Shown: positions 1 through 64,000 of the stretch, piece after piece | Layout: each line of letters starts with the position of its first letter | Position numbering within the stretch: the first letter of the stretch is position 1 | Origin: Alphaproteobacteria bacterium | GTDB lineage: Bacteria; Pseudomonadota; Alphaproteobacteria; UBA6615 | Reading direction: 5' to 3' | DNA: 64,000 bases | Assembly: GCA_028279245.1 (NCBI GenBank) | Contig: JANQOE010000040.1 | Location: 4,121-68,120, forward strand | Notes under the pieces: generated by a model | What the model saw: the letters and a program-made list of their open reading frames with translations, nothing else | What the model was told of the DNA's origin: nothing | Database searches by the model: none | Made by a program: the position numbers and the translations under genes

Positions 1-176
1 ATCCAAGCGGTAACAAGCACGTAACTACTAAATCCATCAGCGCCAAGCAGCCGCGCCACAATCACCGAAACCGAAAACGACAAGAGCAGGTTTGCGACCG
101 ATATCAAGAACGACCAAGACACCGTCCGGACAAGCCGGCTCTGCAATAGCTGCCAAAAAGTACTCAATAGACGCAA
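1..176 (-). CDS. Polysaccharide biosynthesis flippase (Wzx-like), N-terminal fragment; gene runs off the left edge. Start uncertain (TTG near 174-176 or GTG a few codons downstream)
   Basis: Minus-strand translation of 1-176 is open and hydrophobic (…LISVANLLLSFSVSVIVARLLGADGFSSYVLVTAW…). It matches the conserved N-terminal motif of Wzx/polysaccharide-biosynthesis proteins (…ARLLGpe.FG.Y…). It is not in the ORF track because the gene is truncated by the window. Confidence 0.4.
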   Translation of the reverse strand, partial: MRLLSTFWQLLQSRLVRTVSWSFLISVANLLLSFSVSVIVARLLGADGFSSYVLVTAW

Positions 177-209
177 TCCCTAGAAGCCCGACCCGTTGCC
201 GTCAAATAA

Positions 210-1469
210 CTACCGGTCTCTAGCATTAGTCGATAGAGAAGGTCGCGAATACACTGTCAATAACAGCGCAAACGCAAAACCCGCTGCAACTCTGCCCTGG
301 CCACCAGGAAAAACCGAGAAAAAGATATCCCAGACGTATTGAATCGATAGGAATGTAGTCAAGGCAAGGTATTTGCCGACCCTACGAAAACCAAAGAGCA
401 AGTAGTGTCCTATTACCACCAAAAAGGTAACCCACAGCAATCCACCGGCGACACCCGCCTCTACCCACGAGCCAAACAAAAACGAGTGCGTTGGAATAAG
501 GTCCGAGTTCTCTTTCTGAGGGCTCTCATCTGCTTTAAGAACTAGAAACTGATTTGAGAATCGAACATCGCGCGGCCACGAACCGCGACCCAACAACGGC
601 GACTCAACAATCGCCGGAACGGATACAAGAGATTCGGTCCTTCCCCCTAGCAAGATGCCTTTTCCCAAGGCTAATTGCTGATAGTACTTCGCAGCCGCTT
701 CCTCTCCCAACCGTCCTGTCTCTACTAAGAAACGATATCCATTCAGCCCAACTATGCTTGTAGAGGCTGCGACAGCGATAAGAAGCAACGCTGGAACAGT
801 CGCGAATTTTGCCCGCCCAACAGTGTATTGAACCACTACAATCGCGCCCGCGCAAAGGCAGATTACCGCCTGCGCACGCGCACCCTGGAACAACAAAAAG
901 AATCCAAGAACGATGAAAAACGCGCTGCAAGAATACGACGTACGCGCCACAGGCCAACGAACCGATAGCATCGCTGTTACACCGACTGCCACTGCAAACC
1001 CCAGGCCAAACTTCCAAGGATTCTCGAGCTGGTGAGTACTCGGGAAGAAGGAAATCTTCAGAATTTGACCAGCTGCAATACCGATCCCAAACAGAATAAC
1101 GCGTTCCCGCCTCTCACTAATCAGAAAATACACTGAGGAGAAACTCACTAGAAAGAACGCAATCTTCGCCCAACCTCTAGAGTAATCAGCAAATGCAGTC
1201 TCTCGAACGATATCGGTAACTATCTGCGCCACGAGCCAAAGCAGGACCAACGCACACACAAACCAGAACAGCGGCGCGCGTGGAACAACACGATAATTTA
1301 TCAGCCATACAAGCAAAAGAAGTGCTAGCAGCAATTCCGTAAGGAGAAGCTCTCCGCCAAACCTAAGCGTTATGAAAGATATCGAAGGAACAAACAGACA
1401 CAGAACAGTTATTAGACGGCCAACATCCCTCCCGTCCCCGCGGGACTCACATCGCGACACCCGCCTCAT
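210..1469 (-). CDS. O-antigen ligase/polymerase-like (Wzy/WaaL family) polytopic membrane protein
   Basis: 419 aa with about 10-12 hydrophobic segments and a periplasmic loop, typical of Wzy_C/O-antigen ligase proteins. Lies in a lower-GC glycan cluster next to glycosyltransferases. Confidence 0.5.
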   Translation of the reverse strand: MRRVSRCESRGDGRDVGRLITVLCLFVPSISFITLRFGGELLLTELLLALLLLVWLINYRVVPRAPLFWFVCALVLLWLVAQIVTDIVRETAFADYSRGWAKIAFFLVSFSSVYFLISERRERVILFGIGIAAGQILKISFFPSTHQLENPWKFGLGFAVAVGVTAMLSVRWPVARTSYSCSAFFIVLGFFLLFQGARAQAVICLCAGAIVVVQYTVGRAKFATVPALLLIAVAASTSIVGLNGYRFLVETGRLGEEAAAKYYQQLALGKGILLGGRTESLVSVPAIVESPLLGRGSWPRDVRFSNQFLVLKADESPQKENSDLIPTHSFLFGSWVEAGVAGGLLWVTFLVVIGHYLLFGFRRVGKYLALTTFLSIQYVWDIFFSVFPGGQGRVAAGFAFALLLTVYSRPSLSTNARDR

Positions 1470-2260
1470 GCCGCTCTAAGCCGTTGCCCCAACTCTGGAG
1501 ATGAAGATAACCAGAATTGACGATCATACTTCGACCAAGCATGACAGCCAAACGGCAGGCGACGCCCGTTGAGTTCGTAACAACGCGCCGGCGCTGTTTC
1601 AAACGCGAAATCAAGGGCTACCCTCGCCGGCGCCACCACAAATGTCGGATCGAAGTACGCGGCATGATAGGACCACCAGTGGTCCTCATTCGCATCGAAC
1701 CGATCCGGATGGATCGTCGTCGGCCGCGCCGCTCGTTTCATCGTTACCTTGAGTGGATCCCGAAACAGAGACGTCCTCAGTTTCGGCACTCGACCACTGG
1801 CGCGTGCAGCAGCAAGCGCGGTCAAGGACGACTGAACATTACGAAGGGAAAACCCACCGTTCCCGCAACGGGCCTCACGCAAATTGGTGTCTGGGTTTAT
1901 CCAAGGAGCTCCTACAAAGTCATAGCCCTTTTTGCACCAGAATAAGAGGCGGTCGGACAGCACTAGACAATCTGTTTGGTATATCAATATATGGGTGTAG
2001 TCTTGGAACCGTTCGTAGAACTCACGCCTAAGCATGAGTTTGTTCATCGCACGTGAACTAGAGAAGAATTCCCGCGGAAGATAGTGGACCCGAAAACCGT
2101 CGAGAGGTCTTGTTCCGTCAGGTAAGACGAGGAACCGGTCAAACTTCCCTAGGTGCCTCTCAAGAAGAGCAATCGAGCACGCGCCATCGCTGTCCAACGC
2201 GGTAGTATGCGTGGGAACGACAACCGCTGCCCTGACGTCGACCCCTACCTTTTGGTTCAT
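1466..2260 (-). CDS. DUF5672-like protein (glycosyltransferase-associated, unknown function)
   Basis: 264 aa. Has the GNGGFSLRN motif recalled for the DUF5672 family, which is commonly encoded in polysaccharide loci. Its stop/start overlaps the upstream gene by 4 bp (1466-1469), suggesting translational coupling. Confidence 0.45.
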   Translation of the reverse strand: MNQKVGVDVRAAVVVPTHTTALDSDGACSIALLERHLGKFDRFLVLPDGTRPLDGFRVHYLPREFFSSSRAMNKLMLRREFYERFQDYTHILIYQTDCLVLSDRLLFWCKKGYDFVGAPWINPDTNLREARCGNGGFSLRNVQSSLTALAAARASGRVPKLRTSLFRDPLKVTMKRAARPTTIHPDRFDANEDHWWSYHAAYFDPTFVVAPARVALDFAFETAPARCYELNGRRLPFGCHAWSKYDRQFWLSSSPELGQRLRAA

Positions 2261-2411
2261 GACGTGTCTTCATACCTGATTAGCCACCATCGTAACCCAC
2301 CGCGAAACTCGTCGTTGTGTCTTCGCCGAGTCACCAATCCGTCTGTGACTTTACGGAGTCGCAAATAATACGGGCCTGTCACCTTCATGCCCCACCACGC
2401 ATAATTGCACC

Positions 2412-3227
2412 ATGAAGGTATCGATCGTAACACTCTCCTACAATCAAGCATCCTTCTTGCGGAGAGCTATGTGCTCCGTCCTCGGACAACAGCATGGCGA
2501 GATCGAGTACATTGTCGTCGACCCTGGATCGACGGACGGAAGTCGGGAGATCCTAAAGGAACACGATGGGGTAGTCTCGAAGCTGATTCTTGAGCGTGAC
2601 GAAGGGCCTGCCGATGGCCTCAACACGGGCCTACGTGAGGCAACCGGTGAAATCTTCGGATACTTAAATGCCGACGACGCATACTTGCCTGACGCAATTG
2701 CCCGTGCAGTCACGGCCTTTCGGAACACAGCGGCGGACGTCGTCTATGGAAACGGCTTTGTCGTTGACGAACATGGACGAGTTCAACGCCGGTTCCTATC
2801 GGCGCCCTTCGACTTGGATCATCACATCTGCGGAACAGCGCCAATCATGCAACAATCTACCTTCTTCCGACGTTCTGCACTATTGGAAGTAGGCGGGTTC
2901 AACACGACAAACTCAACATGCTGGGACTCAGAGATTCTTGTAGACTTGGCTTTGGCCAAGAAGGCCTTCGCACGACGAAGGCAATATTGGTCATTATTCA
3001 CAATCCATCCGAACTCGATCTCTGGAAGCGGCCGCCTTAACACGCTTTACGCAACTGATCGTGCCCGGATTTACAAGAAAGCGACGATGCGAGATCCAGT
3101 CCGGAACACCCAAGCGCGCACCATTCTCCATCGAGCGTCCAAGCATCTTCGCGACCCATACAGCGCGGCACTTCGTATTGCTGATGTCTTTCACTACCGA
3201 CCAACCACGGTGGCACCGTGCGCCTAG
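2412..3227 (+). CDS. Family 2 glycosyltransferase (GT-A fold)
   Basis: N-terminus VSIVTLSYNQASFLRRAMCSVLGQ…IVVDPGSTDGS…YLNADD is the classic GT2 signature including the DxD-type NADD motif. Confidence 0.8.
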   Translation: MKVSIVTLSYNQASFLRRAMCSVLGQQHGEIEYIVVDPGSTDGSREILKEHDGVVSKLILERDEGPADGLNTGLREATGEIFGYLNADDAYLPDAIARAVTAFRNTAADVVYGNGFVVDEHGRVQRRFLSAPFDLDHHICGTAPIMQQSTFFRRSALLEVGGFNTTNSTCWDSEILVDLALAKKAFARRRQYWSLFTIHPNSISGSGRLNTLYATDRARIYKKATMRDPVRNTQARTILHRASKHLRDPYSAALRIADVFHYRPTTVAPCA

Positions 3228-4312
3228 CACTTCTATGGTCACAATTCTCCGGCTACATGAATGCCTCATGCGCCGAATGGGCCAGCATTCCGGGAACGAA
3301 ACTTTTTGTGGCGCATCGAGAAGCAGACAACGCGGTTCCGTTTGATCCAGCATTGTTTAGCTGGATCGACTATCAACTACCATATTCTGATAAGCCAAAC
3401 TATCATCAGCTATGCGCATCTCTAGATCAATTCCAACCCGACGTGTTGCTTGTCTCCTCCTGGCACATCAAAGAGTACCGCCGGATCTTGCGGCGCTTTC
3501 GACAGCGCGCTCTACGAGTGTTGTGTATGGATAACCAATGGCACGGTACCTCCAAGCAATGGCTTGGTGTGGCCTCGGCGCCCGTGTACGTCCAAAGGCT
3601 CTACGATGCGGCTTACGTACCAGGTGATAGGCAAGCTGACTTCGCAAGTAGACTATCTTTCAAGGACACGGCTATCTGGCGCGGATTGCTAACCTGCAAC
3701 CATTCGGATTTTGCAGCCGTTTATCATTCCCGGGAAGGAATCCAGAAGCTGCCACGAGCATTTGTCTTTGTCGGCCGGTTTGCCGGGGAGAAGGGCATAG
3801 AGACACTCTTGTCAGGCTATTCGCTTTACCGAGAGAGTACAGACGCACCATGGCCGCTGTTTCTTGCAGGTAGTGGCCCTCTGGACCACGAAGTACGTCA
3901 AACCAAAGGCTGCACTGTTCTTGGTTTCAAGCAACCACAGGACCTCCCCGAAGTTCTGGGAGCGGCAAGCTGTCTTGTACTTCCTAGCCGAAAGGAGCCT
4001 TGGGCCGTCGCGATACATGAGGCAGTGACGGCCGGGTTGGGTGTAATATGCTCAAGCCGATGCGGAGCCGGAGATCACCTTGTCGAGCATGGCACCAACG
4101 GATTCATCATCGATCCTGAAAACCCAAACGCGCTGGCCCACGCCATGGCAGAGTTCTCGGCCCTCAACGAAGACGACTTAAGGACGATTTCCCGGCACAG
4201 TTTCGCGATGTCCCAACAATTCACGCCTCATCGCTGGGCAAAAACGATCTACGAGAACACGGTCGGGTGGAAAGATAGTAGCCGAATCAGCAACGGATTC
4301 AGCCTCAGATAA
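3218..4312 (+). CDS. Family 4 (GT-B) glycosyltransferase
   Basis: C-terminal half FVFVGRFAGEKGIETLL…LPSRKEPWAVAIHEAVTAGLGVICSSRCGAGDHLVEHGTNGFII matches the Glycos_transf_1 EX7E-region pattern. The 10-bp overlap with the GT2 gene means the start could instead be at an internal Met (e.g. MNASC at 3260). Confidence 0.75.
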   Translation: MRLALLWSQFSGYMNASCAEWASIPGTKLFVAHREADNAVPFDPALFSWIDYQLPYSDKPNYHQLCASLDQFQPDVLLVSSWHIKEYRRILRRFRQRALRVLCMDNQWHGTSKQWLGVASAPVYVQRLYDAAYVPGDRQADFASRLSFKDTAIWRGLLTCNHSDFAAVYHSREGIQKLPRAFVFVGRFAGEKGIETLLSGYSLYRESTDAPWPLFLAGSGPLDHEVRQTKGCTVLGFKQPQDLPEVLGAASCLVLPSRKEPWAVAIHEAVTAGLGVICSSRCGAGDHLVEHGTNGFIIDPENPNALAHAMAEFSALNEDDLRTISRHSFAMSQQFTPHRWAKTIYENTVGWKDSSRISNGFSLR

Positions 4313-4364
4313 GACTAGGTCGCAATCTCTCGCTTACATCCACCTCGATCTTCAGGAGCGCTAG

Positions 4365-5186
4365 ATGCTTGTCCTTTGTAGCGGGATGGCAAGGTCCGGA
4401 TCCACACTCCAGTACAATCTAGCGCGATCCTATCTCGAACAAACGGTTGGCGTTGACGAGCACGGTTTTTTTACTCGTGAAGACATCGAGGGGATGTTCT
4501 CAGAACTAAAGACCTGGGCCAGCAGGTCGGATTGGCACATCTTAAAGTGCCACGACCTACCTTCCATCGAACATTGGGATCGTCTTCAAATGCCCGTCTT
4601 CATCCTTTATGTCCACCGCGATTTGAGAGATGTCGGGCCGTCTTTGCAGAGAGTATTTGGCGGAACTGATGAAGAAGTTCTTCACCTTATTGAAGGCGCG
4701 ATTGAGTTCCATGAGCGGGTAACGAACTTGAGCATGACTAAAGTGCAACGATATGATGACCTTTGCATCAACCCGACCCGTTGCCTAAGAGACATATGCC
4801 AGTTCTTGCGGATACCAATTGATCATCAAGTTATATACCGTGTCGCGAAAATGCACTCGCCAGATCGAATGAGACAGATAAGCTCAAAAGTCAGCAAGAC
4901 GAAACTATACGTCGTGAAGCGACTAGCTTGGAAACTAAAAAACCAGCTGGGTATCGGTAGTCTTCTGCGGCGTTACCTTCCAGCATCTTACGTACGAAAC
5001 ATTCGACGGCTCATAGAGGTCCACGATCCGGAGACAATGCTGCACCCAGATCACATCAGATCTGACGTGCCTACCATCACTCAGCAACACAGTCGCCTAT
5101 GTCGGCAAATAGACATACACTTCGCAAGATGGCTAACAGCGAACGGGTATGGAACTCTGATTCGGGCTAGCGCCGACCGAAGCTAG
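4365..5186 (+). CDS. Sulfotransferase-family protein (Stf0-like, P-loop/PAPS-binding type)
   Basis: N-terminal LVLCSGMARSGSTLQYNL resembles the 5'-phosphosulfate-binding loop of Stf0/carbohydrate sulfotransferases. AGGAG lies 7 nt upstream of the ATG. Embedded in a glycan cluster. Confidence 0.55.
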   Translation: MLVLCSGMARSGSTLQYNLARSYLEQTVGVDEHGFFTREDIEGMFSELKTWASRSDWHILKCHDLPSIEHWDRLQMPVFILYVHRDLRDVGPSLQRVFGGTDEEVLHLIEGAIEFHERVTNLSMTKVQRYDDLCINPTRCLRDICQFLRIPIDHQVIYRVAKMHSPDRMRQISSKVSKTKLYVVKRLAWKLKNQLGIGSLLRRYLPASYVRNIRRLIEVHDPETMLHPDHIRSDVPTITQQHSRLCRQIDIHFARWLTANGYGTLIRASADRS

Positions 5187-5944
5187 ATCTTCTCCGCAAC
5201 CGCTATCATCGACTTAGCCATCACTCTAACGCGCCCAACATACAGGACCCGCCTAACACTAAATCCGGCCTCCCCCAGGAGGCGAGTTAGCGTACTCCTC
5301 GACCAGAATTTGATATGCCCGTGAAGCGACAGCGGATGGACGTGTTGGTCAAACCGCCCAGCTGCCGCAATAGCCAAATTCTTTAGATACCCATGATAGG
5401 GCGTCGAAACGATCACCCGTCCACCCTTCTCCGAAAGACCGTACAACGTCGAAGCAAAGCTTTGAGGGTCGTAAAGATGCTCAACAACTTCCAAGCTGAC
5501 GACCACAGGAAATTGCCCATACTGGCGCCCCAATTCGTCGTAACATGAGCCGTTCGCCAGGCGAAGATGAGGGTATGCCCGATTTGCTTCCCGGATACCG
5601 GACACCGAGGGGTCGACACCCGTTACTGTATGGCCCTTTAGGCTAAGGGCATTGGCGATAGCACCATTTCCGCAACCAAGATCGAATATGCGCGTTGGTC
5701 TCTCTATCAATTTGAAAAGCGCCGGCAGGAGATATTGGTGGCTACGCGCGGGTTGAGCATTCTCGTGAACGAATGTGGAATCGTCTGCAACAACACTTGC
5801 CAGTGCCATGAGCGCGCCCCTGCTGTGGTCGAGTAACTTGACTACACAGAGGTTGTGCAGCGTCATGTCAAACCAGAGTCGACCCACCCCCCCACCCTCC
5901 GCCCCAACCCACCCCGCTGCTAACTTCTGCGCCACACCAATCAC
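5183..5944 (-). CDS. Class I SAM-dependent methyltransferase
   Basis: Motif [15 protein letters not shown] followed by an acidic motif II and [10 protein letters not shown] (motif III). The real start may be the internal Met (MTLHNL…, about 5866), which would leave a divergent promoter gap to gmd. Overlaps the sulfotransferase stop by 4 bp on the opposite strand. Confidence 0.75.
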
Positions 5945-5956
5945 AGCGGGGACAAC

Positions 5957-7030
5957 ATGGGCACGCAGCAGGTCGCGTTAATCTCCGGCATCACCGGGCA
6001 GGACGGGTCGTATCTGGCGCGGCTCTTGCTCGACAAAGGCTACCAGGTGCACGGCATCAAACGCCGCTCCTCCTCGTTCAACACCGGCCGCGTCGACGAC
6101 CTGTATCTCGACCCCCACGCCGGCAACGCCCGCTTCCACCTGCACTATGGCGACATGACCGACGCCACCAACCTCATCCGCCTGGTGCAGGAGGTGCAGC
6201 CGACGGAGATCTACAACCTCGCCGCCCAAAGCCACGTTCAGGTCAGCTTCGAAACAGCCGAATACACCGCCAACGCCGACGGCCTCGGCACCCTGCGCCT
6301 GCTCGAGGCCCTGCGCATCCTCAAGCTGGAAGACAAGACCCGCTTCTATCAGGCCTCCACATCTGAGCTATTCGGCGATTCCCCCCCGCCGCAGAGCGAG
6401 GCCACGCCCTTCCGCCCGCGCAGCCCCTACGCCGCGGCCAAGCTCTACGCCTATTGGATCACCACCAACTACCGCCAGGCCTATGGGATGCACGCCTCCA
6501 ACGGCATCCTGTTCAACCACGAAAGCCCGATGCGCGGCGAAACCTTCGTTACGCGGAAGATTACCCGTGCCGTCGCCGCTATCGAGGCCGGCCTCCAGGA
6601 CAAGCTCTACCTCGGCAACCTCGATGCAAAGCGCGACTGGGGCCACGCCCGTGACTACGTCGAAGGCATGTGGCGCATCCTCCAACAGGACACGCCGGAG
6701 GATTATGTACTCGCCACCGGCCGCGCCTATACTGTGCGGGCATTTGTCGAGCGCGCCTTCGGGCAGGTTGGCATCGACATCGGCTGGGAAGGGAAAGCCA
6801 TGCACGAAAAGGGCATCGACACCCGCACCGACCAGATCCTGGTTGAGGTCGACCCGCGCTACTTCCGCCCGACCGAGGTCGACTACCTGCTCGGCGACCC
6901 AAGCAAGGCTGAGAGCCAGCTCGGTTGGCGCCACGAATCGACCCTGGATGACATGGTGGCGGAGATGGTGGCCTACGACCGCATGCAACTCGTGCCCCAG
7001 CCCAACGCCACCCTGGCCCAGCGCATCTGA
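5957..7030 (+). CDS. gmd: GDP-mannose 4,6-dehydratase
   Basis: [37 protein letters not shown]…, with near-identity to the canonical Gmd N-terminus and SDR catalytic region ([10 protein letters not shown]). Length 357 aa. Confidence 0.93.
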
Positions 7031-7033
7031 GCG

Positions 7034-8005
7034 GTGACGAGCCCCGACACCTTCTGGCAGGGCCGGCGTGTCTGGGTCGCCGGCCACCGGGGCATGGTCG
7101 GCAGCGCCCTCGTCCGCCGGCTCAAGCGCGAGGACGCCGAAATCCTCACCCTCCCCCGCAACCAGGCGGACCTTCGCCGGCAACAGGAAACCGAGGACTG
7201 GATTGCCGAAACCCGCCCCGACACGGTGTTCCTGGCGGCCGCCAAGGTCGGCGGCATCCACGCCAACAACACCTACCCGGCCGACTTCCTCTACGACAAT
7301 CTGCAAATCGAAACGAACATCATCGAGGCCGCCCGCCGCACCGGCGTGCGCAAGCTCGTCTTCCTCGGCTCGTCCTGCATCTACCCGAAACACGCCGACC
7401 AGCCGATCCGCGAGGACGCCCTGCTCACCGGTCCCCTCGAACCGACGAACCAATGGTACGCCATCGCTAAGATAGCCGGCCTCATGCTGTGCCAAGCCTA
7501 CCGCCGTCAGCACGGGTGCGACTTCATCGCCGCCATGCCAACCAACCTCTACGGACCGGGCGACAATTTCGATCTGCAGAACAGCCACGTCATGGCCGCC
7601 CTAATCCGCAAGGTCTATGAAGCCAAGGAAGCCGACCGCAACACTGTCGAAGTCTGGGGCACCGGCAATGTCCGCCGTGAGTTCCTACACGTCGATGACT
7701 GCGCCGACGCCCTCGTCTTCCTCGCCCAACACTACGCCGATGAGCCGCCGGTGAATGTCGGCACCGGCCAGGACATCACCATCAGAGAGCTCGCCGAACT
7801 CATCGCCGATGTCGTCGGCTACACCGGCCACCCAACCTTTGACACGTCGAAACCCGACGGCACGCCGCGCAAACAGCTCGACGTCAGTCGCCTCACAACC
7901 TTAGGCTGGCAGGCAAAGACCACTATCCGCGACGGCATCGCCCAAACGGTCAAATGGTATCAGCAAAATCGCGAAGCCGTGACAGTGGGTCGGGTCGTCG
8001 CGTAA
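7034..8005 (+). CDS. fcl: GDP-L-fucose synthase (GDP-4-keto-6-deoxymannose 3,5-epimerase/4-reductase)
   Basis: RVWVAGHRGMVGSALVRRL…LAAAKVGGIHANNTYPADF…SSCIYPK… is the diagnostic Fcl/WcaG signature. Follows gmd immediately with a 3-bp gap. Confidence 0.9.
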   Translation: MTSPDTFWQGRRVWVAGHRGMVGSALVRRLKREDAEILTLPRNQADLRRQQETEDWIAETRPDTVFLAAAKVGGIHANNTYPADFLYDNLQIETNIIEAARRTGVRKLVFLGSSCIYPKHADQPIREDALLTGPLEPTNQWYAIAKIAGLMLCQAYRRQHGCDFIAAMPTNLYGPGDNFDLQNSHVMAALIRKVYEAKEADRNTVEVWGTGNVRREFLHVDDCADALVFLAQHYADEPPVNVGTGQDITIRELAELIADVVGYTGHPTFDTSKPDGTPRKQLDVSRLTTLGWQAKTTIRDGIAQTVKWYQQNREAVTVGRVVA

Positions 8006-9109
8006 CTAAGCCGCACGCGTCGCGGCAGCCCTGCCCGTGCCGTATTTCTCGTAGTAGTACTGGATCGTTTCCCGCAGGACGTCCTCCAACGGCATCCGCG
8101 GCTCCCAGTCAAGCAGTCGCCGCGCCTTTGCGAGGTTCGGCATTCGCCGATCGCAATCCTCATATCCGGCGCCATAGAACTCCGCACTCGAAACGTCTTC
8201 GATCGGATGTGAGAGATACGAAACGTCCCCGGACACGTCGGCATAAATCCGTCGCATCATTTCTGCCAACCCGCGCATCGTGACTTCGTTGGCTCGGTTG
8301 CCCACGTTGAACACCTGGTTCGCGGCGGCATCGGGACGCTCTAGCATCCGCACGACCGCATCAACCGCATCGCCGATCCCCACAATGGTTCGCCGCGCCA
8401 TACCGCCGTCCACCAACAGCATCGGCTTTCGGTCCAGCAACGCTCCAAGGAAGCAAGCCAGCACCCGCGGCACCCCCTCCCCTTCGCGCCCTGGAATAAA
8501 ATCCATGCGCGGCCCAAAGAAATTAAGAGGCCTGACTATCGTAAAGCGCAGCCCGAATTCGGTATGACAGCCGTAGATGAAACGCTCCATCAACTGCTTG
8601 GCGCAAGCATAACTCCAACGTTGGTTCGCCACCGGCCCCATGACCAGCGGCGTTGAGTCTTCCTCAAGTTCATAAAGCGCCGGGTCCGCATAGCTGTCGT
8701 CGACATAGCTCGACAGCGTCCGTCCGTAGACCTCGCTCGTCGAAAAATGCAGCAGCCAAGTTCCCGCCTCAGCGCACATCTGCACCGTATCGAACGTATC
8801 GACGAAGTTCGCTCGGATCACCTGGTACGGCTGCGTGTTGTATTGAGCGGGATTGCAGATAGCCGCTAGGTTGAGCACCACGTCTGCATCCCGCAGGTCG
8901 ACCAACAACTGGCCCCGAGCGTCCGGGTCGGCGCAGTTCCCTTGGCGAAAGATGAAGTTTGGGTGGTGAACAAGGTGACGGATCTTCCGGTCGTCCAGAT
9001 CCCACCCGACGACTTCGGGCACGGCGCCACCAAGCCCGTGCGACAAACAACGATCCAGCAGGTGGCTCCCGACGAAACCACCGCAACCCAGCATGACAAT
9101 TCGCCTCAT
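8006..9109 (-). CDS. NAD-dependent epimerase/dehydratase, ArnA C-terminal-domain-like (UDP-glucuronate decarboxylase-like)
   Basis: MRRIVMLGCGGFVGSHL Rossmann start, FSTSEVYG and FTIVRPLNFFGPRMD motifs parallel the ArnA decarboxylase domain. I chose the internal ATG at 9109 (GGAG RBS-like 8 nt upstream); the ORF extends to 9205 without a Rossmann-compatible N-terminus. Confidence 0.7.
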   Translation of the reverse strand: MRRIVMLGCGGFVGSHLLDRCLSHGLGGAVPEVVGWDLDDRKIRHLVHHPNFIFRQGNCADPDARGQLLVDLRDADVVLNLAAICNPAQYNTQPYQVIRANFVDTFDTVQMCAEAGTWLLHFSTSEVYGRTLSSYVDDSYADPALYELEEDSTPLVMGPVANQRWSYACAKQLMERFIYGCHTEFGLRFTIVRPLNFFGPRMDFIPGREGEGVPRVLACFLGALLDRKPMLLVDGGMARRTIVGIGDAVDAVVRMLERPDAAANQVFNVGNRANEVTMRGLAEMMRRIYADVSGDVSYLSHPIEDVSSAEFYGAGYEDCDRRMPNLAKARRLLDWEPRMPLEDVLRETIQYYYEKYGTGRAAATRAA

Positions 9110-9272
9110 ACGCGAAACTCCAACATCATCAACACGGAGGTAAGCATGCTGACTCTGCGCGGCCCCGTGACTTTTGTGAGTCGGTTCGGTCCACGGATAA
9201 GGCAATGAAGCGGCACGACGACACGGTCACACCGGGAAACCCGTGCGGGTAAGTCATGATTCCACGGCTTGG

Positions 9273-10553
9273 CTATTCCGCGGCCAAGCACATGCCGCCG
9301 GTGTCAGCCCTAGGCGCCTTGTGGAACACCCCGTCTTTCATGATTCCGATCAGCCTATCCGCGTCCTGCAGTATGGAGATGTCGGCAATCGGATCGCCGC
9401 GAACCAACAGCAGATCCGCCAGCGCACCCTCTCGGATCTGGCCAACGTCCATCACCATCAGCGCGGCGCCACCCGCTGTCCCCGCCTGGATCGCCTCCAT
9501 CGGCGAGTAGCCCAGCAAATTGACGAAATGCGCAAGGTCGCGAGCATTTGTCCCCTGCGGGTTGCAGAACAAGCCATAGTCGCCGCCCGGCAGGACCCGG
9601 ATGCCACGCTCCCGCATCGCCCGCACACCGTTTATGAGTGACGCCAGTTCGGATTCCAGGCTAGCCTGGGTCGCGTCGTCGTGCTCGACCCCAAAGTCTT
9701 GCGCTTCGTGGACCAAGGTATAGGGAAAGCCGACTGTCGGCGCGACGAATACCCGGTCTTTTGCCGCCTCGAGCATGTCCAGCGCTTCCTCATCGCACAG
9801 TGCAGCGTGGTAGATCACATCGACGCCGTGACGAACACACATCTTCACGCTCCCGGCACTCGTCGCATGGGCGGCAACCTTCTTGCCTCGCGCCCGCGCC
9901 ACTTGCACAACCGCGGCAAGCTCTTCATCCGTAATAACGGTTGCGTCCGGCCCGGCGCCCCACTCCTCAAAGCCCCTATCCCCGGACACGTTCACCTTGA
10001 ACGTATCGACGCCGTTTCTGGCGGCCCGCCGGCATGCTTGCCGAAACGCATCCGGTGAATCGCATGTCACGGTGAAACGCACCGCCTCCGGCAGTGTCAT
10101 ATAGTCAGTGTCGAGATCGCCGAGATTTCCGGAGGGAGTCATCTCTTGCGTTGCCGCCCGTAGGCGCGGTCCCGGAATGCGCCCGGCGTTGATGGCGTTC
10201 CGAACCACCACGTCAAGCCGCGGTTTCGCCGCGGCGGCGCTGAAGCAACTGGTGAACCCCTGATCTAGCAGGAGCTTCGCGTTCTCGATCGTCGCCAGCA
10301 GATGCTCCTCGACTGGCAATCGCACGGACTCGAAGAGGTCCTGCATGTTCGTGAAGCTAAGGTGGGCATGCGCTTCCACCAGGCCCGGCATCAACGCGCA
10401 TCCACCACCGCAGACGACCTCAGCGCCTTCGACACTGATCCGATCCGGCGATTTCGCCACACGCTTTATGCGAGCCCCTTCAACAAGAACGTCTCCCGTG
10501 TACGGTGCCCTCGCCACGCCGTCGATGATCTCCGCGTCCGCGAACAGGTACAT
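9273..10553 (-). CDS. Amidohydrolase-family metal-dependent hydrolase
   Basis: VEAHAHLSF metal-binding HxH motif near the N-terminus, then H…H…D pattern of the amidohydrolase superfamily. Start at 10553 is supported by a strong GGAGGAGG RBS 6-13 nt upstream; the ORF extends to 10592. Confidence 0.75.
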   Translation of the reverse strand: MYLFADAEIIDGVARAPYTGDVLVEGARIKRVAKSPDRISVEGAEVVCGGGCALMPGLVEAHAHLSFTNMQDLFESVRLPVEEHLLATIENAKLLLDQGFTSCFSAAAAKPRLDVVVRNAINAGRIPGPRLRAATQEMTPSGNLGDLDTDYMTLPEAVRFTVTCDSPDAFRQACRRAARNGVDTFKVNVSGDRGFEEWGAGPDATVITDEELAAVVQVARARGKKVAAHATSAGSVKMCVRHGVDVIYHAALCDEEALDMLEAAKDRVFVAPTVGFPYTLVHEAQDFGVEHDDATQASLESELASLINGVRAMRERGIRVLPGGDYGLFCNPQGTNARDLAHFVNLLGYSPMEAIQAGTAGGAALMVMDVGQIREGALADLLLVRGDPIADISILQDADRLIGIMKDGVFHKAPRADTGGMCLAAE

Positions 10554-10734
10554 ATTGCGACCTCCTCCGATGCTTCGGGCCACTATACGCACGGCTACAG
10601 TCAGTGTCCCCGCCCCACGCTACGGACCGGTTCGATAACCATGTCCTATCAAACTGGCTACCAAATCCGTATTGCCGGCAGCAGTACAAACCTCACCTCC
10701 CCACATATGGTTAATGCTAGTCGGGAGGCAGCGA

Positions 10735-10890
10735 ATGGCACGGGTTTCAGCCAAACAGCAACCAAACGTCGAATCGCCGACCAACATCGACAAAGAAGCC
10801 ATCAGCGCGTTTCGCGGCCTAACCATTGCGATACCCGCAGGCGGTGTACTGTGGGCAGGAATCATCGGCGCCGCGATCGCGGTTCTGTAA
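10735..10890 (+). CDS. Hypothetical small membrane protein (51 aa, C-terminal TM helix)
   Basis: ATG at 10735 preceded by GGGAGG with 6-nt spacing. Product MARVSAKQQPNVESPTNIDKEAISAFRGLTIAIPAGGVLWAGIIGAAIAVL ends in a hydrophobic helix. Lies in an otherwise empty 1.3-kb gap. Confidence 0.3.
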   Translation: MARVSAKQQPNVESPTNIDKEAISAFRGLTIAIPAGGVLWAGIIGAAIAVL

Positions 10891-11312
10891 TATGCGCACT
10901 CCGTATGTGAGCGCAGTCCGGCAGACGTTGATAAGTTTTGGCGACTACGACACCTGGTCGGTCAACGTCGCACGGACCCCGATAACTCGGGTTCGGTCTG
11001 CGTCGGCGATCTGGCCCAAAGTAGCTGTCGCTGTTTATGAACCGGCGCGGGTTTTCAATGATCGACCTGACCCGCGAACAAAGAGATTTCAGGGATATAG
11101 GGGCTATAACCCGTCCGCCTCAGTAACCGTACCAGCTCCAACCCATTCATCGGCTCCATCTTGAAGTCTGAAATGAGAAGATCAGGCTCATGCTGTTCAA
11201 GAAGACGGAATGTGTTGATCCCGTCCATCGCTTCATAGACCCGTTCTGCCGAGCGCGTAGGTCGGCTAGTCTATACCCCGATTCGCAACCATCCGCTGCT
11301 TGCGCCGGTGAC

Positions 11313-11579
11313 TCAGGCGTAATCGCAGGTGCCGCTGTCGGATGACCCCGTGTCATTCGACGCGCTTCCATCTGTCAAGATGTCGTTGGCCTGAATAGTT
11401 CCCGGCAACCACGCATCACTACCCTGCCAGCAGTCCAGGCTGCGGACAGTGCTCTGCGGCACCAACGCCGAATGCTCTGCCGAAGACGCCCCGACGTTTA
11501 CGGGCAAGCCAGCCACTATCAACACAATGGCTGCGGTTCGAATCACACCCATCTCGCGTCCAACCTCGTCACGGTACAA
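11313..11579 (-). CDS. Hypothetical small secreted protein
   Basis: TTG start; residues 10-36 (MGVIRTAAIVLIVAGLPVNVGASSAEH) form a Sec-type signal peptide; Ser/Asp-rich mature part with two Cys. No homolog recognised. Confidence 0.25.
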   Translation of the reverse strand: MYRDEVGREMGVIRTAAIVLIVAGLPVNVGASSAEHSALVPQSTVRSLDCWQGSDAWLPGTIQANDILTDGSASNDTGSSDSGTCDYA

Positions 11580-11881
11580 GCCTATACATAAAGATCGATC
11601 GTTCGGCCAACCGTCGGATCGGCGGGAACACGTGCCGTCGGATCAACCCTCTCGACCGCGTCTGCGGCCGCCTTATCGCGAGCCCAGGATCTAGGGTAAG
11701 GAGTGGACACCGCGTCCGCGCGAACCCGACCTATAAGGGCGGTAACCGGGGGGATCGCAGTTCCACGCATTCGGGCGTCCACTCCTCTAGGGGCTGAGGT
11801 CCTAGTATCAGGAAGATGGTCTCAACAACCCGAACAAGCCATTTGGTTCTGCCACCCCGGTTGATAGGGATGACCTATCTG

Positions 11882-12799
11882 CTAGGCCTCGACGGAAACG
11901 CATTCGACCTGCCGGAGTGAACGTCGGATGAGTTCGGCCAGCGTCTCGAACTCGTCATGCCGAACCGATTGCTTCCGCCACACCATGCCCACCAGCCGAA
12001 ACGGCGTCCGCCCCTTTATCAGCCGCGCCGCAACCTGCTTGTCCTCCATCACCTCTGACGTCACATACAGCGCCGGCATGAACGAAATGCCCATGCCCAT
12101 CCCGACCATCTGCCGGATGGTGTCCAAGCTGGTTCCTTCGTAGTCGAGCGCCAGGTTGGCGTCATATTGATCGCAAAGATCGCGAACTTGCTCGTACAAC
12201 CGATGCCCTTTTTCCAGGGCCAGGATCGACTCGCCACGAAGGTCCGATCGATCCACCTCCCCCCGTTGCGCAAGGGAATGATCGCTCGGCGCGACGATCC
12301 ATAGCGGTTCCCGAAACAAGCGCACGGTCACCAGATCCGCACCCTTTAGCGGTAGCGGGAACAGCAATAGATCCAGCGAGCCGTCATCGAGCCGGTCCAG
12401 GAGTTCTTGTGGCATGCCCTCGCGAACGTACAGCTTGAGCGCCGGGTAGCTCTCGTGCAGCTCCGGCAATATGTGGGGCAATAGATAAGGGCCCAGCGTC
12501 GGTAACACCCCCAATCGTACAGTGCCACCAAGTAGGCTCTGTCCCTGTTTGGCCAAGCTGACGATGTCGTTCACATCGCGCAGCACCCGCTGGGCGCGCA
12601 CCGTGATCTCTTTGCCGATCGGGGTCAGGACAACCCGGGCGCGGCTCCGCTCGACGAGTTGCACACCTAGCCGCTCCTCCAGTTCTCGCAGTTGGCCGCT
12701 AAGCGTCGGCTGGGTGACATTCGTCTTCTCTGCCGCCCGCCGAAAATGCAGCGTCTCCGCAATAGCCACCAAGTACCGCAGCTGCTGGAGTGAGACCAT
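11882..12799 (-). CDS. LysR-family transcriptional regulator (OxyR-like N-terminus)
   Basis: LQQLRYLVAIAETLHFRRAAEKTNVTQPTLSGQLRELEERLGVQLVER is the LysR HTH and closely parallels OxyR. Only one of the two OxyR redox cysteines is apparent, so I do not call it oxyR. Confidence 0.85.
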   Translation of the reverse strand: MVSLQQLRYLVAIAETLHFRRAAEKTNVTQPTLSGQLRELEERLGVQLVERSRARVVLTPIGKEITVRAQRVLRDVNDIVSLAKQGQSLLGGTVRLGVLPTLGPYLLPHILPELHESYPALKLYVREGMPQELLDRLDDGSLDLLLFPLPLKGADLVTVRLFREPLWIVAPSDHSLAQRGEVDRSDLRGESILALEKGHRLYEQVRDLCDQYDANLALDYEGTSLDTIRQMVGMGMGISFMPALYVTSEVMEDKQVAARLIKGRTPFRLVGMVWRKQSVRHDEFETLAELIRRSLRQVECVSVEA

Positions 12800-13027
12800 C
12801 CCCTATCCCCGGCCAAGAGATTCTAACTATCAAATCGATCATCAAGTTTGATCCCATCAATCGAAAATCAAGCGAAAACCGCCCGACAACGGTGCTGATA
12901 GGCGAGGACTATCACCAGGTTAGCGATCTCCGATTAGCCGCAACCGATTGATTTCCCTACTTGATCGAAAGGAAACCGGCCAAACGGGGCACCGGTTCAG
13001 CAAGCCAAACCAGGGTAGCCAGGGATC

Positions 13028-13981
13028 TTGGGGATCGAAATCGCGCAAGCGGCAGTCGGACTATCGATCGGTCTAGTGCTGCTCTATTTCGGAGGTGAGT
13101 GCATCGTTGGCAGCGGTGTGCGGATCGCTCGGCGGATCCGCATCTCTCCGCTCCTGGTTGGCATTGCGATCGTTGGCTTTGGCACTTCATTGCCCGAAAT
13201 GATCGTTTCCTTGAATGCCCATATGAACGGCTACACCGACGTCGCGGTTGGCAATGTCGTCGGCAGCAACATCACGAATATCCTGCTCGTCCTCGGCGCC
13301 GCCGCTATCATCGCCTCCCTGCCATGCTCTAGGACAGCGCTCCGAACCGACGGCCTCGCACTGGTAGCCGCCACCGCGTTATTCGTCGGACTTGCCCTGT
13401 TCAATCTGCTGACCTTCGTCAGCGGCGCGTTACTCGTCACCATCCTCGCCGCCTTCCTGTTCTTTCGCTACACGTCCGAGCGTCGGCTCCAAACCGAAGC
13501 CGGACCGGATCCCGAACCCAATTCCACGGGCGGCCCCGCCTGGAAAGACTGGCTTTGGATCGGTGCCGCAATGGTAATGCTCTGGGCTGGATCGAAACTG
13601 TTCGTGATCGGCGCGGTCAAAAGCGGCGGTTTGATGGGCCTCAGCGGCGCCGTGATCGGCCTGACCATCGTCGCCCTCGGCACCTCCCTGCCCGAATTGG
13701 CGACAACCGTAGTCGCCGCCTTCCGCAACGAAACCGACCTGCTGCTCGGCAACATATTCGGCAGCAACATGTTCAACATCCTATGCATCGTCGGGATCGC
13801 TGCGCTGGTCGCCCCTATCCCCGTCGCCAGCCGCTTCATCACCGTGGACCTGTGGGTCCTGGCCGCGGTCACCGCGTGCCTGCTCTTCTTCGGCTACACC
13901 GGCCGCCGCCTCGCACGCTGGGAGGGCGCCACGTTGTTCGGCGGATACTTGGTGTACCTGTCGGTGACGCCGATTATATAA
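13028..13981 (+). CDS. Ca2+/cation antiporter (CaCA family, YrbG-like sodium/calcium exchanger)
   Basis: Two alpha-repeat signatures GFGTSLPEMIVSLNA and ALGTSLPELATTVVAA separated by a hydrophilic loop; about 10 TM segments. Confidence 0.85.
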   Translation: MGIEIAQAAVGLSIGLVLLYFGGECIVGSGVRIARRIRISPLLVGIAIVGFGTSLPEMIVSLNAHMNGYTDVAVGNVVGSNITNILLVLGAAAIIASLPCSRTALRTDGLALVAATALFVGLALFNLLTFVSGALLVTILAAFLFFRYTSERRLQTEAGPDPEPNSTGGPAWKDWLWIGAAMVMLWAGSKLFVIGAVKSGGLMGLSGAVIGLTIVALGTSLPELATTVVAAFRNETDLLLGNIFGSNMFNILCIVGIAALVAPIPVASRFITVDLWVLAAVTACLLFFGYTGRRLARWEGATLFGGYLVYLSVTPII

Positions 13982-14035
13982 GCCCGCTCTGACATTCCGA
14001 CAGAACTGCGGTTCCGTCATCCGGTCGCTTCAGAG

Positions 14036-14914
14036 TCATTCGTGAAATATCTGACTCAGCGCCGCCTGCCGTATCAACGGGTGCATAAATCGATAGGTTA
14101 CAGCTGACTCATCTTGCTGCGGCTTACTAGCAAACCTGCCAAGATCGGCACCCAGTCGAAAAACACTACGAAGAAGACGGGACCGAATAATCGGATCGTA
14201 GTATGCGTAGACCGCACGATACAAATCCTGATCCTCCGGGTGTTCGTCATAAGGTATTTTGAATGAGAGCGGCTCGAACTCCTGCGTACATATAACCTCA
14301 CCCTGGTCAATGCCCGGCGCCATATAGATGCAGGTAGCCGCTGGCCTTTTCCGGACCAACATTGACCATAGCAATCCGTCCGCACCCCTGACATCCGGCA
14401 AGACCCCAGGGTGAATGTGCAGATACCGCGCACCTGCGATACTCAGCAGGGATTGCGGCACAATACCTCCACCCGTGTACAAGACCACAGCTGGTGCGGC
14501 TCCTGACACTACATCGATCAGTTTCGAATCCCCCAAACCGCTGACCATGACTCGACGTACGCGTCCGGCATAGTCCTCATACTTCCACCGCTTGTTATAC
14601 ATCTCGTCATGGAAGTCAGAGCAAAAGTCCGCCGCATCACAGCAGTCATGCGTCATCCTTGCCACCAGGCCCGCGAATTCCTTACGCAGTTGCCGCCCCC
14701 AATAGTTCAGCTGAATGTCCTGCATCCTCTCGGCATAAGCCATACGCATCTTCTTGGGCCACCAACGACCAACCTGCTTGTCGTTTGCCGGGGTTGCCTC
14801 GTAGACCATAAGTATGAGAGTGGCCGGTCGCAGTCCCATTCGCCGGAGACAGGTAAGGTAGGCTCGGCCAATCGGGCCTTCATGCTGGAGCACGACAAGT
14901 GGCGCGGTTGTCAT
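14036..14914 (-). CDS. Formyltransferase-family protein (Fmt/PurN/ArnA-N-like fold), possibly non-canonical
   Basis: YLHIHPGVLPDVRGADGLLWSML…MAPGIDQGEV aligns to the formyl_trans_N core (N-x-H-P-S-L-LP-x-x-RG…W). The catalytic Asn two residues before the His appears replaced by His (LHIH). Confidence 0.5.
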   Translation of the reverse strand: MTTAPLVVLQHEGPIGRAYLTCLRRMGLRPATLILMVYEATPANDKQVGRWWPKKMRMAYAERMQDIQLNYWGRQLRKEFAGLVARMTHDCCDAADFCSDFHDEMYNKRWKYEDYAGRVRRVMVSGLGDSKLIDVVSGAAPAVVLYTGGGIVPQSLLSIAGARYLHIHPGVLPDVRGADGLLWSMLVRKRPAATCIYMAPGIDQGEVICTQEFEPLSFKIPYDEHPEDQDLYRAVYAYYDPIIRSRLLRSVFRLGADLGRFASKPQQDESAVTYRFMHPLIRQAALSQIFHE

Positions 14915-15528
14915 GAATCCAGAACCGCTTCAAGCGTTCGCGCACAAAAGACTCGAAGCTCGCTGGATAGATCCTCACCCCCGAGAAGATCATATTTGTC
15001 CAGCGCGTTCATAGCCGAGTTGACGAGCCTGAGGGCCTTTCCTGCAGCCGTGGCGTCCACTATCTTGAGTGCACAGGCCCCGTACAGAAACCCCAAAACA
15101 AGAGCTGGCCAGACCACCGACGGGATCGGTGTTTTGGCAGCCGGCTTGTCCCAGTTCGCATCGTAGGAAAGCCATACTGTTCCAACGATGTCGACTTTGC
15201 GTGACAATCGTTCTAGAGCAAACAGCGTCTCGGCGGTTATTGGTCGACCGGCATTCTGCCCAAGTTGGTATAAGACAGCGGAAGTCACCCTCGCACTACC
15301 CTGGTGATCGTGTGTTGGCAACGTCTTCCTGGCCCGGTCAAGGTTTCCCGCCAATTCGTGAAACAGGTTCAGGAGCGTCGAGCCGACAGACCTTGATGCT
15401 CCAACCATCGAGTATGATTTGTCCGGGTGAGGATCTCTCGATGCGCCGCCGAGTACGTGGCTATTGCCGTCCGGTCGCACCTTGCCAGGGACGAAGGCCA
15501 TGGAAGCCCCCTCGCTACTTGTCTGCAA
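14911..15528 (-). CDS. Hypothetical protein, co-operonic with the formyltransferase-like gene
   Basis: 205-aa ORF whose stop overlaps the downstream start by 4 bp (14911-14914). No recognisable motif. Confidence 0.4.
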   Translation of the reverse strand: MQTSSEGASMAFVPGKVRPDGNSHVLGGASRDPHPDKSYSMVGASRSVGSTLLNLFHELAGNLDRARKTLPTHDHQGSARVTSAVLYQLGQNAGRPITAETLFALERLSRKVDIVGTVWLSYDANWDKPAAKTPIPSVVWPALVLGFLYGACALKIVDATAAGKALRLVNSAMNALDKYDLLGGEDLSSELRVFCARTLEAVLDS

Positions 15529-15727
15529 AATACCGTTACCCAGTGTTGCTATCGTTCTTGAGCAAACTTGTGGGATAACAAACCACTAGGCTAAAGAATC
15601 GCTGGAGAGAAAGCCGAAGACAAGCATTTAAACGTCGCATCCGGGCCAAAAGAGATCGGCGGCTAACTACCCAACTCAAACGTCTAATCTGCGGCCCCTA
15701 AGTTACAAGTTGTCCATCACATCCTAG

Positions 15728-16417
15728 TCAAGCCGCATTTGCCGTTGGATCCTGCTCCGCTGGTGCGGGCTCGCCCATGGCAAGCGGCCCTTCAATCAGC
15801 CATTCCCACAGTCTACTTATCTCAGTGGATGCCTTCGATCCCGGTTCGCACTCACTAACAGCCCAGCCGTCAGCTAGCGCAGATGAAAAGACGGTTCTCT
15901 GACCTATCGAAACCGCAGCAACCTCATGTCCCCAATCCTCAAGTGCATCTCTGGCTTGGCGTGCTACGCCTGACTCACCGCAGAGACCGCGCGGAGGACA
16001 CGCGTTCAGCACAGCTACAGTTTCCGCATTTGCTTCATGCAGAAACTGCATTGTTCCCCCAATCGCGCGCAAATCCATCGCACTAGGCCGAGTCGGAACC
16101 AGGACCACGTCCGCGTCGCGAACCACTGGCAGGAGCCCGGACGAAGCGGCCCTTGGAGCCGTATCAAAGAACAGGTGCGTGACGCCTTGTTGTCGCGCAA
16201 CGCCGGCTACCTGCCTCGCCTGATCCAATCGGCACTCAACGAGAGTCGGCTGTTCTGATTTCCGCAGTCGCCACCAGTCACCCAGGCAGCGTTGCGGATC
16301 CGTGTCCACCACGCAAACCCAATTTCCCCTCCGACGTGCCACTTCGACGGCCAAGTTTAGGGTAAGCGTTGTTTTTCCAACACCACCCTTTTGATTGAAA
16401 ACTGCGACCGTAATCAT
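15728..16417 (-). CDS. ParA/MinD-family P-loop ATPase (BcsQ-like position next to a polysaccharide synthase)
   Basis: [23 protein letters not shown] deviant Walker A. I chose the start at 16417 giving the canonical short N-terminus; the ORF extends to 16471. Divergent from the Alg8-like gene. Confidence 0.8.
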
Positions 16418-16648
16418 CTGGACTGCTTCCGAACATCTAACACCTAGACTTGGTCGCTGAACGCAGCACATGTCGCAGTTCTCTTGAAATGCCCTAAGAC
16501 CGAATTCACTGCTTTGACCCTATCGGCAAAACTCGACCGGAACCTTTGGGCCGTTGCGGTTACATCGTGTTTCTCCGATCCTTCGATACCATTCCAGCAC
16601 CATGTCGGAGGCCAACCGACACCCAGCGGAGGCAATCACCAAAACGCC

Positions 16649-18160
16649 ATGTCATTGGCATTCTACTCACTTGTCTTGACGGCATATGCGGTCACTCTTC
16701 CTGACGAACTGCTTCTTCCGTCATCCCAGAAGTTCATCCTCCTACTCGGTGTCATTGGTATTTGGCGATACGGATGGGGCGGTCTTCACTTCATCCGTTC
16801 GATTGTCTTCCGGAAGCTTGTTTTTCCCGCCCAAAGGCAAAGAGCCATGCAGCTGGGTGCATCCAGCAACCCGCCGCATGTTTATCTGCTCCTAACGACC
16901 TTCCGCGTCGACGCTGAGAGCACACGCCTCACATACCAAGCGGCGTTTGCCGAAGCCGCGCGTGCCTCCTGCCCCGTAACGATCGTCGCATCCATCGTCG
17001 AGATGAGCGATCAAAGGACGATCAAGTCACTGTTTGAGGAAAGCGGCACACCGCAGCATGTTCGGCTAATACTCGTTCGGATTCAGGGAAGCGGAAAACG
17101 CGACGCATTGGCCGCCGGGTTCCGCGCAATCTCCCATACAAGTCCGCCGCCAGGATCTTTGACGGCAGTTCTCGACGGTGACACGATAATCGCGCCAAAG
17201 ACCATTGAACGGTGTGCACCATTTTTTGTCCTCAACCCAAAGCTAGGTGCCCTAACCACCGACGAGGACAACATAAGTGTAACGCGCTCACGTCTATACC
17301 GTGAGTGGTATCATCTACGTTTTGCGCAGCGACATATACTCATGTCATCCATGGCGCTCTCCGGTCGGGTTCTCACGCTTACCGGCCGGCTATCCATGTT
17401 CCGTACCGAACTCGTTACCGCGCCCTCATTCATCGCTCAAGTCGAGAACGACTTCATTGAACATTGGCGCCTTGGCCGGTTCCGTTTCCTCACAGGCGAT
17501 GACAAGTCCACATGGCACTGGCTGCTACAGCGGGGTTGGCAGATGGCCTACATCCCCGATGTTCGAATCCTGACTATTGAACAACCACCCCATCCGAACT
17601 TCTTCATTGGCGCCACGAAGCTGCTGACACGGTGGTCCGGCAACACAATAAGAACAAATGCCCGGGCACGGCGCGTACCTGCCTCCACCATTGGGCCGTT
17701 CGTCTGGTGGGCACTGATAGACCAACGTCTATCAAAGTGGACATCACTATTCGGACTGACGCTGGCGACACTGGGTGCCATAGTTGCCGGCATTCAGATC
17801 CTATACTTCTACATCTTCTGGATTGGCCTCACACGGCTCATGCAGACCTTCATGCTACTCAGCGCAAGATCACACATATCCGCGCTCCATCCATTTCTCA
17901 TCTACTTCAATCAGATATATGGATCCCTGATCAAAGTATACGTGGCGAGCCACATGGACCGCCAGAAATGGACCAGGCAGGACACCGCGCTGCGAGATAT
18001 GAGGGCGGGGCTCGCCCGAACATTTAGACGCATATCATCAGGCTATGTTGTTGCGACCTCCGTGATGACTCTGGTGGTTGGTGCGGGATTCGTCGTCGGC
18101 GCTTTTGGAGACGCCGATCTCCACCGCGTCGTCAGCTATGTAGGCAGGGGAGTACATTGA
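16649..18160 (+). CDS. alg8: Alg8-like processive family-2 glycosyltransferase (mannuronan/hyaluronan/chitin-synthase type polymerase)
   Basis: N-terminal TM helices, cytoplasmic GT-A domain with DGD (DxD), GDDKS(T)W and LTRWSGN (Q/RxxRW-type) motifs as in HAS/NodC/Alg8, then C-terminal TM bundle. ORF is open from 16484; I prefer the Met at 16649 (MSLAFYSLVLT…, GGAGG upstream), where the hydrophobic core begins. Confidence 0.65.
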   Translation: MSLAFYSLVLTAYAVTLPDELLLPSSQKFILLLGVIGIWRYGWGGLHFIRSIVFRKLVFPAQRQRAMQLGASSNPPHVYLLLTTFRVDAESTRLTYQAAFAEAARASCPVTIVASIVEMSDQRTIKSLFEESGTPQHVRLILVRIQGSGKRDALAAGFRAISHTSPPPGSLTAVLDGDTIIAPKTIERCAPFFVLNPKLGALTTDEDNISVTRSRLYREWYHLRFAQRHILMSSMALSGRVLTLTGRLSMFRTELVTAPSFIAQVENDFIEHWRLGRFRFLTGDDKSTWHWLLQRGWQMAYIPDVRILTIEQPPHPNFFIGATKLLTRWSGNTIRTNARARRVPASTIGPFVWWALIDQRLSKWTSLFGLTLATLGAIVAGIQILYFYIFWIGLTRLMQTFMLLSARSHISALHPFLIYFNQIYGSLIKVYVASHMDRQKWTRQDTALRDMRAGLARTFRRISSGYVVATSVMTLVVGAGFVVGAFGDADLHRVVSYVGRGVH

Positions 18161-19323
18161 AGGCATTGCAGTTAACCTACGAAGCGGAGCGTCAACGACA
18201 ACACGCGCGCTACCGCATACCCGCCATCGCCGAAATCAACGGAACGCGCTTCGTCGTAGCCAATTGGTCAGTTGGAGGTTTCTGTGTAGAGAATTTCCAC
18301 TCTTCCGCGGCGCTTCCCGAAACATTCCCGACAACACTAAGGTTCCAGTTTCAGTCCTTTGAATTAGCTCTCGACGTACAGGCTGAACTTCAACGCCGGG
18401 TAACGGATAGCGAAGGCGATACGATCGGATGTCGTTTTACCGGCATCGACCAACACCAACGATCACAGCTCCAATACGTCGCGAACGCATTCTTGTCCGG
18501 TGAGATTGTGTCGACTGGCGACGTCCTTCATGTCGTAAGTCGAGAAGACCTCAACCAGGTCCAGCGTGCCCTCCAGATCACCCAACAGAAGACCTTGGGC
18601 ACCCGGATGAAGCGCTTCGCCGGCCTTGGTCTAACGACCCTTGCCGGCATCGCACTGTTCGGCTTCATTGCCGACACAGTCTTCAATCGTGTCTTTGTTG
18701 TCGACGCTTTGTCTGGGGTTGTAGATGCCCCCATTGTCGTCGTCCGGTCACCACAGCCCGGCTACTTCGAACCATTTGGGGGCGGATCCGGCAACAACGT
18801 AAGCGCCGGAGAACCACTTGCCGCGGTCGAGCTCATTGGTGGCGGCGCGACCACACTCGATAGTCCGTGCAACTGTAACATCATAGAGTACCACGCCCGA
18901 TCTCGAGAGTTCGCCGCCCTGGGCGAACCATTGATCACACTCCTGCCGGAAAAAACGGGCACCGAGATCCTCGCTGAGGTCTTCATCGCCGACTTTCAAC
19001 GCATCGCGATTGGTGACCCGGCGACCATCAGGTTTCCGGATAGGCGCGAGTTGGCAGGCCGCGTGCTACGCGTTCAGCACGTGACCACGCCCGAGCAGGA
19101 TCGCTCAACCCAACTTCAGAGCCCGCCCGCAAACCCCCTTACTTACGGACACGTCGTTGTCGCGCCGAACGAACCTGTTAACGTAAGGTTCCTCGGCACG
19201 CCCGTAAGCGTGCGGATCAACACTTTCCGCGCGCTGGCCGCCTTCAGCGACCGTACCAAAGCATTTCCCACAAACGTTGCCCGCGCGGATTCGGGTCGAC
19301 CACCAATCCCAGAGGAGCGGTAA
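18157..19323 (+). CDS. alg44: Alg44-like c-di-GMP-binding PilZ-domain / membrane-fusion (HlyD-like) co-polymerase
   Basis: N-terminal PilZ motifs RQHAR…(RxxxR) and NWSVGGF (D/NxSxGG), one TM (LGLTTLAGIALFGFIA), then periplasmic MFP-like beta-rich domain. TTG start overlaps the synthase TGA stop (TTGA). Confidence 0.7.
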   Translation: MKALQLTYEAERQRQHARYRIPAIAEINGTRFVVANWSVGGFCVENFHSSAALPETFPTTLRFQFQSFELALDVQAELQRRVTDSEGDTIGCRFTGIDQHQRSQLQYVANAFLSGEIVSTGDVLHVVSREDLNQVQRALQITQQKTLGTRMKRFAGLGLTTLAGIALFGFIADTVFNRVFVVDALSGVVDAPIVVVRSPQPGYFEPFGGGSGNNVSAGEPLAAVELIGGGATTLDSPCNCNIIEYHARSREFAALGEPLITLLPEKTGTEILAEVFIADFQRIAIGDPATIRFPDRRELAGRVLRVQHVTTPEQDRSTQLQSPPANPLTYGHVVVAPNEPVNVRFLGTPVSVRINTFRALAAFSDRTKAFPTNVARADSGRPPIPEER

Positions 19324-19325
19324 AG

Positions 19326-19715
19326 ATGGCTGGACTTAGCGAACAGTTAGCTGACAACGAAGAAGTGAAACGCGATTGGACAGAACGGCCGTGGGGAACC
19401 CACGCCACCATCTACCGGTCCGATGCCGGCGTGATCCACATCATGAGCGTCAAGCCCAAGGCACGTCTCTCACTTCGGCAGAACTTCGACCATACCGAAC
19501 ACTGGACCATTGCTCAGGGCAACGCCGAGGTTCGGCACGGTGAGCAAATCCATAATCTCGGCAAGGGCGGCTCGATTCTCATACCCAACGGGACTGTTCA
19601 CGCGCTTGAGAATGCTGGCGACACGCCGCTGGTACTTGTCCAACTCCAACTGGATAAAGCCACCGAAGGCACAGACGAGGATATCCCGGCCACTCAGACA
19701 TACCCCGCGAGTTAA
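19326..19715 (+). CDS. Cupin-2 protein homologous to the C-terminal mannose-6-phosphate isomerase domain of type-II PMI/GMP (AlgA/ManC)
   Basis: ERPWGTHATIY…HIMSVKPKARLSLRQNFDHTEHWTIAQGNAEV…ILIPNGTVHALENAGDTPLVLVQLQ matches the type-II PMI cupin consensus (RPWG…LSLQ.H.HR.EHW…G.A.V…IP.G..H.L.N.G). Confidence 0.7.
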   Translation: MAGLSEQLADNEEVKRDWTERPWGTHATIYRSDAGVIHIMSVKPKARLSLRQNFDHTEHWTIAQGNAEVRHGEQIHNLGKGGSILIPNGTVHALENAGDTPLVLVQLQLDKATEGTDEDIPATQTYPAS

Positions 19716-21337
19716 TGCGTCGCACAGCAACGAACCAAAGCCGTACCGGGTTCTTGCCGGTTCTATCTGCGTATGGCCGTCCACTCGTGGCCACGCTGTG
19801 CGCTGCTGCCCTCGCAATAAATGTCGGACTCGCCGACGCCCGCGCGGCTGAGAACACTGATCCACCAATCGAAATCACGCCAATTGATGGACCGGTCTAT
19901 CATCCGGCACTCCCCGAACTCCCCGACCTTACACCCTACACCACGGAGGCCGTCCGCAATCTGATACCCCGGACCTTCGACGGCAGGAAAGCCCAGCTCC
20001 GCCCGCTGCAGGACGTCCCCACCGTCTCCTTGGCTCATCTGTTCGAGATGAGTCCCTTCTGGCTAGAGCAAGGCGACCTAGACCCGAAGGGCATCGTCCT
20101 GCAACGCGGCACCTACACCCTGGAAATGCTCGAGCAGCACATCGACGATGCCGCCGTATTCGCCAGAGAAGCGGAAAGTACCTACCTGCTACGACGGCCC
20201 ATAATCGTCCTTCCGAACGCCACCCTGGTCATCCGTGACGGAGAGTGGTTGAAGCTAGATCTGCACGCCGGCGTCTTCATTTCTGTCACCGGCCAGTTCA
20301 TCATGGCGGATTCCAGCCTCACCACCTGGGACAGGCATACCGCCACCATCGGCAAACGTGAGGAAATACCTCCCGAAACACTGCTTCTCTACGGTCTACA
20401 AAAACCCCGACCGTTCTATCTAGCAATGAACGGGTCCAAGACTTACATGGCGAACTCCCATATCGCCGGACTCGGCTACAAAGGCATCAACAGCACGTTC
20501 GGGCTATCGCTATCACCAACACCAAAGAACGAACTCGGATTGGGCAAACACTTGAGGCGATTGCCGGATCCAACGGGCTGGTTCATCGGCAACAGGATCG
20601 AGAGCTTGTTCTTCGGTTTCTACACGCATAAGGCCCGAGATGTTGTCGTTGTCGGGAACGATTTCGTCAGAAACGTCATATATGCGATTGATCCACATGA
20701 CTATTCTGTAAACCTCATCATTGCGCGAAACATCGTCCGCGAAACCAAGAAAGCCCACGGCATCATTTTCTCGCGCGGCGTAGCCGACAGTTGGATATTC
20801 GAGAATGTAGCGTACCGAAATGCTGGAAGTGGCATCATGCTCGATCGCGACAGCACCGACAATGTAATTTACGGGAATACCGTCATCGAAAACCTGGGTG
20901 ACGGCATCGCGATATACGAAAGCAACAATGCACTCGTCTGGGGAAATGATATTCGACTAAATGGTCGGGACGGCATTTATGTTCGCAACAGCTGGGACGC
21001 CGAGATTAGAGAGAATAACATTCAGAGAAATGGCGAGAATGGTATCGAAGTCGCGGTCGTCAACATCGATTTTCTAGAGACGAGAGACTTCGAGCTTGAT
21101 CCATACGACAAGCGGTCGAAGGCTCGAATAGTGGCGAACATCTTCGACGCGAACACAAACAGTGCAGTCGCCACCAAAGACGCCGACATAGTCCATCTAG
21201 CCGAAAACCATTACATGGACTCCGGACCGCTTTTCTTTTCCGGGGACTTAGAGACGATTGGCGGAAGACTAATCCGGGATCTGTTCGTGAAAAACCTCTC
21301 TGTCGATATCGTCAAACGTGGAGTGTTGAATGACTGA
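19715..21337 (+). CDS. algG: Periplasmic right-handed beta-helix protein, AlgG-like mannuronan C5-epimerase
   Basis: Signal peptide, tandem CASH/PbH1 repeats (…RNVIYAIDPHDYSVNLIIARN…NAGSGIMLDRDSTDNVIYGNTV…DGIAIYESNNALVWGNDI…DGIYVRNSWDAEIRENNI…). Contains the DPHD tetrad that is catalytic in Pseudomonas AlgG. Confidence 0.65.
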   Translation: MRRTATNQSRTGFLPVLSAYGRPLVATLCAAALAINVGLADARAAENTDPPIEITPIDGPVYHPALPELPDLTPYTTEAVRNLIPRTFDGRKAQLRPLQDVPTVSLAHLFEMSPFWLEQGDLDPKGIVLQRGTYTLEMLEQHIDDAAVFAREAESTYLLRRPIIVLPNATLVIRDGEWLKLDLHAGVFISVTGQFIMADSSLTTWDRHTATIGKREEIPPETLLLYGLQKPRPFYLAMNGSKTYMANSHIAGLGYKGINSTFGLSLSPTPKNELGLGKHLRRLPDPTGWFIGNRIESLFFGFYTHKARDVVVVGNDFVRNVIYAIDPHDYSVNLIIARNIVRETKKAHGIIFSRGVADSWIFENVAYRNAGSGIMLDRDSTDNVIYGNTVIENLGDGIAIYESNNALVWGNDIRLNGRDGIYVRNSWDAEIRENNIQRNGENGIEVAVVNIDFLETRDFELDPYDKRSKARIVANIFDANTNSAVATKDADIVHLAENHYMDSGPLFFSGDLETIGGRLIRDLFVKNLSVDIVKRGVLND

Positions 21338-24300
21338 ATACCGTCGGAGAACCAAGTCCAGAAAGCAGGAAATGAAGTCATATCCAAGCACTTTCTTGAT
21401 CGCGACCCTGCTTACTCTGGCCGCCTGCGGGGCCGCAAACACCAGTCCCACATCTGATCAGGGAGCCGAACTCACCCAGCCTCGATCAGAGCAATCAGCG
21501 GCAGATCGGGCAGGTTCGGAACGCGCCCGCGAACTCCTGCAACTTGGCGAACGCGCCGAGTTGGGCATTGATCGGCGTCAGGACTACTGGAAAGCGTCAT
21601 GGTGGTATCGGCGTGCCGCTCAACAGGGAAGTGAAGAGGCGCGCGCACGGTTAGGCGCCTTGTACGTAAACGGCCGCGGTGTCTCGAAAAACGTTGAGGA
21701 AGGGCTCCGGCTCCTGCAAATCGCCGCAGACCGCGGCCACGGTCCTGCCTCCGCGCGACTTGGGGAAATCTACGAGAAGGGCAAACATGTCGAGCGGGAT
21801 CTAGCAACCGCGGCACACCACTACGAAAACGCTGCGCAAGCGGGCGACCCCGAGGCAATGGTCAAGCTCGGCGAACTCTACGAAGCAGGCACCGGCCGGA
21901 CACAAAACGAAACGGAGGCTGCAAAGTACTTCCAACGCGCCGCCGATGCCGGTGACACCACAATCCTCCGCAAACTCGCCGGATACTACGACAAAGGCAT
22001 CGGAGTGGAGCAGAGCTACGCCGTCGCGGCCGACCTATACAACCGCGCAGTAGCCGCGGGAGATACCAGAGCACTCCGCTCATTGGCCTCTTACCACGAA
22101 AACGGACTCGGCGTACCGCAGAGCTTCGACCAGGCCGCAGCACTTTATGACGCCGCTGCCGCAACGGGAGATGCTAAAGCGCTGCTGGGCCTCGCCTCGC
22201 TCTATGAGCGCGGCTTGGGTGTCCCACAAGACATTGAACGGGCAATTCAACTACACGAGCAAGCCATTGCCGCCGGCGAGAAGAAGGCCTTGCGACAGCT
22301 CGCTGACCTGTATGTGAGCAACCCGTCCATACTCGAAGGCGAAGCAACAGTTGCACAGGCCGTAACCGATCAACAGCAATGGGCCCAAGCGGAGACTCCA
22401 CGCCGTTCAAGTGCCTTCGAGCAAGCCGCTGAGCTCTATCGCCGCGCGGCGGAGGCAGGTGACGTCACAGCACTGAGACGCCTAGCCGAGCTTTATGAGA
22501 CCGGACGCGGCGTCCAGCGGGATCCTCACCAGGCTGCGGATCTGTACAAGCAAGCAGCGGATGCCGGTGACGTGAAGTCCATAAAGGCCTTGGCCGAAAT
22601 GTATGTGGTCGGCCGCGGTGTCGAACAGGATTACCGTCGCGTTGTAGAGCTGTACGAGCAAGCCATCCGGCATGGCGATACAGACGCGGTAATGGACCTC
22701 GCCGATATCTACAAAGAGGGCAGAGGTGTCCCGCACGACTATGACCGGGCGCTTACACTCTACGAGCAAGCTGCGGCAACGGGCGACACCAAAGCTCTTC
22801 GCCAACTCGCCGAAATGCACAGAGTCGGCCTAGGCGTGGAAATAGACCACATACGCGCCGCGGAATTCACCAAAAACGCGGCTGATGCCGGCGACCTAAG
22901 AGCGATGCGTGATCTGGCCTCGCTGTACGAGAACGGTGAAGGCATCGAGCAAGACTTTAGCCAAGCCGCGGAACTGTACCAAGCAGTGATCGACGCTGGC
23001 GATGCGAAAGGACTACGAAAGCTCGCCGCGCTCTATGAGAAGGGGCGGGGAGTCACCCAGGACTACGACCAGGCGGCAAGCCTGTACGAACAGGCCCTTG
23101 AGGCCGGAGATCTTCAGGCAATTCGCAACCTAGCCAAAATGTATGAGGAAGGCCTGGGCGTTGATCGTGACTTGGTTCGCGCGGCTGAGTTACTTGAACG
23201 CGGTGTCGCGGCCGGCCAAGTAAAAGCCTTACGGGATCTGGGCGCCCTGTACGAAACCGGACAGGGCGTCACTCAAGACTTTGAACGCGCCGCAGAGCTG
23301 TACGGCCAGGCAATCGAAGCAGGTGACAACAAAGCAGCACGCCAACTGGCCGCGCTCTATATGGACGGCAGGGGCGTAGCACAGGACATCCCACGAGGCA
23401 TACAGCTCTACGAACAAGCAATCGAAGCTGGGGATCAGACAGCACTTCGCACCCTGGGAAAGATGTTCGCCGACGGTGACCAAGTCGAACAGGACATCCC
23501 ACGGGCTCTGGAACTCCTGAAGCGCGCAGCAGACGCCGGTGACACGCGCGCAATGCTCGACCTAGCTGAACTCTACATCGAGGGTCACGGCGTGGAGCCC
23601 GATGCCGACCGTGCTATCGAGTACTACGAGAAAGCCAGTGACGCCGGCGACTTGGACGCTCTAAGGAGCCTCGCGCAACGCTATGCGGCAGGCGCGGGAA
23701 TCCAACAGGACCCCGACGAAGCGATCAGGCTACTGACTCGAGCTGGCAACGCAGGAAGCACCCAAGCACTGGTGGATTTGGCTGCGCTTTACATTGATGG
23801 TGAAAACATCCCAAAAGACCCATCTAAAGCGGCTGCCTTGTACGAGCAAGCCGCGACAACCGGTGACGTAGCGGCACAGCGCAAACTAGCGGACCTATTG
23901 CTTTCCGGTGACGGTCTGGCGGTCGACCCAGTGCGAGCAGCAGGCCTCTATCAGCAGGCGGCAAACGCGGGTGATGCCAGCGCTGCCGACAAGCTCGGAA
24001 GGCTATATGAGAGTGGCATCGGCGTGCGCCAGGACCACACGCATGCCGTCCAACTCTATGAGCAAGCAATAGCGGCTGGCGCAGGCGCGGCCGCAAAGCG
24101 GCGGCTTGGAAAACTGCTGGTCGACGGCCAAGGCATCAAACATGACCCGGGCCGCGCGGCACAGCTGTTTCAAGAGGCGATTGACGGAGGCAGCCACGCC
24201 GCAATCCTGAACCTGGCAGAACTGCTTGAGGACGGCCTGGACGATCCACCCGACGACCTTGCGCAAGCCGCTTCCCTATATGAGACCGCAGCGAGCGTAG

Positions 24301-25985
24301 GCGATGCAACTGCGGCACGACGGCTTGCGAACATCTACCGCAACGGACGCGGGGTGACCCGAAACTACGAACGCGCCGCAGAGCTATTCCTAACAGCGGC
24401 GGAAAACGGTCAGGCCAACGCACTGATAGAACTTGGGACCATGCATGAAGAGGGCGAAGGCTTCCCGAAGGACATCGGCCAGGCCGCCGAACTCTACTGG
24501 CGCGCGGCCGATGCCGGCGAACCAAAAGGGCTCAGGAAGTTGGCCGATCTGACGAAAGCAGGGCTTCTCGGCCCGGAAAATGATACCGGCGCCATAGAGC
24601 TATACAAGCAGGCTGCGGATACAGGAGACGCCCACGCGTTGACTCGGATTGCCAGCATGCATGAGGCGGGCGTCAACGGCGGCGACCCAGATTTTGAGAT
24701 GGCAGGCAACTACTATCGCCGCGCCATCGATGCTGGTGACAACTCGGCAAAACGTAAACTGGCAGCCATGTACGCGGACGGTCGCGGTGTTCCGCAAGAC
24801 TTGGCGCGCGCCGCCCGTATCTACGAAGACGCCGTCGAATCGGGCGACTACAAGGCGGCGCCTGCTTTGGCCCGCTTGTATCAGGAAGGGCAAGGCGTTG
24901 CGCAGAGTCCAGCCGACGCGTTTCAACTTTATCAGCTTGCCGTGGACAACGGCGACCAAGCTAGCCTGCGACCACTCGCCATAATGTACGAAGAGGGCCG
25001 CGGGACCACACAGGACTTCGTCCACGCCGCCGAACTCTACGAACGCGCCGCCGCGAACGGCGACGACAAGGCATTAGTCAGGCTCATTCTTTTGCAGGAG
25101 CGGGGAGCCGTCCCATCTACCGACAAAATGAAGCAAGCTCTCCTAGATCAACTGATCGACGCCGGTGAAGCTAAGCAACTCAACCGCCTAGCCGACACTT
25201 ATTTGGCAAGTCTCGATGTTGAGCGGATCGCCACAAGCGCCATCCCGCTCTATGAGCGTGCAGCAGACCTCGAGGACCCCCACGCCCATCTCCAACTGGC
25301 CAGGATCTTTGATGAGGGCTATGGCACATCACAAGACTATGAACGGGCAGCCGAACACTATACGGCGGCGATCGAACTCGGTAACGCGGGCGGACTACCT
25401 GGACTGGCGCGGCTCCACGAACTCGGCCTTGGCATGCCCCAGGACCCTCAACAAGCCGAGGCGCTACATGACAGAGCTCTCAAGGCGGGCACCCCAACCA
25501 TGCCAGAGAGCCTCGTGGAATCAGCACGACTACGGCGTGGAACGGAGTTGCTCCAGTCAGAAAACAGCCAAGATGCTCAAGTCGGAGTCCAACTCATTCA
25601 GGAGGCTGCAGACGGTGGCAGCATACGGGCAATGCGCCAGCTAGGGCAGTTGTACGAAAAGGGTGAGTTGGTGGCTGCCAGCCCAGAACTAGCGGCGGAG
25701 TGGTACGAACGAGGCGCGCGTGACAATGATCTTGCCGCTGTCCACCGGTTGGCCATGCTGTACCTAACCAACCCGACAGCAACCGACACGCAAAGGCAAG
25801 AAGGATTGGTCCTACTGGCCACTGCTGTCCAACAGGAGCATCCGCCAGCCATAGCTGAATTCCAGATGGCCCTGGACACCCTAGGCATTGACGAAGGGCA
25901 ATTCGAGGCGGCTCTCGAAAACGCCGGTACCAGACTTGCGTGTGGTGTGTACATCCTGGACGGTGCGAACTGTGCCACGCCTTGA
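21330..25985 (+). CDS. Giant Sel1-repeat (TPR-like) lipoprotein, AlgK-like scaffold expanded to about 35 repeats
   Basis: Lipoprotein signal and lipobox (LLTLAACGAANT). From about residue 60 on, the Sel1 unit (A…LA.LY..G.GV.QD…A..LY..AA.AGD..A) recurs at least 33 times by my count. 1551 aa. Overlaps the upstream gene by 8 bp. Confidence 0.8.
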   Translation: MTEYRRRTKSRKQEMKSYPSTFLIATLLTLAACGAANTSPTSDQGAELTQPRSEQSAADRAGSERARELLQLGERAELGIDRRQDYWKASWWYRRAAQQGSEEARARLGALYVNGRGVSKNVEEGLRLLQIAADRGHGPASARLGEIYEKGKHVERDLATAAHHYENAAQAGDPEAMVKLGELYEAGTGRTQNETEAAKYFQRAADAGDTTILRKLAGYYDKGIGVEQSYAVAADLYNRAVAAGDTRALRSLASYHENGLGVPQSFDQAAALYDAAAATGDAKALLGLASLYERGLGVPQDIERAIQLHEQAIAAGEKKALRQLADLYVSNPSILEGEATVAQAVTDQQQWAQAETPRRSSAFEQAAELYRRAAEAGDVTALRRLAELYETGRGVQRDPHQAADLYKQAADAGDVKSIKALAEMYVVGRGVEQDYRRVVELYEQAIRHGDTDAVMDLADIYKEGRGVPHDYDRALTLYEQAAATGDTKALRQLAEMHRVGLGVEIDHIRAAEFTKNAADAGDLRAMRDLASLYENGEGIEQDFSQAAELYQAVIDAGDAKGLRKLAALYEKGRGVTQDYDQAASLYEQALEAGDLQAIRNLAKMYEEGLGVDRDLVRAAELLERGVAAGQVKALRDLGALYETGQGVTQDFERAAELYGQAIEAGDNKAARQLAALYMDGRGVAQDIPRGIQLYEQAIEAGDQTALRTLGKMFADGDQVEQDIPRALELLKRAADAGDTRAMLDLAELYIEGHGVEPDADRAIEYYEKASDAGDLDALRSLAQRYAAGAGIQQDPDEAIRLLTRAGNAGSTQALVDLAALYIDGENIPKDPSKAAALYEQAATTGDVAAQRKLADLLLSGDGLAVDPVRAAGLYQQAANAGDASAADKLGRLYESGIGVRQDHTHAVQLYEQAIAAGAGAAAKRRLGKLLVDGQGIKHDPGRAAQLFQEAIDGGSHAAILNLAELLEDGLDDPPDDLAQAASLYETAASVGDATAARRLANIYRNGRGVTRNYERAAELFLTAAENGQANALIELGTMHEEGEGFPKDIGQAAELYWRAADAGEPKGLRKLADLTKAGLLGPENDTGAIELYKQAADTGDAHALTRIASMHEAGVNGGDPDFEMAGNYYRRAIDAGDNSAKRKLAAMYADGRGVPQDLARAARIYEDAVESGDYKAAPALARLYQEGQGVAQSPADAFQLYQLAVDNGDQASLRPLAIMYEEGRGTTQDFVHAAELYERAAANGDDKALVRLILLQERGAVPSTDKMKQALLDQLIDAGEAKQLNRLADTYLASLDVERIATSAIPLYERAADLEDPHAHLQLARIFDEGYGTSQDYERAAEHYTAAIELGNAGGLPGLARLHELGLGMPQDPQQAEALHDRALKAGTPTMPESLVESARLRRGTELLQSENSQDAQVGVQLIQEAADGGSIRAMRQLGQLYEKGELVAASPELAAEWYERGARDNDLAAVHRLAMLYLTNPTATDTQRQEGLVLLATAVQQEHPPAIAEFQMALDTLGIDEGQFEAALENAGTRLACGVYILDGANCATP

Positions 25986-26541
25986 TCCGCCGCCCGCTCG
26001 CATCTCCAAGCGGGGCACACACACCATCGTCAGATCCATAAGCAGCGCCATAGTATTTTTTGCCGCTGCGGTGGCCACGACGACGGCCGCGGCTGCGGAC
26101 ACTCCCGTCGTTGACCCCAAGCGTTTCGAGGCCGTGCAAGCGCTGAACCTTCAGCTAGAGGCTACGACCCTGGCGACCTCGGAACGCAGTCCAAATGATT
26201 CACAACGCGTCAACGGCAATCAAAGCCGCAAAACCTTGGCAGAAATACTTAACAGCGGCCCAGCCGAACGTTTCCAGCGAAAGATGGCCGCCAGCAACCA
26301 TCTTCATCAGCTAAGAAACGAACGGGTTGCACGCGAGCGCGCCGAGCAAGAGGAAGCCACCGGAGAAGATCGAGCCCGCATCGATCGCGCGACAAGTCGA
26401 CGCCGCGCGAGCGAAGTTATCGCCCGGCACATACCGAAAAGAGAGGTCGATGAACTCCAAGCCGCTCTCACCGAAGCGATGGACCTCGTTAACCTGCACC
26501 GCGAGGCGGAGAACCTGATCCAGCTCGAGTTCGACCGCTAA
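25888..26541 (+). CDS. Hypothetical secreted, highly charged/coiled-coil protein
   Basis: ORF opens at TTG 25888 inside the 3' end of the Sel1 gene. A GTG at 25972 would give a clean Sec signal (…RISKRGTHTIVRSISSAIVFFAAAVATTTAAAA/DTP) with only a 14-bp overlap. The rest is R/E-rich helical. Confidence 0.45.
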   Translation: MTKGNSRRLSKTPVPDLRVVCTSWTVRTVPRLDPPPARISKRGTHTIVRSISSAIVFFAAAVATTTAAAADTPVVDPKRFEAVQALNLQLEATTLATSERSPNDSQRVNGNQSRKTLAEILNSGPAERFQRKMAASNHLHQLRNERVARERAEQEEATGEDRARIDRATSRRRASEVIARHIPKREVDELQAALTEAMDLVNLHREAENLIQLEFDR

Positions 26542-27740
26542 ACCGTTTGCTGCCGCCTCAAATCATCAACAGCCACGGCCTCATTCTGCTGGTCCCGGCG
26601 AGAAGACAAGAGTTCCATAAGCCGAGCCGCCCCGACCGAGCCGCTCCGACCGACATTAAACACAAGCCGATCCCGTGCAGTTCGAATACGTGCAACCGCA
26701 ACCTCATTTGCATCCGTCGCTAGTCGTCGGATCACCGCTCCAATCTCGCCGAGCTGATCCGGTGACACCACGGCGCCAAGTTCCGCCCGAACGCTGACCT
26801 CCACTGGCTCCAGACCCAAGCGATGGTAATCCGGGTTACGTACCTTCCGCGGGACGTCCACAAACACCACCGGTCGCTCTTGGCTAAACGCAAAGTCCAG
26901 CGCCGCCCCAGACCAATCGCTCACCATGATATCCGCGCCAAGCAATGACTCGGCCGACGAGATGTTATCGTCGTAGACGAACCGTTCATGAGATCCGAAC
27001 CGGCTCCGTATCTCCTTTAGTGTGTTCGCGGACCGCCGCTTCGTCTCTGGATGGGGCCGAACCGTGACCGCCAACCCGGCATCGATCAACGCACCAACGA
27101 CTTCGTCCCCCAACGTTTCCAAAAGACCATCTGGCCCCCATGACGGGGCGACAAGAACCGATATCGGGTCATCAGGTCCTCTTGTCCGCTGGAGTCCTTG
27201 TGCTCGTCCAGCAATTATCCGATCAAGGCGACCATAACCATGTTCGAACAGCCGTTTTTCCGGCAACCCATGAAGTGCCTCCGCCGCACGTATCTCCTCA
27301 ACATGATGCGGTCCGGCACAGAATATCTCATCGAAATGGTCGAACGCTTCTTGTCGATAGACCATGTGCGAGCTGACGATCGAGTGATGGATATACACAT
27401 ATGAAACAGGGTAGACGGAGCGCTTTAGCTGGAGGGTCTGCAGATCGGGCGTGGTCATGACGAGAACCTCCGCCTGCAGGGTCCGGAAAAGCATGGTTCT
27501 GGTAACTTGGTCGCCAACAAAGAACCCGGAAACCCGACCATCGTCTAGCTTGAGGCCAGGGTCATTGCGGTCCGACGCCAAGTAGCAGATGGATTGGCCG
27601 TGATCCTTCAGAAGGCTCAAAATCACCGGCTCCAGATGCGGCCAGCTAAAGCTCCCCTCCGAATAGAAGACAATCCCACGCGCCTCGGCGGGCAGTGACT
27701 GAAAGCGGCGCGAACCACGCCAAGCATCCATCAAGCGCAT
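26538..27740 (-). CDS. CDP-alcohol (CDP-glycerol-type) phosphotransferase, TagB/TagF family
   Basis: C-terminal MVSDWSGAALDFAFSQERPVVF parallels the TagF active-site region (…TDYSS..FD……P…F). 400 aa, soluble. 4-bp overlap with the convergent upstream ORF end. Confidence 0.6.
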   Translation of the reverse strand: MRLMDAWRGSRRFQSLPAEARGIVFYSEGSFSWPHLEPVILSLLKDHGQSICYLASDRNDPGLKLDDGRVSGFFVGDQVTRTMLFRTLQAEVLVMTTPDLQTLQLKRSVYPVSYVYIHHSIVSSHMVYRQEAFDHFDEIFCAGPHHVEEIRAAEALHGLPEKRLFEHGYGRLDRIIAGRAQGLQRTRGPDDPISVLVAPSWGPDGLLETLGDEVVGALIDAGLAVTVRPHPETKRRSANTLKEIRSRFGSHERFVYDDNISSAESLLGADIMVSDWSGAALDFAFSQERPVVFVDVPRKVRNPDYHRLGLEPVEVSVRAELGAVVSPDQLGEIGAVIRRLATDANEVAVARIRTARDRLVFNVGRSGSVGAARLMELLSSRRDQQNEAVAVDDLRRQQTV

Positions 27741-28534
27741 AACAACTCGCCTGGCTCGGCCAACTGACAGAATCGGGCCAAGTCCCCCCTACTCTTCCTA
27801 TCTTCGATGAAGTTGACATCTGCAACCGAGTCCACCTCAAGCCAACCACCGCTAATACACGCCGCATGTACAGGCTCACCGCGATCAACCATGATCTGCA
27901 GGAAGTCTGTCATGTACAGGTCGCGTTTCTTCCGCCCTCGGATGCCAAAGTCGTTGTCCAGATTTCGGTAAAGATCTACCAGATGGCGGCCCGACCCAGC
28001 AGCTATTTTCAGTAATCCGACGTAACGAGCATCGATGTCGTCGGAGCTTGTTGGTACATCCCCGATCTCCGTAATAAGGTTTGACGGACCCATCTTAAGG
28101 GTTTCCGAGTCCTCTAGAAGATCGTTGTACCGAGCCCGCCAATAAGCCCGCCAGGACGTGTCCACCGTCACGGCAACGCTTCCGTCCTCCTGCAGCAGGC
28201 TTCTTAGTACCCGCGCCTCAAAAACGATATCGCCGTACGAAATGATGGCGTCTTCACCAGAACCAAGCACCTCCTCTGCACACATCAGCGACTCAACCAT
28301 GTTTGAGGTGGCGTAGGCTGGGTTACGAATTGTGCGGCAACCGGAAGGCCGAATCTGATCGCCTTCGAAGCCGGTCACGATGGTTATGTCGGTGATACCG
28401 CACTCACGGAGAACCGCCAGCTGACGGTGCAGAATGGGCACCTCACCGATCTCCACTAAGCACTTCGGTCGATTGGTCGTTAAGGGACGGAGTCGCGTCC
28501 CCTGGCCGGCCGCAAGAATGATCGCCTGAGTCAT
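27731..28534 (-). CDS. Sugar/alcohol-phosphate nucleotidyltransferase (LicC/NTP_transferase family; likely cytidylyltransferase)
   Basis: AIILAAGQGTRLRPLTTNRPKCLVEIG…ITDITIVTGFEGDQI aligns with LicC (AIILAAGLGTRLRPMTENTPKALV…INDIIIIVGY). 10-bp overlap with the downstream gene. Confidence 0.75.
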   Translation of the reverse strand: MTQAIILAAGQGTRLRPLTTNRPKCLVEIGEVPILHRQLAVLRECGITDITIVTGFEGDQIRPSGCRTIRNPAYATSNMVESLMCAEEVLGSGEDAIISYGDIVFEARVLRSLLQEDGSVAVTVDTSWRAYWRARYNDLLEDSETLKMGPSNLITEIGDVPTSSDDIDARYVGLLKIAAGSGRHLVDLYRNLDNDFGIRGRKKRDLYMTDFLQIMVDRGEPVHAACISGGWLEVDSVADVNFIEDRKSRGDLARFCQLAEPGELLCA

Positions 28535-29229
28535 TTCGTTCCTTCAAACAGCCGCTTTATCCGGCCAATGTCCGATTCTCGAGAAGGTCCCGGGCGCTCC
28601 GGGTGCCACATGAACCCCTCGCAACAACGCCATGTCTTGTGTCGAAAACCTTCGATCGACCCGTCGTCGGCGACTACAGTCGGGTCCAAGTTGTCGGCAA
28701 CGCCACTAGGCAACACGGCATAGTCATGAAAGCTGTTGACGCTGAATGAGCGCGATCCGTCTGTCGGGTCCAAAGCAAAGACCGTGTGCTCTGTTCCCGC
28801 GTGTCCCTCTATGTGATCGAGACTGCCGCCAAAGTGTACGTTGAGTACCTGCATGCCACGGCATATCCCCAGTATGGGAAGCGCGCGCGCGTGGCATTCA
28901 CGCACCAGCCGAAACTCGAACTCATCCCGTTCGGCGGCCGCCGTGCGCGCATCATCAAGATGCGCCAGGTCGTTCCCACCTGTGAGGATGACGCCACAAA
29001 GGTCTAACGCATCCAAGTAGGTCGAGGTCTCATCAGTTACCGAGTTGCTCAGCGGTATGGGCAGGAACCCAATCGTCCATAGGAGCCGGGCCCAAGCCTG
29101 ATCAAGACAGTCGCGCCGCTCTTGTCCCGAATAGAAGACCTCGACACGTTGGGTGAGCCCGATGCGTCTCACCGGACCGAAGTCACGTGCATGGCTGCCT
29201 CGGCTCGACGGTGTCACCAAACGTTCCAA
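28531..29229 (-). CDS. Class-I glutamine amidotransferase-like hydrolase (peptidase C26 / PuuD-like gamma-glutamyl hydrolase)
   Basis: ILGICRGMQ nucleophile-elbow Cys, downstream His/Glu (FMWHPERPG). The start is probably internal (GTG near VRRIGLTQRV), which would relieve the 47-bp overlap with the next gene. Confidence 0.7.
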   Translation of the reverse strand: MERLVTPSSRGSHARDFGPVRRIGLTQRVEVFYSGQERRDCLDQAWARLLWTIGFLPIPLSNSVTDETSTYLDALDLCGVILTGGNDLAHLDDARTAAAERDEFEFRLVRECHARALPILGICRGMQVLNVHFGGSLDHIEGHAGTEHTVFALDPTDGSRSFSVNSFHDYAVLPSGVADNLDPTVVADDGSIEGFRHKTWRCCEGFMWHPERPGPSRESDIGRIKRLFEGTK

Positions 29230-30994
29230 CCGAAACGCCGCCCGGATTGAACCGAACTACGTTGCCACAAATCCGACCCTGTGGCCCACGCTGCAGCTTC
29301 ACCGCACCAGCTTCATTGTCGACGAACTGGTTGCCGTAGATATCGTTGCCAACGCCGTCCGTCTCCTCGGCGCCGCCAACGCGTATCCCCGCACCTACGT
29401 TGCCCCAGACCGTATTGTACCGGAAGATGTTGCCACTGCCCCGTGAACCCAACCCGCCGGAATTGGGGTCTAACTGCCCTGTGCAGAAATTGTGCTCAAC
29501 GATGTTCCCAAAAGAGCCTTCTTTTACTTCGACGCACTCATTTCCTTGCGTGTCGAAAGTGTTGTGATGCACCCAATTGTTCTGGGATATATCGACGCCA
29601 TCCGTCGGGCTTTTCCCGTCACCATATTGTTTCGGTGACGTGCCGATGTAGACGCCCTCGCCACTCTTGCCGCCTTGGTCGAACTTGAAGTCCCTGACAC
29701 CACAGTTGCGGAAAGTCGAGTAGGCGATCTCATTGTCGCTCGCATAGTACCGGAGTCTAACGCAACGGCCGCGCGCGTTCTGAAACGCCACACTCAGAAT
29801 GCGCATCCCTTCAACACCATCGAACGGCTCAGTGCCTTGAGCCCAAAGCAGTGTCCCCCGATAGCTGTCAAGATCATCGTCTTCATCGAACTTGCCGTCG
29901 ATCTCTAGGTCAGAGATGGTAATGAAGTCATGGTTGATCTCGACAATCCGGTCATCCCCGCCACCTTTGATCACCGCGCCAGGCGTGCCGGTAATGAATA
30001 TCGGCTGTTCGGCTGTTCCATGCCGGACGGAGCGAACGTCCTGCATATAGACACCCGGGCCCAAGCGCACGACGTCGCCCGGCATCGCCCGCCTCAGCCC
30101 CTCTTGAATACTTTGCAGTGCCGCGGCCGCCGAACGCCCGTCCGCGTCGTCATCGCCATCGGGACTAACATGGTAGACTTGCCCTGCCCCAAACCCGCTT
30201 GAACCACTCCTGATCGGACGGTCAGTTGTAATAGGGTCCGGTATTGAACGGTCACGCGTCTCATTGGATTCCGAACCGCCGCGACTAACCGCAGCAACCT
30301 CAAGCGACTCCACAGATGACTCAACCGCCCCAGTGTCCGGCGCCGCGAACGTTATCTCAAGGCGAGGTCGATCCTTACGATCGTCATCGTCGCTTGAGCT
30401 AAACTTGAGTCCGTCGTCGGCTTCCGTATTGAGTATGACAAAGCCCCTATTCGGCTCACTACCGTTCACCCACGACTCAACAACCGCAAGTCCCGCATCG
30501 TTGAGCGTTGCACTACCGGCCCGGCTATCGACAACACCGAGAACTTCATCACCCCACCCTTTCCGGTAGGTTTCCCAGGTCGTTTCGCGGTCGTCCCAGT
30601 CGACGAGCGATTCATAGACTTGATACTGTTGCTCACTTTTCTGCGTAACGTTGATGGCGATACTCGCCCCAACGACCTTCGATCCCTCGGGTATTCTGGA
30701 GATGTCCCACGCCATCAAAGCAACATAGTCACGGCCTGAGCCATTCGGCCGGTCGCCGTCAACAACAAGCTCCTCGTCTCGGCCGAACTCTTCGTCCGGC
30801 TTAGACGCTGCCACATAAGTGTCCCGCGCACCGTCATAGTCACGACTCGGTGCGACGCCGCCCTGAAACGCCTCTGTGACCGTGCGCGCCTCGGCAGCAG
30901 CGGGATCGCCGCCAACCACGGCCCCCAACAGTGCCAACACAGCAATTCTGGAAACCGAGGACCGCCTCAGCGGGCCCCAACCGGCAACTACCAT
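29183..30994 (-). CDS. Secreted polysaccharide-active protein: N-terminal DNRLRE-like domain plus C-terminal right-handed beta-helix (lyase/epimerase-like)
   Basis: Signal peptide (AVLALLGAVVGGDPAAAEA). N-terminal half carries a …DDRKDRPRLEITF… motif resembling the DNRLRE domain. C-terminal PbH1 repeats (NNWVHHNTFDTQGNECVEV…NIVEHNFC…NIFRYNTVWGNVGAGIRV…NDIYGNQFVDNEAGAVKL). Confidence 0.55.
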   Translation of the reverse strand: MVVAGWGPLRRSSVSRIAVLALLGAVVGGDPAAAEARTVTEAFQGGVAPSRDYDGARDTYVAASKPDEEFGRDEELVVDGDRPNGSGRDYVALMAWDISRIPEGSKVVGASIAINVTQKSEQQYQVYESLVDWDDRETTWETYRKGWGDEVLGVVDSRAGSATLNDAGLAVVESWVNGSEPNRGFVILNTEADDGLKFSSSDDDDRKDRPRLEITFAAPDTGAVESSVESLEVAAVSRGGSESNETRDRSIPDPITTDRPIRSGSSGFGAGQVYHVSPDGDDDADGRSAAAALQSIQEGLRRAMPGDVVRLGPGVYMQDVRSVRHGTAEQPIFITGTPGAVIKGGGDDRIVEINHDFITISDLEIDGKFDEDDDLDSYRGTLLWAQGTEPFDGVEGMRILSVAFQNARGRCVRLRYYASDNEIAYSTFRNCGVRDFKFDQGGKSGEGVYIGTSPKQYGDGKSPTDGVDISQNNWVHHNTFDTQGNECVEVKEGSFGNIVEHNFCTGQLDPNSGGLGSRGSGNIFRYNTVWGNVGAGIRVGGAEETDGVGNDIYGNQFVDNEAGAVKLQRGPQGRICGNVVRFNPGGVSVGTFGDTVEPRQPCT

Positions 30995-32799
30995 TTGAAT
31001 GGGACGTCCTCGTGCACCGTCCAGTTATCATCCTTATCAACGGAATAGTGGTTGATATGCCCAGCCTTGAGGTCACGGCCAACAGCCAACTTGTCTCCGT
31101 TCTTATCAAGCTGGGTTGTTAAGCCATGGTAGATGTCCACACGATCCCGCTCCAGGATCGTTTCTACCGACTCACCAGCATGCTCATCTGACATACCGGT
31201 CAACGCGTACACGACCTTCGGAATGTCCAGTAACTGGACCAGCTTGTCAGAGACTTCGACCGGTTCGCTAGGAGCGAATGGCGGCTTGATCAGCAACAGC
31301 GCATTACTACGTGCGTCAATCCCAACACCGTTCTCTCGGCGGACATCCGCCTTCTCTATGGCATCCGCGTCCTCGTCCGAGATCGTTATGAAATCCAACT
31401 CCGGTCGCTCTTTCCGAGCCTTTCCACCTGCAAGCCAGCTCCCATGGTCCGACTGAAATATGATCAACGAGGATTCAAAGCGGCCGAGCTGCTTCAACTG
31501 ACGAACATATGCTGCCAGCAGGTCCGTCACGTGGTAGCTTTGCTCAAAGAAATCGGCATTGTCCGGATCAAACCGCCCATCGCGCATGACGTGGTATGGC
31601 CGATGCGGTGGATTCAAATGCGCGAATACATACTCGCCGGCATCACCCCGCCGGAACTCGTTGTCCATTATCTGCTGGAACTGATTCAGCGACGCTACGG
31701 TTCGCAGGTCCGACACCGCCCCAACGCCGTTTCCGGCCGCACGCGTTATCGGCCCCCTTCCATCATGAAACACCTCTTGCCGCAGGAACGTCGGTGCTAT
31801 CCGCATCAACCACAGGTCGGCCGCCAACTCCAACGACACCGGGTTCCCCACATATTGGCGATTGGCATACGGGTTGGCCGTCGAGTTCTTGAACGTATAG
31901 CCGGTCGTATTGAACCCCGCTGTCTTCAGTCTGAACAGCACCGACTCGTCGAAGGTTTCATCAAGCCAACGCTCAACACTCGTCTCTCCGGGATACACTT
32001 GCCCACTTATGAAAGACGGAACCGACGCTTTCGTGGCCATGTAGTTACTTCTCGCGCGCGGGAAGTGCTGGAAGCCATCGAAATCACTCTCGACTCCCAT
32101 CTCCGCCACAGCGTCCTGAAACCAAGGACCGTGATACCCGTCCACGACGATATGATAGACGTTGCCCGAGAAGGAGGCCGCACTCGGTGCATCCGCACGT
32201 GCTTCCGTTGTCACACCCCGACCACCCAGAAACCCGGTTCCTGCCACACCAAGCTCAACCACCACCAAAACGATCGCAATAGGCCAACCAAGCCGGTAAA
32301 CGACCGCCTTTGGCACAAACACAAAAGCAGCGGCTACCAACACGAACAGTCCCGCCTCCAAAAGAATCGACAGGAATGGTTCGTCGGGTGTTTCGGTACC
32401 TGACTCGAACTGGTCAATTGTCAGCGGCGCAACAACATCAGCCAGCAATACAAAAACACCCAGAAAGAACAACCCGCTGACAATCCAGCCCAGGGTCTTC
32501 TCTCCCGTGACTTTGGCCAGCACGAGAGCCAACAACAGATACCCGACAAGCGCCAGAACCGCATACAACGCAAGCACCTCGGGCTGACCCAGCTCCTCAA
32601 GGTTCGTTGATATGATCCGCATCGGAAAAGCGAATAACACCACAACCCCGAAAACGGCAGCAGCACCAATCGCCCGCATTCTCATTCCAGCGCTCATACT
32701 TCCAACATCCAATTGTTCGCTATATCGACGTCTAGTCTTCGCCTCGCGCAAACTACTACAGAGCCAAAACGGACGCAGGGTCCTTTGGGATCGTTGCAA
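30988..32799 (-). CDS. Membrane-anchored sulfatase/alkaline-phosphatase-superfamily transferase (LtaS/MdoB/EptA-like phospho-group transferase)
   Basis: About 5 N-terminal TM helices, then periplasmic sulfatase-fold domain with FQSDHGSWL and metal-ligand context (…AHLNPPHRPY…). Confidence 0.65.
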   Translation of the reverse strand: MQRSQRTLRPFWLCSSLREAKTRRRYSEQLDVGSMSAGMRMRAIGAAAVFGVVVLFAFPMRIISTNLEELGQPEVLALYAVLALVGYLLLALVLAKVTGEKTLGWIVSGLFFLGVFVLLADVVAPLTIDQFESGTETPDEPFLSILLEAGLFVLVAAAFVFVPKAVVYRLGWPIAIVLVVVELGVAGTGFLGGRGVTTEARADAPSAASFSGNVYHIVVDGYHGPWFQDAVAEMGVESDFDGFQHFPRARSNYMATKASVPSFISGQVYPGETSVERWLDETFDESVLFRLKTAGFNTTGYTFKNSTANPYANRQYVGNPVSLELAADLWLMRIAPTFLRQEVFHDGRGPITRAAGNGVGAVSDLRTVASLNQFQQIMDNEFRRGDAGEYVFAHLNPPHRPYHVMRDGRFDPDNADFFEQSYHVTDLLAAYVRQLKQLGRFESSLIIFQSDHGSWLAGGKARKERPELDFITISDEDADAIEKADVRRENGVGIDARSNALLLIKPPFAPSEPVEVSDKLVQLLDIPKVVYALTGMSDEHAGESVETILERDRVDIYHGLTTQLDKNGDKLAVGRDLKAGHINHYSVDKDDNWTVHEDVPFKW

Positions 32800-33053
32800 T
32801 CACTTTCTAAACGGGATTCTTCGGTACTTTCGCGCGCGCTAGTGAGTGCCCCAAACAGCCACGCGCTCCGAGTTTCAATCGAATTAAAACTTCGTAACAG
32901 AAATGTTACAACCAGAACTATCGGCCAGCACGCAACCGAACTTCTGCCAAGTTGCACGCCTTCTTCGCCTGATTAATCCTCGTCAACGATTCACAACCGC
33001 TCAATTTGATCCAGTGTCGTTGAGCACGGGGACGATCCGGCTTAGGGGGTTTA

Positions 33054-34364
33054 ATGAGGATCAGTGTGTTCGGTATCGGCTACGTCGGCTCTGTGTCCGC
33101 TGCTTGCAGCGCCCAACAGGGCCATTCCGTCGTCGCCGTCGACTCAGACGAAAGCAAGGTCACGGCCATCAACGCGGGCGTCGCACCGATTGTCGAGGCC
33201 GGTTTGTCAGCCTTGATCGCGGAGCAAGTCAGCGAAAATCGACTGACTGCAACCGTCAAGGCGAGAAACGCAATACTTGAAACGGACGTCAGCTACATAT
33301 GCGTCGGTACACCAAGTCTCGAGACCGACGACATCAGCCTCAAACAGATCACCCATGTCTGCACGGAAATCGGTGAGGCTCTGCGCAGCAAGAACGAGCA
33401 CCACACTATAATCACGCGAAGCACAATGCTGCCCGGCTCGATGGAAAATGTGGTCATCCGGCTAATTGAGAAACACTCCGGACTGACGGCGGGAACAGAC
33501 TTCGGGGTCGGGATTTATCCGGAATTCTTACGCGAAGGCCAGGCGATATTCGACTTTACGCACCCGTCCACGATTGTCGCTGGGTGTCTCGACGACCAGA
33601 CAAAGGAGATTCTCCGCTCTCTAACAAGCCAATATGATTGCGAGAAGCACTACATCGACATACGCACCGCCGAGATGGTGAAATACTGTGCCAATGCGTG
33701 GCATGCTTCAAAAATCAGCTTCGCCAATGAAATCGGCTGGCTCTGCAAGAAACTTGAAATAGACGGTCACAAAGTTTTGGACGTCATGTGCTCCGAAACG
33801 CGTCTAAACATGTCTCGACACTATATGCGCCCGGGCTTTGCGTTTGGCGGGTCATGTCTCCCGAAAGACCTCCGCGCTCTCCGCCACAAGGCCAGGCATC
33901 AGGACATTAGTACACCGGTCCTTGATGCGATCATGTTGGCAAATGAACGCCAGATTGATCGTGCAATAAAACTGATTACGGGTAGTGGCAATCGTCGTGT
34001 TGGCTTGCTCGGCCTAGCTTTCAAGGCCGGCACCGATGACTTGAGAGAGAGTCCGTTGGTCGCGCTGGCGGAGCGTCTGATCGGCAAGGGCTACGAGGTC
34101 ATCATATACGACCGCGCGGTATCCGCCTCACCGAGCAAAGGAAACAGCCGCGCGGTAGATCGGGTTCTGCCGCACCTTGCCTCGATCCTTGTCGATGAAC
34201 TGGACCACGTCATCGATTGTTCCGACACGCTTGTCGTCGGTACGGAGGATGAAGACTTCAAGAACCTGAACGGACAGATCCGCCCCGAGCATACGGTGGT
34301 GGATCTGGTACGAGCCGACCCCGGATTGAGCGAAAGGTGCAACTACCAGGGCATCTGCTGGTGA
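33054..34364 (+). CDS. algD: GDP-mannose 6-dehydrogenase
   Basis: MRISVFGIGYVGSV…PIVEAGLSALI…ICVGTPS…HHTIITRSTMLPGS, near-colinear with P. aeruginosa AlgD (MRISIFGLGYVGAV…PIVEPGLEALL…ICVGTPS…RHTVVVRSTVLPGT). 436 aa. Confidence 0.9.
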   Translation: MRISVFGIGYVGSVSAACSAQQGHSVVAVDSDESKVTAINAGVAPIVEAGLSALIAEQVSENRLTATVKARNAILETDVSYICVGTPSLETDDISLKQITHVCTEIGEALRSKNEHHTIITRSTMLPGSMENVVIRLIEKHSGLTAGTDFGVGIYPEFLREGQAIFDFTHPSTIVAGCLDDQTKEILRSLTSQYDCEKHYIDIRTAEMVKYCANAWHASKISFANEIGWLCKKLEIDGHKVLDVMCSETRLNMSRHYMRPGFAFGGSCLPKDLRALRHKARHQDISTPVLDAIMLANERQIDRAIKLITGSGNRRVGLLGLAFKAGTDDLRESPLVALAERLIGKGYEVIIYDRAVSASPSKGNSRAVDRVLPHLASILVDELDHVIDCSDTLVVGTEDEDFKNLNGQIRPEHTVVDLVRADPGLSERCNYQGICW

Positions 34365-34412
34365 GGCGCATCGAATAGACCAAATCTCTTGTGAAAGGAT
34401 GGATCGGACGAA

Positions 34413-34622
34413 ATGACTTTGCAAACGCGGATTAAGTTCGGAGCTAGCGTACTATTCGTCGCATTGACCGCAAGTGCACCAGCCTACGCGTACCTGGATC
34501 CCGGTACAGTCACCATGGCCTTCAGTGCTATCGCGGCTGGCCTTGCCGCCGGGCTCTTGTACCTCAGGGTTGGTTGGTCAAAAGCGGTCGGTTTCTTCAC
34601 AAAACGAAAGAAAGTGGACTAG
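34413..34622 (+). CDS. Hypothetical small exported/membrane protein
   Basis: 69 aa; signal-like N-terminus (ASVLFVALTASAPAYA) and a second hydrophobic segment. Ends one base before the large fusion gene. Confidence 0.3.
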   Translation: MTLQTRIKFGASVLFVALTASAPAYAYLDPGTVTMAFSAIAAGLAAGLLYLRVGWSKAVGFFTKRKKVD

Positions 34623-37600
34623 TTGCACATGGCGTCGGTCGCGGCGGGAACCTTCCTCGAAACGGATCAAACCATACCGCAGAGTGCCAAGTTCTGTTCC
34701 GATGGCGAGGTTGAAGAACCACTTGGCCTCCACGCCGCCAACTCCTACCTGGCGGTTATCCTTGGTGCGGGGCGGCCATTCCGTGGAATGGAGCCCTCCG
34801 CCCTGGCCAGTACGCCCGACCATCGGCGCGTACTGGATTGGTTGTTAGAGGCCTTCGCCACGGTCCCCGCTGATATCCACTATGTCGGCGGATATCAGCT
34901 TGAGGATGTTGCCCGCCATGTCTCGAACTTCACCTTCTCTGTAAATCCGGAATGGCAATCAACCGGGAGCGTCGGCACGCTATTCGTCGCACCCCTCAGT
35001 GCGCAGCAATCCTGCATCGCCTGCTATAGCGATGTTGTTTTTACGAAGATGGCAGTGGACGGCGTTTGCGAAGCCGCTGGCGATGTCGTCCTAGCGGTAG
35101 ATCGGACTTGGCGTCAGCGCTACTCAGGCCGTACGAGAGCCGACTTGGATGCCGCTGAAAAGGTGCGTCTGAACCGGGGTTCACTGGTGGCCATCGGGAC
35201 CGACATTTCCCCGGCTGACGCCGACGCCGAGTTCATTGGCCTCGCAAAGTTCTCACCGCAGGCCGTGAAAACCATACTCGCACTACGGGCCTCGGCCGGT
35301 GACGTGTTACGCAAAACCAACCTGCCCGTTCTCGTCGACCAGCTGTTGGCGAGCGGTCTGCGTTGTAACGTGGTGGATGTCGGTGGCAACTGGGCCGAGC
35401 TCAACGCGCCACAGGACCTGGCCCGGTTCGTGCTCGGAACAAAAGCTGAAACGCTGGACGCCCTTCGGCCGGTGGTTCGTGAGTGTGTGGTCTGTGACCA
35501 GGTTCGGTTTACAACGGGGGAATGGGCCAAAGATAGGGCCCGCTGCCTTGACAACGTGGTATCCGCGTTCGGCCCAATCCCGGTGGTGGTCCGGAGCAGC
35601 ACACTCACCGAGGACAGTTGGTTATCCACTTGTGCCGGCGCCTTTCTCAGCGTCCTCGATGTGCCCTGTGGCGATCGCGAACAACTGACGGACGCTATTG
35701 AGCGAGTCATTGCCTCCTATGGCGATGACAACGCCGACCATCAGGTGCTTGTCCAAGAGATGGTCGAAAACGTTCAGATGAGCGGCGTTGCGTTCACACG
35801 CTCACTGAACTTTGGTGCGCCCTACTATACCATCAACTACGACAACACGACCTCCAGTACCGAAACTGTGACCAGCGGCGTTGGCACGGACCTAAAGACT
35901 CTGGTACTGCACCGTTCGGTACAGGAGTTATCGCCCGACACACCACCAGCCCTGCGCGCGTTGTTGCCAGCGCTCCGCGAAGTCGAGTCACTGATTGGGC
36001 ACGATTCACTAGACATCGAGTTCGCCATCAACCGCGACGGCACTGTCTTCTTGCTACAGGTACGACCTATCGCCGTTGATCACAGTGCCTGGCGTGGCTC
36101 CGACGAAGCAGTCGAGTCCTCGCTCGAAGCCGCGGAGAAGGTCTATCGGCTGAAACAAACCCCGCCACCCTTCACCCACGGCGAACGGACAGTTTTCGGC
36201 GTAATGCCGGACTGGAACCCGGCTGAGATCATTGGCACCAGTCCGCGCAGGCTAGCCCTCAGCCTATACCGGTATCTCTTTACCGACGAGGTATGGGCGG
36301 CCCAGCGAGCCGCGTATGGCTATCGCGATGTCCGGCCCCAGCCACTAATGATAACTCTCGCCGGCCATCCCTATATTGATGTGCGGGCAAGTTTCAATTC
36401 GTTCATTCCGGCCGATTTACCCGATGAACTCGGTCTGCGGCTCGTCAACCACTATCTAGAGCACCTGAGGACCAAACCCGAGCTTCACGACAAGATCGAG
36501 TTCGATATCGCGTTCACTTGCCTGACCCTCGATTTCGATCAACAAGCAACGCGCCTTCATGACGCCGGCTTTAGCCCCGACGAGATTGACCAACTACGAC
36601 AATCGCTGCGCGGCGTCACCAAGTCTGGCTTGACACGTTCAGACGATGACATGCGTCAGATCGCAAAGCTCGAGACGCGGTTCGATCGCGTGATGCGATC
36701 GTCCCTGCCTCCGTTGGAACGGGCTTGCGTTCTGCTGGAAGACTGCCGCCGATACGGCGCTCTCCCGTTCTCGCATCTGGCCAGAAGTGGGTTCGTCGCG
36801 GTCGCATTGCTACGTTCGGCCGTCGCGCGCGGAATCATGAGCTCCGACCAGGTGTCGGTCTTCCTGAACTCCCTGAACACTGTCGCCAAACAACTCACCC
36901 ATGATGCCAAGGCGGTCGTCGACGCCACGATGACCTCGGAGGCCTTTTGCGCTGCGTACGGACATCTTCGTCCCGGCACATACGACATTACGACGCCAAG
37001 CTATGCCGACGACGCCCAACGATACCTCCTGCCGATTATTGAGAAGACCCGAGAACATGGTCCGGAGACGACCGTCAAGTTTGAGTGGGATGAGCAGCTC
37101 CGGAGCGGCCTATCGACTGCCCTACGAGAAGCGGGTCTCCCCGAAGACATAGATCTGTTGGATCGCTTCTTTAGACAGGCAATCGAAGGCCGCGAGCGGG
37201 CGAAATTCGCCTTTACCCGAAACCTAAGCGCCGCCCTAGACTCGATTGCTGAGTTTGGAAATCAGCTCGGGATCTCAAGACACGAGTTGGCAAACATATC
37301 CTTGGAAGACTTCCAGACCGTCCGTAGCGGCAACGAACCGCCTGACCTACAGGCCTGGCTGCTTCAGCGCGCGGAGGAAGGTCAATCCTCGCACAACCTC
37401 TCAGAAGGGATCGAACTGCCTCCACTCATCACCGCTGAACAGCAGATACGGACCTTCCACTACTCCGACACCCAGCCAAACTTCATCACAAGTGGGAAAG
37501 TGGTGTCTGAAATCGTATCGGTCTCGGAAAGCTGTGCCGGAGATGAAATCGCCGGCAAGATCGTTGTAATTCCTCAGGCTGACCCCGGTTATGATTGGCT

Positions 37601-37787
37601 GTTCGGTTACGAAATCGCGGGGTTGATCACGACCTACGGCGGCGCCAACTCGCATATGGCAATTCGGGCCGCCGAGTTTCAGCTTCCGGCCGCAATCGGG
37701 GTCGGCGAAGTCCGATACGGCCAACTGACGCGCGGTACGCTCGTTTCCCTTGATTGCCAGAATCGACGCATCGACGTGATTCGATAG
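34623..37787 (+). CDS. Multidomain PEP-synthase/rifampin-phosphotransferase-like kinase: N-terminal nucleotidyltransferase-like domain + PPDK_N ATP-grasp + C-terminal PEP-utilizer phosphohistidine swivel domain
   Basis: N-terminus AVILGAGRPFRG… has NTP_transferase-like glycine-rich loop. Middle VVVRSSTLTEDSWLSTCAGAFLSVLDV equals the PPDK_N (pyruvate,phosphate dikinase N-terminal) signature. C-terminus GGANSHMAIRAAEFQLPAAIGVG equals the PEP-utilizers mobile-domain His motif. 1054 aa. Confidence 0.75.
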   Translation: MHMASVAAGTFLETDQTIPQSAKFCSDGEVEEPLGLHAANSYLAVILGAGRPFRGMEPSALASTPDHRRVLDWLLEAFATVPADIHYVGGYQLEDVARHVSNFTFSVNPEWQSTGSVGTLFVAPLSAQQSCIACYSDVVFTKMAVDGVCEAAGDVVLAVDRTWRQRYSGRTRADLDAAEKVRLNRGSLVAIGTDISPADADAEFIGLAKFSPQAVKTILALRASAGDVLRKTNLPVLVDQLLASGLRCNVVDVGGNWAELNAPQDLARFVLGTKAETLDALRPVVRECVVCDQVRFTTGEWAKDRARCLDNVVSAFGPIPVVVRSSTLTEDSWLSTCAGAFLSVLDVPCGDREQLTDAIERVIASYGDDNADHQVLVQEMVENVQMSGVAFTRSLNFGAPYYTINYDNTTSSTETVTSGVGTDLKTLVLHRSVQELSPDTPPALRALLPALREVESLIGHDSLDIEFAINRDGTVFLLQVRPIAVDHSAWRGSDEAVESSLEAAEKVYRLKQTPPPFTHGERTVFGVMPDWNPAEIIGTSPRRLALSLYRYLFTDEVWAAQRAAYGYRDVRPQPLMITLAGHPYIDVRASFNSFIPADLPDELGLRLVNHYLEHLRTKPELHDKIEFDIAFTCLTLDFDQQATRLHDAGFSPDEIDQLRQSLRGVTKSGLTRSDDDMRQIAKLETRFDRVMRSSLPPLERACVLLEDCRRYGALPFSHLARSGFVAVALLRSAVARGIMSSDQVSVFLNSLNTVAKQLTHDAKAVVDATMTSEAFCAAYGHLRPGTYDITTPSYADDAQRYLLPIIEKTREHGPETTVKFEWDEQLRSGLSTALREAGLPEDIDLLDRFFRQAIEGRERAKFAFTRNLSAALDSIAEFGNQLGISRHELANISLEDFQTVRSGNEPPDLQAWLLQRAEEGQSSHNLSEGIELPPLITAEQQIRTFHYSDTQPNFITSGKVVSEIVSVSESCAGDEIAGKIVVIPQADPGYDWLFGYEIAGLITTYGGANSHMAIRAAEFQLPAAIGVGEVRYGQLTRGTLVSLDCQNRRIDVIR

Positions 37788-38072
37788 CAGCGATTGAACA
37801 AATGGAATAGCTGCACCGCACACCCGCTCGCTTATCCACCGGACCGGCTAACAGCAACATCCAAAACGCCGATGACTGGCTCGTTGTTCAGTTAACCGGG
37901 TGCGGAAAACCAAAAGAACCGGTTCTCCACTATCGCACGAGATGCCAACGCCGATATCCCGCAGATGACTTGGTTATCTCCGGACACTCGGACAGACAAC
38001 GCCTACTGCGAAAAGGATTATGGCTTCCTTGCCTCGGAGGCCCTACGAACTATGACGGAATTATGACACGTA

Positions 38073-38837
38073 GTGACTGGAGAGCCAGCTATGGGGGTGG
38101 CGAGCACTTCTCTCGTGGAGGCACGAACCGAATCATCCGATGATACACACTCCCATCGGATCGCAACGATCGTCATTGGCCGAGACCGTGTTCTTTGGGA
38201 AGGTCTACGCAGTCTCCTGCCGGCATCCGAATTTGACGTCATCTGCGCCGTGGAAGATGTAGCGCGATTCTCCACGACAAAAGTCACGACCGCCCCGGCT
38301 GACCTAATCCTACGAGACCTTTCCACGGGTGCGACAGATCTGAAATCAGAACTCCAACACCTGCGGTCGATCATGCCGGATGTGCATGTCGTCGCGATTA
38401 CTGAGCGGTTCGACCCAACACTTCTATCAGAGTGCGTTGCTGCAGGTGTTCAAGGCCTCCTAAAAAAAGACATCACAGCAGACGTACTTGCTCGTTCGCT
38501 ACGCATGGTAATGCTCGGCGAGAAGGTCTTTCCGACGCGTCTGACCGGACTGCTCGTCAGCGGAAAGGTCGAAGCACGGTCGCCGGTCAGCATGCCGGAC
38601 GCCAATCCTCGCAAGCTTTCGAAACGGGAAATGCAAATCGCCCACCTCGTAGCGCGCGGTGAATCGAACAAAATGATTGCGAGTCGGCTGGTTATCTCTG
38701 AATCCACGGTTAAGGGTCACATGAACAATCTACTGCGCAAGACCAACGCCTCAAATCGAACCCAAGCGGCCATTTGGGCGATCCGGGAGAGTGGCGTTGA
38801 ACCAACGCCTCAAATCCCGCATAGCCGGCGTCGATGA
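38073..38837 (+). CDS. LuxR/FixJ-type response regulator with atypical receiver domain
   Basis: C-terminal KLSKREMQIAHLVARGESNKMIASRLVISESTVKGHMNNLLRK is the GerE/LuxR HTH. Receiver keeps the phospho-Asp (LILRDLS), Thr and Lys, but the N-terminal acidic pair is RD (IGRDRV) rather than DD. Confidence 0.75.
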   Translation: MTGEPAMGVASTSLVEARTESSDDTHSHRIATIVIGRDRVLWEGLRSLLPASEFDVICAVEDVARFSTTKVTTAPADLILRDLSTGATDLKSELQHLRSIMPDVHVVAITERFDPTLLSECVAAGVQGLLKKDITADVLARSLRMVMLGEKVFPTRLTGLLVSGKVEARSPVSMPDANPRKLSKREMQIAHLVARGESNKMIASRLVISESTVKGHMNNLLRKTNASNRTQAAIWAIRESGVEPTPQIPHSRRR

Positions 38838-40221
38838 CACGCCAGTGGGCACCGTCAAAGGCAACAAGAAACGCAAGCGTCGTCTACTCGTCGTTGGCCT
38901 AGCAGCCTTCGGCCTAGCTGTAGCCGCGACCGCACTACCAGCCTACAATCTCGCGCGCGATACCTATGATCGAATCACTGTTGAGTCCGAACTCGGCACT
39001 TGGCGCCCCCTAGCCGACCAGGGCGACGCGCGGGCACAAAAGAACCTCGGACTAATCTACGCCCGCAAGAGCCCACTCCAGGACGAGGTCGAAGCAGCGA
39101 GTTGGTTTCGCCGGGCGGCGGAACAAGGAGACCCAACAGCACAAAAGAACCTGGCAAGCATGTACAGGGATGGGCGCGGTGTCGGCCAATCGGACGAACT
39201 TGCGGCACAATGGTACCTCAGCGCCGCAGAACAGGGTGACCGCACAGCACAGAAGAACATCGGCCGGATGTATGCCGACGGCGTTGGTATTGAGGCAAAC
39301 GACACCGAAGCCGCACGATGGCTGACCATGGCAGCCGAACAGGGAGATCTCGGCGCGCGGAACATGCTGGCCGGCCTCTATAGCAACGGCAGTGCAAATG
39401 CTGACAAGCTGATCGAAGCGGCCGCGCTCTACACATCAGCAGCAGAAGCGGGCGACCCCGAAGCCCAACACAACCTCGGGAGCATGTACCGCGACGGCCG
39501 AGGCGTCGCGCAGGACTACGCAAAAGCCCTCAGCTTGTACCAGTCAGCGGCGGAGCAAGGCCACCTCGGTGCAAAAGCAAACCTAGGCGGGATGTATCGC
39601 GATGGAAAAGGCATCGCGCCGGACGATGCAGCCGCCATCAAATGGTTCCGAGACGCCGCAGAACAGGGCCACGCAAACGCCCAGAGCAACTTGGCAACAA
39701 TGATTCGGGTCGGTCGAGGCACAGACATCGACTACAACGCGGCTATCGAGTGGTACACCCTGGCGTCAGCACAGGATCACGCCGGTGCCATGAACAGCCT
39801 CGGCAACATGCACAGGGACGGAACCGGCGTCACCCAAGATTACGAGAAAGCCATCGAATGGTATAGCCGAGCGGCGGCTCTCGGTCACACCGGCGCACAA
39901 AACAACCTAGGCAGTATGTATCGCGAAGGTGACGGCGTGACGCGCGATCTGGCCACGGCCGCAAACTGGTACGAACAGGCTGCGCGGCTTGGCAACGCAA
40001 AAGCCCAAAGCAACCTCGGCGATATGTACCGCGATGGCTTAGGTGTCAGGCAGAATTTCATTGAAGCCTACGTATGGCTGGGTCTGGCTGCGGAACAGGG
40101 ACTGGAGGAGGCGATCGTCGATTTAGAGCGCATCACAACCCTGATCGGACCAGTTCAGTTGGCTCGGGCCAAAGACCGTCTGCGTGAAGCCAAGACGACG
40201 CCTCCCGTTACTGCAGACTAG
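38791..40221 (+). CDS. Sel1-repeat protein with N-terminal membrane anchor (AlgK-sized, about 10 repeats)
   Basis: KKRKRRLLVVGLAAFGLAVAATALPA signal-anchor, then repeated …AQKNLG.MYRDGRGV.QD…AA.WY..AAEQGD… units. 476 aa. Start may be internal, as it overlaps the regulator by 47 bp. Confidence 0.75.
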   Translation: MALNQRLKSRIAGVDDTPVGTVKGNKKRKRRLLVVGLAAFGLAVAATALPAYNLARDTYDRITVESELGTWRPLADQGDARAQKNLGLIYARKSPLQDEVEAASWFRRAAEQGDPTAQKNLASMYRDGRGVGQSDELAAQWYLSAAEQGDRTAQKNIGRMYADGVGIEANDTEAARWLTMAAEQGDLGARNMLAGLYSNGSANADKLIEAAALYTSAAEAGDPEAQHNLGSMYRDGRGVAQDYAKALSLYQSAAEQGHLGAKANLGGMYRDGKGIAPDDAAAIKWFRDAAEQGHANAQSNLATMIRVGRGTDIDYNAAIEWYTLASAQDHAGAMNSLGNMHRDGTGVTQDYEKAIEWYSRAAALGHTGAQNNLGSMYREGDGVTRDLATAANWYEQAARLGNAKAQSNLGDMYRDGLGVRQNFIEAYVWLGLAAEQGLEEAIVDLERITTLIGPVQLARAKDRLREAKTTPPVTAD

Positions 40222-40514
40222 ATCGGTTCGCCACACCTCAAAGGAAACGCAACCACCGCGCCAGACGGTCAGCGCCATTTCAACGACCGCACCGTCCCGG
40301 TCAGCGTTCGTACCGATGGTTCCGAGAACGGTTGGTTGGACGGCATGCTCAACAGCAGCATCTCACCTGTCCGTCCCACGCCGCTACGACGAAGGCCGAA
40401 AGTCACCAATCGCGCCACGGAGAACGGTGACAGCCGCCGCGATTATCGAAGAGGTTGGTGCCGGGCACTACGTCGCGGCCTGATGCCGGTCAGGTGGTGC
40501 GTCGCCGGTCCACG

Positions 40515-42164
40515 TCAAATAAGGGGCTCCATCTTTCCAAGCAGCGTTTTGATGAGATTGACCTCGATCTGACGGGTCGACTCATTCACCTCTGGAAACG
40601 GACCCACCGAGTGGTAGTGCATATAGAAATCCTCATGAAGAAAGGAAATCGGCTCCTTTCCGTGCCCAAGATCAAAACAATCGGTCAGGCGGAACAGCCT
40701 AAACTCATTTAACAATCCGCGAGGAAGAACATAGGAGAGCGTCGCCCTGATGCCTCCCAGAAACGGAGGGTGCTGCTTCTTTCCAACCGTCCAACTGTTG
40801 CGGGGATGCATGTCCCTTTCGATGTCCTGTTCGACAGCTCCTGCCACGGCCTCATCGCGGATGATGAGGGCCGTCTCGGTGTTCAGGTTAAAGGAACGCG
40901 GGTCCAGGTTGAACGACCCAATCCAAACCGAATGGTGATCCGCAACGAACGTTTTCGCGTGCACGCACGCCTGGAGGGTCGGCGTTTCGACCAAGCCCGG
41001 CGCTCCCTCCTCGCGATCTTCGGAAAGCCGCGCGCCAAATCGTGGCATGATTTGCATGATATCGCCGGGCTGGGGTTTGAGCTCAAATATCCTGATGCGC
41101 CATTTGTGAACATACCGCCGCTTCTTTCCGCATGCGAACGCGTACGCCAAGACGTTGTCGGTGCTCGCCAAGCTGTTTGTTGAAACGGAGATGTCGAGTG
41201 GCGGGTTACGGCGCCGCAACTTCCTGATCACCGAGTCAGGACGCTTGCCCAGGACGAAGTAAGGCGTTTGCAGCAGAATGGACTCGTGTGCTTGGGACAG
41301 AAACTCAATCAGTTTCTTTGACGTAACACTCCCGCGTCCAAAGCCGGATAGCTTGTTCTTTCCGGGAGGGTCAGCAACGAATTCAACATCCGGCACATCG
41401 AATATATGATCCGTGAGACGGCGTCGCACCAACTCAACGTCCGCGAGTTCGGAATCCAGATCGTCGAAGGAACCTTCGATATCGAAGCTCTCTCGCGTCT
41501 CGAAGCGAGGGTAACTGCTGCGTTCGACATAGGGCCGCACATCGACGAGGTCTTCAGCTGGAACAGAGAATGAGGAGGTCCAATAGTCGTCGAACGATTG
41601 ACTCATCTCTGAGACAGCTGGCCCCAGCACGAGGACATCCCGATCCTTGAAGTTCCGAACCGTCCCACGGTCGTAATAGTCGTTCTGGTAGTTCCGGCCT
41701 CCGGTAATGCCGACGCACCCGTCCATGAGGAACAACTTGTTGTGCATCCGCTGATTCACTTGCTTGAAGTTGCCCAGCATGGCTCGGGCGAGACCCCAAG
41801 TGGACGGACGGAGGTAATTCGCGCTTGCATTATAGAACTTAACTTCCAGGTTGGGGTGAGCGATCGCATCGAATGCGACCAGCCTCGGCTCGGCATCGAA
41901 CGGCCACGCATCGATCAGAACTTTGACCTCGACGCCGCGTTTCGCTGCTTGATGAAGCTCGTAGGCCAGGTACCGGCCCGTCTCATCGTCCTTCCAGATA
42001 AACGTCTGAATGAAAATGGAGGCCCGCGCCGCTCGGATGAGATGAGCCCTGACGAACAGAGCATCCTCGCCGAGGTTCAGCAAACGAATAAAATGCGTGC
42101 TCCGAGAAAGGGCTTGACCGGCCAGCGAGTGGATTGGCGAGGGTGTCGTTCCAGAGAACGTCAT
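40515..42164 (-). CDS. Phospholipase D / cardiolipin-synthase-family protein (two HKD motifs)
   Basis: First HKD RMHNKLFLMDGCVGITGGRN and second VHAKTFVADHHSVWIGSFNLDPRS (H-x-K-x4-D…GS-N). 549 aa. Confidence 0.8.
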   Translation of the reverse strand: MTFSGTTPSPIHSLAGQALSRSTHFIRLLNLGEDALFVRAHLIRAARASIFIQTFIWKDDETGRYLAYELHQAAKRGVEVKVLIDAWPFDAEPRLVAFDAIAHPNLEVKFYNASANYLRPSTWGLARAMLGNFKQVNQRMHNKLFLMDGCVGITGGRNYQNDYYDRGTVRNFKDRDVLVLGPAVSEMSQSFDDYWTSSFSVPAEDLVDVRPYVERSSYPRFETRESFDIEGSFDDLDSELADVELVRRRLTDHIFDVPDVEFVADPPGKNKLSGFGRGSVTSKKLIEFLSQAHESILLQTPYFVLGKRPDSVIRKLRRRNPPLDISVSTNSLASTDNVLAYAFACGKKRRYVHKWRIRIFELKPQPGDIMQIMPRFGARLSEDREEGAPGLVETPTLQACVHAKTFVADHHSVWIGSFNLDPRSFNLNTETALIIRDEAVAGAVEQDIERDMHPRNSWTVGKKQHPPFLGGIRATLSYVLPRGLLNEFRLFRLTDCFDLGHGKEPISFLHEDFYMHYHSVGPFPEVNESTRQIEVNLIKTLLGKMEPLI

Positions 42165-42241
42165 CGTTTCAGCATGGCCGGCACAGATCGATCATGTTGA
42201 CACGAAAAAGGGCCCTGAGAGAGGCCAAGTCATTGAAAGAC

Positions 42242-42318
<77 letters not shown>

Positions 42319-42330
42319 CCCGAATATCTG

Positions 42331-42636
42331 CTAGTGGCTCCACGGCACACGCCGGCTGTAGGCGAAGTTATCGGCGTAGGCCTTCGGTCTCATCGTCCGC
42401 TCTTGCGGCTGCTTCACCGAATAATCGAGTTCGTGGCGTTTGGCGAAGGTGATCGCCTCGGCCTCCGTCCCGAACTTCAGCCGCACCTGTCCCTGCGTAT
42501 CCCCATGCCCAGCCCAGCCCATCACCGGGTCGAGCCGCATCCGCGCCGTCGGCTCGAACTCCAACACCCATTCCCGGGTCTTGGCCCGCCCCGATTGCAT
42601 GGCCGTTTTGGCCGGCTGATAGATCCGCGCCCGCAT
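42331..42636 (-). CDS. ETC complex I subunit conserved-region protein (NDUFS4-like)
   Basis: MRARIYQPAKTAMQSGRAKTREWVLEFEP… matches the alphaproteobacterial NADH-ubiquinone-oxidoreductase-related (NDUFS4/18-kDa-subunit homolog) family. I chose the internal Met at 42636; the ORF extends to 42696. Confidence 0.7.
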   Translation of the reverse strand: MRARIYQPAKTAMQSGRAKTREWVLEFEPTARMRLDPVMGWAGHGDTQGQVRLKFGTEAEAITFAKRHELDYSVKQPQERTMRPKAYADNFAYSRRVPWSH

Positions 42637-42715
42637 ACCAGTCTCCTCGCGAGGGTTGCGACCCCTATAGAACCAGATGCCGCGCCGCGCAAGCACTGCC
42701 CCAGCCCGCCGGCTT

Positions 42716-43126
42716 CTAGCTCTCTCGCCGTCCCATCCGCTCGATCTGCTTCAGCCGGCTCTCCACAGTGGCCAACAACAGCTCGTAGTCGATCGGCTTG
42801 GTAATATAGTCGTCCGCCCCGAGCTGCCGCCCGGCGATCACGTCCCGGCGGTCCGCCAGTGCGGACAGGAAGATGATCGGCACATCGGCCAGTTCCGGGT
42901 GTTTGTCATGCACCTCGGCGATGAATTCGAAGCCGTTCATCTCCGGCATCGTAATGTCGCACAACACCAGGTCCGGCCGGCTGTCGAGCAATACCTTCAG
43001 CCCCTCGCGCCCGTTCTCCGCCTCCAATGTCTGGTGCCCCGCATCTTGCAGGGTTTCGACCACATCCTCGCGGATGGCCACCTCATCCTCGATACAGAGT
43101 ATCCAAGCCACACTGCCCCCTTGCAC
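42716..43126 (-). CDS. Single-domain response regulator (CheY-like receiver)
   Basis: ILCIEDE…LVLCDITMPEMNG…IIFLSA…ADDYITKP has all receiver hallmarks. Sits directly downstream of a histidine kinase gene. Confidence 0.85.
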   Translation of the reverse strand: MQGGSVAWILCIEDEVAIREDVVETLQDAGHQTLEAENGREGLKVLLDSRPDLVLCDITMPEMNGFEFIAEVHDKHPELADVPIIFLSALADRRDVIAGRQLGADDYITKPIDYELLLATVESRLKQIERMGRRES

Positions 43127-43218
43127 CTACCTCTTCGCCCTCAACAGGACGGCCCCCAACATCCGGCGCCCGGACCCCTTCGCGCCCCGATCCCAGAGCG
43201 TTTGACGAAGTGCCGCCT

Positions 43219-45021
43219 CTACCGGTCCTGCTCACCGGCGACTTTGCCGCCTGCCTCCCCCATGTACTCGAGTGGCAGCCGCACCAGAAAGGTCGATCCC
43301 TCGCCCTCGATACTGCTGGCCGTGATCGAACCGCCGTGCAGTTCGACCAGCGACTTCGACACATGCAGGCCGATCCCCGTCCCAGCGGTGCCGGTCGATG
43401 TCGTCGCTCGAAAAAACTTCTCGAACACCCGCGGCAGTTCCACCGTCGGTATGCCCACGCCAGAGTCGCGCACCGCGACAACCGCCTCATCGTCCTCCAC
43501 CCAAAGCCGCACCTGCACGGGGCTGCCCTTGGCGGAGTATTTGACGGCGTTCGACAGTAGGTTCGTAAAGACCTGATCCAGCATGTTTTGATCGGCGGCG
43601 ATATCCAGCTCTTCATCGCCGACATGCACTTCGATGCTGTGCTCCGGCGCGATGTCTTGCTGCCGGCCGCACACATCAACGATCAGGTCGGAGAAACAGA
43701 ATGTCCGCGGTGTCACGCTGATACGTCCCCGCTCGAGCCTGGAGGAACTGAGCGTGCTCTCGATCAGCCCGGTCATCCGCGCCACGGCATCCCGGATCTT
43801 GCTGAGCCGCTTCTGCAGATAGTCCGGCGTCATCTTGTCCATGCGCGCCGCAATGCGCTGCGCCGAACTGTCGATGATCGTCAGCGGCGTGCGGAACTCA
43901 TGCGACGCCATCGTCACGAAGTCGCGGTGCAGCGCGCTGTATTCCTTCTCCTTGACCAGCGCCTGCTCCAGTTCCTGCGTCCGCTCCTTGACCGTGTCTT
44001 CGAGCTGGTCACGGTGCGCCGCCAACTCGCGGCTCTTTTCGGTGAGGTCGGCATTCGCCTGTTTCAGCGCCTTGCCGCGGGCCTCCGCTTCCTCCTTGGC
44101 GGCGAGCAACTGGCGCTCCGCCAGTTTGCGGGCCGTGATGTCCTCATAGGTCGCGACCGATCCGCCGTCTTCCATCGGCTCGTGCATCACCCCAATGACC
44201 CGGCCGTCGCTCAGACTCTGCTCAAGTACGGACCGCTGCCGCATCGCCGCATGGCTGGGCCGGGCGGCAATCGCCCGCTCCGCTTCCGCCTCGCTATAGT
44301 TTCCGAGCGAGACGCTGTACTTCATGATCTCGCGCAGCGTGATCCCGGGTTTCACAACATCGGCGGAAAACCCATACATCTCCAGATAGCGCCCGTTGCA
44401 CACGATCAGCCGCTGCTCGGAATCAAACATGCAAAGACCCTGGACCATGTTGTTAAGCGCCGTGTCGAACTGCACGTTGCGCCGTCGCAGTTGTTGCGAC
44501 ATCTCCAGAATGTGCGTCTCACGCGCCTTCAGTTCCGTGATGTCGGACCGTATGCCGACGATCCCGCCATCCTCGGTCCGCTGTTCATGGACCCGCATCC
44601 AGCGGCCGTTCGAGAGCTGAACGTCATACGGCGCGTCGGGATGCCGGTGCTGCCGCACCCGCCATTCAAAGAACTCATCCGCCGACCGGGACCCCATCTC
44701 GAAACCGCCCCTGGCGATCCCAATGCGGAGCATTTCCGCAAACGAAGCACCCGGCGTTATCAGGTCGGCAATGTGAGGGTTATATTCGACATACTTGGTG
44801 TTGTAGATAACCAAACGGTCGTCGGCATCGTACAAACAAAACGCATCGGCCATGGCACCAAGCGCCTGGCCCAACTGCTGTTGCGCCCGCTTTGTCTGGA
44901 TCACGCTCTCCGCCGTAGAAGCGCCGCCGAAATCGTTCACCGCAACCCCGTCCGGGAGGCCCATCGCCTCCGCAATCGTGGAAATGCCCAACCCGCAGGT
45001 AGGAATGCTGGAGAAACGCAC
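43219..45021 (-). CDS. PAS-domain sensor histidine kinase
   Basis: At least two PAS-like segments, HisKA H-box (MASHEFRTPL), N-box (LLSNAVKY), G-boxes (DSGVGIP, GTGIGL). Confidence 0.85.
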   Translation of the reverse strand: MRFSSIPTCGLGISTIAEAMGLPDGVAVNDFGGASTAESVIQTKRAQQQLGQALGAMADAFCLYDADDRLVIYNTKYVEYNPHIADLITPGASFAEMLRIGIARGGFEMGSRSADEFFEWRVRQHRHPDAPYDVQLSNGRWMRVHEQRTEDGGIVGIRSDITELKARETHILEMSQQLRRRNVQFDTALNNMVQGLCMFDSEQRLIVCNGRYLEMYGFSADVVKPGITLREIMKYSVSLGNYSEAEAERAIAARPSHAAMRQRSVLEQSLSDGRVIGVMHEPMEDGGSVATYEDITARKLAERQLLAAKEEAEARGKALKQANADLTEKSRELAAHRDQLEDTVKERTQELEQALVKEKEYSALHRDFVTMASHEFRTPLTIIDSSAQRIAARMDKMTPDYLQKRLSKIRDAVARMTGLIESTLSSSRLERGRISVTPRTFCFSDLIVDVCGRQQDIAPEHSIEVHVGDEELDIAADQNMLDQVFTNLLSNAVKYSAKGSPVQVRLWVEDDEAVVAVRDSGVGIPTVELPRVFEKFFRATTSTGTAGTGIGLHVSKSLVELHGGSITASSIEGEGSTFLVRLPLEYMGEAGGKVAGEQDR

Positions 45022-45317
45022 GACCCTATCTGCAGTAGCCGATACGTCATACTATCCTAGCGTGACGCAGTAAAACGAATGGCGCTTATTCTGGAACGAA
45101 TTGATTAGGTCGAGACTAACCGTACGCTGCGCAGAACAACCCGCCAGCGCCAATTCCAGCCAGCATGCAGGATTCCACTCCGTCGGCTCGTTCAACCTAA
45201 CCCTTTTGCGCGGACCGACAGGCAATGGCAAGACTTTTGACCCAGGATCTGTGACCCCAAAGTAGGGTCAACCCGTGGGCAACGCCCGCGCAGATCAAGA
45301 GTGGGCGAAGGGCGGCC

Positions 45318-47102
45318 TTACGCCCCCGAAAAGCCGCCGCGCTCCCTGTAGAAACCCTGCAGCACAGCAAACGCGGCCTTACGCGTGGCCTTGTCCGCGC
45401 CGATCAAGCCCTTCCGGTTCCATCCCTGTTGGAAGGCATTTTGCCGCCGCTCGGTCCGAAAGTCGTATAGCAGCCAGGGCGACAATCCACATAGCGCCGC
45501 GCAGCCCCGCAACAACTCGATCTGCCCGCGATAGACCGCGGCTTGGTATGCCTCGGAGAACAACTCGGTTTCCGACCCGTCCCACCCGGTCAAAGCACCG
45601 GCGCCCACTTCGGAAATGAACAGCGGCTTGTCCAAGTCATAGGCGGTGAGCGTTTGAGCCAGCCCATCCATATCCGGCTCGTACCAGCCGTAATACTCGT
45701 TGATGGCAACGATATCGATGACCGCCGCCAACCGGTCTTCCAGCCGGTAGTTCCCTTTGTTGATCAGGCAGGCGGCCGAGATCAGCCGGGTCGGATCATG
45801 CGCCCGCGCCGTCTCCGCCAGCTTCGTCTTGAACGCCAGCCGCGCATCCGTGTCGGCATTCTCGTTGCCGATCGACCAGACAACGACACTAGCCCGGTTC
45901 CGGTCCCGCTTGATCAGTTCGAGGAGTTGGTTTTCGGCGTCGGCCAGGGTCGCCGGATTGTCGAACGCCACCGCCCAATAGACCGGCAGTTCCTCCCACA
46001 ACAGGATCCCGGCTTCGTCCGCCAGCTGTGCCACCATTTCATGATGCGGGTAGTGGGTCAGCCGCAGGAAGTTGCACCCCAATTCCTTCGCCGTCGCCAG
46101 CATCCGCCGCGCATCCTCCTCGGTACGTACCCGGCCCAGCGCTTCATCATCTTCATGCACACAAATGCCGCACAGAAACACCGGCTCGCCGTTGAGTAGC
46201 ACCTGGGTTCCGTCGACCGTCACCTGCCGGAATCCGATCCGGTCCCGCACCTCGTCCGCACCGCACCGCGCCACGACATCGTACAGCTTGGGTGAATCCG
46301 GCGACCACAAGTCAGGCTGCGCCGGTATGCGCGCCGTGCCGGCACCGCCCCGCAAGGCAATGGTCGCCGAAACGGCCAGTTCGGGGATCTCGAACACCAA
46401 GATTTCCGCTGACCGGTCCGACAGCGTCACATCGACCTCGATCACCCCGGCATCATCGGGGGCCAACCGAACAAACAAGTCGCGGATGAAGACCGGCGGC
46501 AGCCGCAGCAGCGCGACGTCCCGGTGCACGCCACCATAGTTGAACCAATCGAAGTGCCGCATCGGCACCCGATCCAGCGTCCGCGTATTGTTCACACACA
46601 GTTGCAGCCGGTTCCGCGCCGCCAGCCCATCCGTCAGCTCGACGAAAATCGGCGTCGAACCGCCGAGATGATTGCCGAGGAACCGCCCGTTCAGGAACAC
46701 CTTGGTGTCGTAGTTCGCCGCGCCGATACGCAGCACCACCCGTTCCCCATCCACGCTTGGCGCATAGTCGAACCAGCGCGTGTACCAGACCGTGCCTTCA
46801 TAGTGCCGGAGTTCCGGCTCCTGCAGGTTCCAGCAGGCCGGCAGCTCCACCGGCGCCCCATGGTCCGGCTGGAAGTCCCACGGCATCCCGCGCTCGGCCG
46901 CCGGCACCGCCTCGTCCCGATACCAGTGTTGCCGCAGCCCGGTATCGAACGGATCGATGACGAACCGCCAGCCATCGTTCAGGCTTTCCGTCAGCCGCCC
47001 GCCCATGAACACCATCGACTGATGATCCAACGTCCGCGTGTCGAAGGGCGCGCCATAGTCTTCGTCATGCAGGAATCTGACGGTGTTGCTGGCTTCGGTC
47101 AT
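45318..47102 (-). CDS. Glycoside hydrolase family 2 (beta-glucuronidase/beta-galactosidase-like)
   Basis: LNDGWRF sugar-binding domain start, NYDTKVFLNGRFLGNH…GGSTPF, catalytic region VVVWSIGNENAD. I chose the Met at 47102, which forms an ATGA overlap with the upstream gene; the ORF extends to 47162. Confidence 0.8.
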   Translation of the reverse strand: MTEASNTVRFLHDEDYGAPFDTRTLDHQSMVFMGGRLTESLNDGWRFVIDPFDTGLRQHWYRDEAVPAAERGMPWDFQPDHGAPVELPACWNLQEPELRHYEGTVWYTRWFDYAPSVDGERVVLRIGAANYDTKVFLNGRFLGNHLGGSTPIFVELTDGLAARNRLQLCVNNTRTLDRVPMRHFDWFNYGGVHRDVALLRLPPVFIRDLFVRLAPDDAGVIEVDVTLSDRSAEILVFEIPELAVSATIALRGGAGTARIPAQPDLWSPDSPKLYDVVARCGADEVRDRIGFRQVTVDGTQVLLNGEPVFLCGICVHEDDEALGRVRTEEDARRMLATAKELGCNFLRLTHYPHHEMVAQLADEAGILLWEELPVYWAVAFDNPATLADAENQLLELIKRDRNRASVVVWSIGNENADTDARLAFKTKLAETARAHDPTRLISAACLINKGNYRLEDRLAAVIDIVAINEYYGWYEPDMDGLAQTLTAYDLDKPLFISEVGAGALTGWDGSETELFSEAYQAAVYRGQIELLRGCAALCGLSPWLLYDFRTERRQNAFQQGWNRKGLIGADKATRKAAFAVLQGFYRERGGFSGA

Positions 47103-48238
47103 TCCGGCGCGTACCCAATGCCGACCATCCGCCGGAATCCCCAGCGGCGCCAGTCGGGCCACAGCAACCGCGCAATGTGGGCGATGGTCAGCACCCGGAA
47201 CCAGGTCGCGAAGGTATTGCTGATCCCCTGTGGCTCTGCATAACCCCGCACCCAGCCGTCAAGCCGCAACGTGCCGTCCGTCGCGTCCCCAAAACCGCCA
47301 TCCTCATTCTGCCGCGCCAGGACCGCCTCCAACTTCCGCGCCAGCCACCCCTCGATATCCGCGCGGCGGTAATCGTCGAACCGGGTGAGCGCCGCCAGTA
47401 TGTCCACCGGATCCACATCCAGGCACGCCGTCGAAGCGGCGGGGTCGAGCGACAGGCAATAGTCGGTCATCACCCGCGCCCGCGGCACCGGTCGGCCAAG
47501 CCGGTAGTAGAGGTGCAGATTGTGCGTCGCGCCGGCCATGGCGTGCAGCCGCGCCTCATCGGTTGATGCCCCATCGACCCAGAACCCCGTCGCCGGGTCC
47601 TGCGTCGCATCATGCCAGTCGAGCATCCGTTCCAGCGCCGCGCCCGCCGCACCGGCCTCCGCCGCCGCGCCATGATCCCGCAGCAACAGCAGAAAGCTCG
47701 CCAAGTTGACGACACTGTTCCCTTCCTGCCAGGGCTCGCCCATGTCGCGGCTAGCCAGCCAACCGTCGAGTGTCTCGCTATCCAAATACGGCCGCACGAA
47801 GTCCAGCCGCAAAGGATCAAGCGCGTCGATCGCCTCCAACGCCCCCAACGTGTAGTTCGTCACGTGGAAATCGATGTACCGCCAAGTCTCGGCCTGGTCG
47901 CCATTCTTGTGGACGTCCTCGTCGTGCATCCCGGTGATCCGAAACACACCGTCGTCGCGCTGAAACCCGCGCAGAAACACGCCAAGCAACCGCCGCGCAT
48001 CGGCGTCGAGCCCATCCACCCCACCGGTCAGCGCCAAACAACACAGCGCGTTGTAGGTTCCCGGCAACAGCACCCCGGGCCACGCCATCGGGTCGTGCTG
48101 CGCGCTGAACCGGAAGATCCCCTTGGTGCGCCCCGGGGCCTGCATCGACCAGATCCAACGTTCCGCCCGGCCGACGGCACCCTCCACCGCGGCGGGCGAA
48201 ACGGCGCCACGCGCCAGAGGTTCGGCAGTCACTGTCAT
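47099..48238 (-). CDS. Hypothetical protein with prenyltransferase/terpene-cyclase-like alpha/alpha-toroid repeat (possible uncharacterised glycoside-acting enzyme)
   Basis: QNEDGGFGD and related Q-x-x-DG-x-W/F repeats typical of alpha/alpha-toroid folds. Co-operonic with GH2 and a sugar ABC transporter. Confidence 0.45.
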   Translation of the reverse strand: MTVTAEPLARGAVSPAAVEGAVGRAERWIWSMQAPGRTKGIFRFSAQHDPMAWPGVLLPGTYNALCCLALTGGVDGLDADARRLLGVFLRGFQRDDGVFRITGMHDEDVHKNGDQAETWRYIDFHVTNYTLGALEAIDALDPLRLDFVRPYLDSETLDGWLASRDMGEPWQEGNSVVNLASFLLLLRDHGAAAEAGAAGAALERMLDWHDATQDPATGFWVDGASTDEARLHAMAGATHNLHLYYRLGRPVPRARVMTDYCLSLDPAASTACLDVDPVDILAALTRFDDYRRADIEGWLARKLEAVLARQNEDGGFGDATDGTLRLDGWVRGYAEPQGISNTFATWFRVLTIAHIARLLWPDWRRWGFRRMVGIGYAPE

Positions 48239-48242
48239 CCCG

Positions 48243-49100
48243 CTAGCCCTTGATTGCCCCGGCGGCGATGCCCTGCATCACCCGCCGCTGGGTCAACACA
48301 AACACGATGACCACGGGCACGGTTGTCAGTGTGGCCAATGCCATGATCCCCTGGAAGTTGGTGCCCAGCTCGCTGTTCATGCTCAGCAGCGCCGCCGGCA
48401 GCGTGTAGGTGTCCGGCGTCCGCGAAATCACCAGGACCGGGAACCACTGCGACCAATTCAGCAGGAAAGTCACCAGCGTCACGGTTCCCACCACCGGCCG
48501 CGCCACCGGTAATACCACCCGGAACAACACCCCCAGCTCCGACGCCCCATCCATCAGCGCCGCGTCGATCAGCTCCTTCGGAAACGACCGGAAGAACTGC
48601 TCGAACAGAAAGAATTGGATCGGCCCCAGGCTGAGGAACAGGATGATGCCGCTGTAGCTCCCCAACAGGCCCAGGTGAAACATCACGATGAACACCGGGA
48701 TAACCAGCAGCATGAAGGGGTACATGATCGTCAGCAAGAAGCCGTAGCGGATCAGGTTGAAGCCCAGCATCTTGGGCCGCCGCGTCAGCGCGTAGGCGCC
48801 CAGGGCCGTCACCACCACGGCAATCGCCGTCGACGCCGTGGTGATCCAAAAACTGTTGACCGTCAGCCGCAACAGCGACGCTCCGCCGATCGAAGTGATC
48901 TCGCCATAGGCCGACAGGTTGAACACCTCCGGCAGCAGGCGCAGCGGCGCCGTCAGGATCTCTTCGGTCGTCCGGAACGAGCCGACGAACATCCAGTAGT
49001 ACGGATAGACAAACAGGATCGACAGCGAGATCGCACACGCATAGGCCAGGACGTAAGGGATCCGCGCGGTCATCGCCAATCCGTCCGTTCCAGCGCCCAA
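48243..49100 (-). CDS. Carbohydrate ABC transporter permease (MalG/UgpE-like)
   Basis: 6 TM segments and EAA-like loop …ELIDAALMDGASELGVLFRVVLPVARP…. Confidence 0.85.
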   Translation of the reverse strand: MGAGTDGLAMTARIPYVLAYACAISLSILFVYPYYWMFVGSFRTTEEILTAPLRLLPEVFNLSAYGEITSIGGASLLRLTVNSFWITTASTAIAVVVTALGAYALTRRPKMLGFNLIRYGFLLTIMYPFMLLVIPVFIVMFHLGLLGSYSGIILFLSLGPIQFFLFEQFFRSFPKELIDAALMDGASELGVLFRVVLPVARPVVGTVTLVTFLLNWSQWFPVLVISRTPDTYTLPAALLSMNSELGTNFQGIMALATLTTVPVVIVFVLTQRRVMQGIAAGAIKG

Positions 49101-50002
49101 TAGAGCGCATAGGTCAACACCAGCACCAATCCGAACAGTGTCGAAGCCATCGCCATCGCCTCACCGTAGGACGCCTGCTCAAACTTCTGGAAGGCGTAGT
49201 AGGAGATGAAGTTGGTCGAGAAGTTCGGCCCGCCCTTCGTCATCACCACAACGACTGTGAACGTCTTCAGGAATTGGATCAGCGCGAACACGACATTGAT
49301 GGTGATCGCCGGCCGCAACTGCGGCAGCGTGACGTACCAGAAGCGCTGCCACGCCGTTGCCCCCTCCAACTCCGCCGCCTCGTCCAGCGCGGGGTCGAGC
49401 AACTGCATATTGGTCAGGAAGATGATCGTGTAGAAGCCAACATGCTTCCACAGCTCCGCGACGACCAGCGCCGACAAAACCGTATCGGAATCAGCGATCC
49501 CGCCGAACAGCGGTAGCCCCAGGCTGCCCAGCGCCGCATTCACCGCCCCGAAATTCTGGTTGTACATCCACTTCCAGACGATGAAGCCGGCCACATCCGG
49601 CGTGATCACCGGCAGGAACACCGCCAGCCGAAAGAACGTATTGCCCCGTTTCAGATACCGGCTGCTCAGCAACACCGCGTAGCCCAGCGCGAAGGCCACG
49701 TTCAGCACGACGGAAATAGCGGTGTAGAACAGCGTCACGTTTAGGGACGCGATGAACCGCCGGTCGGAGAAGATAGTCTCGAAATTCTCCAGGCCGACAT
49801 AGTCGGGGTTCAGCCGGAAGGCGGTCGCCGAACTGGCGAACGACAGCACCAGACTTTGCGCGATCGGCCACAGCCCAAACACCACGACCAGCGCCGCGAA
49901 CGGCAGCACGAACAGGTACAGCACCCGGTAGCGCCACATCTCCCGCGCCCATGCGGGCAGGGCTGTCGGTTGCGTCATCGGTATGGAGGCCGTTACCGCC
50001 AT
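49070..50002 (-). CDS. Carbohydrate ABC transporter permease (MalF/UgpA-like)
   Basis: EAA-loop LDEAAELEGATAWQRFWYVTLPQLRP; 6 TM segments. Confidence 0.85.
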   Translation of the reverse strand: MAVTASIPMTQPTALPAWAREMWRYRVLYLFVLPFAALVVVFGLWPIAQSLVLSFASSATAFRLNPDYVGLENFETIFSDRRFIASLNVTLFYTAISVVLNVAFALGYAVLLSSRYLKRGNTFFRLAVFLPVITPDVAGFIVWKWMYNQNFGAVNAALGSLGLPLFGGIADSDTVLSALVVAELWKHVGFYTIIFLTNMQLLDPALDEAAELEGATAWQRFWYVTLPQLRPAITINVVFALIQFLKTFTVVVVMTKGGPNFSTNFISYYAFQKFEQASYGEAMAMASTLFGLVLVLTYALYWALERTDWR

Positions 50003-50073
50003 CTAACTCACCGGTAAGGGTAAGAAATGGTGGCCGGTCCTGTCACCCAACCGGCCACCCAGCTAGGGAGGAG

Positions 50074-51354
50074 CTAGCTTTTCTTTTCGTCCGCCAGTGC
50101 CTGCAAATCGGCAGCCAGCGATTCGACATACGCCGACCAATCATCTGGCGGGTTATCGATCGCGTCCAGCAGACGGGCGTGATACTCAGCCTCGATCTCC
50201 GGGTAGGCCGGGTTGATCGACTCCGGGAAATCATAGGCATTCAGGTTGTGCTCCGGTTTCGCGAAGAACAGCCGGTTCGGGCTCAACCCTTCCATCTCAA
50301 AATCGCCGCGGACCGCCGCGCCGACATTGTTCAGCGAAGCAGCTTGCGCTTCCTTGGTCAGCATGAACTTGGCGAAGGCCAGCGAAGCATCCTTGTTCGG
50401 TGCATTCTCCGGCACCGCCACGCCGCGCATGCCGCCGATGACCACGGCGTTGGTATCGCCCTCGGCGAACTTCGGCCACGACCCGATCGTGAAGTCGCCG
50501 GTGATCGCTTCCGCGTCCCACTTCTTCACGTTCCAATCGCCGACCCGGAACATCCCGGCCCGGCCGCCTTCGATCACCTGATACATCTCGGCAAAGCTGT
50601 GGTTCACCGAATCCGGCGCCACATATTTGTAGTCGGTGAACAGCTTCATCACCTCGATCAGCACTTCCTTGTGCCGCGGCTGGTTGATGACGACCTGACC
50701 GTCCGGGTCGAGCAGCGTGTGACGCAGGCCCGTGCCGAACGTGTAGAGGTCGAGCATATGGATCAGGTCGCGCGGATTGGCGGCCTCGATCGCAATGCCG
50801 AACGTGTCGGCCTGCCCGTTCCCGTCGGGATCCTCTTCCTGGAACTTCTGCGACACCCGCAGCACATCTTCCCAGGTCTCCGGAAACGGTTCGCCAACCG
50901 CCTCCAGCCAGCTTGTCCGGGCGCCAAAGCCCATCTGCACGCGCTGGATCGGCAGGATGATCATCCGGTCTTCATAGGTGGCGACGCCGATGTCCGCATC
51001 GCTCAGGAAGGCCTTGTCCTCGATCGACGCGAACGCGTCGCTCAGATCCATCACCTTGTCGGTCTGGTTCTGAATACGGATGACCCGCTCATAGTTGTTG
51101 TAGATCAGGTCCGGTGCGGAATCCGTGTTGATCGCCGCGATCACTTTGCCGAACCACTGATCGGTCGGAAAGGACACGGACTCGATGGTGATGTCCGGGT
51201 TTTCCTTCTGATAGAGCTCGTTGAGTTCATTGAACCAGTTGACGCCGTTGTCACCCAGGTCGTGCCACACGACCAAGGTTTCCGCGTAAGCCGCACTTGC
51301 GGTTGACACGAGAAAGGCTGCACCGGCCGCTGGAAGCCACTTCTTCAGCTGCAT
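50074..51354 (-). CDS. Extracellular solute-binding protein, family 1 (sugar ABC transporter substrate-binding)
   Basis: Signal peptide (AAGAAFLVSTASAAYA). Size and composition typical of MalE-like SBPs. First gene of a three-gene transporter operon. Confidence 0.8.
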   Translation of the reverse strand: MQLKKWLPAAGAAFLVSTASAAYAETLVVWHDLGDNGVNWFNELNELYQKENPDITIESVSFPTDQWFGKVIAAINTDSAPDLIYNNYERVIRIQNQTDKVMDLSDAFASIEDKAFLSDADIGVATYEDRMIILPIQRVQMGFGARTSWLEAVGEPFPETWEDVLRVSQKFQEEDPDGNGQADTFGIAIEAANPRDLIHMLDLYTFGTGLRHTLLDPDGQVVINQPRHKEVLIEVMKLFTDYKYVAPDSVNHSFAEMYQVIEGGRAGMFRVGDWNVKKWDAEAITGDFTIGSWPKFAEGDTNAVVIGGMRGVAVPENAPNKDASLAFAKFMLTKEAQAASLNNVGAAVRGDFEMEGLSPNRLFFAKPEHNLNAYDFPESINPAYPEIEAEYHARLLDAIDNPPDDWSAYVESLAADLQALADEKKS

Positions 51355-51470
51355 TGACGTCCTCCCGAAATGAACCCCGTCTATCGGGGTTGCGTTAGGT
51401 AAACGTTTTCCCTATACCATGGCCTGACGCCGGATGCAACGCGCATTCGCGCGAACCGGAGTGTCTGGCT

Positions 51471-52505
51471 GTGCGCCGCAACGCAACACGACAAAAAAAC
51501 GGCGGCAAACCGCCATCCATCGAGACCGTTGCCCGTGAAGCCGGCGTGTCGATTGCCACCGTGTCCCGCGTCGTTAACGGCATCAGCAACAAGGCGTCGG
51601 CCGACACCATCGACCGCGTGCAGCGCGTCATCGAAGAACTAGGCTACCGCCCGTCCCGCGCCGGCAGCGCCCTGCGCAGCCGTCAAAGCCGTATCGTCGC
51701 CCTGCTCGTCCCCGGCGCCGCCAGTGCCTACATGGCCGCCGTCGCCGCATCCGTTGAAGCGGCCCTGCGCGACCGCCAGAAGGTGATGATTCTGTGCGAC
51801 ACGGCGGAAGACGCCGGCGTGCAAGACGAACACCTGCGTGAGATGCGCGCCCAGATGGTCCGCGGCATCGTCATGCTGGGTGCGGTCGACAGCCCGGTGC
51901 TCGAACAGTTCCTCGACGAAGGCGAACCCCTCGTTTTCGTCAACCGCAAATCCCCGGGCGCGCCGGGCGGCGGTTTTGTCGGCATCGACAATGAACAAGC
52001 TGGCAGCGACATCGCCGCCTATCTCATCGAAGGCGACCGGGCGCCCTGCGCAGTGATCCACGCCGACCCGTCATCCTCCGCGACTGCGGAACGGCTCGTC
52101 GGCTTCCGCCAGGAACTGAAACGCCGCCGTGTGCCCCTCCCCCGAACCCGCATCCGCACGCACGCCAGCGTCGACCATCTGGAGATCGGCTACCGCTGCG
52201 CTAGTAAGCTATTGGACAGCGAAACCCGCCCCCGCAGCATCTTCTGCGCCAGTGACCTCATCGCCTACGGCGCCCATCGCCGCTGCCGTGAACTTGGGCT
52301 ACGGGTACCGGAGGACGTTCTGTTGTTCGGCTTCGACGACAACCCGCTCAACGACTGGGTCGCACCCTGGCTCAACACCGTCCACGTCCCCTACGAAGCC
52401 TTCGGCACCGCTGTCGTCGACTTGCTCGACACCATCTGGAACGGCACCCAAATCCAGCCCCCCCCGGAGATCTTGCTCCCCCACAAGATGGTCTTGCGCG
52501 TCTAG
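51471..52505 (+). CDS. LacI-family transcriptional regulator
   Basis: N-terminal HTH IETVAREAGVSIATVSRVVNG and periplasmic-binding-protein-like sugar-binding core. Confidence 0.9.
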   Translation: MRRNATRQKNGGKPPSIETVAREAGVSIATVSRVVNGISNKASADTIDRVQRVIEELGYRPSRAGSALRSRQSRIVALLVPGAASAYMAAVAASVEAALRDRQKVMILCDTAEDAGVQDEHLREMRAQMVRGIVMLGAVDSPVLEQFLDEGEPLVFVNRKSPGAPGGGFVGIDNEQAGSDIAAYLIEGDRAPCAVIHADPSSSATAERLVGFRQELKRRRVPLPRTRIRTHASVDHLEIGYRCASKLLDSETRPRSIFCASDLIAYGAHRRCRELGLRVPEDVLLFGFDDNPLNDWVAPWLNTVHVPYEAFGTAVVDLLDTIWNGTQIQPPPEILLPHKMVLRV

Positions 52506-52506
52506 C

Positions 52507-53175
52507 TCAATAGGTCCGCCGCAGTTCCGACAGCGCCATGCGTTTATAGGCTTCCACCAACGCGTCGCCCTCCGCACGTTCGACGGAAATTGCCAGGCGC
52601 ATGATGTCCTCGCCCAGATGCATGATGGTGAAAGCCGACATGGCAAGCGCCTGCGGATCCGCCTTCAACCCGACCCGCTGCATCGCCTGAGCCAGCAGGG
52701 TGCCGTTGCGCCGGCTGCCCTCGACCTCCAAGTCACGCAGTGTCTTGTCGGCAAGCATCGCCGTGCGAACGTCGCGAATCACCGGCTCACTCAGAAACAA
52801 ACCGTAATAGATGTCGATCAGCTTGCCGAACGCCTCGCATAGCTCATCGAGAGTCTTTACCCCAGCCAAACCCTCCTCAATACAAGCCCGCCCCTCGGCG
52901 TCGTAGCGTTCCGCCAGCGTGCGGATGATCGCACTCTTGTCGGGGAAGTATTGGTAGAGCGAGCCGATCGACACCCCGGCCAACCGCGCCACCTCGCTCA
53001 TCCGCATCGCGTCGCTGCCATCGGCGGTGATCAGCTCGGACGCGCAACGCAGCATCCGCTCCACCCGCTCGCGGCTTCGTTGCTGGGTGGGCATCCGCCG
53101 CAACGCCCCCGCGTCCGCATCGCCCTCCACTCGCTCAGGCATCCCCGCCATCTCCGCTCTCCTTAGATCCGCCAC
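52507..53175 (-). CDS. TetR/AcrR-family transcriptional regulator
   Basis: HTH MSEVARLAGVSIGSLYQYFPDKSAI. Confidence 0.85.
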   Translation of the reverse strand: MADLRRAEMAGMPERVEGDADAGALRRMPTQQRSRERVERMLRCASELITADGSDAMRMSEVARLAGVSIGSLYQYFPDKSAIIRTLAERYDAEGRACIEEGLAGVKTLDELCEAFGKLIDIYYGLFLSEPVIRDVRTAMLADKTLRDLEVEGSRRNGTLLAQAMQRVGLKADPQALAMSAFTIMHLGEDIMRLAISVERAEGDALVEAYKRMALSELRRTY

Positions 53176-53189
53176 CAGGATATCTGTTG

Positions 53190-53240
53190 ACTCTCATAAT
53201 ACGAGAGTTTATCACATTTATAAAAGTGAGAGTTCCTCAC
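53190..53240. promoter_or_regulatory. Two short palindromes in the TetR/NmrA divergent intergenic region (candidate TetR operators)
   Basis: ACTCTCATAATACGAGAGT (53190-53208; ACTCTC/GAGAGT arms) and GTGAGAGTTCCTCAC (53226-53240; GTGAG/CTCAC arms), just upstream of AGGAGG-ATG of the NmrA-like gene. Confidence 0.4.
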
Positions 53241-53256
53241 ATTTCAGGAGGCAAGA

Positions 53257-54108
53257 ATGCACCCAGAAAACCCCCGCCCCACCTTGGTTCTCGGCGCCAC
53301 CGGCAAGACCGGCCGGCGCGTCGCCCGACGCCTGGAAGACCTCGGTCTGGAGGTTCGCCGCGGCTCCCGCACCGGCAACCCGCGCTTTGACTGGCTGGAC
53401 CGCACCACCTGGACTCCTGCTCTCAATGGGGTCGGTGCCGTCTACATCACCTATCAGCCTGACCTCTCGGTGCCCGGCGCGGTTGACGCGATCCGCGACT
53501 TTGCCGCCGCCGCCCTCGCCGCCGGTCCCAAACGCCTTGTCCTGCTGTCCGGCCGTGGCGAGCCCGAAGCCGAACAGGCCGAACAAGCCCTACAAGACAG
53601 CGGCGCCGACTGGACCATCGTCCGCGCCAGCTGGTTCGCGCAAAACTTCAGCGAGGACTTTCTCCTGGACGCGGTGCGCAGTGGCGAGGTCACGTTGCCG
53701 ATCCGCGACGTTGGCGAACCATTCATCGACATCGGTGACATCGCCGAGGTCGTTGTCGCCGCCCTCACCGACCGCAAACACATTGGTCAGCTCTACGAGG
53801 TCACCGGCCCTCGCCTCATGACCATCGCCGACACGGTGGCCGAAATCGCCGCGGCGGCGGACCGGAACATTCGCTTCACCCGGATTCCGCTCGACGACTA
53901 TGCCGCCATGCTGAAGAACCTTGGCGTCCCTTCCGACCATGTGTCGCTGGTGACGTACCTGTTCGGCACGATCATGGACGGCCGCAACGAGTTCCTGACC
54001 GATGGTGTGCAGCGCGCCCTCGGCCGGCCACCGCGTGACTTCTCGGACTATGCCCGTGCGACCGCGGCGACGGGTATCTGGAACAACACGGATCAGGCCA
54101 CTGCCTGA
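53257..54108 (+). CDS. NmrA-family / atypical SDR NAD(P)H-binding protein
   Basis: LVLGATGKTGRRVARRL Rossmann start and overall NmrA-like length. Divergent from the TetR gene. Confidence 0.75.
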   Translation: MHPENPRPTLVLGATGKTGRRVARRLEDLGLEVRRGSRTGNPRFDWLDRTTWTPALNGVGAVYITYQPDLSVPGAVDAIRDFAAAALAAGPKRLVLLSGRGEPEAEQAEQALQDSGADWTIVRASWFAQNFSEDFLLDAVRSGEVTLPIRDVGEPFIDIGDIAEVVVAALTDRKHIGQLYEVTGPRLMTIADTVAEIAAAADRNIRFTRIPLDDYAAMLKNLGVPSDHVSLVTYLFGTIMDGRNEFLTDGVQRALGRPPRDFSDYARATAATGIWNNTDQATA

Positions 54109-54150
54109 ATCTCAACCCACGGCCGGCCTAGCGTCCGCGCTGGCCGGCCC

Positions 54151-55047
54151 CTAGTGCATCCCCGTGTAGCCGGCCGCGTTGAGCGTTTCCCGTGGAATCA
54201 CCAACCGCGCCGCCATGATCGGACGCGGCGATGTGCCAACCCGCAACTCGCCAACGATGCCAAGCAGCATGTAGGCCTCGTCACGCGCCAGATCGGTATG
54301 CGCACTCACGAAGTTGACCGCCGCGTTGGAAGCATCCTCCGTCGCCGCTTCCACCGTCGGACCGGTGCCGAGGATCTGGATCGAATCCTCACGTTCGATA
54401 ATCGGCCGCTCGACGTCACGGCCCTTTTGCACATCCACCCGCGCGCGCACCGTCGCGCTGCACTCGACCCCAAGGCCGCTGATGATCCCATCGCTGATAA
54501 CGGCATGCGGATCGGCAAACAATAACAACGCGCCCGGATGAAAGACCGGCAGATGCACCCGGCTCCCCACGCCCGCATCACGCTGATCGAAGTCGCCGCC
54601 ATAGCGTCCTGCATAGGACGGCTCGTAACCCTCCGGCGGCATCGTCGACAGGGTCCCCAGGTTCGGATAAAGCGGAATGGGAATCCGGCCGCCGAACCAA
54701 GCCTGCCCATCCCGGACTGGACAGGCGAGTGACCGCGGCTCCGAAAACTCCTTCGCCAGCACCCCGAAGTTTTTCAGAATGCCCGTTACGCCATCAGAAT
54801 GCAGTGTGATCTCTAACAGGTCGACAATCAGCGCATCGCCAGGTCCCGCGCCCTCCACGAAAATGGGGCCAGCCACCGGTGACAGCGGATGTCCTTCGCA
54901 CGCCGGGGTGAACGGCGTCGGCACATTGCGCACATCTTCGACCTCCGCCAGCGAACCCAGGACGTCGATGCTGATTTCCCCACCCGCGGCAATCCGCGCG
55001 GTCGGCGGTGTGTCCGGCTTGACGCTAAAGAGATAGGATTCGGCCAT
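54151..55047 (-). CDS. Acetamidase/formamidase (FmdA_AmdA) family protein
   Basis: Family-typical composition. The start at 55047 (MAESYLF…) has GGGAGG 9 nt upstream; the ORF extends to 55104. Confidence 0.6.
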   Translation of the reverse strand: MAESYLFSVKPDTPPTARIAAGGEISIDVLGSLAEVEDVRNVPTPFTPACEGHPLSPVAGPIFVEGAGPGDALIVDLLEITLHSDGVTGILKNFGVLAKEFSEPRSLACPVRDGQAWFGGRIPIPLYPNLGTLSTMPPEGYEPSYAGRYGGDFDQRDAGVGSRVHLPVFHPGALLLFADPHAVISDGIISGLGVECSATVRARVDVQKGRDVERPIIEREDSIQILGTGPTVEAATEDASNAAVNFVSAHTDLARDEAYMLLGIVGELRVGTSPRPIMAARLVIPRETLNAAGYTGMH

Positions 55048-55278
55048 CGGACATGTTCCTCCCTCAGCTTGTCGCCACAACAGACAGCCTAACCTTTCTT
55101 TCAAACCACTGTAACCAGTCAGTTTTCTGACGGCCGCATCGATACAAGTAAAACATTTGGAGAATTCTTTTAAAACAACACTGCAAATTGCGGATAAAAC
55201 AACTTGTTGAATAGCAGATCGGTCATTTATTTTAGATGTGTTACATCACGCTCCGTCCTCTGCACTGGGAAACAAACA

Positions 55279-55716
55279 ATGAGAATATTTGGCGGCAAAC
55301 GCCGGTGCAAAGCATCGTCGGCTCAAACGAACGATAACAACAAGACGGTGCTTGTTGTGGAGGACAACCGCGCGAACATGGAGCTGTTCCACGCGATGCT
55401 GCACAACGGTGGCCATACCGTGGTGGAGGCAAAGAACGGCTTCCAGGCAATGGAGCTCGCAGCGGAGCACCGGCCGGATCTGATCGTCATGGATATCCAG
55501 TTGCCCTGGGTGTCCGGCCGCTGCCTCTCCGGTCTCGATGTCACCCGCTGGCTGAAGCGGAACGAAGAGCTCCGCGAGATACCGGTCGTCATCGTCACAG
55601 CATTCGCCGTCAAGGAAGAAGAGGACAAGATCCTCGCGGCCGGTTGCGACGACTATCTGTTCAAGCCGGTGGACGTATCTCTCTTCCAGGAAACCGTCCG
55701 GCCTTACCTCAACTAG
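55279..55716 (+). CDS. Single-domain response regulator (CheY-like)
   Basis: VLVVEDNRANMELF…LIVMDIQLPWVSG…VVIVTAFA…DDYLFKP. ATG at 55279; the ORF is open from 55204. Confidence 0.8.
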   Translation: MRIFGGKRRCKASSAQTNDNNKTVLVVEDNRANMELFHAMLHNGGHTVVEAKNGFQAMELAAEHRPDLIVMDIQLPWVSGRCLSGLDVTRWLKRNEELREIPVVIVTAFAVKEEEDKILAAGCDDYLFKPVDVSLFQETVRPYLN

Positions 55717-55731
55717 CGTCCGGCGCGGCGG

Positions 55732-56082
55732 TCAAAGCACCGCTGCCGTCACCACGATTTCCACCAAATCGTTCCCGGCCAGGTCGGTACCGACACACGC
55801 ACGCTGCGGCCAGTTGTCCTTCTCGCCAACCCAATCGCACCACACGGCGTCCATCTCGGCCTTGGTCGCCATGTCACGCAGATAGACTGTCGCCTGCAAC
55901 AGGCCGCTCTTGCCACTGCCGGCTTCGCTCAAGATCTGTTCGATCGTCGCTAACGCGCCCGCGGTCTGCGTGGCTACAGTCGTCGCCCCGCCAGTATCCG
56001 TCGCCACCGCATAAACCAATCCAGAATGAACCACACCCCGGCACCGCCCGCGGCTCTTCCCGTGCAATCTCGTAATGCTCAT
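55732..56082 (-). CDS. RidA/YjgF-family reactive-intermediate deaminase-like protein
   Basis: 116 aa; …LLQATVYLRDMATKAEMDAVW…RACVGTDLAGNDLVEIVVTAA matches the YjgF/chorismate-mutase-like fold signature. Confidence 0.7.
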   Translation of the reverse strand: MSITRLHGKSRGRCRGVVHSGLVYAVATDTGGATTVATQTAGALATIEQILSEAGSGKSGLLQATVYLRDMATKAEMDAVWCDWVGEKDNWPQRACVGTDLAGNDLVEIVVTAAVL

Positions 56083-56139
56083 CTCTTCCCCGGTTGTTAT
56101 CCGCTTGCCAAGCCATCGGCCAAGCGGCAGCCGTCATTA

Positions 56140-56868
56140 TCACGCGGCCGGCTTTGTGTGGCGAGCCAACTGACACTCGTAAATGAGGCCGTACTCCTGG
56201 CCTTCAAACGCGAGCATGGTGTTGGTCTCCGGAGCATACGTGCTACGGATGTGAGACGCGACTGACCCATCGATCGTCAGCTGCTGCAACATCTCCACAA
56301 CCTGCACCTTACCTTCGCCGGGCACGTGCCTTGGACCGTGCGTCAGGATGCGGACATGCTCCTCAAAGTCCAGGATTGATCCGTTGTTGCCGCGGACACT
56401 GTAGACAACTCTGAACTCAGAGCCCGGCACGTAGTCATATACCCCATCAAGTGATCCCTCGACGTGATCGAACTCGAGCAGCAGACCGGTGTCCGGATAG
56501 GAGTACGCGATAATGCCGCCGACAAGCGTCCGGTCGCCCCGCAATCGGCTAGTCCAGCGATAACCATCCCGATCACTGGCGGCTTCTATAATTCCATCCT
56601 CAACGGATAGGACCTTCATGTGAATCGCGCGCGCGTCGCCATCACACGAATAGAACCACTCCTCCCCCACTTCCGGCAGGGGCGGTGGCGACCCCGCCAC
56701 AGCCGGCCCGCTGGCCATCATCAACGCCAGAGCAAATATCCCACACCGAGTTTGTCCATCGTAAGAACTGAGCATCATCCACCCCATGCATCCACTACTT
56801 TTGGGAGCATATTTGCCCAGTACTAAACGCCCACTAACGGTGAATGCCCATCCAAAAACCGTTGACAA
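56140..56868 (-). CDS. Hypothetical secreted protein
   Basis: Internal Met followed by a signal peptide (GIFALALMMASGPAVAGS). No known motif. Confidence 0.4.
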   Translation of the reverse strand: MSTVFGWAFTVSGRLVLGKYAPKSSGCMGWMMLSSYDGQTRCGIFALALMMASGPAVAGSPPPLPEVGEEWFYSCDGDARAIHMKVLSVEDGIIEAASDRDGYRWTSRLRGDRTLVGGIIAYSYPDTGLLLEFDHVEGSLDGVYDYVPGSEFRVVYSVRGNNGSILDFEEHVRILTHGPRHVPGEGKVQVVEMLQQLTIDGSVASHIRSTYAPETNTMLAFEGQEYGLIYECQLARHTKPAA

Positions 56869-56950
56869 AAAGGAGAATAAAAGGCATAATAATCAACGCT
56901 AACGAGACGGTCTGAAATATCTGAACACATTGATTATAAAGAGAAAACAT

Positions 56951-59104
56951 TCATATTTTTCCAAACGAACCCATTTTCGATTGCCGATCCGCCCGCCACG
57001 TCCATCCGAATATGAAAACAAACGCCGCCGCCCCGGCAAGATGCAACCAAAGCGGGCCCGGCCAGAGCAATGCCAGACCCGCCGCCGCGGCGACACCTCG
57101 CAACGGCCAGCTCAACGGAGCCTCCAGATAACCCTGCACCGACGCCGAAAACGCATAGAGCCCCAACAGCGCGAATACAAACAGCGGCAGCACTTCTTCC
57201 AACGGCCCGCCGATGAAGTTGGTGTAGGCAAACAACAGTGGCACGATGTATAGCCCCTTGGCGATCTTCCACGCCGCCAGCCCGGTCGCCATCGGCGGCG
57301 TGCGTGCAATCGCCGCCGCGGCGAACGCCGTCAGACACACCGGCGGGGTCACATTGCTGTCCTGGCTCAGCCAGAAAATGATCAGGTGTGCCGACAACAA
57401 CCCGGCGGTCAGCATCGCCGGATCTACCAACGCATCGCGAAGCGCCAGGTAAAGGTCAGGCAGTTCCGTCGTCAGCCGCGCGACCACTGCCTCGGCATCG
57501 GCCGAAGCCATGGGTTGGCCCAACTGCCCCGCCAGGTCCGGCGGCGCCAGCAACAGCATCGTCCGCGCCGTCTCGGTCAATTCGCCACCGGCCACGGCTG
57601 CCACAACCTGACTGGTCGAGATCAGGTCGAACAACGCCGGCGCCGACACCGTTGCCAGAATGACATACGCCGCCGTCACCGGCAGCCCCATGCCCAACAC
57701 GAGGGACGCCAACGCCACCAGCACCAGCGCGATGAACAGGCTGTTACCGGCCCAGGTCTTGATCATCAGCGACAGCGTATTCCCCACGCCGGTCGTCGCC
57801 AGCACATTAACGATCAGGCCGATCGACACTAGCAACACGGCGGTGGCGATCATGTTGCGCGCCCCCAATGCCATCGCCTCGATAATCGCCCGCGGCCCCA
57901 TCTTGTTCGGTGTCAGCCACGACGCGGCAATCACTGAAAGAATGGCAAAGCCCGCGGCATAGGTCGGCGTGAAGCCCTCGATCAGCAACCAGATCAGCAA
58001 AACAATGGGAATGAGGAACGCGACGCCACCACCCCGCAACACCGCGCCGAGTTTCGGCACATCAGCGCTCGCCGTCAGTCCCTGCCGCTTCGCCTCGATC
58101 CGCACAAAGAACCCGACCGACATGAAGTAGAGGATCGCCGGCAGCGCACTCACCGCAATGATTGTCGTATAGGGAATGGCGGTCAGGTTCGCCATGACGA
58201 ACGCCCCCGCCCCCATGATCGGCGGCATCAACTGCCCGCCCGTCGATGCCGAGGCTTCGACCCCAGCGGCGAACCTCGCCGGAAAGCCGGCCCGCTTCAT
58301 CAGCGGAATAGTCACCGACCCCGTCGAGGCCGTATTCGCCACCGCCGAGCCGGAGATCGTGCCGGTCAAGCCGGACGCAAACACCGCGACCAGCCCGGGC
58401 CCGCCGGTGAACCGCCCCACCGCGACCCGTGCCAGATCGATAATCACTTGGCTCGCCCCCGACCGCACCAGGAAAGCCGCGAACAGAATGAACATGAAGA
58501 CGACAGTGGCGGAGATTCGCGAGATGCCGCCGAACATCCCTTCGTCGCCGTAGATGCTCCGGAACAGAATCGTCTCGGCGGACAGCCCGGCGAACCGGAA
58601 CACCCCGGGGATAATCGCCCCCCACCACGACACGTAGGTGAGCGCCAAGACAATCAACACCGGTATGATCCAACCCGTGGTCCGCCGCGCCAGCTCGATC
58701 GCCGACAAGATGACGAACACCCCGGCGATCCATTCGAGCGTCGACAACCGCACGCCACGCTCGTAGATCGCGTTCTCCTGGCTGATCAGGAAGATCGCGC
58801 AGACCGCCGCCAACACGCCGATCGAAGCATCCACCACGAACAGCACCCGCCGTTGTCTGGCTTGCCGCAGCGGCACCATCGGGAACAGCAGCGCGCACAT
58901 GAGCGCGAAGCCGGCATAGTGCCAGGCCGTCAGCCACAGCGTCGAAATAGTCGCGATGGTATTGAAGTAGATGTGCGCGATCGCCAGGACGACGCCGAGG
59001 GCCGTCAGCAACGCCGCCAGCGGACCCTCCGTGCTGCGCGTCCGCGACGCTACCTCACCGAGTTCGACGTCGCTGTCGTCAGCCTGGCTCGTCTTGTCGG
59101 TCAT
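56951..59104 (-). CDS. TRAP transporter fused permease (4TM/12TM, TAXI-associated)
   Basis: 717-aa polytopic membrane protein with DctM-like regions. Adjacent to a TAXI solute receptor. Confidence 0.8.
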   Translation of the reverse strand: MTDKTSQADDSDVELGEVASRTRSTEGPLAALLTALGVVLAIAHIYFNTIATISTLWLTAWHYAGFALMCALLFPMVPLRQARQRRVLFVVDASIGVLAAVCAIFLISQENAIYERGVRLSTLEWIAGVFVILSAIELARRTTGWIIPVLIVLALTYVSWWGAIIPGVFRFAGLSAETILFRSIYGDEGMFGGISRISATVVFMFILFAAFLVRSGASQVIIDLARVAVGRFTGGPGLVAVFASGLTGTISGSAVANTASTGSVTIPLMKRAGFPARFAAGVEASASTGGQLMPPIMGAGAFVMANLTAIPYTTIIAVSALPAILYFMSVGFFVRIEAKRQGLTASADVPKLGAVLRGGGVAFLIPIVLLIWLLIEGFTPTYAAGFAILSVIAASWLTPNKMGPRAIIEAMALGARNMIATAVLLVSIGLIVNVLATTGVGNTLSLMIKTWAGNSLFIALVLVALASLVLGMGLPVTAAYVILATVSAPALFDLISTSQVVAAVAGGELTETARTMLLLAPPDLAGQLGQPMASADAEAVVARLTTELPDLYLALRDALVDPAMLTAGLLSAHLIIFWLSQDSNVTPPVCLTAFAAAAIARTPPMATGLAAWKIAKGLYIVPLLFAYTNFIGGPLEEVLPLFVFALLGLYAFSASVQGYLEAPLSWPLRGVAAAAGLALLWPGPLWLHLAGAAAFVFIFGWTWRADRQSKMGSFGKI

Positions 59105-59153
59105 CTCCGGTGGCGGAAGCGGCGGCCCTAACCTCAGGGCCGCCGCGTCACCA

Positions 59154-60200
59154 TCAGTTGGCCATCAAGTTCGCTGGAACCTCGATGCCCTGTTCCTTAT
59201 AGTACTTGAGCGCGCCCGGATGCAGCGGCATCGGCAGCCCGGCGATCGCCCGGTCCAGCGACATATTCTTGGTCGCCGCGTGGATCCCCTGCAGGAACGG
59301 CAGGTTTTCGTAGACGGTCTTGGTAATCAGGTAGACGACGTCTTCCGGCAAGTCTTCACGGACAGCCAGGAAGTTCGGCTGCGCAATCGTCGTCACGTCA
59401 TTTTCCTGTCCCGGATAGGTACCGGCCGGAATCTCGAACGGCGTCCACAAACCCAGACCGCCGTCGGCCTTGGCAATCTGCTCTTCGGTAAAGCTCAGCA
59501 GAGTGATGTCATCACCCATCGCGGCGAAGGCCTGGGTCACCGCGCCGACCGGCGCACCGGCCGGTGTCGACATGCCTTCGATATTGCCGTTTTGCAGCGC
59601 CTCGGCACTCGGCCCATAACCCATGAAGGCCAGGTCGAAGGTCGCTTCCATGTCGATCCCCATGTTCGCAAGGATCGTCCGGTTCGATCCGATCGTGCCG
59701 GAGTTCTGCCGGCCCATCGACACGGTCTCACCCGAAAGCGACATGAAATCGTCGACCGTCCCGGTCTCGGCGTATTCCGATTTCACGATGAAATGCTCGA
59801 CGTTCGGCCACAGCATGCTGATCGACCGCAGCCCGGTTTGCGGGCCGTCTGCTTCGATCGGCCCTGTCCCGTTCCAGGCGTAGGATCCGAACAGCCCCTG
59901 CAGGATGGCGAACTGCGCCTCGTTTTCGCGCAGCAGCTTCACATTCTCACCGGACCCGGCGGAGTTGATCGCCGAGACGTTGATCTTCTCTTTCGGCTGC
60001 AGCTTCACCTTAATCAGCGTCGAAAGCGCGACGCCAACCGGATAATAGGTGCCGCCGGTGCTGGCCGTCGCCAGGAGGTAGTTCTTCTCGTCCTGGGCCA
60101 GCGCTGACGTCGATAGGCTTACAGCCAGAACCGCCGCAGCCGTCGCCGCAAGCAACCGGCGTTCCTTCATAAAGCTCATTCTGTTCTCCCTGTTGTCCAA
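59154..60200 (-). CDS. TAXI-family TRAP transporter solute-binding subunit
   Basis: Signal peptide, GGTYYPVGVALSTLI TAXI hallmark. Confidence 0.8.
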   Translation of the reverse strand: MDNRENRMSFMKERRLLAATAAAVLAVSLSTSALAQDEKNYLLATASTGGTYYPVGVALSTLIKVKLQPKEKINVSAINSAGSGENVKLLRENEAQFAILQGLFGSYAWNGTGPIEADGPQTGLRSISMLWPNVEHFIVKSEYAETGTVDDFMSLSGETVSMGRQNSGTIGSNRTILANMGIDMEATFDLAFMGYGPSAEALQNGNIEGMSTPAGAPVGAVTQAFAAMGDDITLLSFTEEQIAKADGGLGLWTPFEIPAGTYPGQENDVTTIAQPNFLAVREDLPEDVVYLITKTVYENLPFLQGIHAATKNMSLDRAIAGLPMPLHPGALKYYKEQGIEVPANLMAN

Positions 60201-60369
60201 ATCGGCGCTTAATCCAATTGGACACCCTAACTATCACGGCAGCCGCCGCAAAGGGTCCACCCCGCTCAGGTTGACTTGCTTGTGACCAGGGTCACATCAT
60301 CGGCATGAACGCGGTCTATAACCGCGTCAGCCTAAGGCGTCGAAAAACCCTCAATCGAAAGCCCGCCCC

Positions 60370-60999
60370 GTGAGCAGCTCCGTCTCTCGCCTATTTGTTG
60401 CTGTTATCATCTCCATGGCAGCGGTTGTATCTACCGGTGCCCGCGCCACCGAGATGATGCAGATCGGCATTATCGTCGCCCAGCGCGGCACTGCCACCGC
60501 CATCCGCGACGACCGGCCCACTGAGCTATGGGTCGGCGCCCCGGTCTATGAGACCGACCGGCTGTCCACCGGTCCCGAGGCGCGCCTCGAGGTCGAACTC
60601 GCCGACGGCTCGGTCCTTACTATTGGCGATGAGACCGAGGTCCATATCACCGAATACCGGCTCTCGAACGACAACTCGCGCCTGGGCGCCCTGGTCAATC
60701 TGGTATCGGGAATCGTCCGGGCCACGGTCGCCCGAGCCGGCGAGACGGCCCGCTTCGACATCGCGACCTCGACCTCAATCGCCTCCGCCCGCTCAACAAG
60801 TTGGCTCGTCCATGCGGACGCCGACGCATCCGCCGTGTTCGTCACCGAGGGCACAGTCGCCGTCACCGGACCAAAAGCCGGAAACGAGATCCTGCTTACC
60901 TCCGGCTTCGGCACAGACATCGACAAACAGGGCCTCCAGCCGGGCAAGCGTTGGGGCATCAAGCGCATCAACGCCGCCATGGACCGTCTGCGGCCATAG
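60370..60999 (+). CDS. FecR-domain protein (periplasmic sensor partner)
   Basis: Signal peptide plus FecR-like beta-sandwich composition. Immediately upstream of a CHASE2 cyclase, the usual FecR-CHASE2 pairing. Confidence 0.6.
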   Translation: MSSSVSRLFVAVIISMAAVVSTGARATEMMQIGIIVAQRGTATAIRDDRPTELWVGAPVYETDRLSTGPEARLEVELADGSVLTIGDETEVHITEYRLSNDNSRLGALVNLVSGIVRATVARAGETARFDIATSTSIASARSTSWLVHADADASAVFVTEGTVAVTGPKAGNEILLTSGFGTDIDKQGLQPGKRWGIKRINAAMDRLRP

Positions 61000-61005
61000 G
61001 ATTCG

Positions 61006-63018
61006 GTGGCCCGGGCCCCACTCCTCCGCCGGCTGAAACGCTGCGCGGTTGTTTCGCTGCTGGTCAGCACCGCCGCGGTCGGTACACAGGCCATCTGGGG
61101 CAACGCCGCCCTGCTGACGCGGGTGGAGGGCGCCACGCTCGACTGGCGCTTCCAGTTGCGCGGGCCTCGGGAACCGTCCGGCGACACCAAAATCGTCATG
61201 ATCGACGACCGGACCATCGCCGGCCTCGGTTGGCCGGTCGCCCGGGATCACCTGGCGGCCGCGGTCGATGTACTGTCAGATGCCGGCGCCCGGGTGATTG
61301 CCTTTGATTTGCTGTTTGTCGAAACAGCAGAACCTCAAGAGCCGCGGCCGATGCCACAGCAGGCACAGCCGATCGCCGAGGCGGCATTAGCCGAAAAAGC
61401 GGACTGGCAACTCGCCCGCGCCCTGGGTGCATTTGGTGCCGCAGTGGTCCCCTACGCCTTCGCCTTCCAGCCGGATGAAGTCAGCGCCATCGGCATGCCC
61501 GACGCCGTCCGGCGTTCCGCGTTCCGGATCGCCCACCTGCCCGCCCTGCCCGGTCCAACCTCCATCCACCCCGCGGGTTTGGTTGCACCCGCGACCTTGC
61601 TGGCAGACGCCGCCGAAACCGCCCACATCAACGTTGTCCTCGACGCCGACGGCGCCCTCCGCCATGACCGTCCCGCCCTTCGCTACGGCGAGTCCTTCTA
61701 TCCGTCTCTGGCAGTGGAGACAGCGCGCCTCTATGCCGGCCTCGGCAAGCAGGAGGTATCCGTCTGGGCCGGTCAAGCCATCCGCTTCGGCGACACCCGC
61801 ATTCCGACCGACGCCCAAATGCGTCTACCGGTCAATCACTATGGGCCGCCGGGCACCTTCGAGACCCACAGCTTCCGTGACGTCCTGAACGGCGCATTCC
61901 CGCCCGATACCTTCGCCGGCAAGGTCGTGTTGATCGGCTACAACGCCATCGGTGTCGGGGACACCTTCCTCACGCCCTATTCCCGATCCTTCCCCGGGGT
62001 CGAGCATTTCGCCACTGTCACCGACAATATCCTGACCGGCCGCTTTCTCTCGCGCCCGGCCTGGGCCGGCTGGTCCGAAACCGGCGCCGCCTTGATCGGC
62101 GGCATCCTCGCCGCCACCGCCCTCGCACTCCTACCGTTAACTCTCGCTATCGTCGCTGTGGCCGTATTGGCGGGCAGTTGGGCCGTCGCGACCCATCTGG
62201 CATTCGCCGGCGCCGACATGTGGCTGAACGTGACGCTGCCGACAGCCGCCATCTTACTCAACGGAATGGTCTTCGGTCTCTGGCGAAGCTTTACCGAAGC
62301 CCGCTCCCGGCATCGCGCCGAACGCGGCTTGTCCAATCTCTCACGCTACGTCGCCCCCCAACTCGCCGGCCCGCTGGCGCAAGTCGAATCCCCCGGATTT
62401 CTCGATAAGACCCAGTATGTCGCAATACTCTTCATCGATCTGATCGGCTTCACCGAACGCAGCGAGTCACTGCCATCAGCCCAGGTGCTGAAACTATTGC
62501 GCCGCTTCCACCGTATTGTCGAAGCGACGGTGAGCGCCCACGGCGGCGCCATAGACAAATACGAAGGCGACGGCGCTATGGCCTGCTTCGGCCTTTATCG
62601 GCCGAGCGTGACCGACGCGCACCACGCCCTGTCCTGTGCACTCGATCTCATCCACACGCTTTCCGACTGGCAGCGCGACGAACAGAAAGAAGGAGGCAGC
62701 CCGCTACAGTTCGGTATCGGATTGCATTACGGACCAGTGACGTTGGGTGTTGTCGGCGGTGACCGCCAACTGCAATTCACCGCCACCGGCGACACGGTGA
62801 ATGTGGCCAGCCGGCTTGAAGGCCTGACCCGTACGCTCGACGCCACAATCGTCGCGTCGGAAGCACTGGTCGAGGCAGTCCGCGCCGACGGCGGCAGTGC
62901 CCGACTAACAGGCTTTGAGCCGAAGCCGGCCCAGTACGTGAAGGGCCGCGCCCAACCGGTGAACGTCTGGACTCTCGGCCGCGGCGCCAAACCGGCGCTC
63001 GCGGCCCCGCAAGCCTAA
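61006..63018 (+). CDS. CHASE2-domain class III adenylate/guanylate cyclase
   Basis: Periplasmic CHASE2 region, 3-4 TM helices, catalytic domain with FIDLIGFTE…KYEGDGAMACFG…GDTVNVASRLE. Confidence 0.85.
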   Translation: MARAPLLRRLKRCAVVSLLVSTAAVGTQAIWGNAALLTRVEGATLDWRFQLRGPREPSGDTKIVMIDDRTIAGLGWPVARDHLAAAVDVLSDAGARVIAFDLLFVETAEPQEPRPMPQQAQPIAEAALAEKADWQLARALGAFGAAVVPYAFAFQPDEVSAIGMPDAVRRSAFRIAHLPALPGPTSIHPAGLVAPATLLADAAETAHINVVLDADGALRHDRPALRYGESFYPSLAVETARLYAGLGKQEVSVWAGQAIRFGDTRIPTDAQMRLPVNHYGPPGTFETHSFRDVLNGAFPPDTFAGKVVLIGYNAIGVGDTFLTPYSRSFPGVEHFATVTDNILTGRFLSRPAWAGWSETGAALIGGILAATALALLPLTLAIVAVAVLAGSWAVATHLAFAGADMWLNVTLPTAAILLNGMVFGLWRSFTEARSRHRAERGLSNLSRYVAPQLAGPLAQVESPGFLDKTQYVAILFIDLIGFTERSESLPSAQVLKLLRRFHRIVEATVSAHGGAIDKYEGDGAMACFGLYRPSVTDAHHALSCALDLIHTLSDWQRDEQKEGGSPLQFGIGLHYGPVTLGVVGGDRQLQFTATGDTVNVASRLEGLTRTLDATIVASEALVEAVRADGGSARLTGFEPKPAQYVKGRAQPVNVWTLGRGAKPALAAPQA

Positions 63019-63212
63019 ATCAGCCAGAACGCGCCGGCGACAATGCCGGCCCATAGCAGCAAGCTCAGCGGTATGGCCACCCGGAGCCCGCGAAACAGGC
63101 CGAGCCCATCTGCGTCATCCTGATAGGCGGCCCTCGCCCGGGGTCTCGTGCCCGCCCGGGATCTGGTATCCGAAAAGCGGCCAAAGTCGAAGTCGATCGT
63201 TTGCAGCGTCAT
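63015..63212 (-). CDS. Hypothetical small protein with C-terminal TM helix
   Basis: ATG at 63212 with GAGG 5 nt upstream; 65 aa ending in hydrophobic VAIPLSLLLWAGIVAGAFWLI. The upstream part of the longer ORF (to 63443) has no RBS. Confidence 0.3.
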   Translation of the reverse strand: MTLQTIDFDFGRFSDTRSRAGTRPRARAAYQDDADGLGLFRGLRVAIPLSLLLWAGIVAGAFWLI

Positions 63213-63467
63213 GGAAACCTCTTTGTTCCATTGCTGCCCCCTTCCGGAACAGATGTGTGCCCGGCACCGCCCAAACAAGTGACCCGGATCACACCTAACG
63301 CTCCCGTGACCGGCCATCACACAGACCGCCGGCAGTCGCGGTCTCGGCGACGCCATGGGCCTGATGCTGGGCAGTGTCTCCCACAAGGTGATGCACCTGG
63401 CCCCATGCACCTGTGTCGCCGTGAAGTAAAAGCAACCCCACAAAGTCAGACCAACATCCGGCTCACT

Positions 63468-64000
63468 CTAGCCTGTGGGCTTTAGGCCACCTGCCGTTTC
63501 GATGAAGCCGATGATGTCGGCCAGCCCGTCGCCCTTCTTCAAGTTGCTGAAGATGAACGGCCGGTCACCACGCATCTTGCGGGCATCGCGATCCATCACG
63601 TCGAGACTGGCACCGACCATTGGCGCCAGGTCCGTCTTGTTGATCACCAGCAGATCCGACCGCGTGATCCCGGGGCCACCCTTGCGCGGGATCTTGTCGC
63701 CGGCCGACACGTCGATCACGTAGATCGTGATATCCGCCAGTTCCGGCGAGAAGGTCGCCGCGAGATTGTCGCCGCCGGACTCAATGAAGATGATCTCCAG
63801 GCCCAGATGCATCTCCTGCATGTCGGCGACCGCGGCGAGGTTGATCGAGGCGTCTTCACGAATGGCCGTGTGCGGACAGCCCCCGGTTTCGACACCCATG
63901 ATGCGGTTCTCTTCCAACGCGCCGGAGCGGATCAGGAACTGCGCATCCTCCTCGGTATAGATGTCGTTGGTGATGGCCGCGACGTTGTAGGTCTCGCGCA
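63468..64000 (-). CDS. ureG: Urease accessory GTPase UreG (5'-truncated by window end)
   Basis: …[44 protein letters not shown]…ESGGDNL…[33 protein letters not shown] is canonical UreG. The reading frame continues past 64000. Confidence 0.9.

Follow-up and report, generated by a model that had tools for sequence, protein, structure and literature searches.

The synechan (xss) cluster of Synechocystis sp. PCC 6803 is a Wzx/Wzy-type system with a flippase, a polymerase, a co-polymerase and several glycosyltransferases. Its sulfotransferases, of the PF00685, PF13469 or PF03567 kind, are presumed to work on the repeat unit in the cytoplasm, and its outer-membrane exporter is encoded elsewhere (PMC8205485). 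Vibrio sp. KMM 8419 has a sulfated capsule, and its locus, too, has sulfotransferase genes among sugar-nucleotide and glycosyltransferase genes. Its authors infer from this adjacency that the sugar of the adjoining pathway is sulfated, and they consider horizontal transfer (PMC11641403). The characterised bacterial UDP-apiose/UDP-xylose synthases are GrUAS, XpUAS and YpUAS, and Xanthomonas pisi has an apiose operon (PMC5607165, PMC6193724).

The window analysed here is the whole stretch of 64 kb. We read its first 9.2 kb, with a probability of about 0.7, as the right-hand end of a Wzx/Wzy-dependent heteropolysaccharide locus that spans 13.3 kb or more. This is a surface-polysaccharide cluster of the ordinary kind, with an unusual combination of fucose, sulfate and methyl enzymes plus an apiose enzyme, and it is a candidate locus for a fucose glycan that carries apiose, sulfate and methyl groups. 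Gene content was assigned with Pfam and NCBIfam profiles, and the features are as follows.

1 to 122, minus strand: 5' end of wzx, a MOP-family flippase (GTG start called at 122, alternative TTG at 165)
1 to 5880, no strand: low-GC block, 52.5% GC, third-position GC 0.55 (composition, change-point and codon use)
210 to 1469, minus strand: Wzy-like polytopic membrane protein, 419 aa (Wzy_C, 30.5 bits)
1466 to 2260, minus strand: DUF5672 protein, 264 aa, soluble (PF18922, 176 bits)
2412 to 3227, plus strand: GT2 glycosyltransferase, 271 aa (Glycos_transf_2, 99 bits)
3218 to 4312, plus strand: GT4 glycosyltransferase, 364 aa (Glycos_transf_1, 87.6 bits)
4365 to 5186, plus strand: PAPS-type sulfotransferase, 273 aa, soluble (family motifs and predicted fold)
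5183 to 5866, minus strand: class I SAM-dependent methyltransferase (Methyltransf_23, 77 bits)
5957 to 7030, plus strand: gmd, GDP-mannose 4,6-dehydratase (TIGR01472, 580 bits, cut-off 415)
7034 to 8005, plus strand: fcl, GDP-L-fucose synthase (NF047922, 516 bits, cut-off 500)
8006 to 9109, minus strand: UDP-apiose/UDP-xylose synthase, a bUAS homologue (gene call of 367 aa)

The preliminary description, made from the letters of the window, had named these genes, including the GDP-fucose pair and the methyltransferase. Its calls hold, except that the last gene had been called an ArnA-C-like decarboxylase.

The locus resembles xss in being of Wzx/Wzy type with a dedicated sulfotransferase gene. 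It differs in having gmd-fcl, a methyltransferase and an apiose synthase, all of which the xss cluster lacks, and synechan consists of rhamnose, mannose, galactose and glucose with no fucose (PMC8205485), unlike the glycan predicted here. Like KMM 8419, it places a sulfotransferase gene amid sugar-nucleotide and glycosyltransferase genes. KMM 8419 exports its capsule through an ABC transporter and has its own cysDNC for PAPS (PMC11641403), whereas the present locus is of Wzx/Wzy type and no PAPS-synthesis genes were seen within the 64-kb window. A comparable gene arrangement is on plasmid p2 of Novosphingobium sp. ES2-1 (NZ_CP063447.1), where, as in the window, a low-GC Wzx cluster (46-54%) sits on a higher-GC alphaproteobacterial replicon. 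Its flippase and GT4 genes are shared, and so is the module methyltransferase (53% identical, the best annotated homologue)-GT2 (35%)-GT2 (34%)-gmd (63%)-fcl (55%), in which the homologue of the 2412-3227 GT2 is the 34% one adjoining gmd-fcl. Unlike the window locus, the plasmid cluster has no sulfotransferase, DUF5672 or bUAS gene, and its neighbour, on a conjugative plasmid, is an IS5 transposase. As the plasmid cluster is uncharacterised, the comparison gives context rather than function.

Contig L001 is identical to window positions 1-6185 (6185 nt) and reaches 4.1 kb further left. This extension carries the full wzx, a GT2, a GT4 and a fragment of a Wzz-domain chain-length protein. The complete Wzx has 428 aa, matches Polysacc_synt (42 bits, cut-off 28.2) and is polytopic, with at least 10 hydrophobic segments. 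The chain-length fragment has its best match in TIGR01005 (exopolysaccharide transport). Because it is of the ExoP/GumC type, the product is more likely an exopolysaccharide or a capsule than an O-antigen. With flippase, Wzy-like protein and co-polymerase fragment present, the Wzx/Wzy-type machinery proposed earlier is borne out. In the 13.3 kb seen, which is cut at the left, we found neither an initiating phosphoglycosyl transferase nor an outer-membrane exporter, and no member of a recognised fucosyltransferase family and no apiosyltransferase of GT90 either.

The Wzy-like protein has at least nine hydrophobic segments and a large loop at 240-336, and is presumed to be the repeat-unit polymerase. 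Its Wzy_C score falls just under the cut-off of 31.7 bits, no NCBIfam model matches it, and Pfam Wzy_C spans ligases, polymerases and PglL-type transferases, all of which would suit a WaaL O-antigen ligase or an O-oligosaccharyltransferase making a short lipid- or protein-linked glycan and no polymer. We consider this unlikely, as the gene lies between wzx and glycosyltransferase genes with a co-polymerase in the same locus, the canonical context of a polymerase. The adjacent DUF5672 protein, at most 48% identical to its nearest homologues, is predicted to be a GT-A-fold glycosyltransferase. The best Foldseek matches of its AlphaFold model (pLDDT 86.6) are chondroitin synthase, glycogenin (GT8), GTA/GTB (GT6) and UGGT (GT24), with E values from 4e-7 to 3e-5.

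The GT2, GT4 and sulfotransferase genes appear to form an operon: the GT2 and GT4 genes overlap by 10 nt at the end of GT2, and 53 nt separate GT4 from the sulfotransferase gene. The 4365-5186 product scores 20 bits against Pfam, under the cut-off of 27, and its homologues at 25-34% identity carry PF00685. It keeps the 5'-PSB loop (R10, G12, S13, T14), K61-x-H63 and the 3'-PB pair R85...S93. The one catalytic or PAPS-binding motif lost is the C-terminal GAxGxWR, which some relatives also lack. The predicted structure has a pLDDT of 86.1, and its top 50 Foldseek matches are all PAPS sulfotransferases. Motifs and predicted fold thus agree on a genuine sulfotransferase, as the preliminary description had proposed, and not on an unrelated P-loop protein. 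The missing motif, the sub-threshold Pfam score and the lack of PAPS-synthesis genes nearby could instead mean an inactive protein, or one with a non-glycan acceptor, and hence an unsulfated glycan. The intact binding residues, the confident fold, the other members without GAxGxWR and the apparent operon with two glycosyltransferases make this improbable.

Relatives of the sulfotransferase occur in polysaccharide clusters; the one in Kordiimonas aestuarii, for example, has GT4 genes and two flippases around it. In 13 of 79 loci, an Fcl with 36% identity or more is encoded within 10 kb of a relative. In six of those 13 fcl is on the strand of the sulfotransferase gene, and in five gmd is too; the six come from Planctomycetota, Bacteroidota, Gammaproteobacteria, Spirochaetota, Verrucomicrobiota and one Asgard archaeon. 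The fcl/gmd genes are immediately adjacent to the sulfotransferase gene in two loci (L010 and L061). A nearby Fcl is found for five of the ten closest relatives versus 8 of the 69 others (post-hoc Fisher p = 0.009).

The methyltransferase frame extends to 5944. Since homologues align only from residue ~40, its start is probably at 5866 or 5809. Because the genes for GDP-L-fucose, a genuine sulfotransferase and a SAM methyltransferase are all present, a fucose-containing, sulfated, methylated glycan is the natural reading. The Nod factors of strain NGR234 carry fucose, sulfate and methyl decorations, and the preliminary description had seen a reminder of rhizobial Nod-factor and K-antigen decoration here. 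The likeness to NodH, NoeE, NoeI and NodZ is chemical, a fucosylated glycan bearing sulfate and O-methyl groups, and it does not extend to homology. A tblastn search with the sulfotransferase at E<=10 matched neither pSymA (nodH) nor pNGR234a (noeE), which are among the plasmids covered. In the same plasmid collection, where the presence of the xss plasmid is unconfirmed, it gave one weak match (Pseudanabaena, E 1e-2). The window holds no nod genes, and Wzx, the Wzy-like protein and the co-polymerase indicate a polymer. The Nod-factor enzymes act on a chitooligosaccharide, whereas the acceptor proposed here is a Wzx/Wzy repeat unit. Decoration of a lipo-chitooligosaccharide or rhizobial K-antigen by these genes is therefore effectively refuted by the lack of homology, and we regard it as highly improbable.

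In the pathway that we propose, an oligosaccharide repeat unit would be assembled on undecaprenyl phosphate at the cytoplasmic face by as many as five glycosyltransferases, namely two each of GT4 and GT2 plus the DUF5672 protein with its GT-A fold. Gmd and Fcl would provide GDP-L-fucose, and the adjacent bUAS homologue would convert UDP-glucuronate to UDP-apiose as well as UDP-xylose. Still in the cytoplasm, the soluble sulfotransferase would place a PAPS-derived sulfate, and the methyltransferase an O-methyl group, on the repeat unit, their likely target being fucose or the fucosylated unit. The decorated unit would then be flipped by Wzx and polymerised by the Wzy-like protein, with chain length set by the co-polymerase. 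The analysis shows the gene identities, the fold and motifs of the sulfotransferase, the place of the last gene in the bUAS clade and the break in composition; which sugars are acceptors, in what order the steps run and whether the bUAS product enters the polymer of the locus are the parts that we infer.

A scan of GC found a compositional break at ~5880, the best single change-point in 1-12000 (52.5% GC to the left, 61.6% to the right, t ~10). The 52.7% at 1-5950 is the minimum among all 6-kb stretches of the window (mean 59.3%, sd 2.5%), against 62.6% at 5951-9205 and 59.7% at 9206-64000. The drop is genuine and sharp, with a size of ~7-10 points. The first ~6 kb is thus less GC-rich, as had been noted by eye, and the contrast is smaller than the roughly 50% against ~65% then given. 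GC is uneven across the remaining window (57.3% at 14-42 kb versus 62.6% at 42-64 kb). Third-position GC is 0.55 in the six island genes, 0.80 in gmd, fcl and the last gene together (0.86, 0.83 and 0.72 singly), 0.74 in the flanking amidohydrolase gene, 0.63 in the genes at 14-42 kb and 0.79 in core-like genes. The break sits between the methyltransferase gene and gmd. This leaves gmd, fcl and the last gene outside the low-GC block, which had been drawn over 1-9205. On L001 low GC runs ~2 kb past the window edge, through wzx and a GT2, and then gives way to 62-69%.

The variable part of surface-polysaccharide loci is usually low in GC. The low-GC block from wzx to the methyltransferase gene beside a core-like gmd-fcl is a mosaic typical of such loci, and it would fit a variable part that was acquired or exchanged. 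For horizontal acquisition, which the preliminary description had favoured, there is a plausible but unproven case: composition is atypical, as is codon use, and the locus is missing from the contigs of two relatives that carry the flanking amidohydrolase gene (80-82% aa identity, the relatives being only ~80% identical in protein). On the other side, gmd-fcl is core-like, and a search of the borders found no integrase, transposase, tRNA or flanking repeats. These last points would suit a long-resident, diversifying locus whose AT-rich variable genes are kept by selection or repeated allelic exchange, as at many loci for O-antigens and capsules; the low GC would then be no sign of recent horizontal transfer. 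In codon use, what comes closest to the island is the second polysaccharide locus, at 14-42 kb (distance 0.087), which is likewise GC3-poor, and the Novosphingobium cluster has the same low-GC pattern. The sharpness of the break, the island proteins being at most 53% identical to any homologue found, and the absence of the locus from the syntenic place in L082 keep this explanation tentative and clearly below even odds.

Apiose is a plant-type sugar, and a bacterial enzyme that makes it is rare. The sequence of the 8006-9109 product places it in the bUAS clade, whose enzymology has been reported (PMC5607165); its mechanical reading frame, which runs to 9205, is probably over-extended. Among PDB entries it matches Arabidopsis UAXS1 (6h0n) with E 1.5e-103 and 350 bits, against ~185 bits for ArnA and ~84 bits for human UXS. 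This rules out an ArnA-C-like decarboxylase, and the corrected assignment adds a sugar that had not been foreseen. Against sequences reconstructed from S1 Fig of PMC5607165, the protein is 62% identical to XpUAS and 58% to GrUAS, a closeness like that among those enzymes themselves (64-65%). With them it has GCGGFVGSHLLDR, NLAAICNPAQYNT and FSTSEVYGRT in common, and the NLAAICNPAQYNT motif includes the Cys that corresponds to AtUAXS Cys100. Like its X. pisi counterpart the gene adjoins glycan-building genes; unlike there, no GT90 apiosyltransferase or XpXylT-like partner was found beside it. None of the characterised enzymes has been described from a gene that, as here, abuts a Wzx/Wzy locus with gmd-fcl, and the activity of the window protein is predicted.

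The link of this gene to the polymer of the locus is its adjacency. It is tail-to-tail with fcl with zero spacer, which speaks for its belonging to the locus, as does its absence beside the amidohydrolase gene in both relatives, like the remainder of the locus. It is, on the other hand, convergent with fcl, and it lies on the strand of the upstream core-like amidohydrolase gene, 164 bp downstream of it, with a third-position GC near that of this gene and unlike gmd, fcl or the island. The 21 metagenome loci with bUAS homologues have mixed neighbours and zero gmd or fcl, although some adjoin glycosyltransferases, as in X. pisi. For the characterised enzymes, no conserved operon and apiose in methanol-soluble material are reported (PMC5607165). 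The polysaccharide locus could thus end at fcl, with the bUAS gene an independent unit outside the Wzx/Wzy pathway, possibly co-transcribed with the amidohydrolase gene, and its UDP-apiose or UDP-xylose going to another glycan or a small apioside. We hold this to be a serious possibility, not far short of an even chance. In favour of the pathway proposed above, a UDP-glucose dehydrogenase-type gene is present at 33054-34364 (TIGR03026, 389 bits).

The first 9205 bases of the window belong to a surface-polysaccharide biosynthesis locus of a known kind with a variable low-GC core, and nearly all of the gene assignments in the preliminary description were borne out by Pfam and NCBIfam searches. 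The locus continues leftward on L001, an assembly contig of run SRR20820731 that is identical to window bases 1 to 6185 and then extends 4125 bp farther left. The features discussed below are as follows.

210 to 1469, minus strand: Wzy-like protein
1466 to 2260, minus strand: DUF5672 protein
4365 to 5186, plus strand: sulfotransferase-family protein of 273 residues
5183 to 5866, minus strand: methyltransferase
5957 to 7030: gmd
7034 to 8005: fcl
8006 to 9109, minus strand: last gene of the locus, homologous to the UDP-apiose/UDP-xylose synthases found in bacteria (bUAS)
9273 to 13981: amidohydrolase, LysR regulator and Na/Ca exchanger
14000 to 42200: second, separate polysaccharide locus

The first 41 to 55 codons of wzx lie inside the window, and the full gene on L001 matches Polysacc_synt with 42.2 bits against a cut-off of 28.2. 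The Wzy-like protein has at least nine hydrophobic segments and a large loop; it scores 30.5 bits for Wzy_C against a cut-off of 31.7 and is possibly a ligase instead. A 51-residue cluster mate of this protein from TARA contigs was taken as spurious, as those contigs carry tiny ORFs only. The window part of the locus also encodes GT2 and GT4 glycosyltransferases and a class I methyltransferase (Methyltransf_23) recognised by Pfam/NCBIfam, a DUF5672 domain (176 bits, Pfam), Gmd (TIGR01472, 580.4 bits against a cut-off of 415) and Fcl (NF047922, 516.2 bits against an equivalog cut-off of 500). L001 contributes the whole of Wzx, one more GT2, one more GT4 and part of a Wzz-domain co-polymerase, namely its N-terminal 218 residues. 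This N-terminal fragment scores 54.3 bits for the Wzz domain, and its best NCBIfam match (68 bits) is TIGR01005, the ExoP/GumC-type "exopolysaccharide transport protein family". Given the Wzx, the co-polymerase and the additional glycosyltransferases on L001, the locus therefore spans at least 13.3 kb and is Wzx/Wzy-dependent, and the evidence leans toward an exopolysaccharide or a capsule over an O-antigen as its product. Neither an initiating phosphoglycosyl transferase nor an outer-membrane exporter was found among the 13 genes of L001 and window bases 1 to 9205, a set in which the left end of the locus is cut.

We give a probability of roughly 70% to the reading that the polymer built by this locus contains fucose and is sulfated and methylated. 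No gene of the locus matched a recognised fucosyltransferase (GT10, GT11, GT23 or similar), its glycosyltransferases being generic GT2, GT4 and DUF5672 proteins. The fucosyltransferase could be a GT2 or a GT4, and one of the GT2 genes may be the candidate. There is almost no literature on DUF5672. The structural model of the DUF5672 protein (pLDDT 86.6) matches GT-A glycosyltransferases of the GT8, GT6 and GT24 families as well as chondroitin synthase, and this predicted fold makes it most likely that the locus has in this protein its fifth glycosyltransferase.

The best annotated homologue of the methyltransferase (53% identical) is encoded on plasmid p2 of Novosphingobium sp. ES2-1. Because this homologue aligns from residue ~40, the true start of the methyltransferase is probably at 5866 or 5809. 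The Novosphingobium cluster (NZ_CP063447.1, 46482 to 71120) is of the Wzx type and low in GC (46 to 54%), and it lies on a conjugative plasmid with an IS5 transposase alongside. Its gene run methyltransferase, GT2, GT2, gmd and fcl shows homology to portions of the window locus; the GT2 pair is 35% and 34% identical to the two GT2 genes of the locus. The comparison supports a fucose-related module.

By Pfam, the sulfotransferase falls below threshold for both Sulfotransfer_3 (20.0 bits against 27) and Sulfotransfer_1 (18.1 against 22), and a sequence search of the PDB with it returned nothing significant. Its exact sequence was found just once among 5.8 billion proteins, and its next relatives, most of which carry a precomputed PF00685 match, are 25 to 34% identical. 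The assignment is carried by motifs and fold. In an alignment of 26 sequences of the family, the GMxRSGSTLQYN loop, R85, D86, R88 and S93 are invariant and K61 and H63 nearly invariant, and all are kept in the window protein. The 5'-phosphosulfate-binding loop (P-loop-like xRSGST) is present as GMARSGSTLQYN, with R10, G12, S13 and T14 invariant across the alignment, and so are K-x-H (K61, H63) and an Arg...Ser pair eight residues apart (R85, S93). In PAPS sulfotransferases such as the SULT enzymes, these three elements correspond to the loop for the 5'-phosphosulfate, the catalytic Lys and His, and the Arg...Ser pair for the 3'-phosphate. Most family members keep a glycine-rich PAPS-binding motif near the C-terminus, GAxGxWR, but the window protein lacks it and has SDVPTITQQHSRL and a four-residue gap there; two other aligned members (P0002 and P0011) are also without it. 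The top 50 PDB structural matches of the AlphaFold model (pLDDT 86.1, pTM 0.82) are all PAPS sulfotransferases, beginning with Teg12 (9e-7) and followed by StaL and cytosolic SULT1/2, with TM scores of 0.4 to 0.55. Motifs and fold are those of a PAPS sulfotransferase and not of an unrelated P-loop protein. The likeness to rhizobial Nod-factor decoration that had been suggested for this locus is chemical only. A tblastn search (E ≤ 10) of 72,556 plasmids, among them pSymA (NodH) and pNGR234a (NoeE), detected no similarity to the NodH or NoeE plasmids and gave as its sole match a Pseudanabaena (cyanobacterial) sulfotransferase at 1e-2, and Pfam gave no match to the Stf0 family.

A scan of one genome per species identified 79 loci of this sulfotransferase family. 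The best of them is in Kordiimonas aestuarii (33%), where the gene lies amid two flippases and GT4 genes and adjoins a weakly FkbM-like methyltransferase. Fcl (at least 36% identity) is encoded within 10 kb in 13 of the 79 loci. In six, fcl and the sulfotransferase are on one strand, five of them with gmd as well:

L004: Planctomycetota
L007: Algibacter
L010: Promethearchaeota (an Asgard archaeon)
L018: Teredinibacter
L061: Spirochaetaceae
L066: Verrucomicrobiae

In every colinear locus except the verrucomicrobial one, gmd lies ahead of fcl and the sulfotransferase, and fcl is directly adjacent to the sulfotransferase in L010 and L061. The link to Fcl is present in five of the ten closest relatives versus 8 of the 69 others (Fisher p = 0.009, for a post-hoc split without a baseline from polysaccharide loci generally). 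The gmd-fcl-sulfotransferase set is a recurrent, phylogenetically scattered and uncharacterised module. The association with Fcl is suggestive, not proof, of a family that acts on fucose-containing glycans. Only a few bacterial polysaccharide sulfotransferases are counted as understood (PMC11641403, PMC8205485), and the family could supply enzymes for sulfated fucose-containing polysaccharides.

The last gene had been read as ArnA-C-like, and here the PDB matches favour the Arabidopsis UDP-apiose/UDP-xylose synthase. Its product scores 350 bits (E 1.5e-103) with AtUAXS1, ~185 bits with ArnA and ~84 bits with human UDP-xylose synthase (hUXS); its score for the NCBIfam U4kpxs model is 259.6 bits, below the cut-off of 294. 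Over ~290 residues it is 62% identical to XpUAS and 58% to GrUAS, two proven bacterial enzymes with a mutual identity of 64 to 65%, all of these values being approximate for sequences rebuilt from a machine-read supplementary alignment. The three proteins have GCGGFVGSHLLDR, NLAAICNPAQYNT and FSTSEVYGRT in common. The segments NLAAIC, FSTSE and YACAK all align, which provides the cysteine at AtUAXS Cys100, the Thr/Tyr/Lys triad of the SDR enzymes and the glutamate. The roles of these residues follow Table 3 of PMC12820599; Cys100 of AtUAXS has been linked to the opening of the ring, and ArnA and UXS have Ala in its place. Position 140 is Ser, likewise in GrUAS, XpUAS and YpUAS. A 2017 survey counted just eight such bacterial genes (PMC5607165), and 123 of 1.84 billion cluster representatives reach E ≤ 1e-30 with the window protein as query. 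Because of the similarity to UAS enzymes, the signature residues and the scarcity of matches, we assign 8006 to 9109 on sequence grounds to the rare bUAS clade, and the predicted function of its product is likely the synthesis of UDP-apiose from UDP-GlcA. A role in lipid A aminoarabinose synthesis, as an ArnA, was rejected since ArnB, ArnC and ArnT are absent and similarity to UAS enzymes is much the greater. The same absence speaks against a split ArnA formed with the 292-residue protein at 14036 to 14914 (minus strand), which lies 5 kb off and matches Formyl_trans_N at a sub-cut-off 23 bits. One entry of the representative library (P0305, 746 residues) joins a bUAS-like domain (53% identical, residues 383 to 742) to an N-terminal half of no known kind, an arrangement unlike the ArnA fusion.

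The weakest step of the reading is whether apiose or xylose enters the same polymer, for which we see about even odds. The bUAS gene stands tail-to-tail with fcl with zero spacer and, like the remaining locus, is absent beside the amidohydrolase in two relatives, both of which count for membership; on the other side, it runs in the same direction as the upstream core-like amidohydrolase and its codon composition is core-like. A nucleotide-sugar dehydrogenase at 33 to 34 kb is a possible supplier of UDP-GlcA and counts in favour. The locus has no apiosyltransferase of family GT90 like that of X. pisi (PMC6193724), which counts against; a left-flank GT2 has a weak PF13704 match, as in XpXylT. 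The neighbourhoods of bUAS homologues (48 to 62% identical) in 21 metagenome loci also weigh against membership: they are mixed, four loci having GT2, three GT4, two GT90 and three a phage integrase, and none of the 21 having gmd or fcl. A comparison of 50 metagenome loci revealed no conserved gene order linking bUAS to gmd-fcl or to glycosyltransferases of the island. These neighbours echo the earlier remark that bUAS has no conserved operon (PMC5607165). According to two earlier papers, the apiose-carrying glycans of bacteria had yet to be identified at that time, and the apiose synthases known from bacteria in 2017 numbered only about eight (PMC5607165, PMC6193724).

We consider it unlikely that the full combination is made, namely a Wzx/Wzy polysaccharide bearing apiose (and/or xylose) plus O-methylated, sulfated fucose. 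Such a set of apiose and O-methylated or sulfated fucose otherwise recalls the side chains of plant rhamnogalacturonan-II and algal sulfated fucans. If it is made, this would be the first genetic locus tying bacterial UDP-apiose synthesis to a defined polymer, and the sulfotransferases linked to gmd-fcl, a family that ranges from Planctomycetota to Asgard archaea, would be fucose or fucoside sulfotransferases. Because a clear member of the bUAS clade adjoins what looks like a complete set of genes for building and decorating a polymer, the locus offers a specific candidate, open to experiment, for a bacterial polymer that bears apiose.

The low-GC island at the left end is a sharp and real dip, of 7 to 10 points and not the 15 first stated. 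GC is 59.2% in the window as a whole, 52.7% in bases 1 to 5950 (the minimum among all 6-kb stretches, which have a mean of 59.3% and a standard deviation of 2.5%), 62.6% over 5951 to 9205 and 59.7% over the remainder. A single change-point search over bases 1 to 12000 placed the break at ~5880, with 52.5% to the left versus 61.6% to the right (t about 10), and in 200-bp steps GC rises from 0.53-0.56 to 0.62-0.66 between 5700 and 5900. Nor does the remaining sequence have an even ~65% GC, as had been supposed; it is 57.3% at 14 to 42 kb and 62.6% at 42 to 64 kb. By third-position GC the genes fall into four classes: the six of the island at 0.55; gmd at 0.86, fcl at 0.83 and the last gene at 0.72; those at 14 to 42 kb at 0.63; and core-like genes at 0.79. 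Therefore gmd, fcl and the last gene are outside the low-GC block. On L001 the low-GC stretch spans wzx and a GT2, and farther left GC climbs to 62-69%. A 406-residue ORF at 6368 to 7588 (minus strand), antisense to gmd and fcl, has no family support and was dismissed as a high-GC artefact that could mislead longest-ORF calling.

The locus is flanked by the trio at 9273 to 13981, a conserved core "islet" that is syntenic with the ENA contig L082 (68 to 76% nucleotide identity; 82% for the amidohydrolase protein). In the window the trio is sandwiched between two polysaccharide loci, both missing from L082, which has unrelated genes at both sites. A second relative, L092 (80% protein identity), also differs at the locus site, and synteny is absent in a 74% relative. 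Where the window has a 1.3-kb gap (10592 to 11882) with no long ORF, L082 carries an ion-channel gene. The methyltransferase beside the amidohydrolase in L082 was considered as an orthologue of the one in the island, in which case the island gene would be core, and was discarded at only 25% identity. Among named relatives, the nearest to a flanking gene comes from a Geminicoccaceae MAG (73%).

Horizontal acquisition, as first proposed, is plausible from the atypical composition, the sharp boundary and island proteins with no close homologue, with the lack of the locus in relatives as a possible further sign, and it gains nothing from mobility genes, tRNAs or repeats; the relatives compared are distant, at just 80 to 82% protein identity. 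By Pfam, no integrase or transposase was found among the scanned genes, and direct repeats at the borders are short and at chance level, as are all promoter and terminator matches. Rfam found only a tRNA in the window, at 42.2 kb, and none marking the locus borders. Plasmid megablast of the island and of 42 to 64 kb matched only gmd, ureG and tRNA (71 to 94% identity). Taken together, the difference from the relatives at this site, the atypical composition and the lack of close homologues for the island proteins are consistent with acquisition or with exchange of a cassette. The Novosphingobium cluster has the same low-GC pattern, which shows it to be usual in loci of this sort.

Among characterised systems the synechan xss cluster, which is of the Wzx/Wzy type and has two sulfotransferases, comes closest (PMC8205485), and a further parallel is the locus for a sulfated capsule in Vibrio (PMC11641403). 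Fucose, a methyltransferase and apiose have no part in either of these (PMC8205485, PMC11641403). The bacterial apiose synthase is the one notable feature that the preliminary description missed. Apart from this enzyme and the sulfotransferase family, the region is a routine compositional mosaic of surface-polysaccharide loci.

The second polysaccharide locus (14000 to 42200; third-position GC ~0.63) encodes a ParA-like ATPase, a 558-residue GT2 (Glyco_tranf_2_3), a PilZ and HlyD_3 protein of Alg44-like architecture, a 129-residue cupin resembling the C-terminus of mannose-6-phosphate isomerase, a NosD/beta-helix protein, a 1551-residue Sel1-repeat protein (641 bits), Glyphos_transf, NTP_transf_3 and Peptidase_C26 proteins, the nucleotide-sugar dehydrogenase, a 1054-residue PEP-utilising protein, two adjoining 603-residue proteins (the first CBM96/beta-helix, the second with no Pfam match), a LuxR-type regulator, a Sel1/AlgK-like protein and a PLD-like protein. 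This arrangement resembles that of alginate- or Pel-like exopolysaccharide systems, which are synthase-dependent and under c-di-GMP control; no NCBIfam model matched its GT2 and PilZ proteins. The sole RNA gene, tRNA-Arg(TCT) at 42242 to 42318 (minus strand), stands where third-position GC switches from ~0.63 to ~0.79, with no integrase observed next to it. At its right edge the window cuts off ureG, of which the 5' part lies inside (~63500 to 64000), and the gene's nearest plasmid-borne matches are in Methylovirgula and Paracoccus at ~78% nucleotide identity.

Follow-up and report, generated by a model that had tools for sequence, protein, structure and literature searches.

Gene content of the locus

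The locus lies in a 64-kb window (the whole stretch of DNA that was analysed, attributed to an alphaproteobacterium) and its features are listed in Table 1. At its centre, a tight six-gene operon on the plus strand (16649-26541) encodes an Alg8 orthologue, an Alg44-like protein, a cupin, an AlgG-like protein, a Sel1 lipoprotein and a small periplasmic protein, with overlapping junctions all along from alg8 to orf201. From left to right, the complete order is o292, o205, parA, alg8 to orf201, the genes for a TagF-like transferase, a cytidylyltransferase, a hydrolase, a lyase candidate and a membrane phosphotransferase, then algD, a 70-aa open reading frame (ORF) and a kinase gene. A preliminary description of this DNA had proposed an alginate-type module, and every gene it named was found intact using ORFs and Pfam/NCBIfam profiles. 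We consider that the locus quite probably represents a real synthase-dependent, alginate-type (poly-mannuronate/guluronate) exopolysaccharide gene set, as its homologies suggest. Its most unusual feature is that the alginate genes are nested in a phosphoramidate-type cassette, beside an EptA/BcsG-like transferase gene. Four points are new: the lyase candidate, this EptA/BcsG-like neighbour, the nesting itself and its recurrence on one other contig.

A GC content of about 65% had been claimed; the module has 0.58, and 0.63 is reached only beyond a tRNA-Arg at 42.2 kb that bounds a stretch of lower GC (14-42 kb). A Wzy-type glycan cluster (Wzy_C/GT2/GT4/Gmd) occupies 0.2-9.2 kb of the window.

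Table 1. Features of the locus, with positions in the window
Feature	Position	Strand	Evidence
o292, 292 aa, leftmost outer cassette gene	14036..14914	-	Formyl_trans_N-like, Pfam below cut-off
o205/o196, small cassette protein, found after the TagF-like gene in other cassettes	14911..15501	-	Homologues in L008, L010
Orphan ParA-type ATPase, divergent from alg8	15728..16471	-	NCBIfam ParA_partition, 154 bits
Alg8 orthologue, membrane GT2 of mannuronan-synthase type, 503 aa	16649..18160	+	BLASTP, motifs, JGI names
Alg44-like co-polymerase: N-terminal PilZ, one TM helix, periplasmic MFP domain	18157..19323	+	Pfam PilZ + HlyD_3
Stand-alone cupin from the PMI domain of AlgA/ManC	19326..19715	+	Pfam MannoseP_isomer, 79 bits
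AlgG-like periplasmic mannuronan C5-epimerase (predicted), signal peptide, right-handed beta-helix	19715..21337	+	NCBIfam AlgG, 4NK6
Giant Sel1-repeat lipoprotein, 1551 aa, candidate periplasmic scaffold	21330..25985	+	25 Sel1 repeats, 641 bits; lipobox LAAC
orf201, small secreted protein, 201 aa, operon end	25936..26541	+	Signal-peptide-like N-terminus
TagF-like (Glyphos_transf) CDP-donor phosphotransferase	26538..27740	-	Pfam Glyphos_transf, 31.5 bits, above cut-off
LicC-like cytidylyltransferase, Cj1416 role	27731..28534	-	Pfam NTP_transf_3
Class-I glutamine amidotransferase / peptidase C26, Cj1417 role (gamma-glutamyl-CDP-amidate hydrolase)	28531..29229	-	NCBIfam
Secreted CBM96 + PL9/Pel9A-like beta-helix protein, candidate polyuronate lyase	29183..30994	-	Pfam CBM96, 42.6 bits; Beta_helix
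Inner-membrane alkaline-phosphatase-superfamily phosphotransferase, EptA/MCR-1/LtaS/BcsG architecture, 5 TM helices + periplasmic domain	30988..32679	-	AF2, Foldseek
AlgD, GDP-mannose 6-dehydrogenase	33054-34364	+	1MFZ match, P. fluorescens AlgD
70-aa membrane peptide: signal peptide, AYLDPG motif, TM helix, basic tail	34413..34625	+	Homologues in L010, L007
Fused LicC-like nucleotidyltransferase + Cj1418-type L-glutamine kinase, 1052 aa	34629..37787	+	NCBIfam PRK05849, PEP-utilizers swivel domain

Alginate-type genes

The core logic of alginate synthesis is borne out, since each of Alg8, Alg44 (of the c-di-GMP type), AlgG and AlgD has a canonical homologue; our reference was the P. fluorescens alg operon, whose gene identities were confirmed by Pfam. 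The alg8 gene most likely starts at 16649 (the source-contig call), not 16484. Its product is 46.5% identical over 460 aa to P. fluorescens Alg8 (BLASTP, E = 3e-153) and 45-47% identical to Pseudomonas Alg8 by tblastn, and is as near to Pseudomonas Alg8 as to many alphaproteobacterial relatives. JGI labels relatives 'glycosyltransferase Alg8 / mannuronan synthase'. It carries the motifs DGD, TTDED, TGDDKS and LLTRWSGN; DGD, a TED-like motif, TGDDKS and RW are invariant in our Alg8 alignment (A1). A PDB sequence search with Alg8 gave zero matches, and thus none to BcsA, HAS or a similar synthase. The alg44-like gene overlaps the alg8 stop by 4 nt. Its product has the Alg44 PilZ domain as its only PDB matches and is 28.5% identical over 295 aa (E = 6e-30) to P. 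fluorescens Alg44. It contains RQHAR and NWSVGG; across the family, 76 of 76 members keep RxxxR and almost all keep [D/N]xSxxG. AlgD aligns end to end with the P. aeruginosa GDP-mannose 6-dehydrogenase 1MFZ (462 bits, versus 222 bits with the top UDP-glucose dehydrogenase match) and is 48% identical to P. fluorescens AlgD, matches that identify it as a true GDP-mannose 6-dehydrogenase. Its lineage is distinct, with just three sequences more than 55% identical.

Other components are less canonical. The stand-alone phosphomannose isomerase (PMI) described previously is there as a PMI C-terminal domain, but its metal motif reads NFDHTEHW where AlgA/ManC have HHH(R)AEHW (alignment with the C-termini of Zavarzinia AlgA and L007 ManC; L numbers designate the loci compared), and its PMI activity is therefore doubtful. 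Since this metal site has diverged and the locus contains no mannose-1-phosphate guanylyltransferase, GDP-mannose must come from elsewhere, a point against the alginate-type reading. The similarity of the beta-helix protein to AlgG was upheld: AlgG is its top NCBIfam match (270 bits, E = 4e-80, below the equivalog cut-off of 700), it scores 221 bits against the AlgG structure 4NK6 with the DPHD tetrad and a downstream SR aligned and retained, and it is 34.5% identical to P. fluorescens AlgG. The Sel1 protein, called AlgK-like before, is indeed a Sel1 lipoprotein, but is about three times as long as AlgK, which it resembles at the repeat level only. We note, against our best explanation, that the AlgG, AlgK and hydrolase matches all score under the NCBIfam equivalog cut-offs. 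Large Sel1 genes (560-1000 aa) stand in the equivalent position at 53 other loci, the 1551 aa found here being the longest seen. The last 0.6 kb of the interval originally described is a separate ORF, orf201, and not part of the Sel1 gene; orf201 has no family match in Pfam or NCBIfam and is weakly similar (29% over 72 aa, E ~1e-6) to a 321-aa gene of L005 that is flanked by algG and algE.

In line with the preliminary description, neither Pfam searches of all large ORFs nor tblastn with canonical queries detected AlgE, AlgX, a PL5 AlgL or AlgI in the 64 kb. The window thus encodes no route out through the outer membrane, which also counts against the alginate-type reading. The absence of AlgL holds for PL5 enzymes, but a lyase candidate had been overlooked. 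Residues 265-603 of this CBM96 protein (the catalytic part) are 44-50% identical to a Pel9A-like gene between algD and alg8 in L004-L006, and the CBM96 family was founded on an alginate-specific module (PMC9971899). We regard the protein as a candidate polyuronate lyase that may be a non-orthologous analogue of AlgL.

Co-operonic with the lyase candidate is the gene for the membrane phosphotransferase. Foldseek searches with its AF2 model (pLDDT 92.9) returned PbgA, MCR-1, EptA, LtaS and BcsG as top matches. D180, T216, H359 and D411-H412, which include the Thr nucleophile and metal ligands, vary little or not at all, and 39 of 40 family members match Pfam Sulfatase. With BcsG (phosphoethanolamine cellulose), EptA, MCR-1 and LtaS it shares five TM helices, a periplasmic alkaline-phosphatase-fold domain and the Thr nucleophile, and its gene neighbours a synthase-dependent exopolysaccharide system, as that of BcsG does; there is no detectable sequence similarity to these proteins, the likeness being at fold level only (TM-score 0.33-0.40). 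Other Alg8 loci lack the gene.

The preliminary description saw in the ParA-type ATPase a counterpart of BcsQ. Could it be a functional BcsQ analogue, positioning or activating the synthase complex? Its gene divergently adjoins alg8 across a 177-bp shared intergenic region and its N-terminus matches BcsQ weakly (NCBIfam, 47.5 bits, P-loop only). However, its best full-length match is a plasmid partition ParA, its closest relatives are small plasmid partition ParAs (35-43%), and it was detected neither within 10 kb of 80 other Alg8 loci (tblastn) nor on the short L010 contig. Comparison with other loci thus lends the BcsQ analogy no support, and such a role appears very improbable; this ParA is probably incidental or a mobile-element relic.

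The phosphoramidate-type cassette

On the evidence of homology, the genes around the operon form a Cj1416-1418-type cytidine-diphosphoramidate set, comprising a glutamine kinase, a cytidylyltransferase, a gamma-glutamyl hydrolase and a TagF-like transferase. The kinase scores 920 bits against PRK05849 (cut-off 501) and is 49-65% identical to genes of L007-L010; its homologues are called 'glutamine kinase' in JGI. The cytidylyltransferase has the CTP:phosphocholine cytidylyltransferase 1JYK as its top PDB match and is 41-46% identical to cassette genes of L007-L009. For the hydrolase, the NCBIfam gamma-glutamyl-CDP-amidate hydrolase model gives 134 bits (cut-off 250), with a runner-up at 42 bits, and identity to cassette genes of other loci is 45-51%. 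The TagF-like gene shares 49-50% identity with cassette genes of L007 and L008, and its end overlaps that of the convergent orf201 by 4 nt. The interval of the preliminary description ended at 26541 and the nesting was missed.

Three further genes accompany this set. o292 is 44% identical over 290 aa to a 290-aa gene closing the contiguous cassette of L008. o205 has no family match in profile searches; it is 35% identical to a 144-aa gene in L008 and 37% identical to the gene that follows the kinase gene of L010. The gene for the 70-aa peptide is always 5' of the glutamine-kinase gene in the loci compared, the peptide being 64% identical to a 71-aa ORF of L010 and 37% to a 73-aa ORF of L007, and matching an 81-aa ORF of L008 only weakly (37% over 41 aa, E = 0.001). 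Cassette gene order is kept in L007, L008 and L094. Elsewhere the cassette occurs without alg genes: in a Wzy/WecG cluster (L007), next to GT4/GT2 genes (L094) or among unrelated neighbours (L008, L009, L093). No homologue of the methyltransferase of the L008 cassette was detected in the window.

In Campylobacter jejuni, the O-methyl phosphoramidate pathway is encoded by Cj1415-Cj1418 and Cj1421/1422, and to our knowledge this rare phosphorus-nitrogen sugar decoration has so far been linked to Campylobacter capsules. Common to both systems is the signature trio for cytidine diphosphoramidate synthesis: a protein of the glutamine-kinase family, a C26 gamma-glutamyl hydrolase and a LicC-like cytidylyltransferase. 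In contrast to C. jejuni, the kinase of the window is fused to an extra nucleotidyltransferase domain, the transferase is TagF-like, and a Cj1415-type 3'-kinase was not found (a classical Walker A is absent from all window ORFs of at least 90 aa). The window adds two conserved genes (o205 and o292) and the 70-aa membrane peptide, and its cassette is linked to a synthase-dependent polyuronate, versus an ABC-type capsule in C. jejuni.

Distribution and comparison with other alginate loci

In Pseudomonas and Azotobacter, the order is algD-alg8-alg44-algK-algE-algG-algX-algL-algI-algJ-algF-algA. The window resembles this system in its orthologue-level Alg8 and AlgD, its homologous Alg44 (PilZ c-di-GMP motifs and MFP domain) and AlgG (DPHD), its Sel1/TPR lipoprotein and its synthase-dependent, GDP-mannuronate logic. 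It differs by lacking AlgE, AlgX, PL5 AlgL and AlgI over 64 kb, by a Sel1 protein three times the length of AlgK, by the reduction of AlgA to a diverged cupin, by an algD 7 kb away in another operon, and by a CBM96 + PL9-like lyase candidate in place of a PL5 enzyme.

Initially suggested to be an undescribed system, the locus has in fact many relatives. We found Alg8-like loci in at least 591 species representatives, Rhizobium, Microvirga, Marinobacter and Zavarzinia among them, and these loci share the Alg8-Alg44-AlgG-AlgD core; Pseudomonas Alg8 itself is inside the top 80 matches to the window Alg8. 'Atypical alginate operons' without algKE or algGXLIJF were already known (Bundalovic-Torma et al. 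2020, PMC7112194). These and the Zavarzinia/Microvirga/Rhizobium-type loci have in common with the window the core, the loss of algKE and/or algGXLIJF, a large Sel1 protein and split AlgA domains. AlgE lies within 10 kb at only about 28 of about 84 loci, and most alphaproteobacterial Alg8-like loci have large Sel1 proteins and no nearby AlgE. By its gene content, the locus thus appears to belong to a large, mostly alphaproteobacterial 'atypical' class with no nearby AlgE, no AlgIJFX and an oversized Sel1 protein. Unlike the window, these atypical loci have algD beside alg8, and they lack a phosphoramidate cassette, an EptA-like gene and a ParA.

Linkage to the cassette or glutamine kinase was seen at none of 80 other Alg8 loci. 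An independent metagenome contig, L010, has alg44 and alg8 divergent from algD, followed by the 71-aa ORF, the kinase gene and an o205-like gene. An alginate-type set interleaved with phosphoramidate genes is known on two contigs only, the window and L010.

Proposed pathway and possible decoration of the polymer

Homology suggests the following steps. AlgD would convert GDP-mannose to GDP-mannuronate, which Alg8 and its Alg44-like partner would polymerise, passing the chain over the inner membrane. Synthesis is probably gated by c-di-GMP, because the cytoplasmic PilZ domain of the Alg44-like protein keeps the c-di-GMP-binding motifs. In the periplasm, the AlgG-like beta-helix (DPHD and catalytic Arg kept) would turn some M residues into G, the 1551-aa Sel1 lipoprotein may act as a scaffold in place of the short AlgK, and the CBM96 + PL9-like protein could take over the trimming or clearing role of AlgL.

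Are the cassette and the phosphotransferase directed at this polymer? A phospho- or phosphoramidate-decorated alginate is plausible, and the polymer or its precursor may receive a phosphoryl-type decoration (phosphoramidate or phosphoethanolamine-like) instead of O-acetylation; given the gene content, we put the chance of this well short of even. Against it, the neighbourhood link comes from two contigs only, the cassette is also found without alg genes, and neither a Cj1415-type kinase nor a homologue of the L008 methyltransferase was detected in the window. TagF-like enzymes work on the cytoplasmic face but the chain made by a synthase undergoes its modification in the periplasm, which also counts against decoration. 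The Wzy-type cluster could be the real target. Somewhat short of even, in our estimate, is the chance that two independent systems share one glycan island, the cassette and EptA-like enzyme decorating lipopolysaccharide (LPS) or another surface glycan and the interleaving being a by-product of island assembly. Phosphoramidate occurs on Xanthomonas and Shewanella LPS, and phosphoethanolamine on lipid A, the classical target of EptA-type enzymes. The phosphoramidate reported on LPS can be unmethylated (PMC3907429). The portability of the cassette (L007, L008, L009, L093, L094), its absence from the 80 other Alg8 loci, the window's own Wzy-type cluster and the lower GC of 14-42 kb with a tRNA-Arg at its end all favour two systems. 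Yet on the minus strand the lyase gene, a conserved member of the alginate module, is followed immediately downstream by the hydrolase, cytidylyltransferase and TagF-like genes, all tightly packed with each ORF overlapping or abutting the next, and a gap of 48 bp separates algD from the first cassette ORF. The pairing of algD with the kinase, alongside alg8 and alg44, recurs in L010, and was kept across divergence since L010 shows it at only 65% identity.

The alginate-type product itself can also be questioned. The polymer might be another polyuronate or a modified mannuronan, for instance pure mannuronan if the AlgG-like protein is mainly a scaffold or lyase, or one built from a precursor already modified in the cytoplasm. 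The AlgG score far under its equivalog cut-off, the lack of acetylation machinery, the distinct AlgD lineage and the coupling of algD to the kinase gene, not to alg8, go in this direction. With AlgG catalytic motifs retained, a partner lyase candidate bearing a domain from a family founded on an alginate-specific CBM, and an Alg8 so near to that of Pseudomonas, we think it unlikely. More improbable still is a non-exporting or decaying remnant, whose chain would be trapped in the periplasm without AlgE and whose cupin would be a truncated AlgA relic. The lack of a porin in 64 kb and the degenerate cupin motif would suit such a remnant, and the orphan ParA and low-GC island fit recent acquisition. 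However, at least 10 ORFs are intact with overlapping junctions, and catalytic and c-di-GMP-binding motifs are kept. Moreover, most related loci have an AlgE-less layout, those of cultured Microvirga, Rhizobium and Zavarzinia included, which speaks for a functional exit of another kind.

An alginate-type synthesis core

As canonical comparator we took P. fluorescens PS910, one of the best 80 of at least 591 Alg8 loci, whose flanks carry algD-alg8-alg44-algK-algE-algG-algX-algL-algI, with the identity of every gene backed by Pfam (Alginate_exp, ALGX, Alginate_lyase, MBOAT etc.). The window has homologues of the Alg8, Alg44, AlgD and AlgG of this Pseudomonas system. Its GT2, which starts at 16649 in the gene call on the source contig (503 amino acids), is 46.5% identical to P. 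fluorescens Alg8 over 460 amino acids (BLASTP, E 3e-153); the catalytic motifs are invariant in an alignment of its relatives, and TGDDKS and LLTRWSGN are read in its translation. A PDB sequence search matched it to no solved synthase, e.g. BcsA or HAS. The PilZ protein, which also has a periplasmic MFP domain (Pfam HlyD_3), matches nothing in the PDB but Alg44 PilZ domains, and BLASTP aligns it with P. fluorescens Alg44 at 28.5% identity over 295 amino acids (E 6e-30). It carries RQHAR (RxxxR) and NWSVGG (D/NxSxxG); all of 76 Alg44 homologues, Pseudomonas among them, have RxxxR, and nearly all have [D/N]xSxxG.

Coordinates of the principal features of the window and the basis of each assignment
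Feature	Position	Strand	Basis or content
Wzy-type glycan cluster	210-9205		Wzy_C, DUF5672, GT2, GT4, methyltransferase, Gmd, GDP-fucose-synthase-like epimerase, another epimerase
o292	14036-14914		homologue of cassette Formyl_trans_N-like protein
o205	14911-15501		homologue of cassette small protein
ParA-type ATPase	15728-16471	-	ORF listing, Pfam, NCBIfam
GT2, Alg8-type	16484/16649-18160	+	ORF listing, Pfam, NCBIfam
PilZ + HlyD_3 protein, Alg44-like	18157-19323	+	Pfam
PMI-type cupin, 129 aa	19326-19715	+	Pfam
Signal-peptide beta-helix protein, AlgG-like	19715-21337	+	Pfam, NCBIfam
Sel1 lipoprotein, 1551 aa	21330-25985	+	25 Sel1 repeats, LAAC lipobox
orf201, 201-aa secreted ORF, no family	25936-26541	+	ORF listing, Pfam/NCBIfam
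TagF-like Glyphos_transf protein	26538-27740		Pfam
LicC-like cytidylyltransferase (putative Cj1416 role)	27731-28534		
Gamma-glutamyl-CDP-amidate hydrolase-like protein (putative Cj1417 role)	28531-29229		NCBIfam top match
Candidate lyase, CBM96 + PL9-like, secreted	29183-30994	-	Pfam CBM96 42.6 bits, N-terminal
Membrane phosphotransferase	30988-32679	-	fifth gene of minus-strand operon
70-aa ORF, unannotated	34413-34625	+	signal peptide, AYLDPG motif, one TM helix, basic tail
Fused nucleotidyltransferase + glutamine kinase	34629-37787		NCBIfam PRK05849 920 bits (cut-off 501)
tRNA-Arg(TCT)	42242-42318	-	at GC step from ~0.57 to ~0.63
CHASE2 + class III nucleotidyl cyclase gene	61006-63018	+	

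For the beta-helix protein, AlgG is the top NCBIfam match (E 4e-80), yet under the equivalog cut-off, and BLASTP gives 34.5% identity to P. fluorescens AlgG over 414 amino acids (E 4e-66). Both DPHD and the SR motif after it are conserved in an alignment with the AlgG structure 4NK6; Wolfram et al. reportedly located the catalytic His and Arg of AlgG in these motifs in 2014. AlgD matches the P. aeruginosa GDP-mannose 6-dehydrogenase 1MFZ end to end with 462 bits, double the 222 bits of the best UDP-glucose dehydrogenase, an identity that we therefore rejected, and is 48% identical to P. fluorescens AlgD over its full length (BLASTP, E 3e-150). The preliminary description had named these four proteins, and had set its reading against a GT2 nearest to cellulose, curdlan or PNAG synthases and a beta-helix protein without similarity to AlgG. 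The comparisons speak against both conditions: the GT2 pairs with Alg8, and the beta-helix protein resembles AlgG.

The assignment of the locus to an alginate-type system, predicted from homology to be c-di-GMP-gated, stands; its product would be a 1,4-linked mannuronate/guluronate polymer. The AlgD step would come first, followed by Alg8 and Alg44 under c-di-GMP control and then by epimerisation by AlgG, while the Sel1 scaffold and the CBM96/PL9-like lyase would act in the periplasm. The plus-strand genes from the GT2 through orf201 overlap or abut at every junction.

Distribution of Alg8-like loci

Nearly all that is known of alginate biology comes from Pseudomonas and Azotobacter. Scanning the GT2 alignment against one genome per species gave at least 591 Alg8 loci, including ones in Microvirga, Rhizobium (also on a megaplasmid), Marinobacter, Pseudoalteromonas, Hahella, Devosia, Zavarzinia, Asticcacaulis, Sphingobium, Campylobacterales, Bdellovibrio-like MAGs and many others. 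Their identities to the window protein form a continuum from 56% to 45%, with Pseudomonas inside it. In a presence/absence matrix of about 84 loci, the Alg8-Alg44-AlgG-AlgD core is nearly universal, AlgX and AlgI occur in about a third, and only about 28 have a detectable AlgE within 10 kb. Large Sel1 proteins, of 560-1000 amino acids, are encoded at 53 Alg8 loci; that of the window is the longest seen. Gene order varies: Zavarzinia has algD-alg8-alg44-algA, a 1259-aa beta-helix gene, a 715-aa Sel1 gene and algL, and a gammaproteobacterial MAG has algD, a PL9-like gene, alg8-alg44-algG, a 321-aa gene, algE and a Sel1 gene. Two different Alg8-like proteins (P0034 and P0036) lie on one 1.26-Mb contig, which means that alginate-type synthases are duplicated in some genomes. 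The window proteins that were looked up were all singletons in a collection of 15 billion proteins.

Atypical alginate operons that have lost algKE or algGXLIJF are known in environmental bacteria (Bundalovic-Torma et al. 2020, PMC7112194). Given this precedent and the occurrence of Alg8-like loci in at least 591 species, the window is much less unusual than first suggested: the alginate-type core of what had been called an undescribed system holds, but it is a member of a known, experimentally unstudied class of alginate-type loci. Since most alphaproteobacterial Alg8 loci lack both acetylation genes and a neighbouring AlgE porin, the export and tailoring of polyuronates in this group is a testable question, with a bearing on rhizosphere, marine and wastewater biofilms.

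Accessory genes and missing parts

The stand-alone cupin had been described as a PMI. It does share homology with the AlgA/ManC PMI domain, but its metal motif has diverged from HHH(R)AEHW to NFDHTEHW, which leaves its PMI activity in doubt. Similarly, the protein described as AlgK-like is a Sel1 lipoprotein, but its likeness to AlgK is confined to the repeats (NCBIfam 161 bits for a cut-off of 700; BLASTP 36% over 92 amino acids, E 2e-08), and it is far longer than the AlgK of the canonical system, which has about 475 amino acids and partners AlgE. At the end of the operon, the orf201 region (window 25578-26529) is weakly similar to the 321-aa protein encoded between algG and algE in the gammaproteobacterial MAG (locus L005, 14283-15248), and a similar region seems to be fused to the C-termini of AlgG, in beta-helix genes of about 800 amino acids, at two further loci (L004 and L006). 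It may represent a conserved accessory of such atypical systems that has so far escaped notice.

AlgE, AlgX and the acetylation gene algI had been reported absent, and we matched none of them in the 64 kb: no large ORF of the window has the Pfam Alginate_exp domain, tblastn with two AlgE queries found nothing, and neither tblastn nor Pfam detected AlgX, AlgI or a PL5 AlgL. The reported absence of AlgL thus holds for the PL5 enzyme but overlooked the CBM96 + PL9-like protein. The founding module of the CBM96 family binds alginate specifically (PMC9971899), and the C-terminal beta-helix of the window protein is 44-50% identical to a Pel9A-like gene product encoded between algD and alg8 at three other loci; judging from these similarities, it is likely a lyase, non-orthologous to AlgL. 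The window encodes no ManC either. With neither porin nor ManC, the locus does not explain outer-membrane exit or the source of GDP-mannose; the AlgE porin could be encoded elsewhere in the genome. We discarded porin-sized ORFs at 42677-45060 (+), which shadow a PAS histidine kinase gene on the opposite strand.

Alginate genes nested in a phosphoramidate-type cassette

The alginate genes are flanked by relatives of the Campylobacter phosphoramidate genes. Of that pathway (Cj1415-1418) the window has an L-glutamine kinase of the Cj1418 family and candidate counterparts of the hydrolase and cytidylyltransferase. The Cj1415-type 3'-kinase was not found: no window ORF of at least 90 amino acids has a classical Walker A motif. 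The glutamine-kinase assignment comes from the PRK05849 model and from JGI, which names homologues 'glutamine kinase'; the hydrolase scores 134 bits with the gamma-glutamyl-CDP-amidate hydrolase model (cut-off 250), about 90 bits above the next. These three genes are syntenic in many cassettes, and at three comparison loci (L007, L008 and L094) the cassette is contiguous, with a 70-80-aa membrane peptide, kinase, hydrolase, cytidylyltransferase, TagF-like gene, small protein and Formyl_trans_N-like protein. Some cassettes also have a methyltransferase; the sole methyltransferase of the window (5183-5944) is unrelated to that of the L008 cassette. Fused-kinase cassettes occur in Pseudomonas, Halomonas, Marinobacter, Acidovorax, Nitrospinota and others (about 1800 matches), and phosphoramidate-type glycan decoration may be much more widespread than one would gather from work on Campylobacter.

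In the window the order is o292, o205, parA, alg8 through orf201, TagF-like gene, cytidylyltransferase, hydrolase, lyase, phosphotransferase, algD, 70-aa ORF and kinase, so that all alginate genes lie inside the outer boundaries of the cassette. The packing is tight: orf201 and the TagF-like gene are convergent with a 4-nt overlap, the lyase gene is directly upstream of the hydrolase gene and overlaps its longest ORF by 47 nt, and 48 bp separate the end of algD from the first cassette ORF. An independent metagenome contig of 8 kb, L010, encodes the closest counterpart of the kinase (65% identity); there, too, a 71-aa ORF and AlgD (65%) precede the kinase, and a divergent alg8 (47%)/alg44 pair lies alongside. 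Its AlgD is the closest relative on a contig long enough to examine; an 81%-identical protein (P0242) is on a 1.6-kb contig, and a scan of metagenome contigs with AlgD gave only distant UGDH-like loci. The 70-aa ORF, which looks like a sorting-signal-type peptide, has counterparts directly upstream of the kinase gene in L010 (64%) and L007 (37%) and a weak match to an L008 ORF. We found the cassette at none of 80 other Alg8 loci (the best 80 of at least 591), and no alg genes at five other cassette loci (L007, L008, L009, L093 and L094). The nesting of an alginate synthase with this cassette and an EptA/BcsG-like transferase is new, and is seen in two contigs.

By itself the phosphotransferase gene gave only a sub-threshold Sulfatase match. 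A search of representative proteins retrieved about 1750 relatives; D180, T216, H359 and D411 are invariant in their alignment, H412 nearly so, and 39 of 40 family members match Pfam Sulfatase. The AF2 model built from the family alignment (pLDDT 92.9) combines a five-TM domain with a periplasmic alkaline-phosphatase-fold domain, keeps the Thr nucleophile and metal ligands, and matches PbgA, MCR-1, EptA, LtaS and BcsG with a Foldseek probability of 1.00. With its Thr nucleophile and without a CxPxR motif, the modelled protein resembles a transferase of phosphoryl groups in the periplasm and not a sulfatase. In function, it is most readily compared with BcsG, the enzyme that attaches phosphoethanolamine to cellulose. 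PDB sequence searches with this protein, the CBM96 protein, the kinase and the TagF-like protein gave nothing useful, and single-sequence AlphaFold gave no usable model of the TagF-like protein (pLDDT 36).

Does the cassette act on the alginate? Speculatively, it would make cytidine diphosphoramidate in the cytoplasm, the TagF-like enzyme would load the phosphoramidate onto a precursor or lipid carrier, and the EptA/BcsG-like enzyme would pass it to nascent polyuronate in the periplasm, phosphoryl decoration perhaps replacing O-acetylation. The nesting in two contigs would then predict a polymer of new chemistry, differing in charge and in the way it gels, and a second phosphoryl-decorated synthase-made exopolysaccharide after phosphoethanolamine cellulose. 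If true, this would be the first synthase-dependent exopolysaccharide known to bear phosphoramidate, and one of the few reported cases outside Campylobacter capsules.

We nevertheless consider it rather unlikely that the alginate of this lineage bears phosphoramidate (P-N) or some other phosphoryl decoration. TagF-type enzymes are cytoplasmic, a topology that argues against the scheme, and the cassette is portable, as well as missing from the 80 other Alg8 loci and free of alg genes at the five other cassette loci named above. The Wzy-type glycan cluster at 0.2-9.2 kb, which has a weak sulfotransferase-like match and a GC content down to 0.52, could be an alternative target of the cassette. 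Also against a decorated alginate are the lack in the window of the Cj1415-type kinase and of a homologue of the L008 methyltransferase, and the occurrence, already published, of unmethylated phosphoramidate on LPS (PMC3907429). Should the nesting be incidental, the locus would be an ordinary member of the known, unstudied class.

Regulation and genomic context

The preliminary description had likened the ParA-type ATPase to the BcsQ of cellulose systems. This is not supported: the protein scores 47.5 bits with BcsQ (cut-off 158), at the N-terminus only, against 154 bits over its full length with NCBIfam ParA_partition, and in database searches it is closest to small ParAs from alphaproteobacterial plasmids. 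None of 80 related Alg8 loci (the best 80 of at least 591) has a ParA nearby. We therefore rejected the BcsQ reading. An Rfam scan of the window returned only a tRNA and no c-di-GMP riboswitch, and scans for sigma-70 promoters and terminators were uninformative. No GGDEF domain was matched by Pfam among the scanned window ORFs (likely genes of at least 150 amino acids), so the c-di-GMP that the PilZ domain would bind is not made by a neighbouring gene product.

The GC content had been put at about 65%, but the alginate module measures 0.58 and only the DNA beyond the tRNA-Arg reaches 0.63. The lower GC of the 14-42 kb stretch (0.56-0.58), ending at this tRNA, is compatible with an acquired island, and the block of alginate, cassette, regulator and PLD genes may have been horizontally acquired. 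Within it, a LuxR-type response regulator overlaps the gene of a 476-aa Sel1 protein (38073-40221, +), followed by a PLD-like gene (40515-42164, -). The 476-aa protein is membrane-anchored, lacks a lipobox and has ExoR- and AlgK-like repeat matches; possibly it regulates the exopolysaccharide locus from the periplasm.

Follow-up and report, generated by a model that had tools for sequence, protein, structure and literature searches.

The window (the whole stretch of DNA that was analysed, 64 kb) encodes a 1551-aa lipoprotein built of Sel1 repeats, hereafter the giant, in the midst of alginate-type genes. An unnamed accessory protein of this operon family, about 300 aa long, is denoted unk below. 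The relevant features are as follows:

16649..18160, plus strand: Alg8-like GT2 synthase (Pfam Glyco_tranf_2_3; canonical Alg8 match)
18157..19323, plus strand: Alg44-like co-polymerase with PilZ and HlyD-type domains (Pfam, PDB and canonical Alg44 matches)
19326..19715, plus strand: cupin-only mannose-6-phosphate isomerase domain, 129 aa (Pfam MannoseP_isomer, E 3.6e-22)
19715..21337, plus strand: AlgG-like mannuronan C5-epimerase, 540 aa (PDB AlgG 4nk6; NCBIfam AlgG)
21330..25985, plus strand: giant Sel1 lipoprotein ORF, 1551 aa (ORF list; Pfam Sel1)
21330..21428, plus strand: signal peptide and lipobox LTLAA-C33, read from the sequence, with Gly as the +2 residue
21429..21497, plus strand: predicted disordered tether, about 22 residues, that follows the lipidated Cys (AlphaFold, residues 34-520)
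21594..25799, plus strand: array of 37 Sel1-like 36-aa units, residues 89-1490 (self-derived unit profile; AlphaFold models of the ends)
22317..22424, plus strand: first irregular segment (residues 330-365), where units 7 and 8 are 61 aa apart (unit spacing; AlphaFold)
25455..25583, plus strand: second irregular segment (residues 1376-1418), where units 35 and 36 are 79 aa apart
25587..25943, plus strand: residues 1420-1538, homologous to the unk N-half (two Sel1-like units and an EGLvLLa...LG(I/V)...A..RL segment)
25936..26541, plus strand: small ORF in the +1 frame, 201 aa from TTG 25936, with an alternative start at GTG 25972 (gene call on a Logan contig)
25940..25950, plus strand: GT-rich tract GTGTGGTGTGT, inside the interval where the giant and +1 frames can join
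29183..30994, minus strand: CBM96 and Pel9A-like beta-helix protein (Pfam; L002 match)
33054..34364, plus strand: AlgD-type GDP-mannose 6-dehydrogenase (PDB 1mfz)

This neighborhood is a rare, atypical alginate-type synthase-dependent exopolysaccharide operon. The GT2 synthase shows 46% identity over 463 aa (E 1e-144) to Alg8 of the canonical Enterovibrio operon. The Alg44-like protein scores 29 bits with the Pfam PilZ model (cut-off 22.5), contains HlyD_3 in addition, matches Alg44 PilZ domains only among PDB entries, and is 25% identical to the canonical Alg44 (E 4e-25). A search started with the AlgG-like protein identifies PDB AlgG 4nk6 with an E-value of 1.8e-64 over residues 55-481; the score with the NCBIfam AlgG model is 270 bits, under the 700-bit equivalog cut-off. 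The dehydrogenase matches AlgD 1mfz over residues 1-436 with 462 bits, compared with 222 bits for the best UDP-glucose dehydrogenase. The beta-helix protein is 47% identical to a 384-aa beta-helix protein of locus L002, and its gene is the counterpart of the lyase-like gene that adjoins AlgD in sister operons. An earlier reading made from the sequence only had likened the giant to the AlgK scaffold of Pseudomonas, and the matched Alg8-, Alg44- and AlgG-like genes, with AlgD nearby, agree with an alginate-type setting. Searches by tblastn and Pfam scans of about 45 ORFs identified no porin anywhere in the 64 kb and, elsewhere in the window, no sister-type unk, Alginate_exp porin or 450-550-aa Sel1 lipoprotein. 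The second, AlgK-sized Sel1 protein with a signal-anchor that had been pointed out at 38791-40221 is indeed present (476 aa, about 10 units); it forms a pair with a LuxR-type regulator some 13 kb from the giant, has no lipobox, and is not an obvious AlgK.

The giant is a real, intact ORF with repeats and a lipobox, as originally proposed: the frame at 21330..25985 (+) is open throughout its 1551 codons and has a strong codon-position GC bias (0.73/0.45/0.62). The ATG overlaps the stop codon of the upstream AlgG-like gene (ATGACTGA) and is preceded by GGAG, which indicates translational coupling of the two genes. The segment LIATLLTLAAC (residues 23-33) fits the lipoprotein pattern, including Cys33, with the start at either M1 or M15. 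In the AlphaFold model of residues 34-520, the predicted tether has a pLDDT of about 40 in the first two 10-residue blocks, with segments below 50 at model residues 2-18 and 20-22, and the first helix begins at model residue 24. The protein is acidic (pI 4.8, net charge -81), and uniformly so.

The Pfam Sel1 model matches the giant with an E-value of 5e-200 and 21 stretches above the threshold, and a unit profile made from the giant itself detects 37 units between residues 89 and 1490, in line with the about 35 (at least 33) tandem units counted before. The units follow one another every 36 aa (35-37), except that 25 aa are added after unit 7 and 43 aa after unit 35. Protein identity between units stays at about 0.36 whatever the offset and reaches 0.61 at most. 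The single irregular insertion that had been described at residues 325-375 is there (the sequence quoted for it corresponds to residues 331-365), but it is not the only one, given the second irregularity after unit 35. The AlphaFold models depict the first as a loop of low confidence that leads into a single long helix, with no separate domain, and the second as helical, with pLDDT dipping to 59-81.

In the AlphaFold models, both ends of the giant (residues 34-520, pLDDT 91.2, and residues 1090-1551, pLDDT 89.2) have a helical-repeat, solenoid fold, with continuous arrays that consist of helix pairs only; SLR proteins give the best superpositions, and EsiB yields TM scores of 0.65-0.67. The whole array is predicted to form a single continuous solenoid of such pairs. 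The crystal structure of EsiB comprises 11 SLRs in about 115 Å, with a pitch of 60-65 Å and 7-8 units per turn (PMC3851747). Scaled from it, the giant would form a rod with a width of about 5 nm and a length of 30-35 nm, which would suffice to span the Gram-negative periplasm.

The same reading had interpreted the giant as an expanded AlgK. What holds of this view is that the giant, like AlgK, is a lipoprotein with a solenoid of TPR-like repeats in an alginate-type operon, but the identification with AlgK finds no support. The NCBIfam AlgK equivalog yields 161.5 bits, far under its 700-bit cut-off and also below the MotX and MerG Sel1 models. AlgK is found among the PDB matches, but only 18th by sequence (39 bits, where a generic Sel1 protein reaches 175 bits) and 28th-35th by fold, with generic Sel1 proteins ahead of it. 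For the lipoproteins that occupy the AlgK position in L002, in L017 and in the canonical Enterovibrio operon, the alignment is confined to generic repeats in the middle of the giant and is not colinear. Given that no specific affinity for AlgK is seen in sequence or fold, that the sole specific homology is to a different protein, unk, and that AlgE is not found in the 64 kb, it appears improbable that the giant is a genuine AlgK orthologue that has grown about threefold through repeat expansion and docks an AlgE porin encoded elsewhere.

Residues 1420-1538 carry the only family-specific homology of the giant, and this homology is to unk rather than to AlgK. With a profile of nine unk sequences this region scores 58.4 bits, compared with at most 29.9 bits among 120 unrelated long Sel1 proteins; with the non-Sel1 part of the profile alone, the giant scores 22.0 bits and the next best protein 4.6. 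The unk protein of L017, which was outside the profile set, has its best match at giant residues 1395-1549. The C-half of unk is encoded in the small ORF that overlaps the last 14-50 nt of the giant. This ORF combines a Sec-like hydrophobic stretch, absent from other unk proteins, with an Arg-rich coiled coil and an INxHR-type motif; it scores 51.6 bits against unk profile positions 157-268, and a BLASTP search retrieves unk proteins and AlgG-unk fusions with E-values of 1e-6 to 1e-8. When the two frames are joined at about nt 25935-25960, one continuous match to profile positions 7-268 results (about 98 bits). The split falls within a slippery GT tract and might reflect either a recent, inactivating frameshift or an indel from sequencing.

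Every sister operon encodes unk, either free-standing (L002 12663-13628, L009 1140-2120, L017 11593-12555) or as a C-terminal extension of AlgG-like proteins (P0126, P0130-P0133, P0139); such fusions occur in L012, L013 and several other database proteins (BLASTP E 1e-19 to 1e-26) and imply physical association of unk with the epimerase. These operons, which are few, possess either unk together with an AlgE-type (Alginate_exp) porin and a 450-550-aa Sel1 lipoprotein, or the AlgG-unk fusion alone, and the giant and the small ORF are all that the window has in the same place. The earlier proposal that the giant may replace several scaffold components fits this synteny. In two other loci, L010 and L014, a Sel1 protein is encoded immediately after the closest AlgG-like relatives, and a full AlgA-type enzyme is found where the window has the 129-aa cupin. 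The L010 protein runs into the contig end and is 728 aa or longer, with no fewer than 16-18 units; its signal peptide lacks a Cys, so the lipobox is not kept there. The L014 protein has a lipobox (VLSGC) followed by Sel1-like repeats, and its contig ends at 210 aa; the two N-termini are colinear (E 1.6e-12). No full-length orthologue of the giant was found in the collections searched.

We favour, with moderate confidence, the reading that the giant is a lipid-anchored Sel1 solenoid that links the epimerase and synthase to the outer membrane and is an enlarged unk, not an AlgK. It would be the periplasmic scaffold of an atypical alginate-type synthase-dependent exopolysaccharide system. The Sel1 part of unk would have grown from about 2 to about 37 units and acquired a lipid anchor, with the unk C-half now a separate small ORF. 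The mature protein would consist of the lipidated Cys33, the tether of about 22 residues, and then the 37-unit solenoid throughout. Its N-terminus is probably anchored in the outer membrane, and the C-terminal unk module may, along with the product of the small ORF, dock on the AlgG-like epimerase and on the complex of Alg44 and Alg8; the solenoid might serve as a strut or guide that joins synthesis and epimerisation to the outer membrane. Membrane location, orientation, length, binding partners and an export role are inferred. Outer-membrane-linked TPR-type scaffolds belong to the defining components of synthase-dependent systems, with AlgK forming a bridge to Alg44, AlgX and AlgE (PMC9734138; PMC4436075). 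Counting against the export role, which is incomplete as it stands, no outer-membrane channel is found in the 64 kb; the channel may be encoded elsewhere or be dispensable. Direct binding of a polyanionic polymer is doubtful because the giant is uniformly acidic, the L010 counterpart (pI 9.2) and the L002 variant-A Sel1 lipoprotein (pI 10.0) are basic, and the path published for AlgK/AlgE is electropositive.

The continuous whole-unk match restored by joining the frames in the GT-rich tract is also what would be expected if an ancestral giant-unk fusion of about 1735 aa had been frameshifted and the porin lost, leaving no polymer export and the giant a functionless relic. The genes for AlgE, an AlgK-sized protein and a free-standing unk that sister operons possess are missing, and the AlgA-type gene has shrunk to a cupin, both of which are compatible with such decay. 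However, the frame of the giant is intact, its repeat consensus is well preserved and its codon-position GC bias strong, the remaining operon genes are all full-length, the signal-like stretch of the small ORF fits a working gene fission, and a Sel1 protein follows the AlgG-like gene in two other loci as well, so decay seems unlikely.

Little probability is likewise given to a role outside export, with the giant being an ExoR-type periplasmic regulator, a protein-protein adaptor or an envelope strut that just happens to share a transcript with the alg-like genes. Sel1 proteins serve as adaptors in many contexts, long Sel1 arrays are present in many unrelated ones (e.g., P0001), and the NCBIfam ExoR, MotX and MerG models all match the giant; its acidic surface and the lack of a porin partner nearby point the same way. 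Nevertheless, the translational coupling to AlgG, the position kept in three loci, and the fusion of the C-terminal module to the epimerase in sister operons tie the giant to the polymer machinery rather than to a generic role.

An array collapsed, expanded or chimerically joined during assembly is very unlikely because the 108-nt DNA copies share only 60-79% identity and the longest exact repeat inside the ORF is 17 nt; besides, Tandem Repeats Finder reports no array within the ORF and the repeat register is regular in a frame open all through, although the source is a metagenome-type contig and the Logan assembly of run SRR20820731, identical across 24,656 nt, possibly derives from the same reads and hence is no independent check.

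Among known proteins, unk is the specific relative of the giant and the small ORF, which are colinear with its N-half and C-half, respectively, and it shares with the giant the operon position immediately after the AlgG-like gene. The window version differs in being split over two ORFs, in the lipobox and about 35 additional Sel1 units that precede it, and in a signal-like hydrophobic stretch of its own on the C-half. AlgK, the outer-membrane lipoprotein of Pseudomonas alginate systems (PDB 3E4B, 7ULA), is likewise a helical-hairpin-repeat lipoprotein from an operon with Alg8, Alg44 and AlgG homologues, and both are presumed periplasmic scaffolds of synthase-dependent systems (PMC9734138). In contrast to the giant with its approximately 37 canonical Sel1 units, AlgK has about 10 divergent TPR-like repeats and lacks the C-terminal module; the giant has no adjacent AlgE or AlgX, and its acidity contrasts with the electropositive path published for AlgK/AlgE (PMC9734138). 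Generic SLR proteins (EsiB/c5321 4BWR, HcpC 1OUV, LpnE, LceB and Oxalobacter Sel1 proteins) are the best sequence and fold matches and share the 36-aa two-helix unit and the right-handed superhelix, but these are secreted or surface adaptors of 4-11 units, compared with 37 in the giant, and none is encoded in a polysaccharide operon.

Atypical alginate operons lacking algKE have been surveyed by Bundalovic-Torma et al. 2020 (PMC7112194). Like those, the window carries a divergent, rearranged, environmental alginate-type operon without outer-membrane transport genes; in contrast to them, its lineage lacks AlgX, AlgI, AlgJ and AlgF and has the Pel9A-like beta-helix gene, and neither a giant Sel1 lipoprotein nor the unk module is described in that survey. 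The TPR domains of BcsC, PelB and PgaA (cellulose, Pel and PNAG, respectively) are, like the giant, long periplasmic helical-repeat solenoids of synthase-dependent machines, and are believed to arrange modifying enzymes and to guide the polymer (PMC9734138, PMC9384988). Their repeats are TPRs fused to a C-terminal beta-barrel, whereas those of the giant are of the Sel1 type and belong to a lipid-anchored protein without a barrel. BcsC or PelB contains about 19 TPRs, and the giant has roughly twice as many repeats.

The key result of the analysis is that the 1551-aa Sel1-repeat lipoprotein encoded at 21330-25985 (+), hereafter the giant, appears to be an enlarged form of unk, an unnamed accessory protein of about 300 aa found in related (sister) operons, rather than an enlarged AlgK. 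The gene for the giant comes fifth in an operon on the plus strand. Judging from protein matches, the pathway is of the alginate type, with predicted polymannuronate synthesis and an epimerase; the relevant genes are:

16649-18160 (+), GT2 synthase, 46% identity to Alg8 from a canonical alg operon (463 aa aligned)
18157-19323 (+), PilZ/HlyD protein, the PDB relatives of which are Alg44 PilZ domains only (PilZ, 29 bits with a cut-off of 22.5 bits)
19326-19715 (+), cupin-only mannose-6-phosphate isomerase domain, 129 aa (Pfam)
19715-21337 (+), beta-helix protein, full-length match to AlgG 4NK6 (E 1.8e-64)
33054-34364 (+), dehydrogenase, end-to-end match to P. aeruginosa AlgD with 462 bits (best UDP-glucose dehydrogenase, 222 bits)

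Synthase-dependent systems are defined in part by a TPR-type scaffold that is coupled to a beta-barrel porin (PMC9734138). Under the criteria for such exopolysaccharide systems taken from PMC9734138 and PMC7112194, the window encodes a GT2 synthase with a PilZ partner, a periplasmic polymer-modifying enzyme (the AlgG-like epimerase) and, in the place of the outer-membrane-linked TPR-type protein, a lipobox-bearing SLR solenoid with predicted outer-membrane sorting. No beta-barrel porin is found: a Pfam scan of about 45 ORFs and tblastn with two AlgE-like proteins detect no outer-membrane barrel in the 64 kb, including the AlgE (Alginate_exp) porin that partners AlgK-type proteins; a porin may be encoded in another part of the genome. 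AlgX, AlgI, AlgJ, AlgF, AlgL and AlgE are all missing from the window, with no AlgX homologue among the scanned ORFs. Between 15400 and 27000, no promoter-like site is detected and terminator-like sites are fewer than in shuffled sequence, an uninformative outcome.

The surroundings of the operon contain further genes. A ParA/MinD-type ATPase (15728-16471, -), divergent from the Alg8-like synthase gene, also weakly matches BcsQ, a cellulose-synthase localisation factor (TIGR03371, 47 bits), and may position the synthase rather than partition DNA. The convergent cluster 26538-32799 (-) encodes a glycerophosphotransferase-like protein, a 267-aa NTP-transferase separate from the cupin domain (27731-28534, -), a class-I glutamine amidotransferase/peptidase C26, a protein combining CBM96 with a Pel9A-like beta-helix (47% identity to the lyase-like gene beside AlgD in sister operons) and a 603-aa sulfatase-like protein; this content suggests additional functions in modifying or turning over the polymer that canonical alg operons lack. 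Directly 3' of the AlgD gene lies a gene for a 1054-aa protein (34623-37787, +) with PEP-utilising mobile and PPDK-type nucleotide-binding domains. A second glycan cluster, at 210-9205, encodes a Wzy_C-type polymerase/ligase, DUF5672, GT2, GT4, sulfotransferase-like and methyltransferase proteins, together with GDP-mannose 4,6-dehydratase plus two additional NDP-sugar epimerase/reductases; it resembles a GDP-fucose-type pathway for O-antigen or capsule. An Rfam scan identifies one tRNA only, tRNA-Arg(TCT) at 42242-42318 (-), which adjoins a PLD-like protein gene (40515-42164); it is here, downstream of the polysaccharide region, that the gene content changes.

The reading frame of the giant is unbroken, and because its ATG, preceded by GGAG, overlaps the preceding gene's stop codon (ATGACTGA), the arrangement suggests translational coupling. 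Residues 1-33 comprise a signal peptide with a basic n-region and a hydrophobic core before the lipobox LTLAA-C33; from either start, M1 or M15, the signal peptide ends in the pattern [LVI][ASTVI][GAS]C within the first ~35 residues, so that the protein is a predicted lipoprotein. The Pfam Sel1 model (PF08238) matches with an E-value of 5e-200 (641 bits, cut-off 30.7 bits) and 21 stretches above threshold, and a unit profile built from 12 of the giant's own units places 37 units in residues 89-1490. The units are spaced by 36 aa (35-37) with two exceptions, namely an extra 25 aa after unit 7 (residues 330-365) and an extra 43 aa after unit 35 (residues 1376-1418). Thus, the uninterrupted lipoprotein frame, the array of about 35 units and the irregular insertion around residues 325-375 that the sequence-only reading had described all hold. 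Among the 120 best long Sel1 matches, the next highest count is 28 units, although the counts in other proteins are underestimates given that the profile was built from the giant and is biased towards it.

The array is almost certainly not an assembly artefact because its copies are diverged and contain no long exact repeats: Tandem Repeats Finder detects no array within the ORF, identity among the 108-nt copies is 60-79%, and the longest exact repeat is 17 nt. The Logan assembly of run SRR20820731 agrees without a difference over 24.6 kb but may be built from the same reads and so is not independent. Recent block duplication is rejected as well since protein identity between units stays at a mean of 0.36 whatever the offset, with a maximum of 0.61.

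Operons of this lineage are rare: 5.8 billion sequences contain three relatives of the Alg44-like protein, no relatives come out of two scans of 185,579 species genomes (one with this protein, one with an AlgG-like alignment), and one metagenome scan yields two short loci. Five conserved proteins encoded in the window lack a named relative with an identity of 90% or higher. The contexts gathered through the Alg44-like and AlgG-like proteins, which include MAGs of Gamma- and Alphaproteobacteria, share with the window a conserved core (AlgD, often a Pel9A-like beta-helix protein, the Alg8-like GT2, the Alg44-like protein and the AlgG-like protein) that is combined with three different export modules; for reference, the canonical order in Enterovibrio norvegicus (L016) is algD-8-44-K-E-G-I-J-F-X-L-A. 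The loci, denoted by L-numbers, are arranged as follows:

Variant A (L002, L003-L007, L009, L017), the AlgG-like gene followed by unk (~290-326 aa), an Alginate_exp porin and a Sel1 lipoprotein of 450-550 aa
Variant B (the window, L010, L014), an AlgA-type or cupin gene before the AlgG-like gene and a Sel1 protein directly after it
Variant C (L012, L013 and several database proteins of ~800-900 aa), an AlgG-like protein with a C-terminal unk, at which the operon ends, without a porin or Sel1 gene

In variant B, the Sel1 protein of L010 (GCA_964454875.1) has at least 728 aa and reaches the contig end, and that of L014 has at least 210 aa, with a lipobox and Sel1-like repeats; at the position of the window's cupin gene, both loci encode a full bifunctional GMP/PMI enzyme (573 bits with the equivalog model in L010). 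In variant C, the AlgG-like proteins of L012 (10001-12448) and L013 (10001-12412) are 803-815 aa long, with all of unk appended to their C-termini. Neither a porin nor a Sel1 gene lies within 10 kb after these two operons, whose export end is even more minimal than that of the window.

In the unk proteins, a signal peptide precedes about two Sel1-like units and a specific helical segment (EGLxLLxMA...LLPD.LG...A..RL), after which come an Arg-rich coiled coil and, at the C-terminus, an INxHR-type motif. The first ~100 positions of the unk profile (A4, nine sequences) match SLR structures; the remainder, including the C-terminal half, has no relative in Pfam or PDB. Residues 1420-1538 of the giant, which contain the two or so Sel1-like units and the specific helical segment of the N-terminal half, align with profile positions 7-120 with 58.4 bits; among 120 unrelated long Sel1 proteins, the top score is 29.9 bits, over pure Sel1 positions only. 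With a profile of the non-Sel1 segment, residues 1491-1537 score 22.0 bits and the next best protein 4.6 bits. The unk of L017, which is outside the profile, independently aligns at this place too (residues 1395-1549). The C-terminal half of unk is not on the same polypeptide: it matches a separate small ORF (25936-26541, +) in the +1 frame, overlapping the stop of the giant, at profile positions 157-268 with 51.6 bits. The C-terminus of the giant and the small ORF are therefore colinear with unk. A HMMER search of 1.84 billion representatives started with the small ORF returns only the query itself, a single sequence being too weak to recover the unk family.

The junction lies in the tract GTGTGGTGTGT. 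When the frames are joined at nt ~25935-25960, a single alignment with unk positions 7-268 is obtained (~98 bits), to which the join contributes about 7 bits through a W-x5-P motif that is readable in the +1 frame only; given this continuity, an ancestral single ORF of ~1735 aa that was later split appears plausible. The small ORF contains a hydrophobic stretch, ISSAIVFFAAAVATTTAAAA, which the other unk proteins lack and which would serve as a Sec signal, and this feature makes a functional gene fission, in our view, likelier than a recent lesion. The break in frame may instead reflect a sequencing indel or pseudogenisation. The giant may also have originated by fusion of an AlgK-like N-terminus with unk, but its N-terminus shows no colinear similarity to AlgK-position lipoproteins that would support this.

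The sequence-only reading had interpreted the giant as an AlgK scaffold expanded about threefold, and this part of it is not supported, since no AlgK-specific affinity is detected. The NCBIfam AlgK equivalog (NF038194) reaches 161.5 bits in five partial stretches, far below its 700-bit cut-off, and is outscored by the MotX (221.4 bits) and MerG (201 bits) Sel1 models. In a PDB sequence search, generic Sel1 proteins are at the top (6OK3, 175 bits; EsiB, 147 bits) and AlgK (7ULA_B) ranks 18th with 39 bits; among the Foldseek matches of the modelled ends, AlgK (3E4B) ranks 28th-35th. Neither in sequence nor in fold is the giant closer to AlgK than to generic Sel1/TPR proteins, and the AlgK-position lipoproteins of the sister operons and of canonical Enterovibrio align only with its generic middle repeats. 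The giant is thus not demonstrably an AlgK on either sequence or model comparison. The second Sel1 protein (38791-40221, +), described as AlgK-sized with a signal-anchor, does have 476 aa, a signal-anchor and about 10 units, but has no lipobox and does not look like an AlgK. A LuxR-type response regulator gene (38073-38837, +) overlaps its start, and the two look like a separate regulatory pair. A full-length homologue search with the giant finds generic long Sel1 proteins only; metagenomes often encode Sel1 proteins of 1400-2450 aa. The best match, P0001, has 32% identity over half of the query and an unrelated neighbourhood and is rejected as an orthologue. Another database match, P0079 (1618 aa), in which TPR and Sel1 repeats accompany a polysaccharide deacetylase domain (PF01522), provides a further case of a very long helical-repeat scaffold associated with the processing of polysaccharides.

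AlphaFold models of residues 34-520 (pLDDT 91.2) and 1090-1551 (pLDDT 89.2) are continuous helix-pair arrays with no globular insert, that is, two-helix units stacked in a continuous solenoid as in SLR proteins; a disordered tether of about 22 residues is also predicted. The best fold matches of both ends are EsiB, the Oxalobacter Sel1 protein 6OK3, LceB and HcpC. In EsiB, 11 SLRs span ~115 Å, with a pitch of 60-65 Å and 7-8 units per turn (PMC3851747). Scaled accordingly, the ~37-40 hairpins of the giant would form a rod of roughly 30-35 nm. The periplasm is ~20-30 nm wide, so that a rod of this estimated length would be comparable to it or longer.

AlgK bridges to Alg44, AlgX and AlgE in Pseudomonas (PMC9734138; PMC4436075). 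In the most likely mode of action, the outer membrane would hold the N-terminus of the giant, with Gly at +2, and the C-terminal unk module and the product of the small ORF would bind the AlgG-like epimerase and the Alg44/Alg8 complex. Synthesis and epimerisation would thereby be linked to the outer membrane, as they are by AlgK. The C-terminal module is covalently fused to the epimerase in some sister operons, and these fusions suggest that the scaffold may be physically connected with the epimerase. The giant is uniformly acidic (pI 4.8, net -81); its positional equivalent in L010 (11793-13976) and the Sel1 lipoprotein of L002 (15041-16390) are basic (pI 9.2 and 10.0, respectively), and the AlgK/AlgE path is electropositive (PMC9734138), which, along with an unexplained exit channel, argues against a direct polymer-guiding role. 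Because the AlgG-like protein of the window is acidic too (pI 5.6), this acidity may reflect the host proteome (e.g., that of a halophile) rather than protein function. A more ambitious reading, which we regard as rather improbable, is that the 37-unit solenoid is a self-sufficient periplasmic bridge that, in this lineage, functionally replaces the AlgK/AlgE secretin and the free accessory protein: lipid-anchored at the outer-membrane end and clamped to the epimerase through the unk module at the other, it would act as a ruler or strut fixing the distance between synthase and outer membrane, with polymannuronate passing to a non-AlgE exit or being kept as a cell-bound or periplasmic layer. If true, the outer half of a synthase-dependent secretion system would here have a new architecture.

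What is new is the combination of four elements: the scaffold position of an alginate-type operon is taken by an extreme, regular Sel1 lipoprotein; this protein apparently derives from a hitherto undescribed accessory module and not from AlgK; that module is divided between two ORFs; and one core carries three alternative export modules. The impact is tempered by the abundance of long Sel1 arrays in metagenomes, by earlier notice of atypical alginate operons without a porin, by the uncultured host and by a role deduced from sequence and models. Within one small operon lineage, unk occurs free-standing, epimerase-fused, or enlarged and split, and the presence of three export modules on the same Alg8/Alg44/AlgG core helps to ask which outer components are truly required. 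The periplasmic organisation of the alginate machinery and the reach it requires are still open (PMC9734138). Compared with known systems, the window operon is, in its lack of a porin, similar to the atypical alginate operons without algKE reported from environmental bacteria, among which porin-less ones were already noted (PMC7112194). It differs from the AlgK-based system in its extreme scaffold, a predicted lipid-anchored protein that, without a nearby porin, has about four times the repeat number of AlgK.
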